Below are positions 1-64,000 of a stretch of 64,000 nucleotides of DNA, in pieces (positions within the stretch are counted from its first letter, which is position 1; each line of letters opens with the position of its first letter). The notes beneath the pieces were generated by a model, which was given only the letters and a program-made list of their open reading frames with translations, searched no databases and had not been told where the DNA came from. Origin of the DNA: Octopus sinensis (taxonomy: Eukaryota); contig NC_043014.1 of assembly GCF_006345805.1 (NCBI RefSeq), positions 49,166,001-49,230,000 of the forward strand, in the 5' to 3' direction. Position numbers and translations under genes: made by a program.

Positions 1-51
<51 letters not shown>

Positions 52-399
52 CATACATACATACATTTTATTAACCTTAGCAATTTCACATAAACACACA
101 CACACCCACAGATTCCTCTCAATGACTTCTAATATCATCAATTCACTGGTCAACATATTTCACTACAGATTGACAAATGTATTTTCAAGTGCATCGATGT
201 GTGTAAACTAGGTTGCCAAACAGACATGAAACCTGATACCATTGTTCCAACATTTAGCATAAACTCAATGCAGCCTCACTTGGTTAACATTACTTACAAA
301 CACAAACAAGCCATTCCAATTTGTTCTCCTCTTTCTTATAATATCTCGTTCATGTCTAACCCCTGCCATTTTCCCAATAAATAAAGGAAATTTATTTCA

Positions 400-1790
400 T
401 TTCATAAACTGAAAATATCGGAAAGTTTTCATTAAATATAAATTCGAAAATTTGAAAAGAAATTTAATAGTGATATGGGGTAATTCGGAGAAAGAGTGCT
501 TGTGGCCTGGTTCCGTGGTTTGGCGCCAGGCAGACGGATAAAGCCTTTGTCCTGTCAATTTTTAGAGAAATTAATGAGTTTGGAAAATACCTCAGACCCT
601 TTTCCGGTCAAGCAAAGTTTAAGAAACCACCCTTTAAAATGCGGTGAGCTGTGAGTTTGTTGGTCAGTTCTGTCTGAGACGGTGAGTTGGCAACAGGTGC
701 AGTCGGGAGAGGCTATGACAGGGATGACAGTCATGGCGAGAAAGACAGGCAGATAGCATTGGGGGCATGTAGAGCGAAAGAGAGGGATTACGGCGAAAAG
801 GCATGGCTATTGTAGTAGGAGTTTGTAGCGGTATGTTTTGTTTATGTTAAAATTGTGAACTGTGTTGAAAAGAAAAAGTATTGTGTCAATAAAAGAGAAC
901 TGTGAATTGAGGAAAAGAGGAAGAAAAGAAAGAAAAAAGAACATTGTGTTAAAGAGAAAAAGAAAGAAAGACAATGTTGAACTGTTTCGAACTCTATATT
1001 GCATCAAAACATTAATGTTTTGATTGTTTCCAGACGTTCTGTATTGTGCATGCCTTTTATTGTTTTCTTTTTTTAAATTCTGTTGCAGGTTATTTTCTTT
1101 AATGTATCTGATATGTTTCACGTTTTATTTGATGTTGTAATAATTGTATAAACTGTTGTTAAGCGTTAAGCAATTGCCTTCTGCCGTCTCTCTCTTTTCT
1201 TCCTGTTGTTGTTGTTGTTGTTATCTCCGGTCGCCGGTTCGAGTTCGCTGCCATCCCCCACAACCGTTTTCTCTGTGGCGGATTCCGTTCGACTGAGCCT
1301 GGTGAATCATTGCTCGACTTTGTAGGGTCCCGGGTTCGAGTTGAGCGATGGCAGGTTCGTAACAACAGCATTGTGTCTACAAGATGCCTGTAACAGCATT
1401 GGATTTTCCACAATTGACAATAAAAATTGAAATAAAATAAAAATAAAAGTATACAGTTGTGTTTGATTGTTGTTTTCCTTAAAATTATTCAAAGAAACAG
1501 ATGTATAAGAAGAAAACAATGAAAGATGAAAAAAAAATGGAAATCAGATGAATTTCTGATGAATTTGATCTCATAGGATACGTATAAGGGAAAGTAATGA
1601 GTTGTATGCAGATCTAATATTGAAGAAACAAACCTTCTAGACTCACAAAATACTTAAACTAAAATATAAGTGTCATTATAGTGGTGGTTGGCTGCAGAGT
1701 TTCAAAGTTCGACGTAACTTAATGTTTCGTGTAGTGTATGATGAAAGGTATTCAGTGGACAAGGAAGCAGCCGTAAAGGTATGGAAGAGT
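400..1790 (+). mobile_element. pogo/Tigger (CENP-B-like) transposase relic interrupted by a solo LTR
   Basis: IRKFEKK before the LTR and NSIGFSTIDNK.NKIKIK after it (psq-type HTH). LILKKQ...YSGGWLQSFKVRRNLMFRVVYDERYSVDKEAA resembles the CENP-B HTH motif SxGWLxxFKxR. Many stops. Copies at ~18390-19781, ~34630-36021 and ~62330-63730. Confidence 0.7.
471..1364. mobile_element. Solo LTR (~0.9 kb) with 4-bp TSD
   Basis: TG...CA termini (TGATATG...CGTAACA). Flanked by ATAG on the left and ACAG on the right (perfect ATAG/ATAG in units 2 and 4). Interrupts the pogo reading frame. Confidence 0.75.
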
Positions 1791-1792
1791 AT

Positions 1793-1934
<142 letters not shown>

Positions 1935-2849
1935 AAAAGTATTAAATGAATTATAAATATAATATAAGTAAGAACACTAAGGTACGTTTCATGGCTACAA
2001 TTAAATTTGAATTACAATTAAGTTTAAATTCAATTGAAATAAATTAAAATTAAAATTATAGTCAATCTTCAGGTTAATGATAATAGTTAAATAAATAAGC
2101 AAATAGAGTTAAACAATATTTATTTAAGAAATAAATAAAATAATAATTTTTCTTATAGAAAAAACTCCATTATCAAAATTAGAAACTTAAATCATTAGGA
2201 TTATTTCCTACAACACATTTATTAAGTTAAATATTTATTTTTAGGGTAAAATAAAATAGATAGAAATATGTATTTATCTATGAAGATATAATATAGCTTT
2301 AAAAAAACATAATAAACTCTCGAATATCCTTAACTCAGTTATAGTCCAATATTTAATTACCAAATTATTTAACAAAATAATCACTATTCATATTTTTAAA
2401 TTTAAGTTCACATCTAATAAATATAAAATATTTAAAAATAAGTATCTAAATTATAATCAACAAATATAGTAATTAAAATCTAAAATTTACTCTATCAATA
2501 AATATAAAGACATATAATGAAAAATAAATTAATTAATTAGTCCATTATTACTTACATAAATATTATAAATATCAATATAATGTATTTATGAAATACATTT
2601 AAAAATTAAATTATTTATGTATTGGTTTATGTCTATCACTGTTTGAGTTGCATAATAGTGGTTTTATCTCTAATTCATATTTTATATCTCTATACTGTGA
2701 ACTTTGATTTAATATTAAACTGAATATTTCCCTGTAAGCTTGGAGTTATACTCCCTAATATTATTATTTATATGTATATATAATCAATAATAATAAAGGG
2801 TAAAATTAATTAATTAATTAATTAATAATTAATGATTTTACCAATTAGT

Positions 2850-3102
2850 TATGAACCGCTAAGTTACGGGAATGTAAACACACCACCATCGGTTGTCAAG
2901 CGATGTTGGGAGGACAAACACATACACACACATACATATATATATACATATATACGACGGGCTTCTTTCTGTTTCCGTCTACCAAATCCTGGCCCGAAGC
3001 TATAGTAAAAGACGCTTGCTCAAGGTGCCATGCAGTGGGACTGAACTCAGAACCATGTAGTTCGTAACCAAGCTACTTAACACAAAGCCACACCGACGCC
3101 TA
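2850..3102 (-). mobile_element. tRNA-derived SINE, partial
   Basis: Reverse complement shows A box TGGCTTTGTG and B box GTTCAGTCCC. Copies at ~20803-21022 and ~37070-37322. Confidence 0.8.
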
Positions 3103-3294
3103 TTTAAATAATTTTTTTTTTCTAATTTGATAATATTCGAGGACTTTATATGAATCACTATTTGCTTTCCGTTTCGTTTTTAGTTGTTTCTAGTTTCTAG
3201 GTATTTAATAAACGTATTCAGGTTACTCGTTTATAAATGACATTGGATCTTTTCGGTTTGAACGGCAGTTTTTTAAATTAATTTACACGTAGGA

Positions 3295-3780
<486 letters not shown>

Positions 3781-3799
3781 TAGTATATATATATATATA

Positions 3800-4103
3800 C
3801 TAGCAGTATCGCCTGGCGTTGCTCGGGTTTGTAAGGGAAATAACTATATAAGCATTTTTAGAGAGTTACTTCCCTTATATAACCCGAGCAAAAATCATTA
3901 AAAATGCGGAAAAATGATGGTAAATTTTTTTTTAAATCGTAGACTCATCGTACACGCGCGCTAATACCCAGAAGGGCTCGATATGAATGACGACTATAAG
4001 ATACCCGCTTTTGGTTAAACTGCACCGCAAAATGTGGGAGTAGATAGGAATCTAAATCGGAGGAGACAGAGTCTCACACACACAACTTGAATTTTATATA
4101 GAA

Positions 4104-4106
<3 letters not shown>
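3800..4106 (-). mobile_element. Non-autonomous Helitron A
   Basis: On the minus strand: 5' TC start, 3' CTAG end, subterminal hairpin CCCGAGCAACGCC(A/G)GG, inserted between A and T. Copies at 23779-24082 and ~40106-40412. Confidence 0.8.
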
Positions 4107-4150
<44 letters not shown>

Positions 4151-4294
4151 AATTTAAATTTAAAATAATAAGAGTGAAAAATTGAATATCAATTTGATTT
4201 GTAAGAATTTAAAACCAGTGGTGTAGCATGTAAGACCATAGCGGATCTTCTTCTAGCAGAATGGATGTCCAGTTACTGCCCTCCCTGTTATATA

Positions 4295-5920
4295 ATAGTT
4301 TCAGTATTTAAGTGAAAGTATCTGACATTACAACAGAGAAATGTTTTTCTTTCACTTTTGACACGTAATACTGAAATAGTAGAGAAGATACGATATTGCT
4401 GTTGGCTCGCCCTAGGCAAGAAGTTATTATTTTTTTTTGCTCATGACACCACATGGACCCTAATCAAGTCTAGCAGAATGTATGTCCAGTTACAGTTACA
4501 TAATAGTTTCATTTTAATAGTTTCAATATTAAAGTGAAAGTATCTGACATTACAATAGAGGAATCTTTTCTGTTTGATGGACGGAATTTTCTAGTTAACT
4601 AAACAATTTCAAACTTCGTATACTGGTAGAATGTGTCAAAAGAAAACATTATTGTAAACAAAATTGAAAACAAAATTGTAATTCGTAACTTAAACGTAGT
4701 TTAATTTTACGAATTTTAACTCATGAAATCGCAGCATTCGAGCTCAAATTATTTACTGCGTCTAAAAACTCACACACACACGTCTTATTCATCCTTGTCT
4801 CTTCTGTCTTCTACATGTGCTAGAAATAACAGCTATATCTCATCAATCGATGAATTTCGTCGCCCAATAAAAATATTAACGATATAGTTTTGAATATTTT
4901 CTTTACCTTTTTTTACCATGGTTTTGAAGGGACAGAAACAACAAAAACAAAACAATAATATGCCTAAATCGGTCTCGCGCGTGGAGTGTGAGTAGTATTG
5001 TAAAAATTTGCGAAATATTTTTTCATAAAAGGATGCCCCAGCTTGTCGGAAGCTGTGATATAAATTGGGAAAAAAATCCTCGACACCAGTGCGTAATTGG
5101 TACTTAATTTATCGACCCCGAAACGATGAAACATTGACCCCTTCCCTTCTGGTTTATTTACCTTTTGTGCAAATTTGTTGCGGCAAGTGGCAAAACACGA
5201 TCGTGTATGTGTGCGTATGTGTGAGTACGTATATGTCCGTTTGTATGTGTGTGTACGCTTATATATTAATTACTATGTGCTTGTGCAAATGTATATGCAT
5301 GTGTTTGAGAGAGAGAGAGAGAGAATGTGTGTGTGTGTCGTGCGTCTGCTATATTTTTTATCAATATCGATAACGCAGCAATGCTGGGATTTCATTGGTT
5401 AAAATTCGAAGATGTTGGGATTTCATTGGTTAAAATTCGTAAAATTAAACTACGTTTAAGTTACAAATTACAATTTTGTTTACAATAATGTTTTCTTTTG
5501 ACACATTCTACCAGTATACGAAGTTTCAAATTGTTTAGTTAACTAGAAAATTCATCCATCAAACAGAAAAGATCCCAATAGAGAGATGTTTTACTTTCAC
5601 TTTTGACACGTAATACCGGTTAAACCAGTATTCGAGTAGGTCAATGCGGAAGTAAAATGTTTTTACAGAAGTCTTTCACTTTTACTCATTTAGTTGGTGA
5701 CATTAACGGGCGTTGATATTATTATCTGAGATTCCCAAAACAGTTTTTATTATTTCTTAATTATTTTACTTCTCCAATCTCGACTGTTTTACTTTATTAA
5801 TCCCTTCACAACTTCCAGCATTCCAATAGGACCTGGTTTCCAGAGAGGAACACTTGCACAAAAAGTGACACACTCTCTCTGTATATAATATTCGTTGCCA
5901 TATATTTACCCTTCTGAGAA
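4295..5920 (+). promoter_or_regulatory. Cluster of IRF-E/ISRE-like motifs and one GAS-like site upstream of the start exon (split by a transposon at 4561-5575)
   Basis: AAGTGAAAGT at 4310 and 4532; (A)CTTTCACTTTT at 4349, 5593 and 5673; AGTTTCATTTT at ~4505; CGGAAGT at ~5647; TTCTGAGAA at 5912. Confidence 0.4.
4561..5575. mobile_element. Non-autonomous long-TIR (foldback-like) DNA transposon, 8-bp TSD CAATAGAG
   Basis: About 180-bp inverted arms (G(G/A)ATCTTTTCTGTTTG...CAAACAGAAAAGATCC). CAATAGAG at 4553-4560 and 5576-5583. A paralogous empty site is visible at ~4325-4370. Copies at 24520-25498, 40866-41848 and 46487-47465. Confidence 0.8.
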
Positions 5921-6097
5921 GCTTGGATAGAGATTGGATATAGATATTGACTGTTATTATTCATTATATCATTTCTACAAATTGACCTTTCTTCATTTCA
6001 CGAATACAACAGAAAGCATAATTTCACAAAAAGAAAACGTACAAATTTTGTTGTCCAAAGAAAATTTGCCTTTTTATACACACACAGCTATAAAGGA

Positions 6098-6148
6098 ATG
6101 GCTGAAGAAATGCAGAAAATAACTGGGGAAATGCAGGAAATTCTACTG
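6098..6148 (+). CDS. Putative first coding exon of TPR gene, unit 1 (MAEEMQKITGEMQEILL)
   Basis: ATG in context GGAATGG, 17 open codons, canonical donor CTG|GTGAGT in phase 0, matching the phase-0 acceptor at 14680. Confidence 0.7.
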
Positions 6149-6187
6149 GTGAGTATATCAATACATACACTCGCTTGAACAAATGTA

Positions 6188-6528
6188 CACTCTTTACTCT
6201 CTCTTTTACTTGTTTCAGTCATTTGACTGCGGCCATGCTGGAGCACCGCCTTTAATCGAGCAACTCGACCCCGGGACTTATTCTTTTGTAAGCCCAGTAC
6301 TTATTCTATCGGTCTCTTTTGCCGAACCGCTAGGTAACGGGGACATCGGTTGTCATGCACACACACTCAAACATATACATATATACGACGGGCTTCTTTC
6401 AGTTTCCGTCTACCAAATCACAAGGCTATAGTAGAAGACACTTGCCCAAGATGCCATGCAGTGGGACTGAACCCGGAGCCATGTGGTTGGTAAGCATGCT
6501 ACTTACCACACAGCCACTCCAGCGCCTA
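6188..6528 (-). mobile_element. tRNA-derived SINE in intron 1
   Basis: Same family. Copies at ~42459-42797, ~48078-48417, and a split copy at 53183-54322. Confidence 0.85.
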
Positions 6529-6540
6529 TATATATATATA

Positions 6541-9500
6541 TCGTCCCAGATGCGATAACACGTGTTCTGCGTAACTTATCAAGTCTGACAACTTCCGACA
6601 GTGTACAAAAGCGTGCTGGACGGTTTCATCGTCCAACCGCATCTTGGACAAGTCGGTGGCACTGAAATTCCGTGCCGCGATAACTTCTCGCGAACAGGTA
6701 AAGCATTCCTATAACACTGCCAGGCCAGGGATCTTTGGAAATTATCCAAATACCCCGTCCTGAAAGTCTTTTTAAACAGGTTGGTAAGCTGGTCTTCGTC
6801 AAACCCCAGAGCCCCTCCTAGGACGTCGTCGTTCTTTGCCTCTACCAGCCTGCTATAAAATACCGAGGTGGTATTTCCGCAGCCGGCCTTGCCCGCCTTG
6901 TGGATCAGCGTGAGTGCCTGTCGGCACTCCTTTTGCCATAAAGTCAGATTCCGTCTTTTGATGCGACCGGGTTTAAAATTCACTAAGGAAGCCGGTCTCG
7001 GGAAAAATTCCCCTGCCAGCGGACTCCACACTTATCACCCTCCAGGTGGTGCCAGAGATGCTTCAGCCTCAACGCATGCCTGCGCATCATCAACCAAGGC
7101 ATTCCTAACCCACCCTTTAACGGTTCCTGGCAGCAAACGGAGCGCCTCACAAGTGGCTTTCCTCCCTTCCACAAAAAGCGGAAAAGGATTCGCTCCAACT
7201 TGCTAAGCCATGAATCGGGGCAAGGGACAGCGGTCAGGCGGTAAGTGATTACAGATGCAATGAACATCTGCTCCACCTCCGCCCTTCCTTTCAAGGACAG
7301 AGACCTTCCGGACCAGGTCCGTACTATGGCCTCCACCTTGTTCGTCACCTCACTCCAATTCCTCTCCGTTTGGGAGTCTGACCCAAACCAAACTCCTAGC
7401 AACTTAACACTGGACGATATCGACTTGCTCCTCCAGGTGCCGAGGCGCAAGCCAACCGACTTGTCCTTGTTAACCCTTGCTCCTGCCACCGCCTCGTATC
7501 CTCTGATAGCATCTTCTACACAAGGTAGCTGGGCCTCATTGGACACGATGAGGGTGACGTCATCCGCATAAGCAGTAACCGTCCTCCCACCTCCGATCTC
7601 ATCCGGGTTACTTCCCAGCCTCTCCAACTTTCGCAGCAATGGCTCGAGAGCCAACACGTATAAAAGTGGTGACAAGAGGCACCCTTGACGAACTGAACAT
7701 TCGATCGAAAACGGTTCCGTTAGGTATCCGTTTATCTGGACGGTGGACTTGATGCCGTTATACATAGCGGAGATCCAACCGCGAAATTCAGGGCCCAGTC
7801 CAGCCGCTTCGAGGACCGTCGCCAGGTACTTATGGTCTACCCTATCGAACGCTTTACTTTGGTCTAAATGGACCATTACCCCGCCCTTGCCGGTTAATTT
7901 ACCCACCCTATCTAAGGTGTAGCGTATAAGGTGAATATTGTCCTGGATCGACCTGCCTGGAATTGCACATGTCTGTGCTTTCCCTACAAGTTTCTCCACG
8001 ACAATCGTCAACCTTTTTGCCAACACCTTGGCCAAAATCTTTAACTCTACATTAAGTAGAGTTATGGGCCTGTAATTACTAATGTTATCCCCCTTGCTCG
8101 GGTCTTTCTGGATTAGCGTCACCACTCCCTGGCTTACAGAACTGGGAATTCTCCCATTCTGCTGCCAGTTCGCGTAGACGCTTGCCATTATTCCCCCGAA
8201 CAAGTCCGGCATACTTTGGTAAAACTCGTAGGGCAGACCATCCAACCCCGGCGACTTCTCCCCGGCGCATCCAGCCAGTATCCCCTCTATCTCCGCGGGA
8301 GTGATCGCTCCTTCACAGCACTCCACCTCACGCCCCGAGAGCCGCGGTCCGCCGGCTAGGAAGTCCTTTAAGGCCCTCCCCCGTTCCGGCGCCACACCAC
8401 CCCCGAACACGCGGGCGAAATGATGGTGAAGAAACTTTTGCATCTCCTCCGGTCCATAGATCTTTTGTCCCTGTTCGTCAGTTAAAGACTTGATTGAAGC
8501 TTTGTTACCTCTCTGACTCTCCACTCGACGGGCCCATCCGGCAACGTTAATACCTTCTCGTTTCCCAGCGCGTAGCTTAGCTCTGACTCTGCAACCTTCG
8601 TGTTTGGAGTTAAGGTGACGGTACAATACCGTCCTTGCCGCCATCACTCCGGATGCAGAGCCAGCTTCCATTGCCTCGTTTAGATTCTTAACTAAATTGT
8701 CCTCTATCCTAGACCTATCTAACCTTAGCTGATTGCTAAATCTAATGGACTCTGAACGAATGGCTCTTTTGAGGGAGTGCCACCATCTATTGTTAATGAT
8801 GGTGCCACACAATGCCCTCTGTACTAACACCTTAATCCGGGTACGGAAGTCTTCACAATTCAAAATAGACTTGTTCAGCTTCCAGTACCCGGGTCCCTGT
8901 CTATGGCACTTATCTAATTGCACCCTACAAGTCACAAATTTGTGATCCGTGTAAGGCACAATGTGAAACTGTGGACAACTAAACGTATCCTTATCTCTTT
9001 TCCTAACGAATATCCGATCTATATACGATGTGTGAGCCGTCGTTGTTACTCCACGTCCACTGTTAACGGTCCACTAGATCAAAGCTCTCTAGTAGACCCT
9101 TGAGGCTAGGTTTCCCCTTCCTATTGGTTGAGCCAACACTGTCGACCCGCGCTTCAAGGACAGTGTTAAAGTCCCCTACTAAGACTACCGTTTTCGACGT
9201 CGCTAAAAAGGGCTCCAGATTCCGAAAAAAACCCGCCTGCCTACACTCATTCGGAGCGTAGACAGCTACCAACCTGAAGGACTGTTTACTTACGTGGGTC
9301 ACATCCAGAACGACCAGCCTGCCTTCTGGGTCCAGAAAGACAGTACTTACCTGCAAGTCCAAGCTCTTCCTGATAAGGACTGCCACGCCTCTTCCTCTTC
9401 CTCGGCTAGGAGAAATAAATTTCTCAAAACCATTTAGAAGAGGCGAGAACGCTTGGGCCCCGTTCATCTTGGACTCGGTTACAATAGCTACATCCACTCC

Positions 9501-10143
9501 GTGTGTCGTGAGGTCGTTCAGGAAATAAATTTGTTTCCATTTCGACCCCATTCCACGCACATTTACGCAACCCAGCTTTGCCATTGTCGGTGAGAGAAAA
9601 AATAAACAAACTTACGGTTGGGACAGGGAGCATGGCAGTTTAAATCTGCCTGCTTCCCCTTCTTCCTCCCTTGTGGTCGTAGCTGCAGGGCTCTTAACCG
9701 GCGTTGCCATCGGGCTCTGGGTAGGTGTGGTTGCCGGGGTTATAATAAGTTTACCCTCCAGTATTTCCTTTGTTACATCTCTTATAAGATTATTCTTTAA
9801 ATGTTCTTGTAGTGTTTTTTCCTTCCACTCGTCTTCCTTTATTTTTGCGAAGCGAGTGGTTGATTTTGTGTCTGTAGACTTACTGAATAGTTTAACTTTT
9901 GAAAATTTGAAATATTTGTACACCCTATCGTTCTTCTCGTCAAATGCTATAATCTTATCATTTTTTTTAAACAATTTTTTCAAATCTTGTTTTATGGGGA
10001 GGGGCTTGGCGAACTGTGTTCCAATGAATATAGTGCCGTGGGGGTAGGGCTGGGGAATTTGTTTTGTATGTATGTCTGCGGTGTTTGCTGATTTTTTCTT
10101 TGTTTGGGGAGGGGAGTCCAGGGTGTTATCTTTTTTTCTTTTT
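6541..10143 (-). mobile_element. Tx1/L1-clade non-LTR retrotransposon, truncated and frameshifted (ORF1 C-terminus, APE endonuclease, RT, zinc finger)
   Basis: APE: CVNVRG, VAVYAPN, VGDFN, TDHK. Linker GPGYWKLN. RT: KSPGLDGLP, NYRPITLLN, LDQSKAFDRV, VRQGC, YADD. C-terminal CPRCG. Confidence 0.92.
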
Positions 10144-11250
10144 CAAATTGTTTAGTTAACTAGAAAATTCCGTCCACCAAACAGAAAAGATCCCAATGGA
10201 GAGATGTTTTACTTTCACTTTTGACATGTGATATCGATTCACCAGTATTCGAGTAGGTCAATGCGGAAGTAAAATGTTTTTACAGAAGTCTTTCACATTT
10301 ACTCATTTAGTTGGTGACATTAACGGGCGTTGATATTATTATCTGAGATTCCCAAAACAGTTTTTATTATTTCTTAATTATTTTCCCTCTTCAATCTCGA
10401 CTATTTTACTTTATTAATCCCTTCACAACTTCCAGCATTCCAATAGGACCTGGTTTCCAGAGAGGAACACTTGCACAAAAAGTGACACTCTCTCTGTATA
10501 TAATATTCGTTGCCATATATTTACCATTCTGAGAAGCTTGGATAGAGATTGGTTACAAATTTAAGTTACAAATTACAATTTTGTTTACAATAATGTTTTC
10601 TTTTGACACATTCTACCAGTATACGAAGTTTGAAATTGTTTAGTTAACTAGAAAATTCCGCCCACCAAACAGAAAAGATCCCAATAGAGAGATGTTTTAC
10701 TTTCACTTTTGACACGTAATACCGGTTAAACCAGAATTCGAGTAGGTCAATGCGGATATCACATGCTTTCAGAGAATTCTTTCACTTTTACTCATTTAGT
10801 TGGTGACATTAACGGGCGTTGATATTATTATCTGAGATTCCCAAAACAGTTTTTATTATTTCTTAATTATTTTCCTCTTCAATCATTGGTTAAAATTCGT
10901 AAAATTAAACTACGTTTAAGTTACAAATTACAATTTTGTTTACAATAATGTTTTCTTTTGACACATTCTACCAGTATACGAAGTTTGAAATTGTTTAGTT
11001 AACTAGAAAATTCCGTCCACCAAACAGAAAAGATCCCAATGGAGAGATGTTTTACTTTCACTTTTGACATGTGATATCGATTCACCAGTATTCGAGTAGG
11101 TCAATGCGGAAGTAAAATGTTTTTACAGAAGTCTTTCACATTTACTCATTTAGTTGGTGACATTAACGGGCGTTGATATTATTATCTGAGATTCCCAAAA
11201 CAGTTTTTATTATTTCTTAATTATTTTACTTCTCCAATCTCGACTGTTTT
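10143..11250 (+). repeat. About three tandem/partial copies of the same TIR+flank unit
   Basis: AACTAGAAAATTCCG..CACCAAACAGAAAAGATCCCAAT recurs at ~10158, ~10646 and ~11001. Confidence 0.85.
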
Positions 11251-11776
11251 AGAATTTTAGAATTTTATCGTAACACAACCATAATAAGAGAAGAATAACC
11301 GATTCTAGATTTGGTAGCGTAGCATCATCTAGTTATTAGCTTTCGAAAATGTTGTGGGGAAAATGAATTCCATTGTTTATTTAAATGGTTTTTCAGTTTC
11401 ATTAAACACACATACACAAATGTATATACACTCTCACACGTTCTCCAGAGTCTACAGTGGGGTATACATACTCACGCACGCACACAGTCGAGTAATGGTA
11501 AAGGGTGTGCGTGTGCACACGCACACACGCAGAGTCAGAAACGCACGCACACACTTGATCGGGCGTGCGCACACAAAAACACACTCTCACAGAGAATGTC
11601 TTCAATCTTATGCATTCTCAACTTGCCAAATACTTCTTACGTAGAATGTTTCCACAATAGAAAAGTTTCAAATTTTCTAAATAACCGATCCAATTTCTTT
11701 TCGAACCTATGATAAATTTGATAACCTGATATTATCCAAGCAATTACCCAAGCTACTAGAGGTCAAAAACTCCCTG

Positions 11777-12197
11777 GGATCTTTTCGGTTTGAACGGCAG
11801 TTTTTAACATAATTTCTAGGTAACTAAAAAAATTTAAACTTCGTATACTGGTAGAATGTGTTTATAAAACATCTTTTTCTCTTGGCTTTATTGAGAAAAT
11901 TCTATAGTTTGTAAGATATTTGTTGTTTTTTTTCTTCAATTTCTGCAATTTCAACCAATCAGTGACGTCTATTGAGTTAAAAAGCATTGTGTGCCGTATG
12001 AATATGTCCCTCGTTTAAGAAACAGATTGGGTTTATTTACATTTGTGAAGAAAAAAAAGATACCCTTCAACCACCCCTAACTAACCCTAACCCTAAAACA
12101 GATTGAAATGCAATAGATCGATACTAGGGTCATAATTTTGGGTGACAATTTCATATGAAACCGCTAGAAAAAACTGCCGTTCAAACCGAAGAGATCC
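11777..12197. mobile_element. MITE with TIR GGATCTTTTCGGTTTGAACGGCAGTTTTT and internal CCCTAA repeats
   Basis: About 29-bp TIRs at both ends. Copies at 28027-28447 and 55482-55902. Confidence 0.8.
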
Positions 12198-12493
12198 CAA
12201 GCTGCTGCTAGTCTTATGACCGCTACAACAGCAATCAAAAAGATTCATCTTCTGTCGTGTTTTCGTGAGAAAAAAAAAAGAACATCGAAGGGGAATAAAT
12301 CTTTTATGGTTTGTGTATGATAGTTAAGGAAAGGTTGCCATGATTAATAAAACACGGGAGACAATATATACGTGTGTTCCACAGAGTAATTTTCCTTGAA
12401 ATGAAATTGTAAACTTCCTTTTCTCTGTATTAAAATCGAGGGCAGCGTTTATATCTCTAAGTTTTTAGTATAGTGATGCAATTTTATAGAAGA

Positions 12494-12865
12494 CTAGCAG
12501 TATAACCCGGCGTTGCTCGGGTTTCTTTCGACCCTTTAGGATTGGAATTTTTGAAAGCTACAAATTTTGCATTATGTAGCTTGTTATTCTCTGAACATTT
12601 TTCTGGTAGAAATACACTGAGAAATGGCGACAGAGCAGTAAAAAAAAATCGTCAAAATTAGGGATTTTCATAGAAAAAAAGCACCTTTTTGATGTTAACA
12701 TGCTCCGATTTGAATTTTTTCTTCTACGGAAGGAAGAGCAAGCCTTCTTCTATCATACTCTCAATTTTGGTCAACTTGTGCCGCAGGGTCTCAGAGGAGA
12801 TAGTGTCAGTTGAAGGCTACCAAACCTGCCATACACAGACAACTTCAGCTTTATATAGAGAGAGA
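12494..12865 (-). mobile_element. Non-autonomous Helitron B
   Basis: A|TC...CCCGAGCAACGCCGGG...CTAG|T. Copies at 28745-29116 and 56200-56570. Confidence 0.8.
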
Positions 12866-13095
12866 TTAATTGTACAGAAATATATAATTTCGCTGCTTTT
12901 CGGAGACGCGCGCACACACACACACACATGTATGTATATATGAATATGTATAAATGTGTAGGTGCGAGTGTATGTGTGCGTGTATATGTGTGTGTTATAT
13001 ACTTATAGGCGTAGTTGTGAGGTATAAAAGTTGTTTCTCAACCCTGTGCTACTGGGTTCGGTTTCAATGTGCGGCGATTTCAGTTTCTGCCTACA

Positions 13096-14308
13096 CAGGG
13101 GTTGGACAAAATAATGGAAACACCTTAACGTTTCAAACAAATTTATTTTAATATGGCAGTAATTACAAGTTGAATTCTACGAGATATGGACTTGTGCAAA
13201 GTTTGAATTCTTTCCAAAGGAATTTTTGTTCAAACAGTCTCCAGTTCTTGTAGTGATGATAGTGGAGGATATCGGCTCCTTCCTTATTTTTCTAAAATGC
13301 ACCAATAAGTGTTCAATAATATTGAGACCTGGGGACTGTGGTGGCCATATAAGATGTTCAACCTCACTAAAATGTTCCTCGTACCATTCAGTAACAACTT
13401 TAGCTGTGTGAATTGGTGCATTATCATTCTGAAAAATTGCATTTCGCTCCGGAAACAGTTCTGCAACCATTGGATGAATTTGATCAGATAAAATGCTTCA
13501 ATAGTCTTGACTATTAATTCTGCCATGAAGGAAAATCATTGGGCCAGCGGATTTCCAAGATATAGCCCCCAAAGCTCATCATTGCAGATCCTCTTCCATG
13601 TTTAATAGAAGAAAGCAGTCTGGGTCAAATGCTTCTTTTGGCTGACTCCACAAGTACACTCGGTGGTCGGAAAAAAGGTAAAGGATGACTCGTCCGAGAA
13701 AATAACATTCATCCACTGCTCTGGGGACCAATTCTGTAGATTTTTACTCCACTCTAAACGCTTTGCAACGTTTGTTTTTGAAAGTAGTGGTTTTCTTGAC
13801 TGTAGCCCTCCCTTGAAATCCTGCCTTTTGTAGCTCCCGGTGAACTGTTCTTGTGGAAACTGGGTTCTCGAGGTGGTCATTAAGCTCTACAGTAATTTAG
13901 GGAGCTGTACTTTTGTGATTCTTTCTAATAATTCGCATAAGAATCCAACGGTCCCTATCTGGAAGTTTTGGTTTTCTTCTGGAGTTTTGTTTCAACGAGG
14001 AGGTTTTTTTCCTCTTTCTCAAAGGCTGTCATTACTTTCGAGACTTCTTGATACACCAAACATTTCAGCTGTTTTCGTTACGCTAGCGCCTGCTATACGA
14101 GCACCAACAATTTGACCGCTTTGAAAGTCCGATAGATCTGTCATCTTAATGAATTTTAATTACCTTATTTTGATGATATCTGAAAAGAAAAAGCAATTTT
14201 AGCAAAACATATTAAGCAACACTAATAATAAATCAAAAAACGTTTTGACGGTTTTATAAATATCTCAAAATTATGATGTTATGATGCTAGGTGTTTCCAT
14301 TATGTTTG
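13096..14308 (-). mobile_element. Tc1-family DNA transposon, decayed
   Basis: TIR CAGGGGTTGGACAAAATAATGGAAACACCT and partial reverse copy at ~14289-14308. Transposase fragments MTDLSDFQSGQIVGAR (ATG at 14144), VIFSDES, FQNDNAPIH, WPPQSPGLNIIEH. Confidence 0.9.
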
Positions 14309-14679
14309 CGCGTGTGTGTATGTGTGTGTGAGAGAGTGTTATATCATATTATATTACATAATTTAAGTGATCTACAACAGCCTGTCCATCTTGTTGTTGT
14401 TGTCGTTGTTGATGATGATGATGATGATGATGCATTTATCACTCTGTCAAACACACCTCTTACATTGTTCTCTCACTTATTTACGCTCAGTTTTCTGTGC
14501 GCATATTAAAAACATCGAACATTCGGATCCAAAATGCTCAGCCACTACATCAACCGTATCAGACAAGGAAGGTTTGACATTGTTTCATTAACTAAAAATC
14601 GAAAATTGGAGAATATCTTTTTGTCAATGATAATGTGTGATATCATATTTCATACGCAATCATTTTGTTTTTATTTCAG

Positions 14680-16163
14680 GATGAAGGAAGTAGAAGAGAA
14701 TCGTATAGGGAGAGAATTAAAAGATTTCCAAATGTAATGGAAGAAAGTTTTGAGAAAACCAAAGAAGATTGGTCGTCTTTCTACAAAAAAGTAGAAAATT
14801 CGTTGAATAAAGATATCTCATTTGGTTTAGAAGATGAGATTCGTCAAAAGAACGTCCAAGTATATATTCTTTGGCAGATGAAAGATAAATCCAAAGCTGA
14901 AGAATTAGCCAGTGAAGTTCGAGAAAAGAAGCCAGATAACCTGGTGGCATTAACCAGCCTTGCATTCATTCATTTGGACAATGGAAATATCCCTGAGGTA
15001 AGAAACCTTTTGGATGATCTAAGTAATCTTGAAGAAAGAGAAAATTTCTCGCTGATAGAAGCAGAAGGCAAAAGAAATGTTGCTTATTGTTTAGCTACTA
15101 TATCTTTTGAAGATCATGAAAGAGCTGTCGAACTTTACAAAGAGTCTCTCAACGTTTGTCCGGATGATTATCTGTGTATGTTTTCTATTGCTTTGTTGCA
15201 ATATCGTTGTTTAAGAAAGAACATAGATAAAGAGAAAAGATGTGAAAATATTAAGGAATCAATACAGTACTTAGAGAAAATACAATGTGCTTTTCGACAT
15301 ATAACAAGGCCCTAATGGGAAGAACATTAGCATTGATTGGTTTGTTTCAACTTAGACCTTATAATTTTCATAGTCAAGTAGCTGAAGAGTATTTTCAGAG
15401 AGCTCTTGATATTTCCCCTGATGACCCCTATGTTTTGGAGAAAAGTGCCAATAATTATATACTTTCAAATCAGCATGAAGAAGGAAGAAAATTGCTTGAA
15501 AAAGCAATTGAAATAAAGGCAACACCATATTCTCATCATCAGCTTGGATCAATTTCTCTAAGAATTGAGAACCCTACATATACATATGTCCCAATGAACA
15601 AACAATTCTCAAAAGAAACGAATGAATTTGCGAAATTTTTAAAACATGCTCAAAATATTCCTCCTAGAGAAAGGAAAGAGTTAATCAACAAAGCTGAATA
15701 TCACTTTCAACAAGCTCTTGAACTTTCTTATAGATATTCACCTGCTCTCTATGATATCATTATATTATATATGTCTTTGAAAGAATATGACAATGCCAGG
15801 AAGTATTGTGAAAGATTTAAAGCAGATAACACAAGGCAAGATGTTAATTTTTACATTTCGTTTGGAAAATTATGTTTTAAAGAAGCAGATGTAAAAAATG
15901 ATGAAAAAGAAAAAGATCAATTAAGATGTACAGGAATGGATTGGTTTGTTCTGGCTCTTAAATCTGCTGTAGAATTTCTTCCTTTCAACAAAGACCTGAT
16001 AGAAATTTGGGAGATAAAGGAAATAATACTTGAATTATATGAGTATGGAAATGGAAATGGAAATACTGAATACAAAAAGTTTGTTTTGGAATTCATTCAC
16101 TCAGTAGAAGACCTTGCAAATGATAAAGAGCTCCAAAATATACTTCACAAGAGTGAATTATAA
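14680..16163 (+). pseudogene. IFIT/TTC22-like TPR protein, main exon, copy 1 (frameshifted near 15296-15303)
   Basis: Acceptor TTTTTATTTCAG|GAT. ORFs 14665-15315 and 15285-16163 join into the protein seen in copies 2 and 3. CGACATATAACAAG here vs CGACAACATAATAACAAG in copy 2 is a 4-nt loss (could be an assembly error). Confidence 0.8.
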
Positions 16164-16451
16164 AAGATTAATTGTGTTCATACTTTTCTTATTACTTTCT
16201 TTATTGATAATACTCAACAATATTTTGAAATTCATTGTTATATATCTCACGTTTTCTGAAGTAATACCAAACACGTTTATCTAAAGCTAAATTTTAAAAA
16301 TCATATAAATTTAGACTACTCCTTTCTTTGAAACACAAGATGAATGTAGCAAAGAATTCTACAGGAAATATTACTGCCTTTGTATGGATGTGGCCCTGAA
16401 ACCAACGTTGAAATGACGTCAGAGCATTCAAAGGATGACGTCATAACTAAC

Positions 16452-16789
16452 TTTCATTTTGACATATTTTAACATCCCCAAACAGTGAAGAAGTGGCAGA
16501 AAATATTGGAATGAATCTAGAAATATGTTTTGCTTGAAAGTTCCATTTGATAATCGTGACTACATATTGGGATGATGTAAAACTGGAAACCTTTGCATTA
16601 TACTGAAACATCGTTGGAATATTGGAATTCTATAAGTAACAATCAAAAATTACTAATTTACACAAAAGACACCAAGTAAATCCTTGAAGATTGACAACCT
16701 AAGTAAGGACGACATTTTACTATCAGGAAGCATGAAGCCAGAAATTCCAAAACATTTAAAAAGTTTTCCTCAATTTAAATGGCAATGTG

Positions 16790-16827
<38 letters not shown>

Positions 16828-16960
16828 AGGGGGAGGGGGGAGAGAGAGAGTGAGAGAGAGAGAGGGAGGAGGGAGAGAGAGTGAGAGAGTGAGAGAGAGA
16901 GAAAGAGAGAGAGAGAGAGATGAATAGTTTTAGTTTCCTTTGCAGACTATATTAGTTCGT
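16452..16960 (+). pseudogene. Degenerate TIR domain downstream of TPR copy 1
   Basis: Reconstructed across frameshifts: FHFDIF(L)TSPNSEEVAENIGMNLE..CLKVPFDNRDYILG* ... ILLSGSMKPEIPKHLKSFPQFKW-[(GA)n]-DE*F*FPLQTIL. This resembles TIR box1, box2/BB-loop (LKV..D.RD..G) and box3 (FW..L). Confidence 0.65.
16790..16921. repeat. (GA)n microsatellite inside the TIR relic
   Basis: Direct reading. Also at ~33041-33161 and ~60484-60621. Confidence 0.95.
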
Positions 16961-17400
16961 GTTCATTAGTGTGCAGATCATTTCATGTGTCTGTATTTTG
17001 GCAATGTCCTATCTAAGAGTTACTGCTGCTGTGGTGGTTCTACATCAGATGTAACTTAACATCGGTGACAGGTCTTGATGATAAACTTTAATACTATTTT
17101 ATTATGAAAGCACTAAAGAACTGAATGGCATATTTGGCCCTTGTAAATTGTTTGCCTCTTTTCTGGGACACAAGCAAATAACTGAGGCAGCAAAATCTTT
17201 CAACAGGTTAGCCATATGTGGAAGAGTTGTAACTTTCAGTTAAACGGGCATAAAAGAAATCGATGTAATAAACATCACAGAGAAAATACGTATAAACTTA
17301 TCATCAGATCCTCGTTACTTCCCTGCACTTCCCATAAAAACATGTAAACATTCCACTAACCAAACCACATTAGTTATGTATTAAAACCTTTTAACTTAAA

Positions 17401-17744
17401 GAAGAAAATAATGCGGGAGTGCTATGATAGTAGTAGGATGTTGAATGGTCAAGTGACCTAAAAGTGATCACTTGACAATTTTAACATCCTACTACTATCC
17501 TAACATCCTGCATTCTCTTATTATTCTGTCTCTTTCTTCTTCTTCGTCTTCCTCTCCACCACCTCCTTCCTTACTTTACTACTACTGCTGTTTAGAATAA
17601 CATCTACGAAAATATTATAAACAATACATTCAAAAGAGATATCACAAGGATTCAATCACTACTACCATCCACAACAATCCACTTTCTGGGCACAACACCA
17701 TTTAACATCCTACTACTATCATAGCACTCCCATATTATTTCTTC
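17401..17744. repeat. Inverted-repeat element with internal 74-nt hairpin
   Basis: GAAGAAAATAATGCGGGAGTGCTATGATAGTAGTAGGATGTTGAATGG vs CCATTTAACATCCTACTACTATCATAGCACTCCCATATTATTTCTTC; hairpin at 17426-17499. Copies at ~33642-33985 and ~61102-61445. Confidence 0.8.
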
Positions 17745-18457
17745 CTCCTCCACCTCCTCCTTCTTCTTCTTCTCTGCCAAGAATTCACAATGACCGCGAA
17801 CCCCCAAGAGTAAACAAGAGAGACAGAGACAGGCAGAAACACGGAAAATGTCCCTTGTATTTGAATACTATGCAAACATTCTTTTAAAGTACTTTTCATT
17901 TAATTTTTTCAAAATTTAATTGTTTTCTATACTTACAGTTGAAAAAGTATCAATGACTGAAAACGGTAATGAAATGTTTTTTTCATACAATTATTTTAGC
18001 ATTTTCTACCTTGACTTTTTTCCATATTTATATATATATATACATACATACATTTTATTAACCTTAGCAATTTCACATAAACACACACACACCCACAGAT
18101 TCCTCTCAATGACTTCTAATATCATCAATTCACTGGTCAACATATTTCACTACAGATTGACAAATGTATTTTCAAGTGCATCGATGTGTGTAAACTAGGT
18201 TGCCAAACAGACATGAAACCTGATACCATTGTTCCAACATTTAGCATAAACTCAATGCAGCATCACTTGGTTAACATTACTTACAAACACAAACAAGCCA
18301 TTCCAATTTGTTCTCCTCTTTCTTATAATATCTCGTTCATGTCTAACCCCTGCCATTTTCCCAATAAATAAAGGAAATTTATTTCATTTCATAAACTGAA
18401 AATATCGGAAAGTTTTCATTAAATATAAATTCGAAAATTTGAAAAGAAATTTAATAG

Positions 18458-19357
18458 TGATATGGGGTAATTCGGAGAAAGAGTGCTTGTGGCCTGGTTC
18501 CGTGGTTTGGCGCCAGGCAGACGGATAAAGCCTTTGTTCTGTCAATTTTTAGAGAAATTAATGAGTTTGGAAAATACCTCTGACCCTTTTCCGGTCAAGC
18601 AAAGTTTAAGAAACCACCCTTTAAAATGCGGTGAGCTGTGAGTTTGTTGGTCAGTTCTGTCTGAGACGGTGAGTTGGCAACAGGTGCAGTCGGGAGAGGC
18701 TATGACAGGGATGACAGTCATGGCGAGAAAGACAGGCAGATAGCATTGGGGGCATGTAGAGCGAAAGAGAGGGATTACGGCGAAAAGGCATGGCTATTGT
18801 AGTAGGAGTTTGTAGCGGTATGTTTTGTTTGTGTTAAAATTGTGAACTGTGTTGAAAAGAAAAAGTATTGTGTCAATAAAAGAGAACTGTGAATTGAGGA
18901 AAAGAGGAAGAAAAGAAAGAAAAAAGAACATTGTGTTAAAGAGAAAAAGAAAGAAAGACTTTAATGTTGAACTGTTTCGAACTCTATATTGCATCAAAAC
19001 ATTAATGTTTTGATTGTTTCCGGACGTTCTGTATTGTGCATGCCTTTTGTTGTTTTCTTTTTTTAAATTCTGTTGCAGGTTATTTTCTTAAATGTATCTG
19101 ATATGTTTCACGTTTTATTTGATGTTGTAATAATTGTATAAACTGTTGTTAAACGTTAAGCAATTGCCTTCCGCCGTCTCTCTCTCTTCTTCCTGCTGTT
19201 GTTGTTGTTGTTATCTCCGGTCGCCGGTTCGAGTTCGCTGCCATCCCCCACCACCGTTTTCTCTGTGGCGGATTCCGTTCGACTGAGCCTGGTCAATCGT
19301 CGTCGCTCGACTTAGTAGGGTCCCGGGTTCGAGTTGAGCGACGGCAGGTTCGTAACA
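18458..19357. mobile_element. Solo LTR, unit 2
   Basis: TG...CA with perfect ATAG TSD. Confidence 0.78.
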
Positions 19358-19834
19358 ATAGCATTGTGTCTACAAGATGCCTGTAACAGCACTGGATTTT
19401 CCAAAATTGACAATAAAAATTGAAATAAAATAAAAATAAAAGTATACAGTTGTGTTTGATTGTTGTTTTCCTAAAAATTATTCAAAGAAACAGATGTATA
19501 AGAAGAAAACAATGAAAGATGAAAAAAAATCGAAATTAGATGAATTTCTGATGAATTTGATCTCATAGGATACATATAAGGGAAGGTAATGAGTTGTATG
19601 AAGATCTAATATTGAAGAAACAAACCTTCTAGACTCACAAAATACTTAAACTAAAATATAAGTGTCATAATAGTGGTGGTTGGCTGCAGAGTTTCAAAGT
19701 TCGACGTAACTTAATGTTTCGTGTAGTATATGATGAAAGGTATTCAGTGGACAAGGAAGCAGCTGTGAAGGTATGGAAGAGTATTTATATAATATGTATT
19801 TATTTATATATATATAAATATATATATATATATT

Positions 19835-19898
<64 letters not shown>

Positions 19899-21165
19899 AA
19901 AAGTATTAAATGAATTATAAATATAATATAAGTAAGAACACAAAGGTACGTTTCATGGCTACAATTAAATTTGAATTACAATTAAGTTTAAATTCAATTG
20001 AAATAAATTAAAATTAAAATTATAGTCAATCTTCAGGTTAATGATAATAGTTAAATAAATAAGCAAATAGAGTTAAACAATATTTATTTAAGAAATAAAT
20101 AAAATAATAATTTTTCTTATAGAAAAAACTCCATTATCAAAATTAGAAACTTAAATCATTAGGATTATTTCCTACAACACATTTATTAAGTTAAATATTT
20201 ATTTTTAGGGTAAAATAAAATAGATAGAAATATGTATTTATCTATGAAGATATAATATAGCTTTAAAAAAACATAATAAACTCTCGAATATCCTTAACTC
20301 AGTTATAGTCCAATATTTAATTACCAAATTATTTAACAAAATAATCACTATTCATATTTTTAAATTTAAGTTCACATCTAATAAATATAAAATATTTAAA
20401 AATAAGCATCTAAATTATAATCAACAAATATAGTAATTAAAATCTAAAATTTACTCTATCAATAAATATAAAGACATATAATGAAAAATAAATAAATTAA
20501 TTAGTCCATTATTACTTACATAAATATTATAAATATCAATATAATATATTCATGAAATACATTTAAAAATTAAATTATTTATGTATTGGTTTATGTCTAT
20601 CACTGTTTGAGTTGCATAATAGTGGTTTTATCTCTAATTCATATTTTATATCTCTATACTGTGAAATTTGATTTAATAGTAAACTGAATATTTCCCTGTA
20701 AGCTTGGAGTTATACTCCCTAATATTATTATTTATATGTATATATAATCAATAATAATAAAGGGTAAAATTAATTAATAATTAATGATTTTACCAATTAG
20801 TTACCAGCATCGGTTGTCAAGCGATGTTGGGAGGACAAACACATACACACACATACATATATATATACATATATACGACGGGCTTCTTTCAGTTTCCGTC
20901 TACCAAATCCTGGCCCGAAGCTATAGTAAAAGACGCTTGCTCAAGGTGCCATGCAGTGGGACTGAACTCAGAACCATGTAGTTCGTAACCAAGCTACTTA
21001 ACACAAAGCCACTCCTACGCCTATTTAAATAATTTTTTTTTTCTAATTTGATAATATTCGAGGAATTTATATGACTCACTATTTGCTTTCCGTTTCGTTT
21101 TTAGTTGTTTCTGGTTTCTAGGTATTTAATAAACGTATTCAGGTTACTCGTTTATAAATGACATT

Positions 21166-22634
21166 GGATCTTTTCGGTTTGAACGGCAGTTTTTTAAAAT
21201 AATTTACACGTAGGAGTGGCTGTGTGGTAAGTAGCTTGTTTACCAACCACATGGTTTTGGGTTCAGTTGCACTGTGTGGCACCTTGGGCAAGTGTCTTCT
21301 ACCATAGCCTCAGGCCGACCAAAGCCTTGTGAGTAGATTTGGCAGAGAGAAACTGAAAGAAGCCTGTCGTATATATGTATATATATATATATGCGTGTGT
21401 GTGTTTGTATGTCTGTGTTTGTCCCCCTAGCATTGCTTGACAACCGATGCTGGTGTGTTTACGACCTCGTAACTTAGCGGTTCGGCAAAAGAGACCAATA
21501 GAATAAGTACTGGGCTTGCAAAAGAATAAGTCCTGGGGTCGAGTTGCTTGATTAAAGGTGGTGCTCCAGTATGGCCGCAGTCAAATGACTGAAACAAGTA
21601 AAAGAGTAAAAGAGAGAGAGAGAGTAACTAAACACTTTTAAACTTCGTATTCTGGTAGAAAGTGTTTATAAAACATCTTTTTCTCTTGGCTGTCTTGAGA
21701 AAATTCTATAGTTTGTAAGATATTTGTTGTTTTTTCCCTTCAATTTCTGCAATTTCAACCAATCAATGATGTCTATTGAGCTGAAAACATTCTGTGTGGT
21801 ATGAATATGTTCCTTGTTTAAGAAACAGATTGGGTTTATTTACATTTGTGAAGAAAAAAAATACCCTTCCCCCACCTCTAACCCTAACCCTAAAAGAGAT
21901 TGAAATGCAATAGATCGATACTAGGGTCATAATTACGGTGACAATTTCATATGACATGCTAGAAAAAACTGCCGTTCAAACCGAAAAGATCCCATCTTTT
22001 TCTCTTGGCTTTCTTGAAAAAATTCTGTAGTTTGTAAGATATTTTCTTCAATTTTGGCAATTTCACCCAATCAATGACGTCTATTGAGGTGAAAACATTA
22101 TTTGACGTAAAATTTTCTGGCGTTGAAATATGAAAATGTCCCGCGTTTAAGAAACAGATTGGGTTTATTTACATTTCTGAAGTAAAAAAGATACCTTTCC
22201 CCCCACTCCTAACCCTAACCCTTACTCTAACCCTAAAACAGATTGAAATGCAATAGATCGATACTAGGGTCATAATTATGGGTGGACACTAAAGAGGGAA
22301 CGGTTTTGTTATCCAGCTGTTTACGAGTGACCCGTCAGTTTATGGCCAATGGGTATCTTTTTTCTCATAAAAAAAAACAGGGACATTTTCATATGACGCC
22401 GCCATAAAATGTTACGGCAGAAATCGTTTTCACATCAATAGACGTCATTGATTGGTTGAAATTGCCGAAATGCAAGAAATTAAAGACCAAATATCTTACA
22501 AACTATAGAATTTTCTCAAGAAAGCCAAGAGAAAAACATGTTTTATAAACACATTTTACCAGTATACGAAGTTTAAAATTTTTTAGTTACATAGAAATTA
22601 TTTTAAAAAACTGCCGTTCAAACCGAAAAGATCC
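21166..22634. mobile_element. Composite/nested GGATC-TIR element with 8-bp TSD (ATGACATT/ATGGCATT)
   Basis: TIRs at both ends, an additional internal right TIR at ~21965-21991, and a SINE insertion. Copy at 37465-38990. Only the left TIR survives in unit 1 (~3245). Confidence 0.75.
21211..21625 (+). mobile_element. tRNA-derived SINE, full length, nested in a TIR element
   Basis: GGAGTGGCTGTGTGGTAAG head, GTAAAAGAGTAAAAGAG tail. Copy at ~37510-37975. Deleted in unit 1. Confidence 0.85.
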
Positions 22635-23604
22635 ATGGCATTTTTTCACAGAATACTTTTACTTTTATACTTTTAGTTGGTGGTGCAAAAACTGCTGCTG
22701 TTACCGTCTGAGATTACTTTAACAGATATTATTACTTTTTCAATTTTTAATGGCTTGTGATGACCCTCCTCTTACGTTCTGGAAATTCATGAGTATCCTT
22801 TTCGCCATAACGGTGTCCCAACAGAGCTGAGTTTATTGACACGAAATTGAGTTGACTCGAAATGGGAGAACCACATGCAACAAGTTGAAGGAACATGGGC
22901 CGGCATAACATTTCAGTAATAAACGAGGCTCTGGGAAACAACTCTTTTAAGGTTTAAGCTAATAAAACGGTGAAATGGGTAACAAAACATGGCAGACAAT
23001 ACAGTTGTTTCGCTAGAAATGAAATTGTAAGATTCCTTCTGCATCTGTTAAAATCGAAGTTGCTTGTATAGTGCAGCGATTTTATAGAAGTTAAGTTGGT
23101 GAAGGTGGTGGTGCCTGTTATATGTATCCTTAAATCCTTAAAAATGTTTCAGCCCGAAGGTCGCGGCCATGCTGGGGCACCACTGCTGTATATATACTCT
23201 TTTACTCTTTTACTTGTTTCAGTCATGTGACTGCGGCCATACTGGAGCACCGCCTTTAATCGAGCAACTCGACCCCGGGACTTATACTTTTGCAAGCCCA
23301 GTACTTATTCTATTGGTCTCTTTTGCCGAACCGCTAAGTAACGGGGACGTAAACACACCAGCATCGGTTGTCAAGCAATGCTAGGGGGACAAACACAGAC
23401 ATACAAACACACACACGCATATATATATATATACATATATACGACAGGCTTCTTTCAGTTTCTGTCTACCAAATCTACTCACAAGGATTTGGTCGGCCCG
23501 AGGCTATGGTAGAAGACACTTGCCCAAGGTGCCACACAGTGGGACTGAACCCAAAAGCATGTGGTTGGTAAACAAGCTACTTACCACACAGCCACTCATG
23601 CGCT

Positions 23605-23761
<157 letters not shown>

Positions 23762-25345
23762 TAGTATATATATATATACTAGCAGTATCGCCCGGCGTTG
23801 CTCGGGTTTGTAAGGGAAATAACTATATAAGCATTTTTAGAGAGTTACTTCCCTTATATAACCCGAGCAAAAATCATTAAAAATGCGGAAAAATGATGGT
23901 AAATTTTTTTTAAATCGTAGACTCATCGTACACGCGCGCTAATACCCAGAAGGGCTCGATATGAATGACGACTATAAGATACCCGCTTTTGGTTAAACTG
24001 CACCGCAAAATGTGGGAGTAGTTAGGAATCTAAATCGGAGGAGACAGAGTCTCACACACAACTTTAATGTTATTTATAAAGATATATATATATATATATA
24101 TATACATGTAAATTTAAATTTAAAATAATAAGAGTGAAAAATTGAATATCAATTTGATTTGTAAGAATTTAAAGCCAGTGGTGTAGCATATAAGACCATA
24201 GCGGATCTTCTTCTAGCAGAATGGATGTCCAGTTACTGCCCTCCCTGTTATATAATAGTTTCAGTATTTAAGTGAAAGTATCTGACATTACAACAGAGAA
24301 ACGTTTTTCTTTCACTTTTGACACGTAATACTGAAATAGTAGAGAAGATACGATATTGCTGTTGGCTCGCCCTAGGCAAGAAGTTATTATTTTTTTTGCT
24401 CATGACACCACATGGACCCTAATCAAGTCTAGCAGAATGTATGTCCAGTTACAGTTACATAATAGTTTCATTTTAATAGTTTCAATATTAAAGTGAAAGT
24501 ATCTGACATTACAATAGAGGAATCTTTTCTGTTTGATGGACGGAATTTTCTAGTTAACTAAACAATTTGAAACTTCGTATACTGGTAGAATGTGTCAAAA
24601 GAAAACATTATCGTAAACAAAATTGAAAACAAAATTGTAATTCGTAACTTAAACGTAGTTTAATTTTACGAATTTTAACTCATGAAATGGCAGCATTCGA
24701 GCTCAAATTATTTACTGCGCACACGTCTTATTCATCCTTGTCTCTTCTGTCTTCTACATGTGCTAGAAATAACAGCTATATCTCATCAATCGATGAATTT
24801 CGTCGCCCAATAAAAATATTAACGATATTTTTTGAATATTTTCTTAATTTTTTTTTTACCATGGTTTTGAAGGGACAGAAACAACAAAAACAAAACAATA
24901 ATATGCCTAAATCGGTCTCGCGCGTGGAGTGTGAGTAGTATTGTAAAAATTTGCGAAATATTTTTTCATAAAAGGATGCCCCAGCTTGTCGGAAGCTGTG
25001 ATATAAATTGGGAAATTGGTACTTAATTTATCGACCCCGAAACGATGAAACATTGACCCCTTCCCTTCTGGTTTATTTACCTTTTGTGCAAATTTGTTGC
25101 GGCAAGTGGCAAAACACGAACGTGTATGTGTGCGTATGTGTGAGTACGTATATGTCCGTTTGTATGTGTGTGTACGCTTATATATTAATTACTATGTGCT
25201 TGTGCAAATGTATATGCATGTGTTTGAGAGAGAGAGAGAGAGAATGTGTGTGTGTGTGTCGTGCGTCTGCTATATTTCTTTATCAATATCGATAACGCAG
25301 CAATGCTGGGATTTCATTGGTTAAAATTCGAAGATGTTGGGATTT

Positions 25346-27475
25346 CATTGGTTAAAATTCGTAAAATTAAACTACGTTTAAGTTACAAATTACAATTTTG
25401 TTTACTATAATGTTTTCTTTTGACACATTCTACCAGTATACGAAGTTTCAAATTGTTTAGTTAACTAGAAAATTCCGTCCATCAAACAGAAAAGATCCCA
25501 ATAGAGAGATGTTTTACTTTCACTTTTGACATGTGATATCGATTCACCAGTATTCGAGTAGGTCAATGCGGAAGTAAAATGTTTTTACAGAAGTCTTTCA
25601 CATTTACTCATTTAGTTGGTGACATTAACGGGCGTTGTTATTATTATCTGAGATTCCCAAAACAGTTTTTATTATTTCTTAATTATTTTCCCTCTTCAAT
25701 CATTGGTTGAAATTCGTAAAATTAAACTACGTTTAAGTTACAAATTACAATTTTGTTTACAATAATGTTTTCTTTTGACACATTCTACCAGTATACGAAG
25801 TTTCAAATTATTTAGTTAACTAGAAAATTCCCTCCACCAAACAGAATAGATCCCAATAGAGAGATGTTTTACTTTCACTTTTGACACGTAATACCGGTTA
25901 AACCAGAATTCGAGTAGGTCAATGCGGAAGTAAAATGTTTTTACAGAAGTCTTTCACATTTACTCATTTAGTTGGTGACATTAACGGGCGTTGTTATTAT
26001 TATCTGAGATTCCCAAAACAGTTTTTATTATTTCTTAATTATTTTCCCTCTTCAATCATTGGTTGAAATTCGTAAAATTAAAGTACGTTTAAGTTACAAA
26101 TTACAATTTTGTTTACAATAATGTTTTCTTTTGACACATTCTACCAGTATATGAAGTTTCAAATTGTTTACTTAACTAGAAAATTCCGTCCACCAAACAG
26201 AAAAGATCCCAATAGAGAGATGTTTTACTTTCACTTTTGACACGTAATACCGGTTAAACCAAAATTCGAGTAGGTCAATGCGGAAGTAAAATGTTTTTAC
26301 AGAAGTCTTTCACATTTACTCATTTAGTTGGTGACATTAACGGGCGTTGTTATTATTATCTGAGATTCCCAAAACAGTTTTTATTATTTCTTAATTATTT
26401 TCCCTCTTCAATCATTGGTTGAAATTCGTAAAATTAAACTACGTTTAAGTTACAAATTACAATTTTGTTTACAATAATGTTTTCTTTTGACACATTCTAC
26501 CAGTATACGAAGTTTCAAACTGTTTAGTTAACTAGAAAATTCCGTCCACCAAACAGAAAAGATCCCAATAGAGAGATGTTTTACTTTCACTTTTGACACG
26601 TAATACCGGTTAAACCAGAAATCGAGTAGGTCAATGCGGAAGTAAAATTTTTTACAGAAGTCTTTCACATTTACTCATTTAGTTGGTGACATTAACGGGC
26701 GTTGTTATTATTATCTGAGATTCCCAAAACAGTTTTTATTATTTCTTAATTATTTTCCCTCTTCAATCATTGGTTGAAATTCGTAAAATTAAACTACGTT
26801 TAAGTTACAAATTACAATTTTGTTTACAATAATGTTTTCTTTTGACACATTCTACCAGTATACGAAGTTTCAAATTGTTTAGTTAACTAGAAAATTCCGT
26901 CCACCAAACAGAAAAGATCCCAATAGAGAGATGTTTTACTTTCACTTTTGACACGTAATACCGGTTAAACCAGAATTCGAGTAGGTCAATGCGGAAGTAA
27001 AATGTTTTTACAGAAGTCTTTCACATTTACTCATTTAGTTGGTGACATTAACGGGCGTTGTTATTATTATCTGAGATTCCCAAAACAGTTTTTATTATTT
27101 CTTAATTATTTTCCCTCTTCAATCATTGGTTGAAATTCGTAAAATTAAACTACGTTTAAGTTACAAATTACAATTTTGTTTACAATAATGTTTTCTTTTG
27201 ACACATTCTACCAGTATACGAAGTTTCAAATTGTTTAGTTAACTAGAAAATTCCGTCCACCAAACAGAAAAGATCCCAATAGAGAGATGTTTTACTTTCA
27301 CTTTTGACATGTGATATCGATTCACCAGTATTCGAGTAGGTCAATGCGGAAGTAAAATGTTTTTACAGAAGTCTTTCACATTTACTCATTTAGTTGGTGA
27401 CATTAACGGGCGTTGATATTATTATCTGAGATTCCCAAAACAGTTTTTATTATTTCTTAATTATTTTACTTCTCC
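25346..27475 (+). repeat. Six tandem copies of a ~356-bp unit (transposon right TIR plus host flank)
   Basis: CATTGGTT(A/G)AAATTCGTAAAATT starts at 25346, 25701, 26057, 26413, 26768 and 27124. Confidence 0.93.
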
Positions 27476-29324
27476 AATCTCGACTGTTTTAGAATTTTAG
27501 AATTTTATCGTAACACAACCATAATAAGAGAAGAATAACCGATCCTAGATTTGGTAGCGTAGCATCATCTAGTTATTAGCTTTCGAAAATGTTGTGGGGA
27601 AAATGAATTCCATTGTTTATTTAAATGGTTTTTCAGTTTCATTAAACACACATACACAAATGTATATACACTCTCACACGTTCTCCAGAGTCTACAGTGG
27701 GGTATACATACTCACGCACGCACACAGTCGAGTAATGGTAAAGGGTGTGCGTGTGCACGCGCACACACGCAAAGTCAGAAACGCACGCACACACTTGATC
27801 GGGCGTGCGCACACAAAAACACACTCTCACACATACACACACAGAATGTCTTCAATCTTATGCATTGTCAACTTGCGAAATACTTCTTACGTAGAATGTT
27901 TCCACAATAGAAAAGTTTCAAATTTTCTAAATAACCGATCCAATTTCTTTTCGAACCTATGATAAATTTGATAACCTGATATTATCCAAGCAATTGCCCA
28001 AGCTACTAGAGGTCAAAAACTCCCTGGGATCTTTTCGGTTTGAACGGCAGTTTTTAACATAATTTCTAGGTAATTAAAAAATTTTAAACTTCGTATACTG
28101 GTAGAATGTGTTTATAAAACATCTTTTTCTCTTGGCTTTATTGAGAAAATTCTATAGTTTGTAAGATATTTGTTGTTTTTTTTCTTCAAATTCTGCAATT
28201 TCAACCAATCAGTGACGTCTATTGAGTTAAAAAGCATTGTGTGCCGTATGAATATGTCCCTCGTTTAGGAAACAGATTGGGTTTATTTACATTTGTAAAG
28301 AAAAAAAAGATACCCTTCAACCACCCCTAACTAACCCTAACCCTAAAACAGATTGAAATGCAATAGATCGATACTAGGGTCATAATTTTGGGTGACAATT
28401 TCATATGACACCGCTAGAAACAACTGCCGTTCAAACCGAAGAGATCCCAAGCTGCTGCTAGTCTTTTGACTGCTACAACAGCAATCAAAAAGATTCATTT
28501 TCTGTCGTGTTTTCGTGAGAAAAAAAAAATGAACATCGAAGGGGAATAAATCTTTTATGGTTTGTGTATGATAGTTAAGGAAAGGTTGCCATGATTAATA
28601 AAACACGGGAGACAATATATACGTGTGTTCCACAGAGTAATTTCCCTTGAAATGAAGTTGTAAAATTCCTTTTCTCTGTATTAAAATCGAGGGCAGCGTT
28701 TATATCTCTAAGTTTTTAGTATAGTGATGCAATTTTATAGAAGACTAGCAGTATAACCCGGCGTTGCTCGGGTTTCTTTCGACCCTTTAGGATTGGAATT
28801 TTTGAAAGCTACAAATTTTGCATTATGTAGCTTGTTATTCTCTGAACATTTTTCTGGTAGAAATACACTGAGAAATGGCGACAGAGCAGTAAAAAAAAAT
28901 CGTCAAAATTAGGGATTTTCATAGAAAAAAAGCACCTTTTTGATGTTAACATGCTCCGATTTGAATTTTTTCTTCTACGGAAGGAAGAGCAAGCCTTCTT
29001 CTATCATACTCTCAATTTTGGTCAACTTGTGCCGCAGGGTCTCAGAGGAGATAGTGTCAGTTGAAGGCTACCAAACCTGCCATACACAGACAACTCCAGC
29101 TTTATATAGAGAGAGATTAATTGTACAGAAATATATAATTTCGCTGCTTTTCGGAGACGCGCGCACACACACATGTATGTATATATGAATATGTATAAAT
29201 GTGTAGGTGAAAGTGTTTGTGTGCGTGTATATGTGTGTGTTATATACTTATAGGCGTAGTTGTGCGGTAAAAAGGTTGTTTCTCAACCCTGTGCCACTGG
29301 GTTCGATTTCAGTTTCCGCCTATA

Positions 29325-30557
29325 CAGGGGTTGGACAAAATAATGGAAACACCTTAACGTTTCAAACAAATTTATTTTAATATGGCAGTAATTTTGATAT
29401 CTGGCAGTAATTACAAGTTGAATTCTATGAGATATGGACTTGTATAAAGTTTGAATTGTTTCCAAAGGAATTTTTGTTCAAACAGTCTCCAGTTCTTGTA
29501 GTGATGATAGTGGAGGATATCGGCTCCTTCCTTATTTTTCTAAAATGCACAATAAGTGTTCTATAATATTGAGACCTGGGGACTGTGGTGGCCATATAAG
29601 ATGTTCAACCTCACTAAAATGTTCCTCGTACCATTCAGTAACAACTTTAGCTGTGTGAATTGGTGCATTATCATTCTGAAAGATTGCATTTCGCATCCAG
29701 AAACAATTCTGCAACCATTGGATGAATTTGATCAGATAAAATGCTTCAATAATCTTGACTATTAATTCTGCCATGAAGGAAAATCATTGGGCCAGCGGAT
29801 TTCCAAGATATAGCCCCCAAAGCTCATCATTGCAGATCCTCTTCCATGTTTAATAAAAGAAAGCAGTCTGGGTCAAATGCTTCTTTTGGCTGACTCCACA
29901 AGTACACTCAGTGGTCGGAAAAAAGGTAAAGGATGATTCGTCCGAGAAAATAACATTCATCCACTGCTCTGGGGACCAATTCTGTAGATTTTTTACTCCA
30001 CTCTAAACGCTTTGCAACGTTTGTTTTTGAAAGTAGTGGTTTTCTTGACTGTAGCCCTCCCTTGAAATCCTGCCTTTTGTAGCTCCCGGTGAACTGTTCT
30101 TGTGGAAACTGGATTCTCGAGGTGGTCATTAAGCTCTACAGTAATTTAGGGAGCTGTACTTTTGTGATTCTTTCTAATAATTCGCATAAGAATCCAACGG
30201 TCCCTATCTGGAAGTTTTGGTTTTCTTCTGGAGTTTTGTTTCAACGAGGAGGTTTTTTTCCTCTTTCTCAAAGTCTGTCATTACTTTCAAGACTTCTTGA
30301 TACACCAAACATTTCAGCTGTTTTCGTTATGCTACCGCCTGCTATACGAGCACCAACAATTTGACCGCTTTGAAAGTCCGATAGATCTGTCATCTTAATG
30401 AATTTTAATTACCTTATTTTGATGATATCTGAAAAGAAAAAGCAATTTTAGCAAAACATATTAAGCAACACTAATAATAAATCAAAAAACGTTTTAACGG
30501 TTTTATAAATATCTCAAAATTATGATGTTATGATGCTAGGTGTTTCCATTATTTTTG
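29325..30557 (-). mobile_element. Tc1 transposon, unit 2
   Basis: TA|CAGGGGTTGG TIR and the same transposase fragments. Confidence 0.9.
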
Positions 30558-30931
30558 CGCGTGTGTGTATGTGTGTGTGAGAGAGTGTTATATCATATTA
30601 TATTACATAATTTAAGTGATCTACAACAGCCTGTCCATCTTGTTGTTGTTGTCGTTGTTGTTGCTGCTGATGATGATGATGATGCATTTATCACTCTGTC
30701 AAACACACCTCTTACATTGTTCTCTCACTTATTTACGCTCAGTTTTCTGTGCGCATATTAAAAACATCGAACATTCGGATCCAAAATGCTCAGCCACTAC
30801 ATCAACCATATCAGACTAGGAAGGTTTGACATTGTTTCATTAACTAAAAATCGAAAATTGGAGAATATTTTTTTGTCAATGGTAATGTGTGATATCATAT
30901 TTCATACGCAATCATTTTGTTTTTATTTCAG

Positions 30932-32413
30932 GATGAAGGAAGTAGAAGAGAATCGTATAGGGAGAGAATTAAAAGATTTCCAAATGTAATGGAAGAAAGT
31001 TTTAAGAAAACCAAAGAAGATTGGTCGTCTTTCTACAAAAAAGTAGAAAATTCGTTGAATAAAGATATCTCATTTGGTTTAGAAGATGAGATTCGTCAAA
31101 AGAACGTCCAAGTATATATTCTTTGGCAGATGAAAGATAAATCCAAAGCTGAAGAATTAGCCAGTGAAGTTCGAGAAAAGAAGCCAGATAACCTGGTGGC
31201 ATTAACCAGCCTTGCATTCATTCATTTGAACAATGGAAATATCCCTGAGGTAAGAAACCTTTTGGATGATCTAAGTAATCTTGAAGAAAGAGAAAATTTC
31301 TCGCTGATAGAAGCAGAAGGCAAAAGAAATGTTGCTTATTGTTTAGCTACTATATCTTTTGAAGATCATGAAAGAGCTGTCGAACTTTACAAAGAGTCTC
31401 TCAACGTTTGTCCGGATGATTATCTGTGTATGTTTTCCATTGCTCTGTTGCAATATCGTTGTTTAAGAAAGAACATAGATAAAGAGAAAAGATGTGAAAA
31501 TATTAAGGAATCAATACAGTACTTAGAGAAAATACAATGTGCTTTTCGACAACATAATAACAAGGCCCTAATGGGAAGAACATTAGCATTGATTGGTTTG
31601 TTTCAACTTAGACCTTATAATTTTCATAGTCAAGTAGCTGAAGAGTATTTTCAGAGAGCTCTTGATATTTCCCCTGATGACCCCTATGTTTTGGAGAAAA
31701 GTGGCAATCATTATATACTTTCAAAGCAGCTTGAAAAAGCAAGAAAAGTGCTTGAAAAAGCAATTAAAAAAAAGGTAACACCATATTCTCATCGTCAGCT
31801 TGGATTACTTTATCTAAGAGATGAGAACCCTACATATACATATGTCCCAATGAACAAACAATTCTCAAAAGAAACGAATGAATTTGCGAAATTTTTAAAA
31901 CCTCCTCAAAATATTCCTGATAGAGAAAGGAATGAGTTAATCACCAAAGCTGAAAATCACTTTCAACAAGCCCTTGAACTTTCTTATAGATATTCACCTG
32001 CTCTCTATGATATCATTATATTATATATGTCTTTGAAAGAATATGACAATGCCAGGAAGTATTGTGAAAGATTTAAAGCAGATAACACAAGGCAAGATGT
32101 TAATTTTTACATTTCGTTTGGAAAATTATGTTTTAAAGAAGCAGATGTAAAAAATGATGAAGAAGAAAAAGATCAATTAAGATGTACAGGAATGGATTGG
32201 TTTGTTCTGGCTCTTAAATCTGCTGTAAAATTTCTTCCTTTCGACAAAGACCTGATAGAAATTTGGGAGATAAAGGAAATAATACTTGAATTATATGAGT
32301 ATGGAAATGGAAATACTGAATACAAAAAATTTGTTTTGGAATTCATTCAGTCAGTAGAAGACCTTGCCAATGACAAAGCGTTCCAAAATATACTTCACAA
32401 GAGTGAATTATAA
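30932..32413 (+). CDS. IFIT/TTC22-like TPR protein, main exon, copy 2 (intact ORF)
   Basis: Acceptor TTTCAG|GAT, 493 codons. TPR-type helices: PDNLVALTSLAFIHL, AVELYKESLNVCPDD, AEEYFQRALDISPDDPYVLEK, SHRQLGLLY, AENHFQQALEL, YISFGKL. Confidence 0.88.
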   Translation, partial: DEGSRRESYRERIKRFPNVMEESFKKTKEDWSSFYKKVENSLNKDISFGLEDEIRQKNVQVYILWQMKDKSKAEELASEVREKKPDNLVALTSLAFIHLNNGNIPEVRNLLDDLSNLEERENFSLIEAEGKRNVAYCLATISFEDHERAVELYKESLNVCPDDYLCMFSIALLQYRCLRKNIDKEKRCENIKESIQYLEKIQCAFRQHNNKALMGRTLALIGLFQLRPYNFHSQVAEEYFQRALDISPDDPYVLEKSGNHYILSKQLEKARKVLEKAIKKKVTPYSHRQLGLLYLRDENPTYTYVPMNKQFSKETNEFAKFLKPPQNIPDRERNELITKAENHFQQALELSYRYSPALYDIIILYMSLKEYDNARKYCERFKADNTRQDVNFYISFGKLCFKEADVKNDEEEKDQLRCTGMDWFVLALKSAVKFLPFDKDLIEIWEIKEIILELYEYGNGNTEYKKFVLEFIQSVEDLANDKAFQNILHKSEL

Positions 32414-32702
32414 AAGATAAATTGTGTTCATACTTTTCTTATTACTTTCTTTATTGATAATACTCAACAATATTTTGAAATTCATTGTTATATATCTCAC
32501 GTTTTCTGAAGTAATACCAAACACGTTTATCTAAAGCTAAATTTTAAAAATCATATAAATTTAGACTACTCCTTTCTTTGAAACACAAGATGAATGTAGC
32601 AAAGAATTCTACAGGAAATATTACTGCCTTTGTAGTGGATGTGGCCCTGAAACCAACGTTGAAATGACGTCAGAGCATTCAAAGGATGACGTCATAACTA
32701 AC

Positions 32703-33200
32703 TTTCATTTTGACATATTTTAACATCCCCAAACAGTGAAGAAGTGGCAGAAAATATTGGAATGAATCTAGAAATATGTTTTTGCTTGAAAGTTCCATTT
32801 GATAATCGTAACTACATATTGGGATGATGTAAAACTGGAAACCTTTGCATTATACTGAAACATCGTTGGAATATTGGAATTCTATAAGTAACAATCAAAA
32901 ATTACTAATTTACACAAAAGACACCAAGTAAATCCTTGAAGATTGACAACCTAAGTAAGGACGACATTTTACTATCAGGAAGCATGAAGCCAGAAATTCC
33001 AAAACATTTAAAAAGTTTTCCTCAATTTAAATGGCAATGTGGAGAGAGAGAGAGAGAGAGAGAGGGAGGGGGGGAGAGAGAGAGAGTGAGAGAGAGAGAG
33101 AGAGGGAGGGGGAGAGAGAGAGTGAGAGAGTGAGAGAGAGAGAAAGAGAGAGAGAGAGAGATGAATAGTTTTAGTTTCCTTTGCAGACTATATTAGTTCG
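32703..33200 (+). pseudogene. Degenerate TIR domain downstream of TPR copy 2
   Basis: In frame: TSPNSEEVAENIGMNLEICFCLKVPFDNRNYILG*; later EIPKHLKSFPQFKW. Confidence 0.65.
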
Positions 33201-34699
33201 TGTTCATTAGTGTGCAGATCATTTCATGTGTCTGTATTTTGGCAATGTCCTATCTAAGAGTTACTGCTGTTGTGGTGGTTCTACATCAGATGTAACTTAA
33301 CATCGGTGACAGGTCTTGATGATAAACTTTAATACTATTTTATTATGAAAGCACTAAAGAACTGAATGGCATATTTGGCCCTTGTAAATTGTTTGCCTCT
33401 TTTCTGGGACACAAGCAAATAACTGAGGCAGCAAAATCTTTCAACAGGTTAGCCATATGTGGAAGAGTTGTAACTTTCAGTTAAACGGGCATAAAAGAAA
33501 TCGATGTAATAAACATCACAGAGAAAATACGTATAAACTTATCATCAGATCCTCGTTACTTCCCTGCACTTCCCATAAAAACATGTAAACATTCCACTAA
33601 CCAAACCACATTAGTTATGTATTAAAACCTTTTAACTTAAAGAAGAAAATAATGCGGGAGTGCTATGATAGTAGTAGGATGTTGAATGGTCAAGTGACCT
33701 AAAAGTGATCACTTGACAATTTTAACATCCTACTACTATCCTAACATCCTGCATTCTCTTATTATTCTGTCTCTTTCTTCTTCTTCGTCTTCCTCTCCAC
33801 CACCTCCTTCCTTACTTTACTACTACTGCTGTTTAGAATAACATCTACGAAAATATTATAAACAATACATTCAAAAGAGATATCACAAGGATTCAATCAC
33901 TACTACCATCCACAACAATCCACTTTCTGGGCACAACACCATTTAACATCCTACTACTATCATAGCACTCCCATATTATTTCTTCCTCCTCCACCTCCTC
34001 CTTCTTCTTCTTCTCTGCCAAGAATTCACAATGACCGCGAACCCCCAAGAGTAAACAAGAGAGACAGAGACAGGCAGAAACACGGAAAATGTCCCTTGTA
34101 TTTGAATACTATGCAAACATTCTTTTAAAGTACTTTTCATTTAATTTTTTCAAAATTTAATTGTTTTCTATACTTACAGTTGAAAAAGTCTCAATGACTG
34201 AAAACGGTAATGAAATGTTTTTTTCATACAATTATTTTAGCATTTTCTACCTTGACTTTTTTCCATATTTATATATATATATACATACATACATTTTATT
34301 AACCTTAGCCATTTCACATAAACACACACACACCCACAGATTCCTCTCAATGACTTCTAATATCATCAATTCACTGGTCAACATATTTCACTACAGATTG
34401 ACAAATGTATTTTCAAGTGCATCGATGTGTGTAAACTAGGTTGCCAAAACAGACATGAAACCTGATACCATTGTTCCAACATTTAGCATAAACTCAATGC
34501 AGCATCACTTGGTTAACATTACTTACAAACACAAACAAGCCATTCCAATTTGTTCTCCTCTTTCTTATAATATCTCGTTCATGTCTAACCCCTGCCATTT
34601 TCCCAATAAATAAAGGAAATTTATTTCATTTCATAAACTGAAAATATCGGAAAGTTTTCATTAAATATAAATTCGAAAATTTGAAAAGAAATTTAATAG

Positions 34700-35596
34700 T
34701 GATATGGGGTAATTCGGAGAAAGAGTGCTTGTGGCCTGGTTCCGTGGTTTGGCGCCAGGCAGACGGATAAAGCCTTTGTTCTGTCAATTTTTAGAGAAAT
34801 TAATGAGTTTGGAAAATACCTCTGACCCTTTTCCGGTCAAGCAAAGTTTAAGAAACCACCCTTTAAAATGCGGTGAGCTGTGAGTTTGTTGGTCAGTTCT
34901 ACCTGAGACAGTGAGTTGGCAACAGGTGCAGTCGGGAGAGGCTATGACAGGGATGACAGGTGTGGCGAGAAAGACAGGCAGATAGCATTGGGGACATGTA
35001 GAGCGAAAGAGAGGGATTACGGCGAAAAGGCATGGCTATTGTAGTAGGAGTTTGTAGCGGTATGTTTTGTTTATGTTAAAATTGTGAACTGTGTTGAAAA
35101 GAAAAAGTATTGTATCAATAAAAGAGAACTGTGAATTGAGGAAAAGAGGAAGAAAAGAAAGAAAAAAGAACATTGTGTTAAAGAGAAAAAGAAAGAAAGA
35201 CTTTCATGTTGAACTGTTTCGAACTCTATATTGCATCAAAACATTAATGTTTTGATTGTTTCCGGACGTTCTGTATTGTGCATGCCTTTTATTGTTTTCT
35301 TTTTTTAAATTCTGTTGCAGGTTATTTTCTTTAATGTATCTGATATGTTTCACGTTTTATTTGATGTTGTAATAATTGTATAAACTGTTGTTAAGCGTTA
35401 AGCAATTGCCTTCTGCCGTCTCTCTCTTTTCTTCCTGTTGTTGTTGTTGTTGTTATCTCCGGTCGCCGGTTCGAGTTCGCTGCCATCCCCCACAACCGTT
35501 TTCTCTGTGGCGGATTCCGTTCGACTGAGCCTGGTGAATCATTGCTCGACTTTGTAGGGTCCCGGGTTCGAGTTGAGCGATGGCAGGTTCGTAACA
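34700..35596. mobile_element. Solo LTR, unit 3
   Basis: Copy of 471-1364. Confidence 0.75.
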
Positions 35597-36071
35597 ACAG
35601 CATTGTGTCTACAAGATGCCTGTAACAGCACTGGATTTTCCACAATTGACAATAAAAATTGAAATAAAATAAAAATAAAAGTATACAGTTGTGTTTGATT
35701 GTTGTTTTCCTTAAAATTATTCAAAGAAACAGATGTATAAGAAGAAAACAATGAAAGATGAAAAAAAAATGGAAATCAGATGAATTTCTGATGAATTTGA
35801 TCTCATAGGATACGTATAAGGGAAAGTAATGAGTTGTATGCAGATCTAATATTGAAGAAACAAACCTTCTAGACTCACAAAATACTTAAACTAAAATATA
35901 AGTGTCATTATAGTGGTGGTTGGCTGCAGAGTTTCAAAGTTCGACGTAACTTAATGTTTCGTGTAGTGTATGATGAAAGGTATTCAGTGGACAAGGAAGC
36001 AGCTGTGAAGGTATGGAAGAGTATTTATATAAATATGTATTTATTTATATATATATAAATATATATATATA

Positions 36072-36154
<83 letters not shown>

Positions 36155-37697
36155 AAAAGTATTAAATGAATTATAAATATAATATAAGTAAGAACACTAA
36201 GGTACGTTTCATGGCTACAATTAAATTTGAATTACAATTAAGTTTAAATTCAATTGAAATAAATTAAAATTAAAATTATAGTCAATCTTCAGGTTAATGA
36301 TAATAGTTAAATAAATAAGCAAATAGAGTTAAACAATATTTATTTAAGAAATAAATAAAATAATAATTTTTCTTATAGAAAAAACTCCATTATCAAAATT
36401 AGAAACTTAAATCATTAGGATTATTTCCTACAACACATTTATTATGTTAAATATTTATTTTTAGGGTAAAATAAAATAGATAGAAATATGTATTTATCTA
36501 TGAAGATATAATATAGCTTTAAAAAAACATAATAAACTCTCGAATATCCTTAACTCAGTTATAGTCCAATATTTAATTACCAAATTATTTAACAAAATAA
36601 TCACTATTCATATTTTTAAATTTAAGTTCACATCTAATAAATATAAAATATTTAAAAATAAGTATCTAAATTATAATCAACAAATATAGTAATTAAAATC
36701 TAAAATTTACTCTATCAATAAATATAAAGACATATAATGAAAAATAAATTAATTAATTAGTCCATTATTACTTACATAAATATTATAAATATCAATATAA
36801 TGTATTTATGAAATACATTTAAAAATTAAATTATTTATGTATTGGTTTATGTCTATCACTGTTTGAGTTGCATAATAGTGGTTTTATCTCTAATTCATAT
36901 TTTATATCTCTATACTGTGAAATTTGATTTAATATTAAACTGAATATTTCCCTGTAAGCTTGGAGTTATACTCCCTAATATTATTATTTATATGTATATA
37001 TAATCAATAATAATAAAGGGTAAAATTAATTAATTAATTAATTAATAATTAATGATTTTACCAATTAGTTATGAACCGCTAAGTTACGGGAATGTAAACA
37101 CACCACCATCGGTTGTCAAGCGATGTTGGGAGGACAAACACATACACACACATACATATATATATACATATATACGACGGGCTTCTTTCAGTTTCCGTCT
37201 ACCAAATCCTGGCCCGAAGCTATAGTAAAAGACGCTTGCTGAAGGTGCCATGCAGTGGGACTGAACTCGGAACCATGTAGTTCGTAACCAAGCTACTTAA
37301 CACAAAGCCACACCGACGCCTTTTTAAATAATTTTTTTTTTCTAACTTGATAATATTCGAGGAATTTATATGAATCACTATTTGCTTTCCGTTTCGTTTT
37401 TAGTTGTTTCTGGTTTCTAGGTATTTAATAAACGTATCCAGGTTACTCGTTTATAAATGACATTGGATCTTTTCGGTTTGAACGGCAGTTTTTTAAAATA
37501 ATTTACACGTAGGAGTGGCTGTGTGGTAAGTAGCTTGTTTACCAACCACATGGTAAGTAGCTTGTTTACCAACCACATGGTTTTGGGTTCAGTCCCACTG
37601 TGTGGCACCTTGGGCAAGTGTCTTCTACCATAGCCTCAGGCCGACCAAAGCCTTGTGAGTAGATTTGGTAGATAGAAACTGAAAGAAGCCTGTCGTA

Positions 37698-37745
<48 letters not shown>

Positions 37746-39969
37746 TGTGTGTGTTTGTATGTCTGTGTTTGTCCCCCTAGCATTGCTTGACAACCGATGC
37801 TGGTGTGTTTACGACCTCGTAACTTAGCGGTTCGGCAAAAGAGACCAATAGAATAAGTACTGGGCTTGCAAAAGAATAAGTCCTGGGGTCGAGTTGCTTG
37901 ATTAAAGGTGGTGCTCCAGTATGGCCGCAGTCAAATGACTGAAACAAGTAAAAGAGTAAAAGAGAGAGAGAGAGTAACTAAACACTTTTTAACTTCGTAT
38001 ACTGGTAGAATGTGTTTATAAAACATCTTTTTCTCTTGGCTGTCTTGAGAAAATTCTATAGTTTGTAAGATATTTGTTGTTTTTTCCCTTCAATTTCTGC
38101 AATTTCAACCAATCAATGATGTCTATTGAGCTGAAAACATTCTGTGTGCTATGAATATGTTCCTTGTTTAAGAAACAGATTGGGTTTATTTACATTTGTG
38201 AAGAAAAAAAAGATACCCTTCAACCACCCCTAACTAACCCTAACCCTAAAAGAGATTGAAATGCAATAGATCGATACTAGGGTCATAATTACGGTGACAA
38301 TTTCATATGACATGCTAGAAAAAACTGCCGTTCAAACCGAAAAGATCCCATCTTTTTCTCTTGGCTTTCTTGAAAAAATTCTGTAGTTTGTAAGATATTT
38401 TCTTCAATTTTGGCAATTTCACCCAATCAATGACGTCTATTGAGGTGAAAACATTATTTGACGTAAAATTTTCTAGCGTTGAAATATGAAAATGTCCCGC
38501 GTTTAAGAAACAGATTGGGTTTATTTACATTTCTGAAGTAAAAAAGATACCTTTCCCCCCACTCCTAACCCTAACCCTTACTCTAACCCTAAAACAGATT
38601 GAAATGCAATAGATCGATACTAGGGTCATAATTATGGGTGGACACTAAAGAGGGAACGGTTTTGTTATCCAGCTGTTTACGAGTGACCCGTCAGTTTATG
38701 GCCAATGGGTATCTTTTTTCTCATAAAAAAAAACAGGGACATTTTCATATGACGCCGCCATAAAATGTTACGGCAGAAATCGTTTTCACATCAATAGACG
38801 TCATTGATTGGTTGAAATTGCCGAAATGCAAGAAATTAAAGACCAAATATCTTACAAACTATAGAATTTTCTCAAGAAAGCCAAGAGAAAAACATGTTTT
38901 ATAAACACATTTTACCAGTATACGAAGTTTAAAATTTTTTAGTTACATAGAAATTATTTTAAAAAACTGCCGTTCAAACCGAAAAGATCCATGGCATTTT
39001 TTCACAGAATACTTTTACTTTTATACTTTTAGTTGGTGGTGCAAAAACTGCTGCTGTTACCGTCTGAGATTACTTTAACAGATTTTATTACTTTTTCAAT
39101 TTTTAATGGCTTGTGATGACCCTCCTCTTACGTTCTGGAAATTCATGAGTATCCTTTTCGCCATAACGGTGTCCCAACAGAGCTGAGTTTATTGACACGA
39201 AATTGAGTTGACTCGAAATGGGAGAACCACATGCAACAAGTTGAAGGAACATGGGCCGGCATAACATTTCAGTAATAAACAAGGCTCTGGGAAACAACTC
39301 TTTTAAGGTTTAAGCTAATAAAACGGTGGAATGGGTAACAAAACATGGCAGACAATACAGTTGTTTCGCTAGAAATGAAATTGTAAGATTCCTTCTGCAT
39401 CTGTTAAAATCGAAGTTGCTTGTATAGTGCAGCGATTTTATAGAAGTTAACTTGGTGAAGGTGGTGGTGCCTGTTATATGTATCCTTAAATCCTTAAAAA
39501 TGTTTCAGCCCGAAGGTCGCGGCCATGCTGGGGCACCACTGCTGTATATATACTCTTTTACTCTTTTACTTGTTTCAGTCATGTGACTGCGGCCATACTG
39601 GAGCACCGCCTTTAATCGAGCAACTCGACCCCGGGACTTATACTTTTGCAAGCCCAGTACTTATTCTATTGGTCTCTTTGCCGAACCGCTAAGTAACGGG
39701 GACGTAAACACACCAGCATCGGTTGTCAAGCAATGCTAGGGGACAAACACAGACATACAAACACACACACGCATATATATATATATATACATATATACGA
39801 CAGGCTTCTTTCAGTTTCTGTCTACCAAATCTACTCACAAGGCTTTGGTCGGCCCGAGGCTATGGTAGAAGACACTTGCCCAAGGTGCCACACAGTGGGA
39901 CTGAACCCAAAACCATGTGGTTGGTAAACAAGCTACTTACCACACAGCCACTCATGCGCCTATATATAC

Positions 39970-40088
<119 letters not shown>

Positions 40089-40408
40089 TAGTATATATAT
40101 ATATACTAGCAGTATCGCCTGGCGTTGCTCGGGTTTGTAAGGGAAATAACTATATAAGCATTTTTAGAGAGTTACTTCCCTTATATAACCCGAGCAAAAA
40201 TCATTAAAAATGCGGAAAAATGATGGTAAATTTTTTTTTAAATCGTAGACTCATCGTAGACGCGCGCTAATACCCAGAAGGGCTCGATATGAATGACGAC
40301 TATAAGATACCCGCTTTTGGTTAAACTGCACCGCAAAATGTGGGAGTAGTTAGGAATCTAAATCGGAGGAGACAGAGTCTCACATACACAACTTCAATTT
40401 TATATATA

Positions 40409-40456
<48 letters not shown>

Positions 40457-42368
40457 AATTTAAATTTAAAATAATAAGAGTCAAAAATTGAATATCAATT
40501 TGATTTGTAAGAATTTAAAACCAGTGGTGTAGCATGTAAGACCATAGCGGATCTTCTTCTAGCAGAATGGATGTCCAGTTACTGCCCTCCCTGTTATATA
40601 ATAGTTTCAGTATTTAAGTGAAAGTATCTGACATTACAACAGAGAAATGTTTTTCTTTCACTTTTGACACGTAATACTGAAATAGTAGAGAAGATACGAT
40701 ATTGCTGTTGGCTCGCCCTAGGCAAGAAGTTATTATTTTTTTTGCTCATGACACCACATGGACCCTAATCAAGTCTAGCAGAATGTATGTCCAGTTACAG
40801 TTACATAATAGTTTCATTTTAATAGTTTCAATATTAAAGTGAAAGTATCTGACATTACAATAGAGGAATCTTTTCTGTTTGATGGACGGAATTTTCTAGT
40901 TAACTAAACAATTTCAAACTTCGTATACTGGTAGAATGTGTCAAAAGAAAAACATTATTGTAAACAAACTTGAAAACAAAATTGTAATTCGTAACTTAAA
41001 CGTAGTTTAATTTTACGAATTTTAACTCATGAAATCGCAGCATTTGAGCTCAAATTATTTACTGCGTCTAAAAACTCACACACACACACGTCTTATTCAT
41101 CCTTGTCTCTTCTGTCTTCTACATGTGCTAGAAATAACAGCTATATCTCATCAATCGATGAATTTCGTCGCCCAATAAAAATATTAACGATATTTTTTGA
41201 ATATTTTCTTTACTTTGTTTTACCATGGTTTTGAAGTGCCAGAAACAACAAAAACAAAACAATAATATGCCTAAATCGGTCTCGCGCGTGGAGTGTGAGT
41301 AGTATTGTAAAAATTTGCGAAATATTTTTTCATAAAAGGATGCCCCAGCTTGTCGGAAGCTGTGATATAAATTGGGAAAAAAATCCTCGACACCTGTGCG
41401 TAATTGGTACTTAATTTATCGACCCCGAAACGATGAAACATTGACCCCTTCCCTTCTGGTTTATTTACCTTTTGTGCAAATTTGTTGCGGCAAGTGGCAA
41501 AACACGAACGTGTATGTGTGTGTGTACGCTTATATATTAATTACTATGTGCTTGTGCAAATGTATATGCATGTGTTTGAGAGAGAGAGAGAGTGTGTGTG
41601 TGTGTGTGTCGTGCGTCTGCTATATTTCTTTATCAATATCGATAACGCAGCAATGCTGGGATTTCATTGGTTAAAATTCGAAGATGTTGGGATTTCATTG
41701 GTTAAAATTCGTAAAATTAAACTACGTTTAAGTTACAAATTACAATTTTGTTTACAATAATGTTTTCTTTTGACACATTCTACCAGTATACGAAGTTTCA
41801 AATTGTTTAGTTAACTAGAAAATTCCGTCCACCAAACAGAAAAGATCCCAATAGAGAGATGTTTTACTTTCACTTTTGACACGTAATACCGGTTAAACCA
41901 GAAATCGAGTAGGTCAATGCGGAAGTAAAATGTTTTTACAGAAGTCTTTCACTTTTACTCATTTAGTTGGTGACATTAACGGGCGTTGATATTATTATCT
42001 GAGATTCCCAAAACAGTTTTTATTATTTCTTAATTATTTTACTTCTCCAATCTCGACTGTTTTACTTTATTAATCCCTTCACAACTTCCAGCATTCCAAT
42101 AGGACCTGGTTTCCAGAGAGGAACACTTGCACAAAAAGTGACACACTCTCTGTATATAATATTCGTTGCCATATATTTACCCTTCTGAGAAGCTTGGACA
42201 GAGATTGGATATAGATATTGACTGTTATTATTCATTATATCATTTCTACAAATTGACCTTTCTTCATTTCACGAATACAACAGAAAGCATAATTTCACAA
42301 AAAGAAAACGTACAAATTTTGTTGTCCAAAGAAAATTTGCCTTTTTATACACACACAGCTATAAAGGA

Positions 42369-42419
42369 ATGGCTGAAGAAATGCAGAAAATAACTGGGGA
42401 AATGCAGGAAATTCTACTG
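42369..42419 (+). CDS. Putative first coding exon, unit 3 sub-copy a
   Basis: Identical to 6098-6148, with GTGAGT donor. Confidence 0.6.
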
Positions 42420-42810
42420 GTGAGTATATCAATACATACACTCGCTTGAACAAATGTACACTCTTTACTCTCTCTTTTACTTGTTTCAGTCATTTGACTG
42501 CGGCCATGCTGGAGCACCGCCTTTAATCGAGCAACTCGACCCCGGGACTTATTCTTTTGTAAGCCCAGTACTTATTCTATCGGTCTCTTTTGCCGAACCG
42601 CTAGGTAACGGGGACATCGGTTGTCATGCACACACACTCAAACATATACATATATACGACGAGCTTCTTTCAGTTTCCGTCTACCAAATCACAAGTCTAT
42701 AGTAGAAGACACTTGCCCAAGATGCCATGCAGTGGGACTGAACCCGGAGCCATGTGGTTGGTAAGCATGCTACTTACCACACAGCCACTCCAGCGCCTAT
42801 ATATATATAT

Positions 42811-45325
42811 ATCGTCCCAGATGCGATAACACGTGTTCTGCGTAACTTATCAAGTCTGACAACTTCCGACAGTGTACAAAAGCGTGCTGGACGGTTTCAT
42901 CGTCCAACCCGCATCTTGGACACGTCGGTGGCACTGAAATTCCGTGCCGCGATAACTTCTCGCGAACAGGTAAAGCATTCCTATAACACTGCCAGGCCAG
43001 GGATCTTTGGAAATTATCCAAATACCCCGTCCTGAAAGTCTTTTTAAACAGGTTGGTAAGCTGGTCTTCGTCAAACCCCAGAGCCCCTCCTAGGACGTCG
43101 TCGTTCTTTGCCTCTACCAGCCTGCTATAAAATACTGAGGTGGTGTTTCCGCAGCCGGCCTTGGCCGCCTTGTGGATCAGCGTGAGTGCCTGTCGGCACT
43201 CCTTTTGCCATAAAGTCAGATTCCGTCTTTTGATGCGACCGGGTTTAAAATTCACTAAGGAAGCCGGTCTCGGGAAAAATTCCCCTGCCAGCGGACTCCA
43301 CACCTTATCACCCTCCAGGTGGTGCCAGAGATGCTTCAGCCTCAACGCATGTCTGCGCATCATCAACCAAGGCATTCCTAACCCACCCTTTAACGGTTCC
43401 TGGCAGCAAACGGAGCGCCTCACAAGTGGCTTTCCTCCCTTCCACAAAAAGCGGAAAAGGATTCGCTCCAACTTGCTAAGCCATGAATCGGGGCAAGGGA
43501 CAGCGGTCAGGCGGTAAGTGATTACAGATGAAATGAACATCTGTGCCACCTCCGCCCTTCCTTTCAAGGACAGAGACCTTCCGGACCAGGTCCGTACTAT
43601 GGCCTCCACCTTTTCGTCGCCTCACTCCAATTCCTCTCCGTTTGGGAGTCTGACCCAAACCAAACTCCTAGCAACTTAACAGGACCATCCGTCCAGTGTC
43701 CCACGACACTGGATGATATCGACTTGCTCCTCCAGGTGCCGAGGCGCAAGCCAACCGACTTGTCCTTGTTAACCCTTGCTCCTGCCACCGCCTCGTATCC
43801 TCTGATAGCATCTTCTACACAAGGTAGCTGGGCCTCATTGGACACGATGAGGGTGACGTCATCCGCATAAGCAGTAACCGTCCTCCCACCTCCGATCTCA
43901 TCCGGGTTACTTCCCAGCCACTCCAACTTTCGCAGCAATGGCTCGAGAGCCAACACGTATAAAAGTGGTGACAAGGGGCACCCTTGACGAACTGAACATT
44001 CGATCAAAAACGGTCCGTTAGGTATCCGTTTATCTGGACGGTGGACTTGATGCCGCTATACATAGCGGAGATCCAACCGCGAAATTCAGGGCCCAGTCCA
44101 GCCGCTTCGAGGACCGTCGCCAGGTACTTATGGTCTACCCTATCGAACGCTTTACTTTGGTCTAAATGGACCATTACCCTGCCCTTGCCGGTTAATTTAC
44201 CCACCCTATCTAAGGTGTAGCGTATAAGGTGAAGATTGTCCTGGATCGACCTGCCTGGAATTGCACATGTCTGTGCTTTCCCTAAAAGTTTCTCCACGAC
44301 AATCGTCAACCTTTTTGCCAACACCTTGGCCAAAATCTTTAACTCTACATTAAGTAGAGTTATGGGCCTGTAATTACTAATGTAGACGCCTGCCATTATT
44401 CCCCCGAACAAGTCCGGCATACTTTGGTAAAACTTGTAGGGCAGACCATCCAACCCCGGCGACTTCTCCCCGGCGCATCCAGCCAGTATCCCCTCTATCT
44501 CCGCGGGAGTGATCGCTCCTTCACAGCACTCCACCTCACGCCCCGAGAGCTGCGGTCCGCCGGCTAGGAAGTCCTTTAAGGCCCTCCCCCGTTCCGGCGC
44601 CACGCCACCCCCGAACACGCGGGCGAAATGCTGGTGAAGAAACTTTTGCATCTCCTCCTGTCCATAGATCTTTTGTCCCTGTTCGTCAGTTAAAGACTTG
44701 ATTGAAGCTTTGTTACCTCTCTGACTCTCCACTCGACGGGCCCATCCGGCAACGTTAATACCTTCTCGTTTCCCAGCACGTAGCTTAGCTCTGACTCTGC
44801 AACCTTCGTGTTTGGAGTTAAGGTGACGGTACAATACCGTCCTTGCCGCCATCACTCCGGATGCAGAGCCAGCTTCCATTGCCTCGTTTAGATTCTTAAC
44901 TAAATCGTCCTCTATCCTAGACCTATCTAACCTTAGCTGATTGCTAAATCTAATGGACTCTGAACGAATGGCTCTTTTGAGGGAGTGCCACCATCTATTG
45001 TTAATGATGGTGCCACACAATGCCCTCTGTACTAACACCTTAATCCGGGTACAGAAGTCTTCACAATTCAAAATAGACTTGTTCAGCTTCCAGTACCCGG
45101 GTCCCTGTCTATGGCACTTATCTAATTGCACCCTACAAGTCACAAATTTGTGATCCGTGTAAGGCACAATGTGAAACTGTGGACAACTAAACGTATCCTT
45201 ATCTCTTTTCCTAACGAATATCCTATCTATATACGATCTGTGTGAGCCGTCGTTGTTACTCCACGTCCACTGTGGAACGCTCGGCTCATCCAGTCGATAA
45301 CGGTCCACTAGATCAAAGCTCTCTA
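42811..45325 (-). mobile_element. Tx1/L1-clade LINE, sub-copy 3a (different indel pattern)
   Basis: Same ORF2. Retains VVGHWTDGP and RYRLDEPSVPQWTW segments lost in other copies. Own deletion near 44381 and frameshifts. Confidence 0.9.
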
Positions 45326-46045
45326 TTTGTGTCCTCATCGACAACCATGATTGTCACACGCTGATGAAAGGTAAACACCTTGAAACTCGGGTACGTGTGT
45401 ATCATGTGTTGAAGACGGGGAGGATGACACCCCTTCACAAATACTGAGAGGACACAGATAGTGTGTCTATAGCCAGCTGGAGGAGATACCTTCCTGTGGC
45501 TACAAACTACAGTAGCATCCACCCTTATGGGTTAGCCATATTCAAATGGCAAATATGCATCACGATGTGTTACCGCTACTGTTTATAACTCGCTCTGAGA
45601 TATCTACTTCCAGTCCCCTCCCCCACTCGTGATGTCCTACGTTTTATCTCTTACGAGCCTGCACCAACCCTACCTGTCATCGTTCCTCCTTACCCCAACC
45701 CTCCCCACTGGTGCTTCCCTATACTACCTGCACCCCCAAAAAGCACCATCCGAACGTGGCCGATGCAAGCGCCGCCTTGGCTGGCTTCCGTGCCGCTGGC
45801 ACGTTAAAAGCTGAAACCGATCGTGACCGATGCCGGATCCCCCCTGACACCTGTGCAGGTGGCACGTAAAAAGCACCCACTACACTCGCGGAGTGGTTGG
45901 CGTTAGGAAGGTCATCCAGCCGTAGAAACTCTAACAGATCAGACTGGATCCTGGAGCAGCCCCTGGCTTCCCAGACCCCGGTCAAACCGTCCAACCCGTG
46001 CTAGCGCGGAAAGCGGACGTTAAACGATGACGATGATGATGATGA
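45326..46045 (+). mobile_element. Retroposon 3' part ending in (GAT)n tail (RTE-related LINE/SINE-like)
   Basis: GC-richer unique block ending GGTTGGCGTTAGGAAGG..CATCCAGCCGTAGAAAC...GCGGACGTTAAACGATGACGATGATGATGA. Confidence 0.55.
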
Positions 46046-47987
46046 TATATATATATATATACATGTAAATTTAAATTTAAAATAATAAGAGTCAAAAATT
46101 GAATATCAATTTGATTTGTAAGAATTTAAAACCAGTGGTGTAGCATATAAGACCATAGCGGATCTTCTAGCAGAATGGATGTCCAGTTACTGCCCTCCCT
46201 GTTATATAATAGTTTCAGTATTTAAGTGAAAGTATCTGACATTACAACAGAGAAATGTTTTTCTTTCACTTTTGACACGTAATACTGAAATAGTAGAGAA
46301 GATACGATATTGCTGTTGGCTCGCCCTAGGCAAGAAGTTATTATTTTTTTTTTGGCTCATGACGCTACATGGACCCTAATCAAGTCTAGCAGAATGTATG
46401 TCCAGTTACAGTTCATCCCTGTTACATAATAGTTTCATTTTAATAGTTTCAATATTAAAGTGAAAGTATCTGACATTACAATAGAGGAATCTTTTCTGTT
46501 TGATGGACGGAATTTTCTAGTTAACTAAACAATTTCAAACTTCGTATACTGGTAGAATGTGTCAAAAGAAAACATTATTGTAAACAAAATTGAAAACAAA
46601 ATTGTAATTCGTAACTTAAACGTAGTTTAATTTTACGAATTTTAACTCATGAAATCGCAGCATTCCAGCTCAAATTATTTACTGCGTCTAAAAACTCACA
46701 CACACACGTCTTATTCATCCTTGTCTCTTCTGTCTTCTACATGTGCTAGAAATAACAGCTATATCTCATCAATCGATGAATTTCGTCGCCCAATAAAAAT
46801 ATTAACGATATTTTTTGAATATTTTCTTTACCTTTTTTTACCATGGTTTTGAAGGGCCAGAAACAACAAAAACAAAACAATAATATGCCTAAATCGGTCT
46901 CGCGCGTGGAGTGTGAGTAGTATTGTAAAAATTTGCGAAATATATTTTCATAAAAGGATGCCCCAGCTTGTCGGAAGCTGTGATATAAATTGGGAAAAAA
47001 ATCCTCGACACCTGTGCGTAATTGGTACTTAATTTATCGACCCCGAAACGATGAAACATTGACCCCTTCCCTTCTGGTTTATTTACCTTTTGTGCAAATT
47101 TGTTGCGGCAAGTGGCAAAACACGAACGTGTATGTGTGTGTGTACGCTTATATATTAATTACTATGTGCTTGTGCAAATGTATATGCATGTGTTTGAGAG
47201 AGAGAGAGTGTGTGTGTGTGTGTGTGTCGTGCGTCTGCTATATTTCTTTATCAATATCGATAACGCAGCAATGCTGGGATTTCATTGGTTAAAATTCGAA
47301 GATGTTGGGATTTCATTGGTTAAAATTCGTAAAATTAAACTACGTTTAAGTTACAAATTACAATTTTGTTTACAATAATGTTTTCTTTTGACACATTCTA
47401 CCAGTATACGAAGTTTCAAATTGTTTAGTTAACTAGAAAATTCATCCATCAAACAGAAAAGATCCCAATAGAGAGATGTTTTACTTTCACTTTTGACACG
47501 TAATACCGGTTAAACCAGTATTCGAGTAGGTCAATGCGGAAGTAAAATGTTTTTACAGAAGTCTTTCACTTTTACTCATTTAGTTGGTGACATTAACGGG
47601 CGTTGATATTATTATCTGAGATTCCCAAAACAGTTTTTATTATTTCTTAATTATTTTACTTCTCCAATCTCGACTGTTTTACTTTATTAATCCCTTCACA
47701 ACTTCCAGCATTCCAATAGGACCTGGTTTCCAGAGAGGAACACTTGCACAAAAAGTGACACACTCTCTCTGTATATAATATTCGTTGCCATATATTTACC
47801 CTTCTGAGAAGCTTGGATAGAGATTAGATATAGATATTGACTGTTATTATTCATTATATCATTTCTACAAATTGACCTTTCTTCATTTCACGAATACAAC
47901 AGAAAGCATAATTTCACAAAAAGGAAACGTACAAATTTTGTTGTCCAAAGAAAATTTGCCTTTTTATACACACACAGCTATAAAGGA

Positions 47988-48038
47988 ATGGCTGAAGAAA
48001 TGCAGAAAATAACTGGGGAAATGCAGGAAATTCTACTG
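47988..48038 (+). CDS. Putative first coding exon, unit 3 sub-copy b
   Basis: Identical to 6098-6148, with GTGAGT donor. Confidence 0.6.
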
Positions 48039-48430
48039 GTGAGTATATCAATACATACACTCGCTTGAACAAATGTACACTCTTTACTCTCTCTTTTACT
48101 TGTTTCAGTCATTTGACAGCGGCCATGCTGGAGCACCGCCTTTAATCGAGCAACTCGACCCCGGGACTTATTCTTTTGTAAGCCCAGTACTTATTCCATC
48201 GGTCTTTTTTGCCGACCCGCTAGGTAACGGGGACATCGGTTGTCATGCACACACACTCAAACATATACATATATACGACGAGCTTCTTTCAGTTTCCGTC
48301 TACCAAATCACAAGGCTATAGTAGAAGACACTTGCCCAAGATGCCATGCAGTGGGACTGAACACGGAGCCATGTGGTTGGTAAGCATGCTACTTACCACA
48401 CAGCCACTCCAGCGCCTATATATATATATA

Positions 48431-51400
48431 TCGTCCCAGATGCGATAACACGTGTTCTGCGTAACTTATCAAGTCGGACAACTTCCGACAGTGTACAAAA
48501 GCGTGCTGGACGGTTTCATCGTCCAACCCGCATCTTGGACAAGTCGGTGGCACTGAAATTCCGTGCCGCGATAACTTCTCGCGAACAGGTAAAGCATTCC
48601 TATAACACTGCCAGGCCAGGGATCTTTGGAAATTATCCAAATACCCCGTCCTGAAAGTCTTTTTAAACAGGTTGGTAAGCTGGTCTTCGTCAAACCCCAG
48701 AGCCCCTCCTAGGACGTCGTCGTTCTTTGCCTCTACCAGCCTGCTATAAAATACCGAGGTGGTGTTTCCGCAGCCGGCCTTGGCCGCCTTGTGGATCAGC
48801 GTGAGTGCCTGTCGGCACTCCTTTTGCCATAAAGTCAGATTCCGTCTTTTGATGCGACCGGGTTTAAAATTCACTAAGGAAGCCGGTCTCGGGAAAAATT
48901 CCCCTGCCAGCGGACTCCACACCTTATCACCCTCCAGGTGGTGCCAGAGATGCTTCAGCCTCAACGCATGCCTGCGCATCATCAACCAAGGCATTCCTAA
49001 CCCACCCTTTAACGGTTCCTGGCAGCAAACGGAGCGCCTCACAAGTGGCTTTCCTCCCTTCCACAAAAAGCGGAAAAGGATTCGCTCCAACTTGCTAAGC
49101 CATGAATCGGGGCAAGGGACAGCGGTCAGGCGGTAAGTGATTACAGATGCAATGAACATCTGCGCCACCTCCGACCTTCCTTTCAAGGACAGAGACCTTC
49201 CGGACCAGGTCCGTACTATGGCCTCCACCTTGTTCGTCACCTCACTCCAATTCCTCTCCGTTTGGGAGTCTGACCCAAACCAAACTCCTAGCAACTTAAC
49301 ACTGGACGATATCGACTTGCTCCTCCAGGTGCCGAGGCGCAAGCCAACCGACTTGTCCTTGTTAACCCTTGCTCCTGCCACCGCCTCGTATCCTCTGATA
49401 GCATCTTCTACACAAGGTAGCTGGGCCTCATTGGACACGATGAGGGTGACGTCATCCGCATAAGCAGTAACCGTCCTCCCACCTCCGATCTCATCCGGGT
49501 TACTTCCCAGCCTCTCCAACTTTCGCAGCAATGGCTCGAGAGCCAACACGTATAAAAGTGGTGACAAGAGGCACCCTTGACGAACTGAACATTCGATCGA
49601 AAACGGTTCCGTTAGGTATCCGTTTATCTGGACGGTGGACTTGATGCCGTTATACATAGCGGAGATCCAACCGCGAAATTCAGGGCCCAGTCCAGCCGCT
49701 TCGAGGACCGTCGCCAGGTACTTATGGTCTACCCTATCGAACGCTTTACTTTGGTCTAAATGGACCATTACCCCGCCCTTGCCGGTTAATTTACCCACCC
49801 TATCTAAGGTGTAGCGTATAAGGTGAATATTGTCCTGGATCGACCTGCCTGGAATTGCACATGTCTGTGCTTTCCCTACAAGTTTCTCCACGACAATCGT
49901 CAACATTTTTGCCAACACCTTGGCCAAAATCTTTAACTCTACATTAAGTAGAGTTATGGGCCTGTAATTACTAATGTTATCCCCCTTGCTCGGGTCTTTC
50001 TGGATTAGCGTCACCACTCCCTGGCTTACAGAACTGGGAATTCTCCCATTCTGCTGCCAGTTCGCGTAGACGCTTGCCATTATTCCCCCGAACAAGTCCG
50101 GCATACTTTGGTAAAACTCGTAGGGTAGACCATCCAACCCCGGCGACTTCTCCCCGGCGCATCCAGCCAGTATCCCCTCTATCTCCGCGGGAGTGATCGC
50201 TCCTTCACAGCACTCCACCTCACGCCCCGAGAGCCGCGGTCCGCCGGCTAGGAAGTCCTTTAAGGCCCTCCCCCGTTCCGGCGCCACACCACCCCCGAAC
50301 ACGCGGGCGAAATGATGGTGAAGAAACTTTTGCATCTCCTCCTGTCCATAGATCTTTTGTCCCTGTTCGTCAGTTAAAGACTTGATTGAAGCTTTGTTAC
50401 CTCTCTGACTCTCCACTCGACGGGCCCATCCGGCAACGTTAATACCTTCTCGTTTCCCAGCGCGTAGCTTAGCTCTGACTCTGCAACCTTCGTGTTTGGA
50501 GTTAAGGTGACGGTACAATACCGTCCTTGCCGCCATCACTCCGGATGCAGAGCCAGCTTCCATTGCCTCGTTTAGATTCTTAACTAAATTGTCCTCTATC
50601 CTAGACCTATCTAACCTTAGCTGATTGCTAAATCTAATGGACTCTGAACGAATGGCTCTTTTGAGGGAGTGCCACCATCTATTGTTAATGATGGTGCCAC
50701 ACAATGCCCTCTGTACTAACACCTTAATCCGGGTACGGAAGTCTTCACAATTCAAAATAGACTTGTTCAGCTTCCAGTACCCGGGTCCCTGTCTATGGCA
50801 CTTATCTAATTGCACCCTACAAGTCACAAATTTGTGATCCGTGTAAGGCACAATGTGAAACTGTGGACAACTAAACGTATCCTTATCTCTTTTCCTAACG
50901 AATATCCGATCTATATACGATGTGTGAGCCGTCGTTGTTACTCCACGTCCACTGTTAACGGTCCACTAGATCAAAGCTCTCTAGTAGACCCTTGAGGCTA
51001 GGTTTCCCCTTCCTATTGGTTGAGCCAACACTGTCGACCCGCGCTTCAAGGACAGTGTTAAAGTCCCCTACTAAGACTACCGTTTTCGACGTCGCTAAAA
51101 AGGGCTCCAGATTCCGAAAAAAACCCGCCTGCCTACACTCATTCGGAGCGTAGACAGCTACCAACCTGAAGGACTGTTTACTTACGTGGGTCACATCCAG
51201 AACGACCAGCCTGCCTTCTGGGTCCAGAAAGACAGTACTTACCTGCAAGTCCAAGCTCTTCCTGATAAGGACTGCCACGCCTCTTCCTCTTCCTCGGCTA
51301 GGAGAAATAAATTTTTCAAAACCATTTAGAAGAGGCGAGAACGCTTGGGCCCCGTTCATCTTGGACTCGGTTACAATAGCTACATCCACACCGTGTGTCG

Positions 51401-52035
51401 TGAGGTCGTTCAGGAAATAAATTTGTTTCCATTTCGACCCCATTCCACGCACATTTCCGCAACCCAGCTTTGCCATTGTCGGTGAGAGAAAAAATAAACA
51501 AACTTACGGTTGGGACAGGGAGCATGGCAGTTTAAATCTGCCTGCTTCCCCTTCTTCCTCCCTTGTGGTCGTAGCTGCAGGGCTCTTAACCGGCGTTGCC
51601 ATCGGGCTCTGGGTAGGTGTGGTTGCCGGGGTTATAATAAGTTTACCCTCCAGTATTTCCTTTGTTACATCTCTTATAAGATTATTCTTTAAATGTTCTT
51701 GTAGTGTTTTTTCCTTCCACTCGTCTTCCTTTATTTTTGCGAAGCGAGTGGTTGATATTGTGTCTGTAGACTTACTGAATAGTTTAACTTTTGAAAATTT
51801 GAAATATTTGTACACCCTATCGTTCTTCTCGTCAAATGCTATAATCTTATCATTTTTTTTAAACAATTTTTTCAAATCTTGTTTTATGGGGAGGGGCTTG
51901 GCGAACTGTGTTCCAATGAATATAGTGCCGTGGGGGTAGGGCTGGGGAATTTGTTTTGTATGTATGTCTGCGGTGTTTGCTGATTTTTTCTTTGTTTGGG
52001 GAGGGGAGTCCAGGGTGTTATCTTTTTTTCTTTTT
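48431..52035 (-). mobile_element. Tx1/L1-clade LINE, sub-copy 3b (811-aa RT/ZnF ORF)
   Basis: ORF 48416-50851 with YADD and CPRCGLDDETVQHAFVHC; APE ORF 50955-51476; ORF1 fragment 51504-~52030. Confidence 0.92.
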
Positions 52036-53092
52036 CAAATTGTTTAGTTAACTAGAAAATTCCGTCCACCAAACAAAAAAGATCCCAATGGAGAGATGTT
52101 TTACTTTCACTTTTGACATGTGATATCGATTCACCAGTATTCGAGTAGGTCAATGCGGAAGTAAAATGTTTTTACAGAAGTCTTTCACATTTACTCATTT
52201 AGTTGGTGACATTAACGGGCGTTGATATTATTATCTGAGATTCCCAAAACAGTTTTTATTATTTCTTAATTATTTTCCCTCTTCAATCTCGACTATTTTA
52301 CTTTATTAATCCCTTCACAACTTCCAGCATTCCAATAGGACCTGGTTTCCAGAGAGGAACACTTGCACAAAAAGTGACACACTCTCTGTATATAATATTC
52401 GTTGCCATATATTTACCATTCTGAGAAGCTTGGATAGAAATTGGTTACAAATTTAAGTTACAAATTACAATTTTGTTTACAATAATGTTTTCTTTTGACA
52501 CATTCTACCAGTATACGAAGTTTCAAATTGTTTAGTTAACTAGAAAATTCCGTCCATCAAACAAAAAAGATCCCAATAGAGAGATGTTTTACTTTCACTT
52601 TTGACATGTGATATCGATTCACCAGTATTCGAGTAGGTCAATGCGGAAGTAAAATGTTTTTACAGAAGTCTTTCACATTTACTCATTTAGTTGGTGACAT
52701 TAACGGGCGTTGATATTATTATCTGAGATTCCCAAAACAGTTTTTATTATTTCTTAATTATTTTACTTCTCCAATCTCGACTGTTTTATTTTATTAATCC
52801 CTTCACAACTTCCAGCATTCCAATAGGACCTGGTTTCCAGAGAGGAACACTTGCACAAAAAGTGACACACTCTCTGTATATAATATTCGTTGCCATATAT
52901 TTACCCTTCTGAGAAGCTTGGATAGAGATTGGATATAGATATTGACTGTTATTATTCATTATATCATTTCTACAAATTGACCTTTCTTCATTTCACGAAT
53001 ACAACAGAAGGCATAATTTTACAAAAAGAAAACGTACAAATTTTGTTGTCCAAAGAAAATTTGCCTTTTTATACACACACAGCTATAAAGGA

Positions 53093-53143
53093 ATGGCTGA
53101 AGAAATGCAGAAAATAACTGGGAAAATGCAGGAAATTCTACAG
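53093..53143 (+). CDS. Putative first coding exon, unit 3 sub-copy c (MAEEMQKITGKMQEILQ)
   Basis: Variant copy with a stronger donor CAG|GTGAGT. It is the nearest start exon to TPR copy 3. Confidence 0.65.
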
Positions 53144-53211
53144 GTGAGTATATCAATATAGACACTCGCTTGAACAAATGTACACTCTTTACTCTCTCTT
53201 TTACTTGTTTC

Positions 53212-53212
<1 letters not shown>

Positions 53213-53277
<65 letters not shown>

Positions 53278-54249
53278 TGTGTACAGTGCTCAGGTGCACT
53301 ACAACTCATCTAAAGTGTATATATAATCAGGTGTAGTTTCGGCGGATTTCGGAAAGCATGAGGGCCTTAAAAGATGCAGTGTCATGGCAGTCAACAACTG
53401 ACGCAGGCAGTTTATTCCATGCTTCAGCAACTCTGAGCGTGAAAAAATGTTTCCGAAAATCATGGGAGCTGTATTGTTTTCTGACTTTGTAGGCATGTCC
53501 ACGTGTGTTAGACACATGGAGATCAAAAAGGTGTTCAGTGTTGTTGTTGGTGAGGTGGTTGATAACTTTGTGGGTGTTTACCAAGTCCGTCGCCAAACGC
53601 CGGAGCTTCAGTGAATCCATGCCCAGGGAAACAAGGCGCTCAGAATATGGTAGGTGTCTGATGGAGGGTATGCGTTTGGTTGCACGTCTCTGGACAGATT
53701 CCAGGAGGTCAATGTTCTGTGCAAGATAGGGGTTCCAAACTGATGATGCGAATTCCAAGTGTGGTCGTACCATAGCTGTATACAGTTTTAAATAGATGGC
53801 TGGAGAGCGGCTAACAAAAGACCTGCTGAGTGATGCCAAGACACCCTCGGCCTTCCTGACAATCCTAGAGATATGCTTTGACCAACGCAAATCACTGCTG
53901 ACAGTGATGCCTAGGTCACGCTCGCAAGAGGATTTCTTGATATCAGTGTTGTGGAGGGAGTATGTGAACGCAGGGTTTTTTCTCCCAAAATGCATGGTGG
54001 TACACTTGTCCACAGCCAGTTTCAGTTGCCAGTCTGTGATCCATTGCTGCATTGTGTCTAGGTCTGATTGCAGGAAAGAGTTGTAGACATCAGGATCTGT
54101 CCTCTTGATTTCAAGGTACAGCTTGATGTCGTCTGCATATTTCAATACTGTGGCATTCTTTAAATTGGCATCTATGTCGTTAATGTATGCCACAAACAAG
54201 AGGGGACCAAGGACAGATCCCTGTGGTACACCCGATGACATCTCATATG
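53213..54249 (-). mobile_element. 5'-truncated CR1/L2-clade LINE with (ATT)n tail and GTTTCA TSD
   Basis: Uninterrupted 304-aa ORF: GVPQGSVLGPLLF, YADD, WNPY, LESVQRRATK, TRGH, RKHFFTLRV..WNKLP. GTTTCA at 53207-53212 and 54250-54255. Inserted in a SINE. Confidence 0.92.
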
Positions 54250-54322
54250 GTTTCAGTCATTTGACTGCGGCCATGCTGGAGCACCGCCTTTAATCGAGCA
54301 ACTCGACCCCGGGACTTATTCT

Positions 54323-54887
54323 TACGGAAGTCTTCACAATTCAAAATAGACTTGTTCAGCTTCCAGTACCCGGGTCCCTGTCTATGGCACTTATCTAATT
54401 GCACCCTACAAGTCACAAATTTGTGATCCGTGTAAGGCACAATGTGAAACTGTGGACAACTAAACGTATCCTTATCTCTTTTCCTAACGAATATCCGATC
54501 TATATACGATGTGTGAGCCGTCGTTGTTACTCCACGTCCACTGTTAACGGTCCACTAGATCAAAGCTCTCTAGTAGACCCTTGAGGTTAGGTTTCCCCTT
54601 CCTATTGGTTGAGCGAACACTGTCGACCCGCGCTTCAAGGACAGTGTTAAAGTCCCCTACTAAGACTACCGTTTTCGACGTCGCTAAAAAGGGCTCCAGA
54701 TTCCGAAAAAAACCCGCCTGCCTACACTCATTCGGAGCGTAGACAGCTACCAACCTGAAGGACTGTTTACTTACGTGAGTCACATCCAGAACGACCAGCC
54801 TGCCTTCTGGGTCCAGAAAGACAGTACTTACCTGCAAGTCCAAGCTCTTCCTGATAAGGACTGCCACGCCTCTTCCTCTTCCTCGGC
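54323..54887 (-). mobile_element. Tx1 LINE endonuclease fragment, sub-copy 3c
   Basis: Near-identical to 8843-9407, bounded by deletions on both sides. Confidence 0.88.
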
Positions 54888-56794
54888 TATTATTATCTGA
54901 GATTCCCAAAACAGTTTTTATTATTTCTTAATTATTTTACTTCTCCAATCTCGACTGTTTTAGAATTTTAGAATTTTTTCGTAACACAACCATAATAAGA
55001 GAAGAATAACCGATCCTAGATTTGGTAGCGTAGCATCATCTAGTTATTAGCTTTCGAAAATGTTGTGGGGAAAATGAATTCCATTGTTTATTTAAATGGT
55101 TTTTCAGTTTCATTAAACACACATACACAAATGTATATACACTCTCACACGTTCTCCAGAGTCTACAGTGGGGTATACATACTCACGCACGCACACAGTC
55201 GAGTAATGGTAAAGGGTGTGCGTGTGCACACGCAGAGTCAGAAACGCACGCACACACTTGATCGGGCGTGCGCACACAAAAACACACTCACACACAGAGA
55301 ATGTCTTCAATCTTATGCATTGTCAACTTGCCAAATACTTCTTACGTAGAATGTTTCCACAATAGAAAAGTTTCAAATTTTCTAAATAACCGATCCAATT
55401 TCTTTTCGAACCTATGATAAATTTGATAACCTGATATTATCCAAGCAATTACCCAAGCTACTAGAGGTCAAAAACTCCCTGGGATCTTTTCGGTTTGAAC
55501 GGCAGTTTTTAACATAATTTCTAGGAAATTAAAAAATTTTAAACTTCGTATACTGGTAGAATGTGTTTATAAAACATCTTTTTCTCTTGGCTTTATTGAG
55601 AAAATTCTATAGTTTGTAAGATATTTGTTGTTTCTTTTCTTCAATTTCTGCAATTTCAACCAATCAGTGACGTCTATTGAGTTAAAAAGCATTGTGTGCC
55701 GTATGAATATGTCCCTCGTTTAAGAAACAGATTGGGTTTATTTACATTTGTGAAGAAAAACAAGATACCCTTCAACCACCCCTAACTAACCCTAACCCTA
55801 AAACAGATTGAAATGCAATAGATCGATACTAGGGTCATAATTTTGGGTGACAATTTCATATGAAACCGCTACAAAAAACTGCCGTTCAAACCGAAGAGAT
55901 CCCAAGCTGCTGCTAGTCTTATGACCGCTACAACAGCAATGAAAGAGATTCATTTTCTGTCGTGTTTTCGTGAGAAAAAAAAAATGAACATCGAAGGGGA
56001 ATAAATCTTTTATGGTTTGTGTATGATAGTTAAGGAAAGGTTGCCGTGATGAATAAAACACGGGAGACAATATATACGTGTGTTCCACAGAGTAATTTCC
56101 CTTGAAATGAAATTGTAAAATTCCTTTTCTTTGTATTAAAATCGAGGGCAGCGTTTATATCTCTAAGTTTTTAGTATAGTGATGCAATTTTATAGAAGAC
56201 TAGCAGTATAACCCGGCGTTGCTCGGGTTTCTTTCGACCCTTTAGGATTGGAATTTTTGAAAGCTACAAATTTTGCATTATGTAGCTTGTTATTCTCTGA
56301 ACATTTTTCTGGTAGAAATACACTGAGAAATGGCGACAGAGCAGTAAAAAAAAATCGTCAAAATTAGGGATTTTCATAGAAAAAAAGCACCTTTTTGATG
56401 TTAACATGCTCCGATTTGAATTTTTTCTTCTACGGAAGGAAGAACAAGCCTTCTTCTATCATACTCTCAATTTTGGTCAACTTGTGCCGCAGGGTCTCGG
56501 AGGAGATAGTGTAGTTGAAGGCTACCAAACCTGCCATACGCAGACAACTTCAGCTTTATATAGAGAGAGATTAATTGTACGGAAATATATAATTTCGCTG
56601 CTTTTCGGAGACGCGCACACACACACATGTATGTATATATGAATATGTATAAATGTGTAGGTGAAAGTGTTTGTGTGCGTGTATATGTGTATGTTATATA
56701 CTTATAGGCTTGGTTGTGAGGTATAAAAGTTGTTTCTCAACCCTGTGCTACTGGGTTCGGTTTCAATGTGCGGCAATTTCAATTTCTGCCTACA

Positions 56795-58009
56795 CAGGGG
56801 TTGGACAAAATAATGGAAACACCTTAACGTTTCAAACAAATTTATTTTAATATGGCAGTAATTTTGATATTTGGCAGTAATTACAAGTTGAATTCTACGA
56901 GATATGGACTTGTGCAAAGTTTGAATTCATTCCAAAGGAATTTTTGTTCAAACAGTCTCCAGTTCTTGTAGTGATGATAGTGGAGGATATCGGCTCCTTC
57001 CTTATTTTTCTAAAATGCACCAATAAGTGTTCAATAATATTGAGACCTGGGGACTGTGGTGGCCATATAAGATGTTCAACCTCACTAAAATGTTCCTCGT
57101 ACCATTCAGTAACAACTTTAGCTGTGTGAATTGGTGCATTATCATTCTGAAAGATTGCATTTCGCTCCGGAAACAGTTCTGCAACCATTGGATGAATTTG
57201 ATCAGATAAAATGCTTCAATAATCTTGACTATTAATTCTGCCATGAAGGAAAAACATTGGGCCAGCAGATTTCCAAGATATAGCCCCCAAAGCTCATCAT
57301 TGCAGATCCTCTTCCATGTTTAATAAAAGAAAGCAGTCTGGGTCAAATGCTTCTTTTGGCTGACTCCACAAGTACACTCGGTGGTCGGAAAAAAGGTAAA
57401 GGATGACTCGTCCAAGAAAATAACATTCATCCACTGCTCTGGGGACCAATTCTGTAGATTTTTTACTCCACTCTAAACGCTTTGCAATGTTTGTTTTTGA
57501 AAGTAGTGGTTTTCTTAACAGTAGCCCTCCCTTGAAATCCTGCCTTTTGTAGCTCCTGGTGAACTGTTCTTGAGGAAACTGGGTTCTCTACAGTAATTTA
57601 GGGAGCTGTACTTTTGTGATTCTTTCTAATAATTTGCATAAGAATCCAACGGTCCCTATCTGGAAGTTTTGGTTTTCTTCTGGAGTTTTGTTTCAACGAG
57701 GAGGTTTTTTTCCTCTTTCTCAAAGGCTGTCATTACTTTCGAGACTTCTTGATACACCAAACATTTCAGCTGTTTTCGTTATGCTAGCGCCTGCTATACG
57801 AGCACCAACAATTTGACCGGTTTGAAAGTCCGATAGATCTGTCATCTTAATGAATTTTAATTACCTTATTTTGATGATATCTGAAAAGAAAAAGCAATTT
57901 TAGCAAAACATATTAAGCAACACTAATAATAAATCAAAAAACATTTTGACGGTTTTATAAATATCTCAAAATTATGATGTTATGATGCTAGGTGTTTCCA
58001 TTATTTTTG
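56795..58009 (-). mobile_element. Tc1 transposon, unit 3
   Basis: Same TIR and DNAPIH/WPPQSP motifs. Confidence 0.9.
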
Positions 58010-58374
58010 CGCGTGTGTGTATGTGTGTGTGAGAGAGTGTTATATCATATTATATTACATAATATAAGTGATCTGCAACAGCCTGTCCATCATATTGTTG
58101 TTGTTGATGATGATGATGATGATGATGCATTTATCACTCTGTCAAACACACCCCTTACATTGTTCTCTCACGTATTTACGCTCAGTTTTCTGTGCGTATA
58201 TTCAAAACATCGAACATTCGAATCCAAAATGCTCAGCCACTACATCAACCGTATCAGACTAGGAAGGTTTGACATTGTTTCATTAACTAAAAATCGAAAA
58301 TTGGAGAATATCTTTTTGTCAATGATAATGTGTGATATCATATTTCATACGCAATCATTTTGTTTTTATTTCAG

Positions 58375-59856
58375 GATGAAGGAAGTAGAAGAGAATCGTA
58401 TAGGGAGAGAATTAAAAGATTTCCAAATGTAATGGAAGAAAGTTTTGAGAAAACCAAAGAAGTTTGGTCGTCTCTCTACAAAAAAGTAGAAAATTCGTTG
58501 AATGATGATATCTTATTTGGTTTAGAAGATGAGATTCGTCAAAAGAACGTCCTAGTATATATTCTGTGGCAGATGAACGATAAATTTTCAGCTGAAAAAT
58601 TAGCCAATGAAGTTCGAGAAAAGAAGCCAGATAACCTGGTGGCATTAACCAACCTTGCATTCATTCATTTGTACGATGGAAATATCCCTGAGGTAAGAAA
58701 CCTTTTGGATAATCTAAGCAAGCTTGAAGAAAGAGAAAATTTCTCGCTGATAGAAGCAGAAGGCAAAAGAAATGTTGCTTATTGTTTAGCTACTATATCT
58801 TTTGAAGATCATGAAAGAGCTGTCGAACTTTACAAAGAGTCTCTCAACGTTTGTCCAGACGATTATCTGTGTATGTTTTCTATTGCTTTGTTGCAATATC
58901 GTTGTTTAAGAAAGAACATAGATAAAGAGAAAAGATGTGAAAATATTAAGGAATCAATACAGTACTTAGAGAAAATACGATGTGCTTTTCCACGCCATAT
59001 TGATAAGGGCCTAATGGGAAGAACATTAGCATTGATTGGTTTGTTTCAACTTAGTCCTTATAATTTTCATAGTCAACCAGCTAAAAAGTATTTTCAGAGA
59101 GCTCTTCATATTTCCCCTGATGACCGCTATGTTTTGGAGAAAAGTGCCTATCATTATATACGTTCAAATCAGCTTGAACAAGGAAGAAAATTGCTTGAAA
59201 AAGCAATTGAAATAAAAGCAACATCATATTCTCATCATCGGCTTGGATTACTTTATCTAAGAATGGATACACCAAAATATACATATGTCCCAATGAACAA
59301 ACAATTCTCAAAAGAAACGAATGTATTTGCGAAAGTTTTAAAACATGCTCAAAGTATTCCTCATAGAGAAAGGAATGAGTTAATCAACAAAGCTGAATAT
59401 CACTTTCAACAAGCTCTTGAACTTTCTCATGAATGTTCAGCTACTCTCTATGATATCATTTTATTATATATGTCTTTGAAAGAATATGACAATGCCAGGA
59501 AGTATTGTGAAAGATTTAAAGCAGATAACAAAATGCAAGATGTTAATTTTAACATTTTGTTTGGAAAATTATGTTTTAAAGAAGCAGATGTAAAAAATGA
59601 TGAAGAAGAAAAAGATCAATTAAGATGTACAGGAATGGATTGGTTTGTTCTGGCTCTTAAATCTGCTGTAAAATTTCTTCCTTTCGACAAAGACCTGATA
59701 GAAATTTGGGAGATAAAGGAAATAATACTTGATTTATATGAGTATGGAAATGGAAATACTGAATACAAAAAATTTGTTTTGGAATTCATTCAGTCAGTAG
59801 AAGACCTTGCCAATGACAAAGCGTTCCAAAATATACTTCACAAGAGTGAATTATAA
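58375..59856 (+). CDS. IFIT/TTC22-like TPR protein, main exon, copy 3 (intact ORF)
   Basis: Acceptor TTTCAG|GAT, 493 codons, same TPR architecture, about 60 aa different from copy 2 (manual count). Confidence 0.88.
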   Translation, partial: DEGSRRESYRERIKRFPNVMEESFEKTKEVWSSLYKKVENSLNDDILFGLEDEIRQKNVLVYILWQMNDKFSAEKLANEVREKKPDNLVALTNLAFIHLYDGNIPEVRNLLDNLSKLEERENFSLIEAEGKRNVAYCLATISFEDHERAVELYKESLNVCPDDYLCMFSIALLQYRCLRKNIDKEKRCENIKESIQYLEKIRCAFPRHIDKGLMGRTLALIGLFQLSPYNFHSQPAKKYFQRALHISPDDRYVLEKSAYHYIRSNQLEQGRKLLEKAIEIKATSYSHHRLGLLYLRMDTPKYTYVPMNKQFSKETNVFAKVLKHAQSIPHRERNELINKAEYHFQQALELSHECSATLYDIILLYMSLKEYDNARKYCERFKADNKMQDVNFNILFGKLCFKEADVKNDEEEKDQLRCTGMDWFVLALKSAVKFLPFDKDLIEIWEIKEIILDLYEYGNGNTEYKKFVLEFIQSVEDLANDKAFQNILHKSEL

Positions 59857-60145
59857 AAGATAAATTGTGTTCATACTTTTCTTATTACTTTCTTTATTGA
59901 TAATACTCAACAATATTTTGAAATTCATTGTTATATATCTCACGTTTTCTGAAGTAATACCAAACACGTTTATCTAAAGCTAAATTTTAAAAATCATATA
60001 AATTTAGACTACTCCTTTCTTTGAAACACAAGATGAATGTAGCAAAGAATTCTACAGGAAATATTACTGCCTTTGTAATGGATGTGGCCCTGAAACCAAC
60101 GTTGAAATGACGTCAGAGCATTCAAAGGATGACGTCATAACTAAC

Positions 60146-60482
60146 TTTCATTTTGACATATCTTAACATCCCCAAACAGTGAAGAAGTGGCAGAAAATAT
60201 TGGAATGAATCTAGAGATATACTTTTGCTTGAAAGTTCCATTTGATAATCGTGACTACATATTGGGATGATGTAAAACTGGAAACCTTTGCATTATACTG
60301 AAACATCGTTGGAATATTGGAATTCTATAAGTAACAACAAAAAATTACTAATTTACACAAAAGACACCAAGTAAATCCTTGAAGATTGACAACCTAAATA
60401 AGGACGATATTTTACTATCAGGAAGCATGAAGCCAGAAATTCCAAAACATTTAAAAAGTTTTCCTCAATTTAAATGGCAATG

Positions 60483-60538
<56 letters not shown>

Positions 60539-60660
60539 AGGGGGAGAGAGAGTGAGAAGAGAGAGAGAGAGAGGAGGGGGAGAGAGAGAGTGAGAGAGAG
60601 AGAAAGAGAGAGAGAGAGAGATGAATAGTTTTAGTTTCCTTTGCAGACTATATTAGTTCG
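60146..60660 (+). pseudogene. Degenerate TIR domain downstream of TPR copy 3
   Basis: In frame: LTSPNSEEVAENIGMNLEIYFCLKVPFDNRDYILG*; later EIPKHLKSFPQFKW. Confidence 0.65.
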
Positions 60661-61728
60661 TGTTCATTAGTGTGCAGATCATTTCATGTGTCTGTATTTT
60701 GGCAATGTCCTATCTAAGAGTTACTGCTGTTGTGGTGGTTCTACATCAGATGTAACTTAACATCGGTGACAGGTCTTGATGATAAACTTTAATACTATTT
60801 TATTATGAAAGCACTAAAGAACTGAATGGCATATTTGGCCCTTGTAAATTGTTTGCCTCTTTTCTGGGACACAAGCAAATAACTGAGGCAGCAAAATCTT
60901 TCAACAGGTTAGCCATATGTGGAAGAGTTGTAACTTTCAGTTAAACGGGCATAAAAGAAATCGATGTAATAAACATCACAGAGAAAATACGTATAAACTT
61001 ATCATCAGATCCTCGTTACTTCCCTGCACTTCCCATAAAAACATGTAAACATTCCACTAACCAAACCACATTAGTTATGTATTAAAACCTTTTAACTTAA
61101 AGAAGAAAATAATGCGGGAGTGCTATGATAGTAGTAGGATGTTGAATGGTCAAGTGACCTAAAAGTGATCACTTGACAATTTTAACATCCTACTACTATC
61201 CTAACATCCTGCATTCTCTTATTATTCTGTCTCTTTCTTCTTCTTCGTCTTCCTCTCCACCACCCCCTTCCTTACTTTACTACTACTGCTGTTTAGAATA
61301 ACATCTACGAAAATATTATAAACAATACATTCAAAAGAGATATCACAAGGATTCAATCACTACTACCATCCACAACAATCCACTTTCTGGGCACAACACC
61401 ATTTAACATCCTACTACTATCATAGCACTCCCATATTATTTCTTCCTCCTCCACCTCCTCCTTCTTCTTCTTCTCTGCCAAGAATTCACAATGACCGCGA
61501 ACCCCCAAGAGTAAACAAGAGAGACAGAGACAGGCAGAAACACGGAAAATGTCCCTTGTATTTGAATACTATGCAAACATTCTTTTAAAGTACTTTTCAT
61601 TTAATTTTTTCAAAATTTAATTGTTTTCTATTGTTGAAAAAGTTGAAAAAGTCTTAATGAATGAAAACGGTAATGAAATGTTTTTTTTATATAATTATTT
61701 TAGCATTTTCTACCTTGACTTTTTTCCA

Positions 61729-61799
<71 letters not shown>

Positions 61800-61980
61800 T
61801 TGTTTTCTAGCTACATGGTTTTGGGTTCAGTCCACTACGTGGCACTTTGGGTAGGTGTCTTTCACTATAGCCCCGAGCTGACCGGAGCTTTGTGATTGAA
61901 TTCGGTAGGTGGAAGTTACTGCCGTGTGTGCATATGTGCGTGTAGGTGCTTGTGCCTCTCCCAAAGAGAGAGAGGGATAT
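61800..61980 (+). mobile_element. Diverged SINE fragment at the unit 3/4 junction
   Basis: GGTTTTGGGTTCAGTCCACTACGTGGCACTTTGGGTAGGTGTCTT. Absent at the equivalent sites ~18030 and ~34270. Confidence 0.7.
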
Positions 61981-62398
61981 ACATATATACATTTTATTAA
62001 CCTTAGCAATTTCACATAAACACACACACACACCCACAGATTCCTCTCAATGACTTCTAATATCATCAATTCACTGGTCAACATATTTCACTACAGATTG
62101 ACAAATGTATTTTCAAGTGCATCGATGTGTGTAAACTAGGTTGCCAAACAGACATGAAACCTGATACCATTGTTCCAACATTTAGCATAAACTCAATGCA
62201 GCCTCACTTGGTTAACATTACTTACAAACACAAACAAGCTATTCCAATTTGTTCTCCTCTTTCTTATAATATCTCGTTCATGTCTAACCCCTGCCATTTT
62301 CCCAATAAATAAAGGAAATTTATTTCATTTCATAAACTGAAAATATCGGAAAGTTTTCATTAAATATAAATTCGAAAATTTGAAAAGAAATTTAATAG

Positions 62399-63303
62399 TG
62401 ATATGGGGTAATTCGGAGAAAGAGTGCTTGTGGCCTGGTTCTGTGGTTTGGCGCCAGGTAGACGGATAAAGCCTTTGTCCTGTCAATTTTTAGAGAAATT
62501 AATGAGTTTGGAAAATACCTCAGACCCTTTTCCGGTCAAGCAAAGTTTAAGAAACCACCCTTTAAAATGCGGTGAGCTGTGAGTTTGTTGGTCAGTTCTG
62601 TCTGAGACGGTGAGTTGGCAACAGGTGCAGTCGGGAGTGGCTATGACAGGGATGATAGTCATGGCGAGAAAGACAGGCAGATAGCATTGGGGGCATGTAG
62701 AGCGAAAGAGAGGGATTACGGCGAAAAGGCATGGCTATTGTAGTAGGAGTTTGTAACGGTATGTTTTGTTTATGTTTAAATTGTGAACTGTGTTGAAAAG
62801 AAAAAGAATTGTGTCAAAAAAAGAGAACTGTGAATTGAGGAAAAGAGGAAGAAAAGAAAGAAAAAAGAACATTGTGTTAAAAAGAAAAAGAAAGAAAGAG
62901 AAAGACTTTAATGTTGAACTGTTTCGAACTCTATATTGCATCAAAACATTAATGTTTTGATTGTTTCCGGACGTTCTGTATTGTGCATGCCTTTTGTTGC
63001 TTTCTTTTTTAAATTCTGTTGCAGGTTATTTTCTTAAATGTATCTGATATGTTTCACGTTTTATTTGATGTTGTAATAATTGTATAAACTGTTGTTAAGC
63101 GTTAAGCAATTGCCTTCTGCCGTCTCTCTCTTTTCTTCCTGTTGTTGTTGTTGTTGTTGTTATCTCCAGTCGCCGGTTCGAGTTCGCTGCCATCCCCCAC
63201 AACCGTTTTCTCTGTGGCGGATTCCGTTCGACTGAGCCTGGTGAATCATTGCTCGACTTAGTAGGGTCCCGGGTTCGAGTTGAGCGATGGCAGGTTCGTA
63301 ACA
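62399..63303. mobile_element. Solo LTR, unit 4
   Basis: TG...CA with perfect ATAG TSD. Confidence 0.78.
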
Positions 63304-63755
63304 ATAGCATTGTGTCTACAATATGCCTGTAACAGCACTGGATTTTCCACAATTGACAATAAAAATTAAAATAAAATAAAAATAAAAGTATACAGTTGTG
63401 TTTGATTGTTGTTTTCCTAAAAATTATTCAAAGAAACAGATGTATAAGAAGAAAACAATGAAAGATGAAAAAAAAAATGGAAATCAGATGAATTTCTGAT
63501 GAATTTGATCTCATAGGATACGTATAAGGGAAGGTGATGAGTTGTATGCAGATCTAATATTGAAGAAACAAACCTTCTAGACTCACAAAATACTTAAACT
63601 AAAATATAAGTGTCATTATAGTGGTGGTTGGCTGCAGAGTTTCAAAGTTCGACGTAACTTAATGTTTCATGTAGTGTATGATGAAAGGTATTCAGTGGAC
63701 AAGAAAGCAGCTGTAAAGGTATTGAAGAGTATTTATATATATATGTATTTATATA

Positions 63756-63798
<43 letters not shown>

Positions 63799-64000
63799 CA
63801 AAAGTATAAAATGAATTATAAATATAATATAACTAAGAACACTAAGGTACGTTTCATGGCTACAATTAAATTTGAATTACAATTAAGTTTAAATTCAATT
63901 GAAATAAATTAAAATTAAAATTATAGTCAATCTTCAGGTTAATGATAATAGTTAAATAAATAAGCAAATAGAGTTAAACAATATTTATTTAAGAAATAAA

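Follow-up and report, generated by a model that had tools for sequence, protein, structure and literature searches.

Loss of a domain through a premature stop codon is a known process, and the vertebrate IFIT proteins function without any TIR domain. According to passages of PMC3688568, IFITs are confined to jawed vertebrates, candidates from acorn worm and lancelet having been rejected, and their genes, which stand in tandem arrays, consist of two exons of which the first is short. Part of a review (PMC13197388) describes K151 and R187 of IFIT1, and the corresponding K150 and R186 of IFIT5, as critical for RNA binding. Among molluscs, ‘TIR-TPR’ proteins of the Pacific oyster are named in a figure legend of PMC4346834. 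They resemble the proteins discussed below in that they combine TIR and TPR modules, but the order is TIR-TPR, the passages make no link to IFITs or to TIR loss, and the proteins appear there as a name only.

The window analysed here, a stretch of 64,000 nucleotides of Octopus sinensis, consists of AT-rich animal DNA with LINE fragments and microsatellites, in which three IFIT-like TPR genes (units 1–3) are arranged in tandem. The initial annotation of this DNA had correctly recognized a TPR array but missed its IFIT-like nature. Human IFIT1 and IFIT5 are the closest solved relatives of the TPR part, being the best match in both sequence and fold. The position of R187/R186 is conserved in octopus, the octopus genes share the short first exon and the tandem arrangement described for IFITs in part of PMC3688568, and their products are of similar length after the loss of the TIR domain. 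They differ in the low identity (approx. 18–20%), in an exon 1 of 17 codons instead of the ATG alone, in the presence of Thr at the K151 position in the short forms, and in their descent from a TIR-bearing parent.

In a phmmer search of the PDB with the unit 3 protein, IFIT5 was the best match (E 6e-7), and five of the six sequence matches were IFIT5 or IFIT1, colinear over approximately 300 residues. At the level of the structural model (see below), Foldseek ranks 1–7 were occupied by IFIT5/IFIT1, and IFIT1 reached a Z of 20.2 (VIA), above generic TPRs. Arg193, found in 44 of 45 rows, aligns with IFIT5 R186/IFIT1 R187. At position 157, which aligns with IFIT5 K150/IFIT1 K151, a basic residue (Arg or Lys) is present in 39 of 45 rows; within the AYCLAT motif this position is Thr in all four short forms aligned and Arg in the long forms, so that Thr at position 157 accompanies TIR loss. 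In the TPR part, acidic residues outnumber basic ones (K+R, 71–77; D+E, 79–85), which speaks against RNA binding.

With a probability of roughly 0.75, the DNA that follows these genes is the broken tail of a still-intact longer gene, made of a linker and a predicted TIR domain and cut by a stop after KSEL in one duplicate, which expanded into TPR-only IFIT-like genes whose products are likely stand-alone binding effectors. Here the parent form occurs next to its product and the lost domain can still be read, so that a switch from receptor to effector (or decoy) is open to direct testing.

The array, its dead tails and the intact paralogues

Each unit contains one large TPR exon (14680–16163, 30932–32413 and 58375–59856). 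The features of the locus are the following, P0014 being an intact O. sinensis paralogue.

6098..6148, + strand: coding exon 1 of unit 1, 17 codons and then GT, upstream of unit 1
14680..16163, + strand: exon 2 of unit 1, IFIT-like TPR coding sequence, ending HKSEL-TAA
16161..16163, + strand: truncating stop TAA of unit 1, at the place of Ser518 of intact P0014 in alignment A1
16164..16457, + strand: dead helical linker of unit 1, approx. P0014 518–607, with three shared frameshifts and one private; helices in the model
16458..16789, + strand: dead core of the predicted TIR domain of unit 1, betaA to betaE, P0014 608–723
16790..16920, + strand: (GA)n expansion within the old reading frame, betaE/alphaE interval
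16920..16955, + strand: remnant of the last helix and ancestral stop (TAG, 16953–16955)
30932..32413, + strand: exon 2 of unit 2, open frame (P0001)
32414..33196, + strand: dead linker and predicted TIR tail of unit 2
53093..53143, + strand: exon 1 of unit 3, matching the start of XP_029647836.1 (P0002)
58375..59856, + strand: exon 2 of unit 3, intact (P0002, 510 aa including exon 1)
59857..60656, + strand: dead linker and predicted TIR tail of unit 3

The unit 2 protein is P0001 (100% identity), and unit 3 matches the O. sinensis protein XP_029647836.1, which is named ‘IFIT5-like’. Copies of the 17-codon exon 1 are present in the window at 6098, 42369, 47988 and 53093, and none was found between units 1 and 2 in this assembly. 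Six tandem copies of a 356-base unit lie at 25345–27479, and at the corresponding place in unit 1 an exon 1 and a LINE are flanked by copies of the same repeat. Exon 1 of unit 2 was possibly deleted through recombination between the 356-base repeats. The stretch 42369–53143 holds three exon-1 copies upstream of unit 3, with duplicated LINE (RT/endonuclease) fragments after each of them, and the extra copies may be alternative first exons or nested duplications. An enriched ISRE-like pattern (37 against 7 expected) was rejected, as it lies mostly in a dispersed repeat and nowhere adjoins exon 1. Exon 2 of unit 1 carries a private 4-base deletion at approximately 15300 (15300–15301), which splits it into two ORFs and is either a real frameshift, making this a pseudogene copy, or an assembly error; contigs covering the place in runs X1 and X5 hold four extra bases compared with unit 1.

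Intact long paralogues of 736–744 aa are found in three Octopus species. In P0012 (O. bimaculoides, 736 aa) and P0014 (O. sinensis, 741 aa) the extra residues, approximately 230, match the sequence that follows the stop in each of the three units. Three loci of O. sinensis are represented in the P0014 cluster, together with three O. vulgaris proteins, of which one ends at residue 600.

Conversely, the DNA 3' of the stop matches the C-terminal 220 or so residues of the intact paralogues in every unit. Frameshift-aware alignment of the tails with P0014 gave 109, 108 and 111 identities over 204 residues for units 1, 2 and 3, respectively, with a tail-only score of 361 compared with 31.2±4.4 (maximum, 44) for 15 shuffles, and tblastn of the intact paralogue P0012 yielded an E of 1e-16 on 16246–16785. 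Thus, the tail is a pseudogenized coding region, homologous to a domain that is intact in the paralogues and lost here by a premature stop, as the initial annotation had proposed. Its description as a hidden TIR domain applies to the distal portion, where a TIR is predicted, but the first approximately 290 bases are a dead helical linker of about 90 residues.

Several details of that first reading are also confirmed. The frame after HKSEL (TAA, 16161–16163) stays open, for 31 more codons, which are mostly not in the ancestral frame; FDIF begins at 16458, with TSPNSEEVAENIGMNLE, CLKVPFDNRDYILG and EIPKHLKSFPQFKW after it in other frames; and the (GA)n tract is found at 16790–16920. The lesions are, as stated, mostly common to the three units, with 10 of the 12 in the unit 1 tail being shared (six frameshifts and four stops) and the remaining two being −1 indels private to unit 1, the lesion coordinates within the first 100 or so tail bases being approximate. 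In the unit 1 core a 4-base deletion in betaA, a stop after the BB loop, a frameshift with a four-codon deletion at betaC/alphaC, three stops and a frameshift before the IP motif are observed. Other readings have to be corrected. The ‘ILL’ stretch is off-frame, the homologous one being GRHFTIRKHE (GQIFMIRNHE in P0014). The sequence DE*F*FPLQTIL, which had been taken for Box 3, is in the wrong frame and scores 13 as opposed to 34 for the homologous frame. The latter reads MNSFSFLCRLY* after the GA tract (16920–16955), to be compared with VNIFNFLCSLS*, the last eleven residues and stop of P0014. Since the intact gene has no FW, no Trp has been replaced by TAG, contrary to what had been supposed.

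Four public runs, from other individuals or species and of an RNA nature that is guessed, were compared with 14400–17400; their contigs demonstrate presence rather than absence and carry no level, strand, 3' end or condition labels. The KSEL stop and the shared indels showed no difference in all four runs. Both unit-1-only tail deletions were absent from all four and therefore may be assembly errors. The late stops at 16692 and 16704 are sense codons in contigs of three runs, which have instead another stop at 16695, pointing to a stepwise decay of the tail. Intact-type contigs, found in the same runs as short-type ones, retain the 4 bases that betaA has lost, and a segment of 218 bases in the window is 234 bases long in them. 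In three of the four runs, loose contig ends at 14679 carry the sequence of the exon 1 end, indicating spliced RNA, and contigs of these runs extend across the stop into the tail, which fits a 3' UTR. The dead tail is probably nothing more than a 3' UTR.

Fold and motifs of the lost domain

The domain lost from the window genes is very probably a TIR domain, as judged from the predicted fold of its intact counterpart. Two AlphaFold models of P0014 were obtained, both of the full-length protein, within which the domain is seen as five strands and flanking helices at 608–737, with pLDDT values mostly of 80–92. Comparison of residues 605–740 with known structures (VIA) yielded the IL-18Rb TIR (Z 14.1; rmsd 2.2; 127 aligned), TRIF (14.1), SARM1 (13.6) and MyD88 (13.4), with the TIR of oyster TIR-STING also matched within the 13.4–14.1 range. 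The second model, made after removing the four most canonical-TIR-like rows, gave Z values of 15.1 for TRIF, 14.7 for IL-18Rb and 14.3 for SARM1 (range, 14.2–15.1). The assignment to TIR made by the initial annotation is therefore upheld by the fold predicted in the two models (Z 14–15). In the Foldseek search with the model the best 50 matches were filled by TPR structures.

Sequence profiles give a more graded picture. No Pfam TIR/TIR_2 match was obtained for the tail, with stops read as X, in any of the nine forward frames (three per unit), and no Pfam TIR match in the intact paralogues P0012 and P0014 (none of two). A refutation of the proposal had been said beforehand to need both the lack of a TIR profile match and the lack of a homologue joining this TPR to a TIR: the former came true with Pfam and the latter did not, the intact long paralogues being such homologues with a TIR-like domain of predicted fold. 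The family profile matches the TLR15 TIR (E 7e-9), and profile A4, of the family without the canonical rows, found no TIR among its best 60 PDB matches. On a profile of 54 domains, from which octopus and the four most canonical rows had been left out, P0014 scored 45 bits as opposed to 5.8 at most in 200 shuffles. The dead domains, read through with X at the breaks, scored 7.0–10.6 bits on the octopus-free family profile, with guided-shuffle controls reaching at most 1.2 bits (n=30); unguided single tail frames scored up to 4.3 bits, no better than shuffles (5.8).

As to the TIR boxes, all three of which had been assigned, Box 1-like YDIYI on betaA and Box 2-like RDYILG in the loop after betaB can be recognized in the long paralogue by the definitions given in part of PMC7075850, and D609 and D643 are 82% and 57% conserved, respectively. 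The assignment of Box 3 does not stand: FW is absent at alphaE, where the intact paralogues have IFNF. Many TIR groups are without Box 3, according to a passage of PMC7075850. The column of the catalytic Glu in alphaC is occupied by His681 in octopus in two of three alignment modes and by a gap in the third, and Glu is found there in 1 of 60 family domains; Glu683 lies two residues from His681, in a column assigned by sequence alignment and not by site superposition. On this basis a scaffolding TIR is suggested, and the octopus domain is a divergent and probably non-enzymatic one.

With the adaptor-type TIRs (TRIF, MyD88, TIRAP, IL-18R/IL-1RAcP) P0014 605–740 shares the predicted fold (Z 13–15) and the two motifs resembling Box 1 and Box 2. 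It differs from them in the low identity (13–20%), the missing Pfam match and Box-3 FW, and its location behind an IFIT-like clamp, and it is dead in the window genes. The predicted fold is also that of the enzymatic TIRs (SARM1, TIR-STING, plant TIRs; Z 11–14.5), to which the sensor plus TIR layout is common, but they differ from the octopus domain with its His681 at the Glu column.

Age of the truncation and divergence of the short forms

Long and short forms coexist in three species, and those of O. sinensis and O. vulgaris occur on contigs of equal length. H[K/E]SEL is the terminus of 9 of the 13 proteins listed, including ones from O. vulgaris and O. bimaculoides. In a quick maximum-likelihood tree (36 rows, first 430 residues, invertebrate rows only) six short forms make up one clade (SH-aLRT 99), sister to seven long forms, and the linker-bearing P0031 branches outside both. 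Since the short forms of three species share their end position and group in a single clade, the loss is older than the array. The TIR was lost before the array expanded, as had been suggested, and the truncation also predates the divergence between O. bimaculoides and O. vulgaris/sinensis. The simplest reading is one duplication and one loss before the Octopus species split, and it can be held with high confidence that a duplicate lost linker and TIR by a stop and that its tail then decayed.

For the timing, lesions that the units of the array have in common count for less, because the 3' flanks may have been homogenized by conversion. The flank at 16164–17920 differs from those of units 2 and 3 by 1–2 positions per 1000, compared with up to 5.6% for the coding exon, which suggests polar gene conversion or unequal crossing-over. 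Two O. vulgaris proteins, P0016 (CAI9738063.1) and P0031 (CAI9737285.1), keep the helical linker and end just ahead of the TIR; they may be independent TIR losses or gene-model artefacts. The bivalve and gastropod matches P0033, P0035 and P0038 are also without the TIR-like domain.

The proposal that the TPR part kept diversifying after the loss is well founded, in that the exon diverged faster than the dead tail (p ≤ 2e-4), with 38, 80 and 83 differences between units at approximately 1480 sites as opposed to 2, 8 and 10 at approximately 628; the upstream intron differs at 14–29 of approximately 970. The whole-exon dN/dS values of 1.28–1.41 are not significantly different from 1. In codons 200–400, a window chosen post hoc, they rise to 2.4–6.1, with p values of 0.03–0.04 for the two pairs tested. 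Non-synonymous divergence exceeds that of the intron between units 2 and 3 (p 0.0013), and of the 31 sites at which seven short proteins show at least three different residues, 23 fall in 201–400. The tail of the long forms is nearly invariant. These values suggest selection on the TPR exon.

Proposed function, competing accounts and the wider family

Because the sister genes keep a tail that is predicted as TIR, the window genes likely moved from signalling receptors to stand-alone IFIT-like proteins. The product of the long gene would be a cytosolic receptor with an IFIT-like clamp for the ligand. As the long form has Arg at both sites equivalent to K151 and R187 of IFIT1, this ligand would likely be RNA 5' ends. 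Its TIR may signal via TIR–TIR assembly and not by NAD cleavage, because of the His at the catalytic Glu column. One duplicate would then have shed linker and TIR via a single stop, with the tail decaying as likely UTR. The targets of the short form would probably be shifted and diversifying, and it would act by sequestering them, given that the R187 equivalent is kept, the K151 position holds Thr and the central TPRs are hypervariable. That the TPR-only product became a stand-alone binding effector, expanded and diversified, is put forward tentatively, at somewhat short of an even chance; the initial annotation had named sensors, effectors and decoys without choosing among them.

Among the other accounts, it is unlikely, if less so than for those that follow, that the short proteins are decoys or dominant-negative forms, which would compete for the ligand, pair with and damp the long TPR-TIR form, or soak up pathogen antagonists. 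The coexistence of long and short forms in three species and of both contig types in the same runs would agree with such a role, as would the absence of the K151-equivalent Arg from the short forms, the clustering of their variable sites within 201–400, the region of the central TPRs (23 of 31), and the scarce variation of the long-form tail. The many diverging copies, however, exceed the needs of a simple brake, and vertebrate IFITs are well known to act with no TIR at all.

By analogy with the plant sensor/helper NLR pair, the short proteins could also be diversified sensors that signal in trans via the conserved long form. Hypervariable short forms are indeed found beside conserved long ones, and IFITs hetero-oligomerise, the IFIT1–IFIT3 complex 6c6k being among the Foldseek matches. 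Such an arrangement is distinctly improbable, as the long forms, with a full TPR clamp and both basic residues, can probably sense alone.

More doubtful still is that the short genes are merely decaying duplicates, with TIR loss as the first step of pseudogenization and the TPR differences reflecting drift or conversion patches. The 4-base deletion of unit 1, the missing exon 1 of unit 2, the whole-exon dN/dS not significantly different from 1 and the several O. vulgaris models that are short or internally deleted would be expected of such genes. However, the exon is still open for approximately 490 codons in each of three species, against ten or more lesions gained by the tail, spliced exon 1–exon 2 junctions are present, and non-synonymous divergence exceeds that of the intron (units 2 and 3, p 0.0013).

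There is very little likelihood that the lost domain is another flavodoxin-like alpha/beta domain: the missing Pfam TIR match, Box-3 FW and catalytic Glu, and a match to 2'-deoxyribosyltransferase (Z 10.8), would fit it, but the best matches for 605–740 are all TIR or SEFIR structures with both models, relatives match Pfam TIR_2 (P0067, P0081), and an Atlas feature search gives TIR clusters at 0.89–0.90, to be taken as a lead only. Equally remote is continued use of the tail by alternative splicing, as in the RefSeq model XP_029647277.1 (P0003), where the TPR exon is joined to the dead linker and 50 residues are read in the old frame, an AG at 16313–16314 preceding the equivalent stretch: no such joint is among those listed for the four runs over 14400–17400, and P0003 stops at the first TIR strand, so that no TIR is restored.

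Going back to the preferred account, of a TPR-TIR parent and its truncated duplicate, a profile search returned 147 further representatives as distant matches. On iteration from the octopus domain, a TIR-like C-terminal domain was found to be kept in 57 of these 147, which points to an invertebrate IFIT-TIR family, that is, IFIT-like clamps with a divergent TIR, missed by Pfam. The Pfam scan took in 68 of the 147 representatives, with at least two of the 68 above cut-off for TIR_2 among the matches listed, P0067 (sea urchin) and P0081 (amphioxus), and a match below cut-off in P0065 (hemichordate). P0067, the sole clearly canonical TIR, is weakly tied to the family (8.2 bits; long branch in the tree). 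A word-index search with P0014 505–741 found two octopus clusters only, and none was found in a search for shorter proteins. The literature covered, which included few subscription papers, contained no description of this locus or of a fusion between IFIT and TIR. Some of these proteins may already be included in the ecTIR-DC families reported by Gerdol et al. 2017 and in the TTC22 family.

It is conceivable, with the odds rather against it, that overlooked IFIT-TIR receptors, combining an IFIT-type RNA clamp with a divergent TIR, exist in molluscs, amphioxus, hemichordates and perhaps sea urchins, and that loss of the TIR from such a receptor gave rise to the vertebrate IFITs. Octopus would have repeated this step independently, with the lost domain left as a fossil in the 3' UTR and a diversifying TPR-only effector array of its own. 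If orthology holds, the family would offer a source from which IFITs arose, and molluscs would have a candidate cytosolic RNA receptor, as opposed to the limit to jawed vertebrates set in passages of PMC3688568. In P0032 of Batillaria (1941 aa), two complete TPR plus TIR-like units are fused in tandem.
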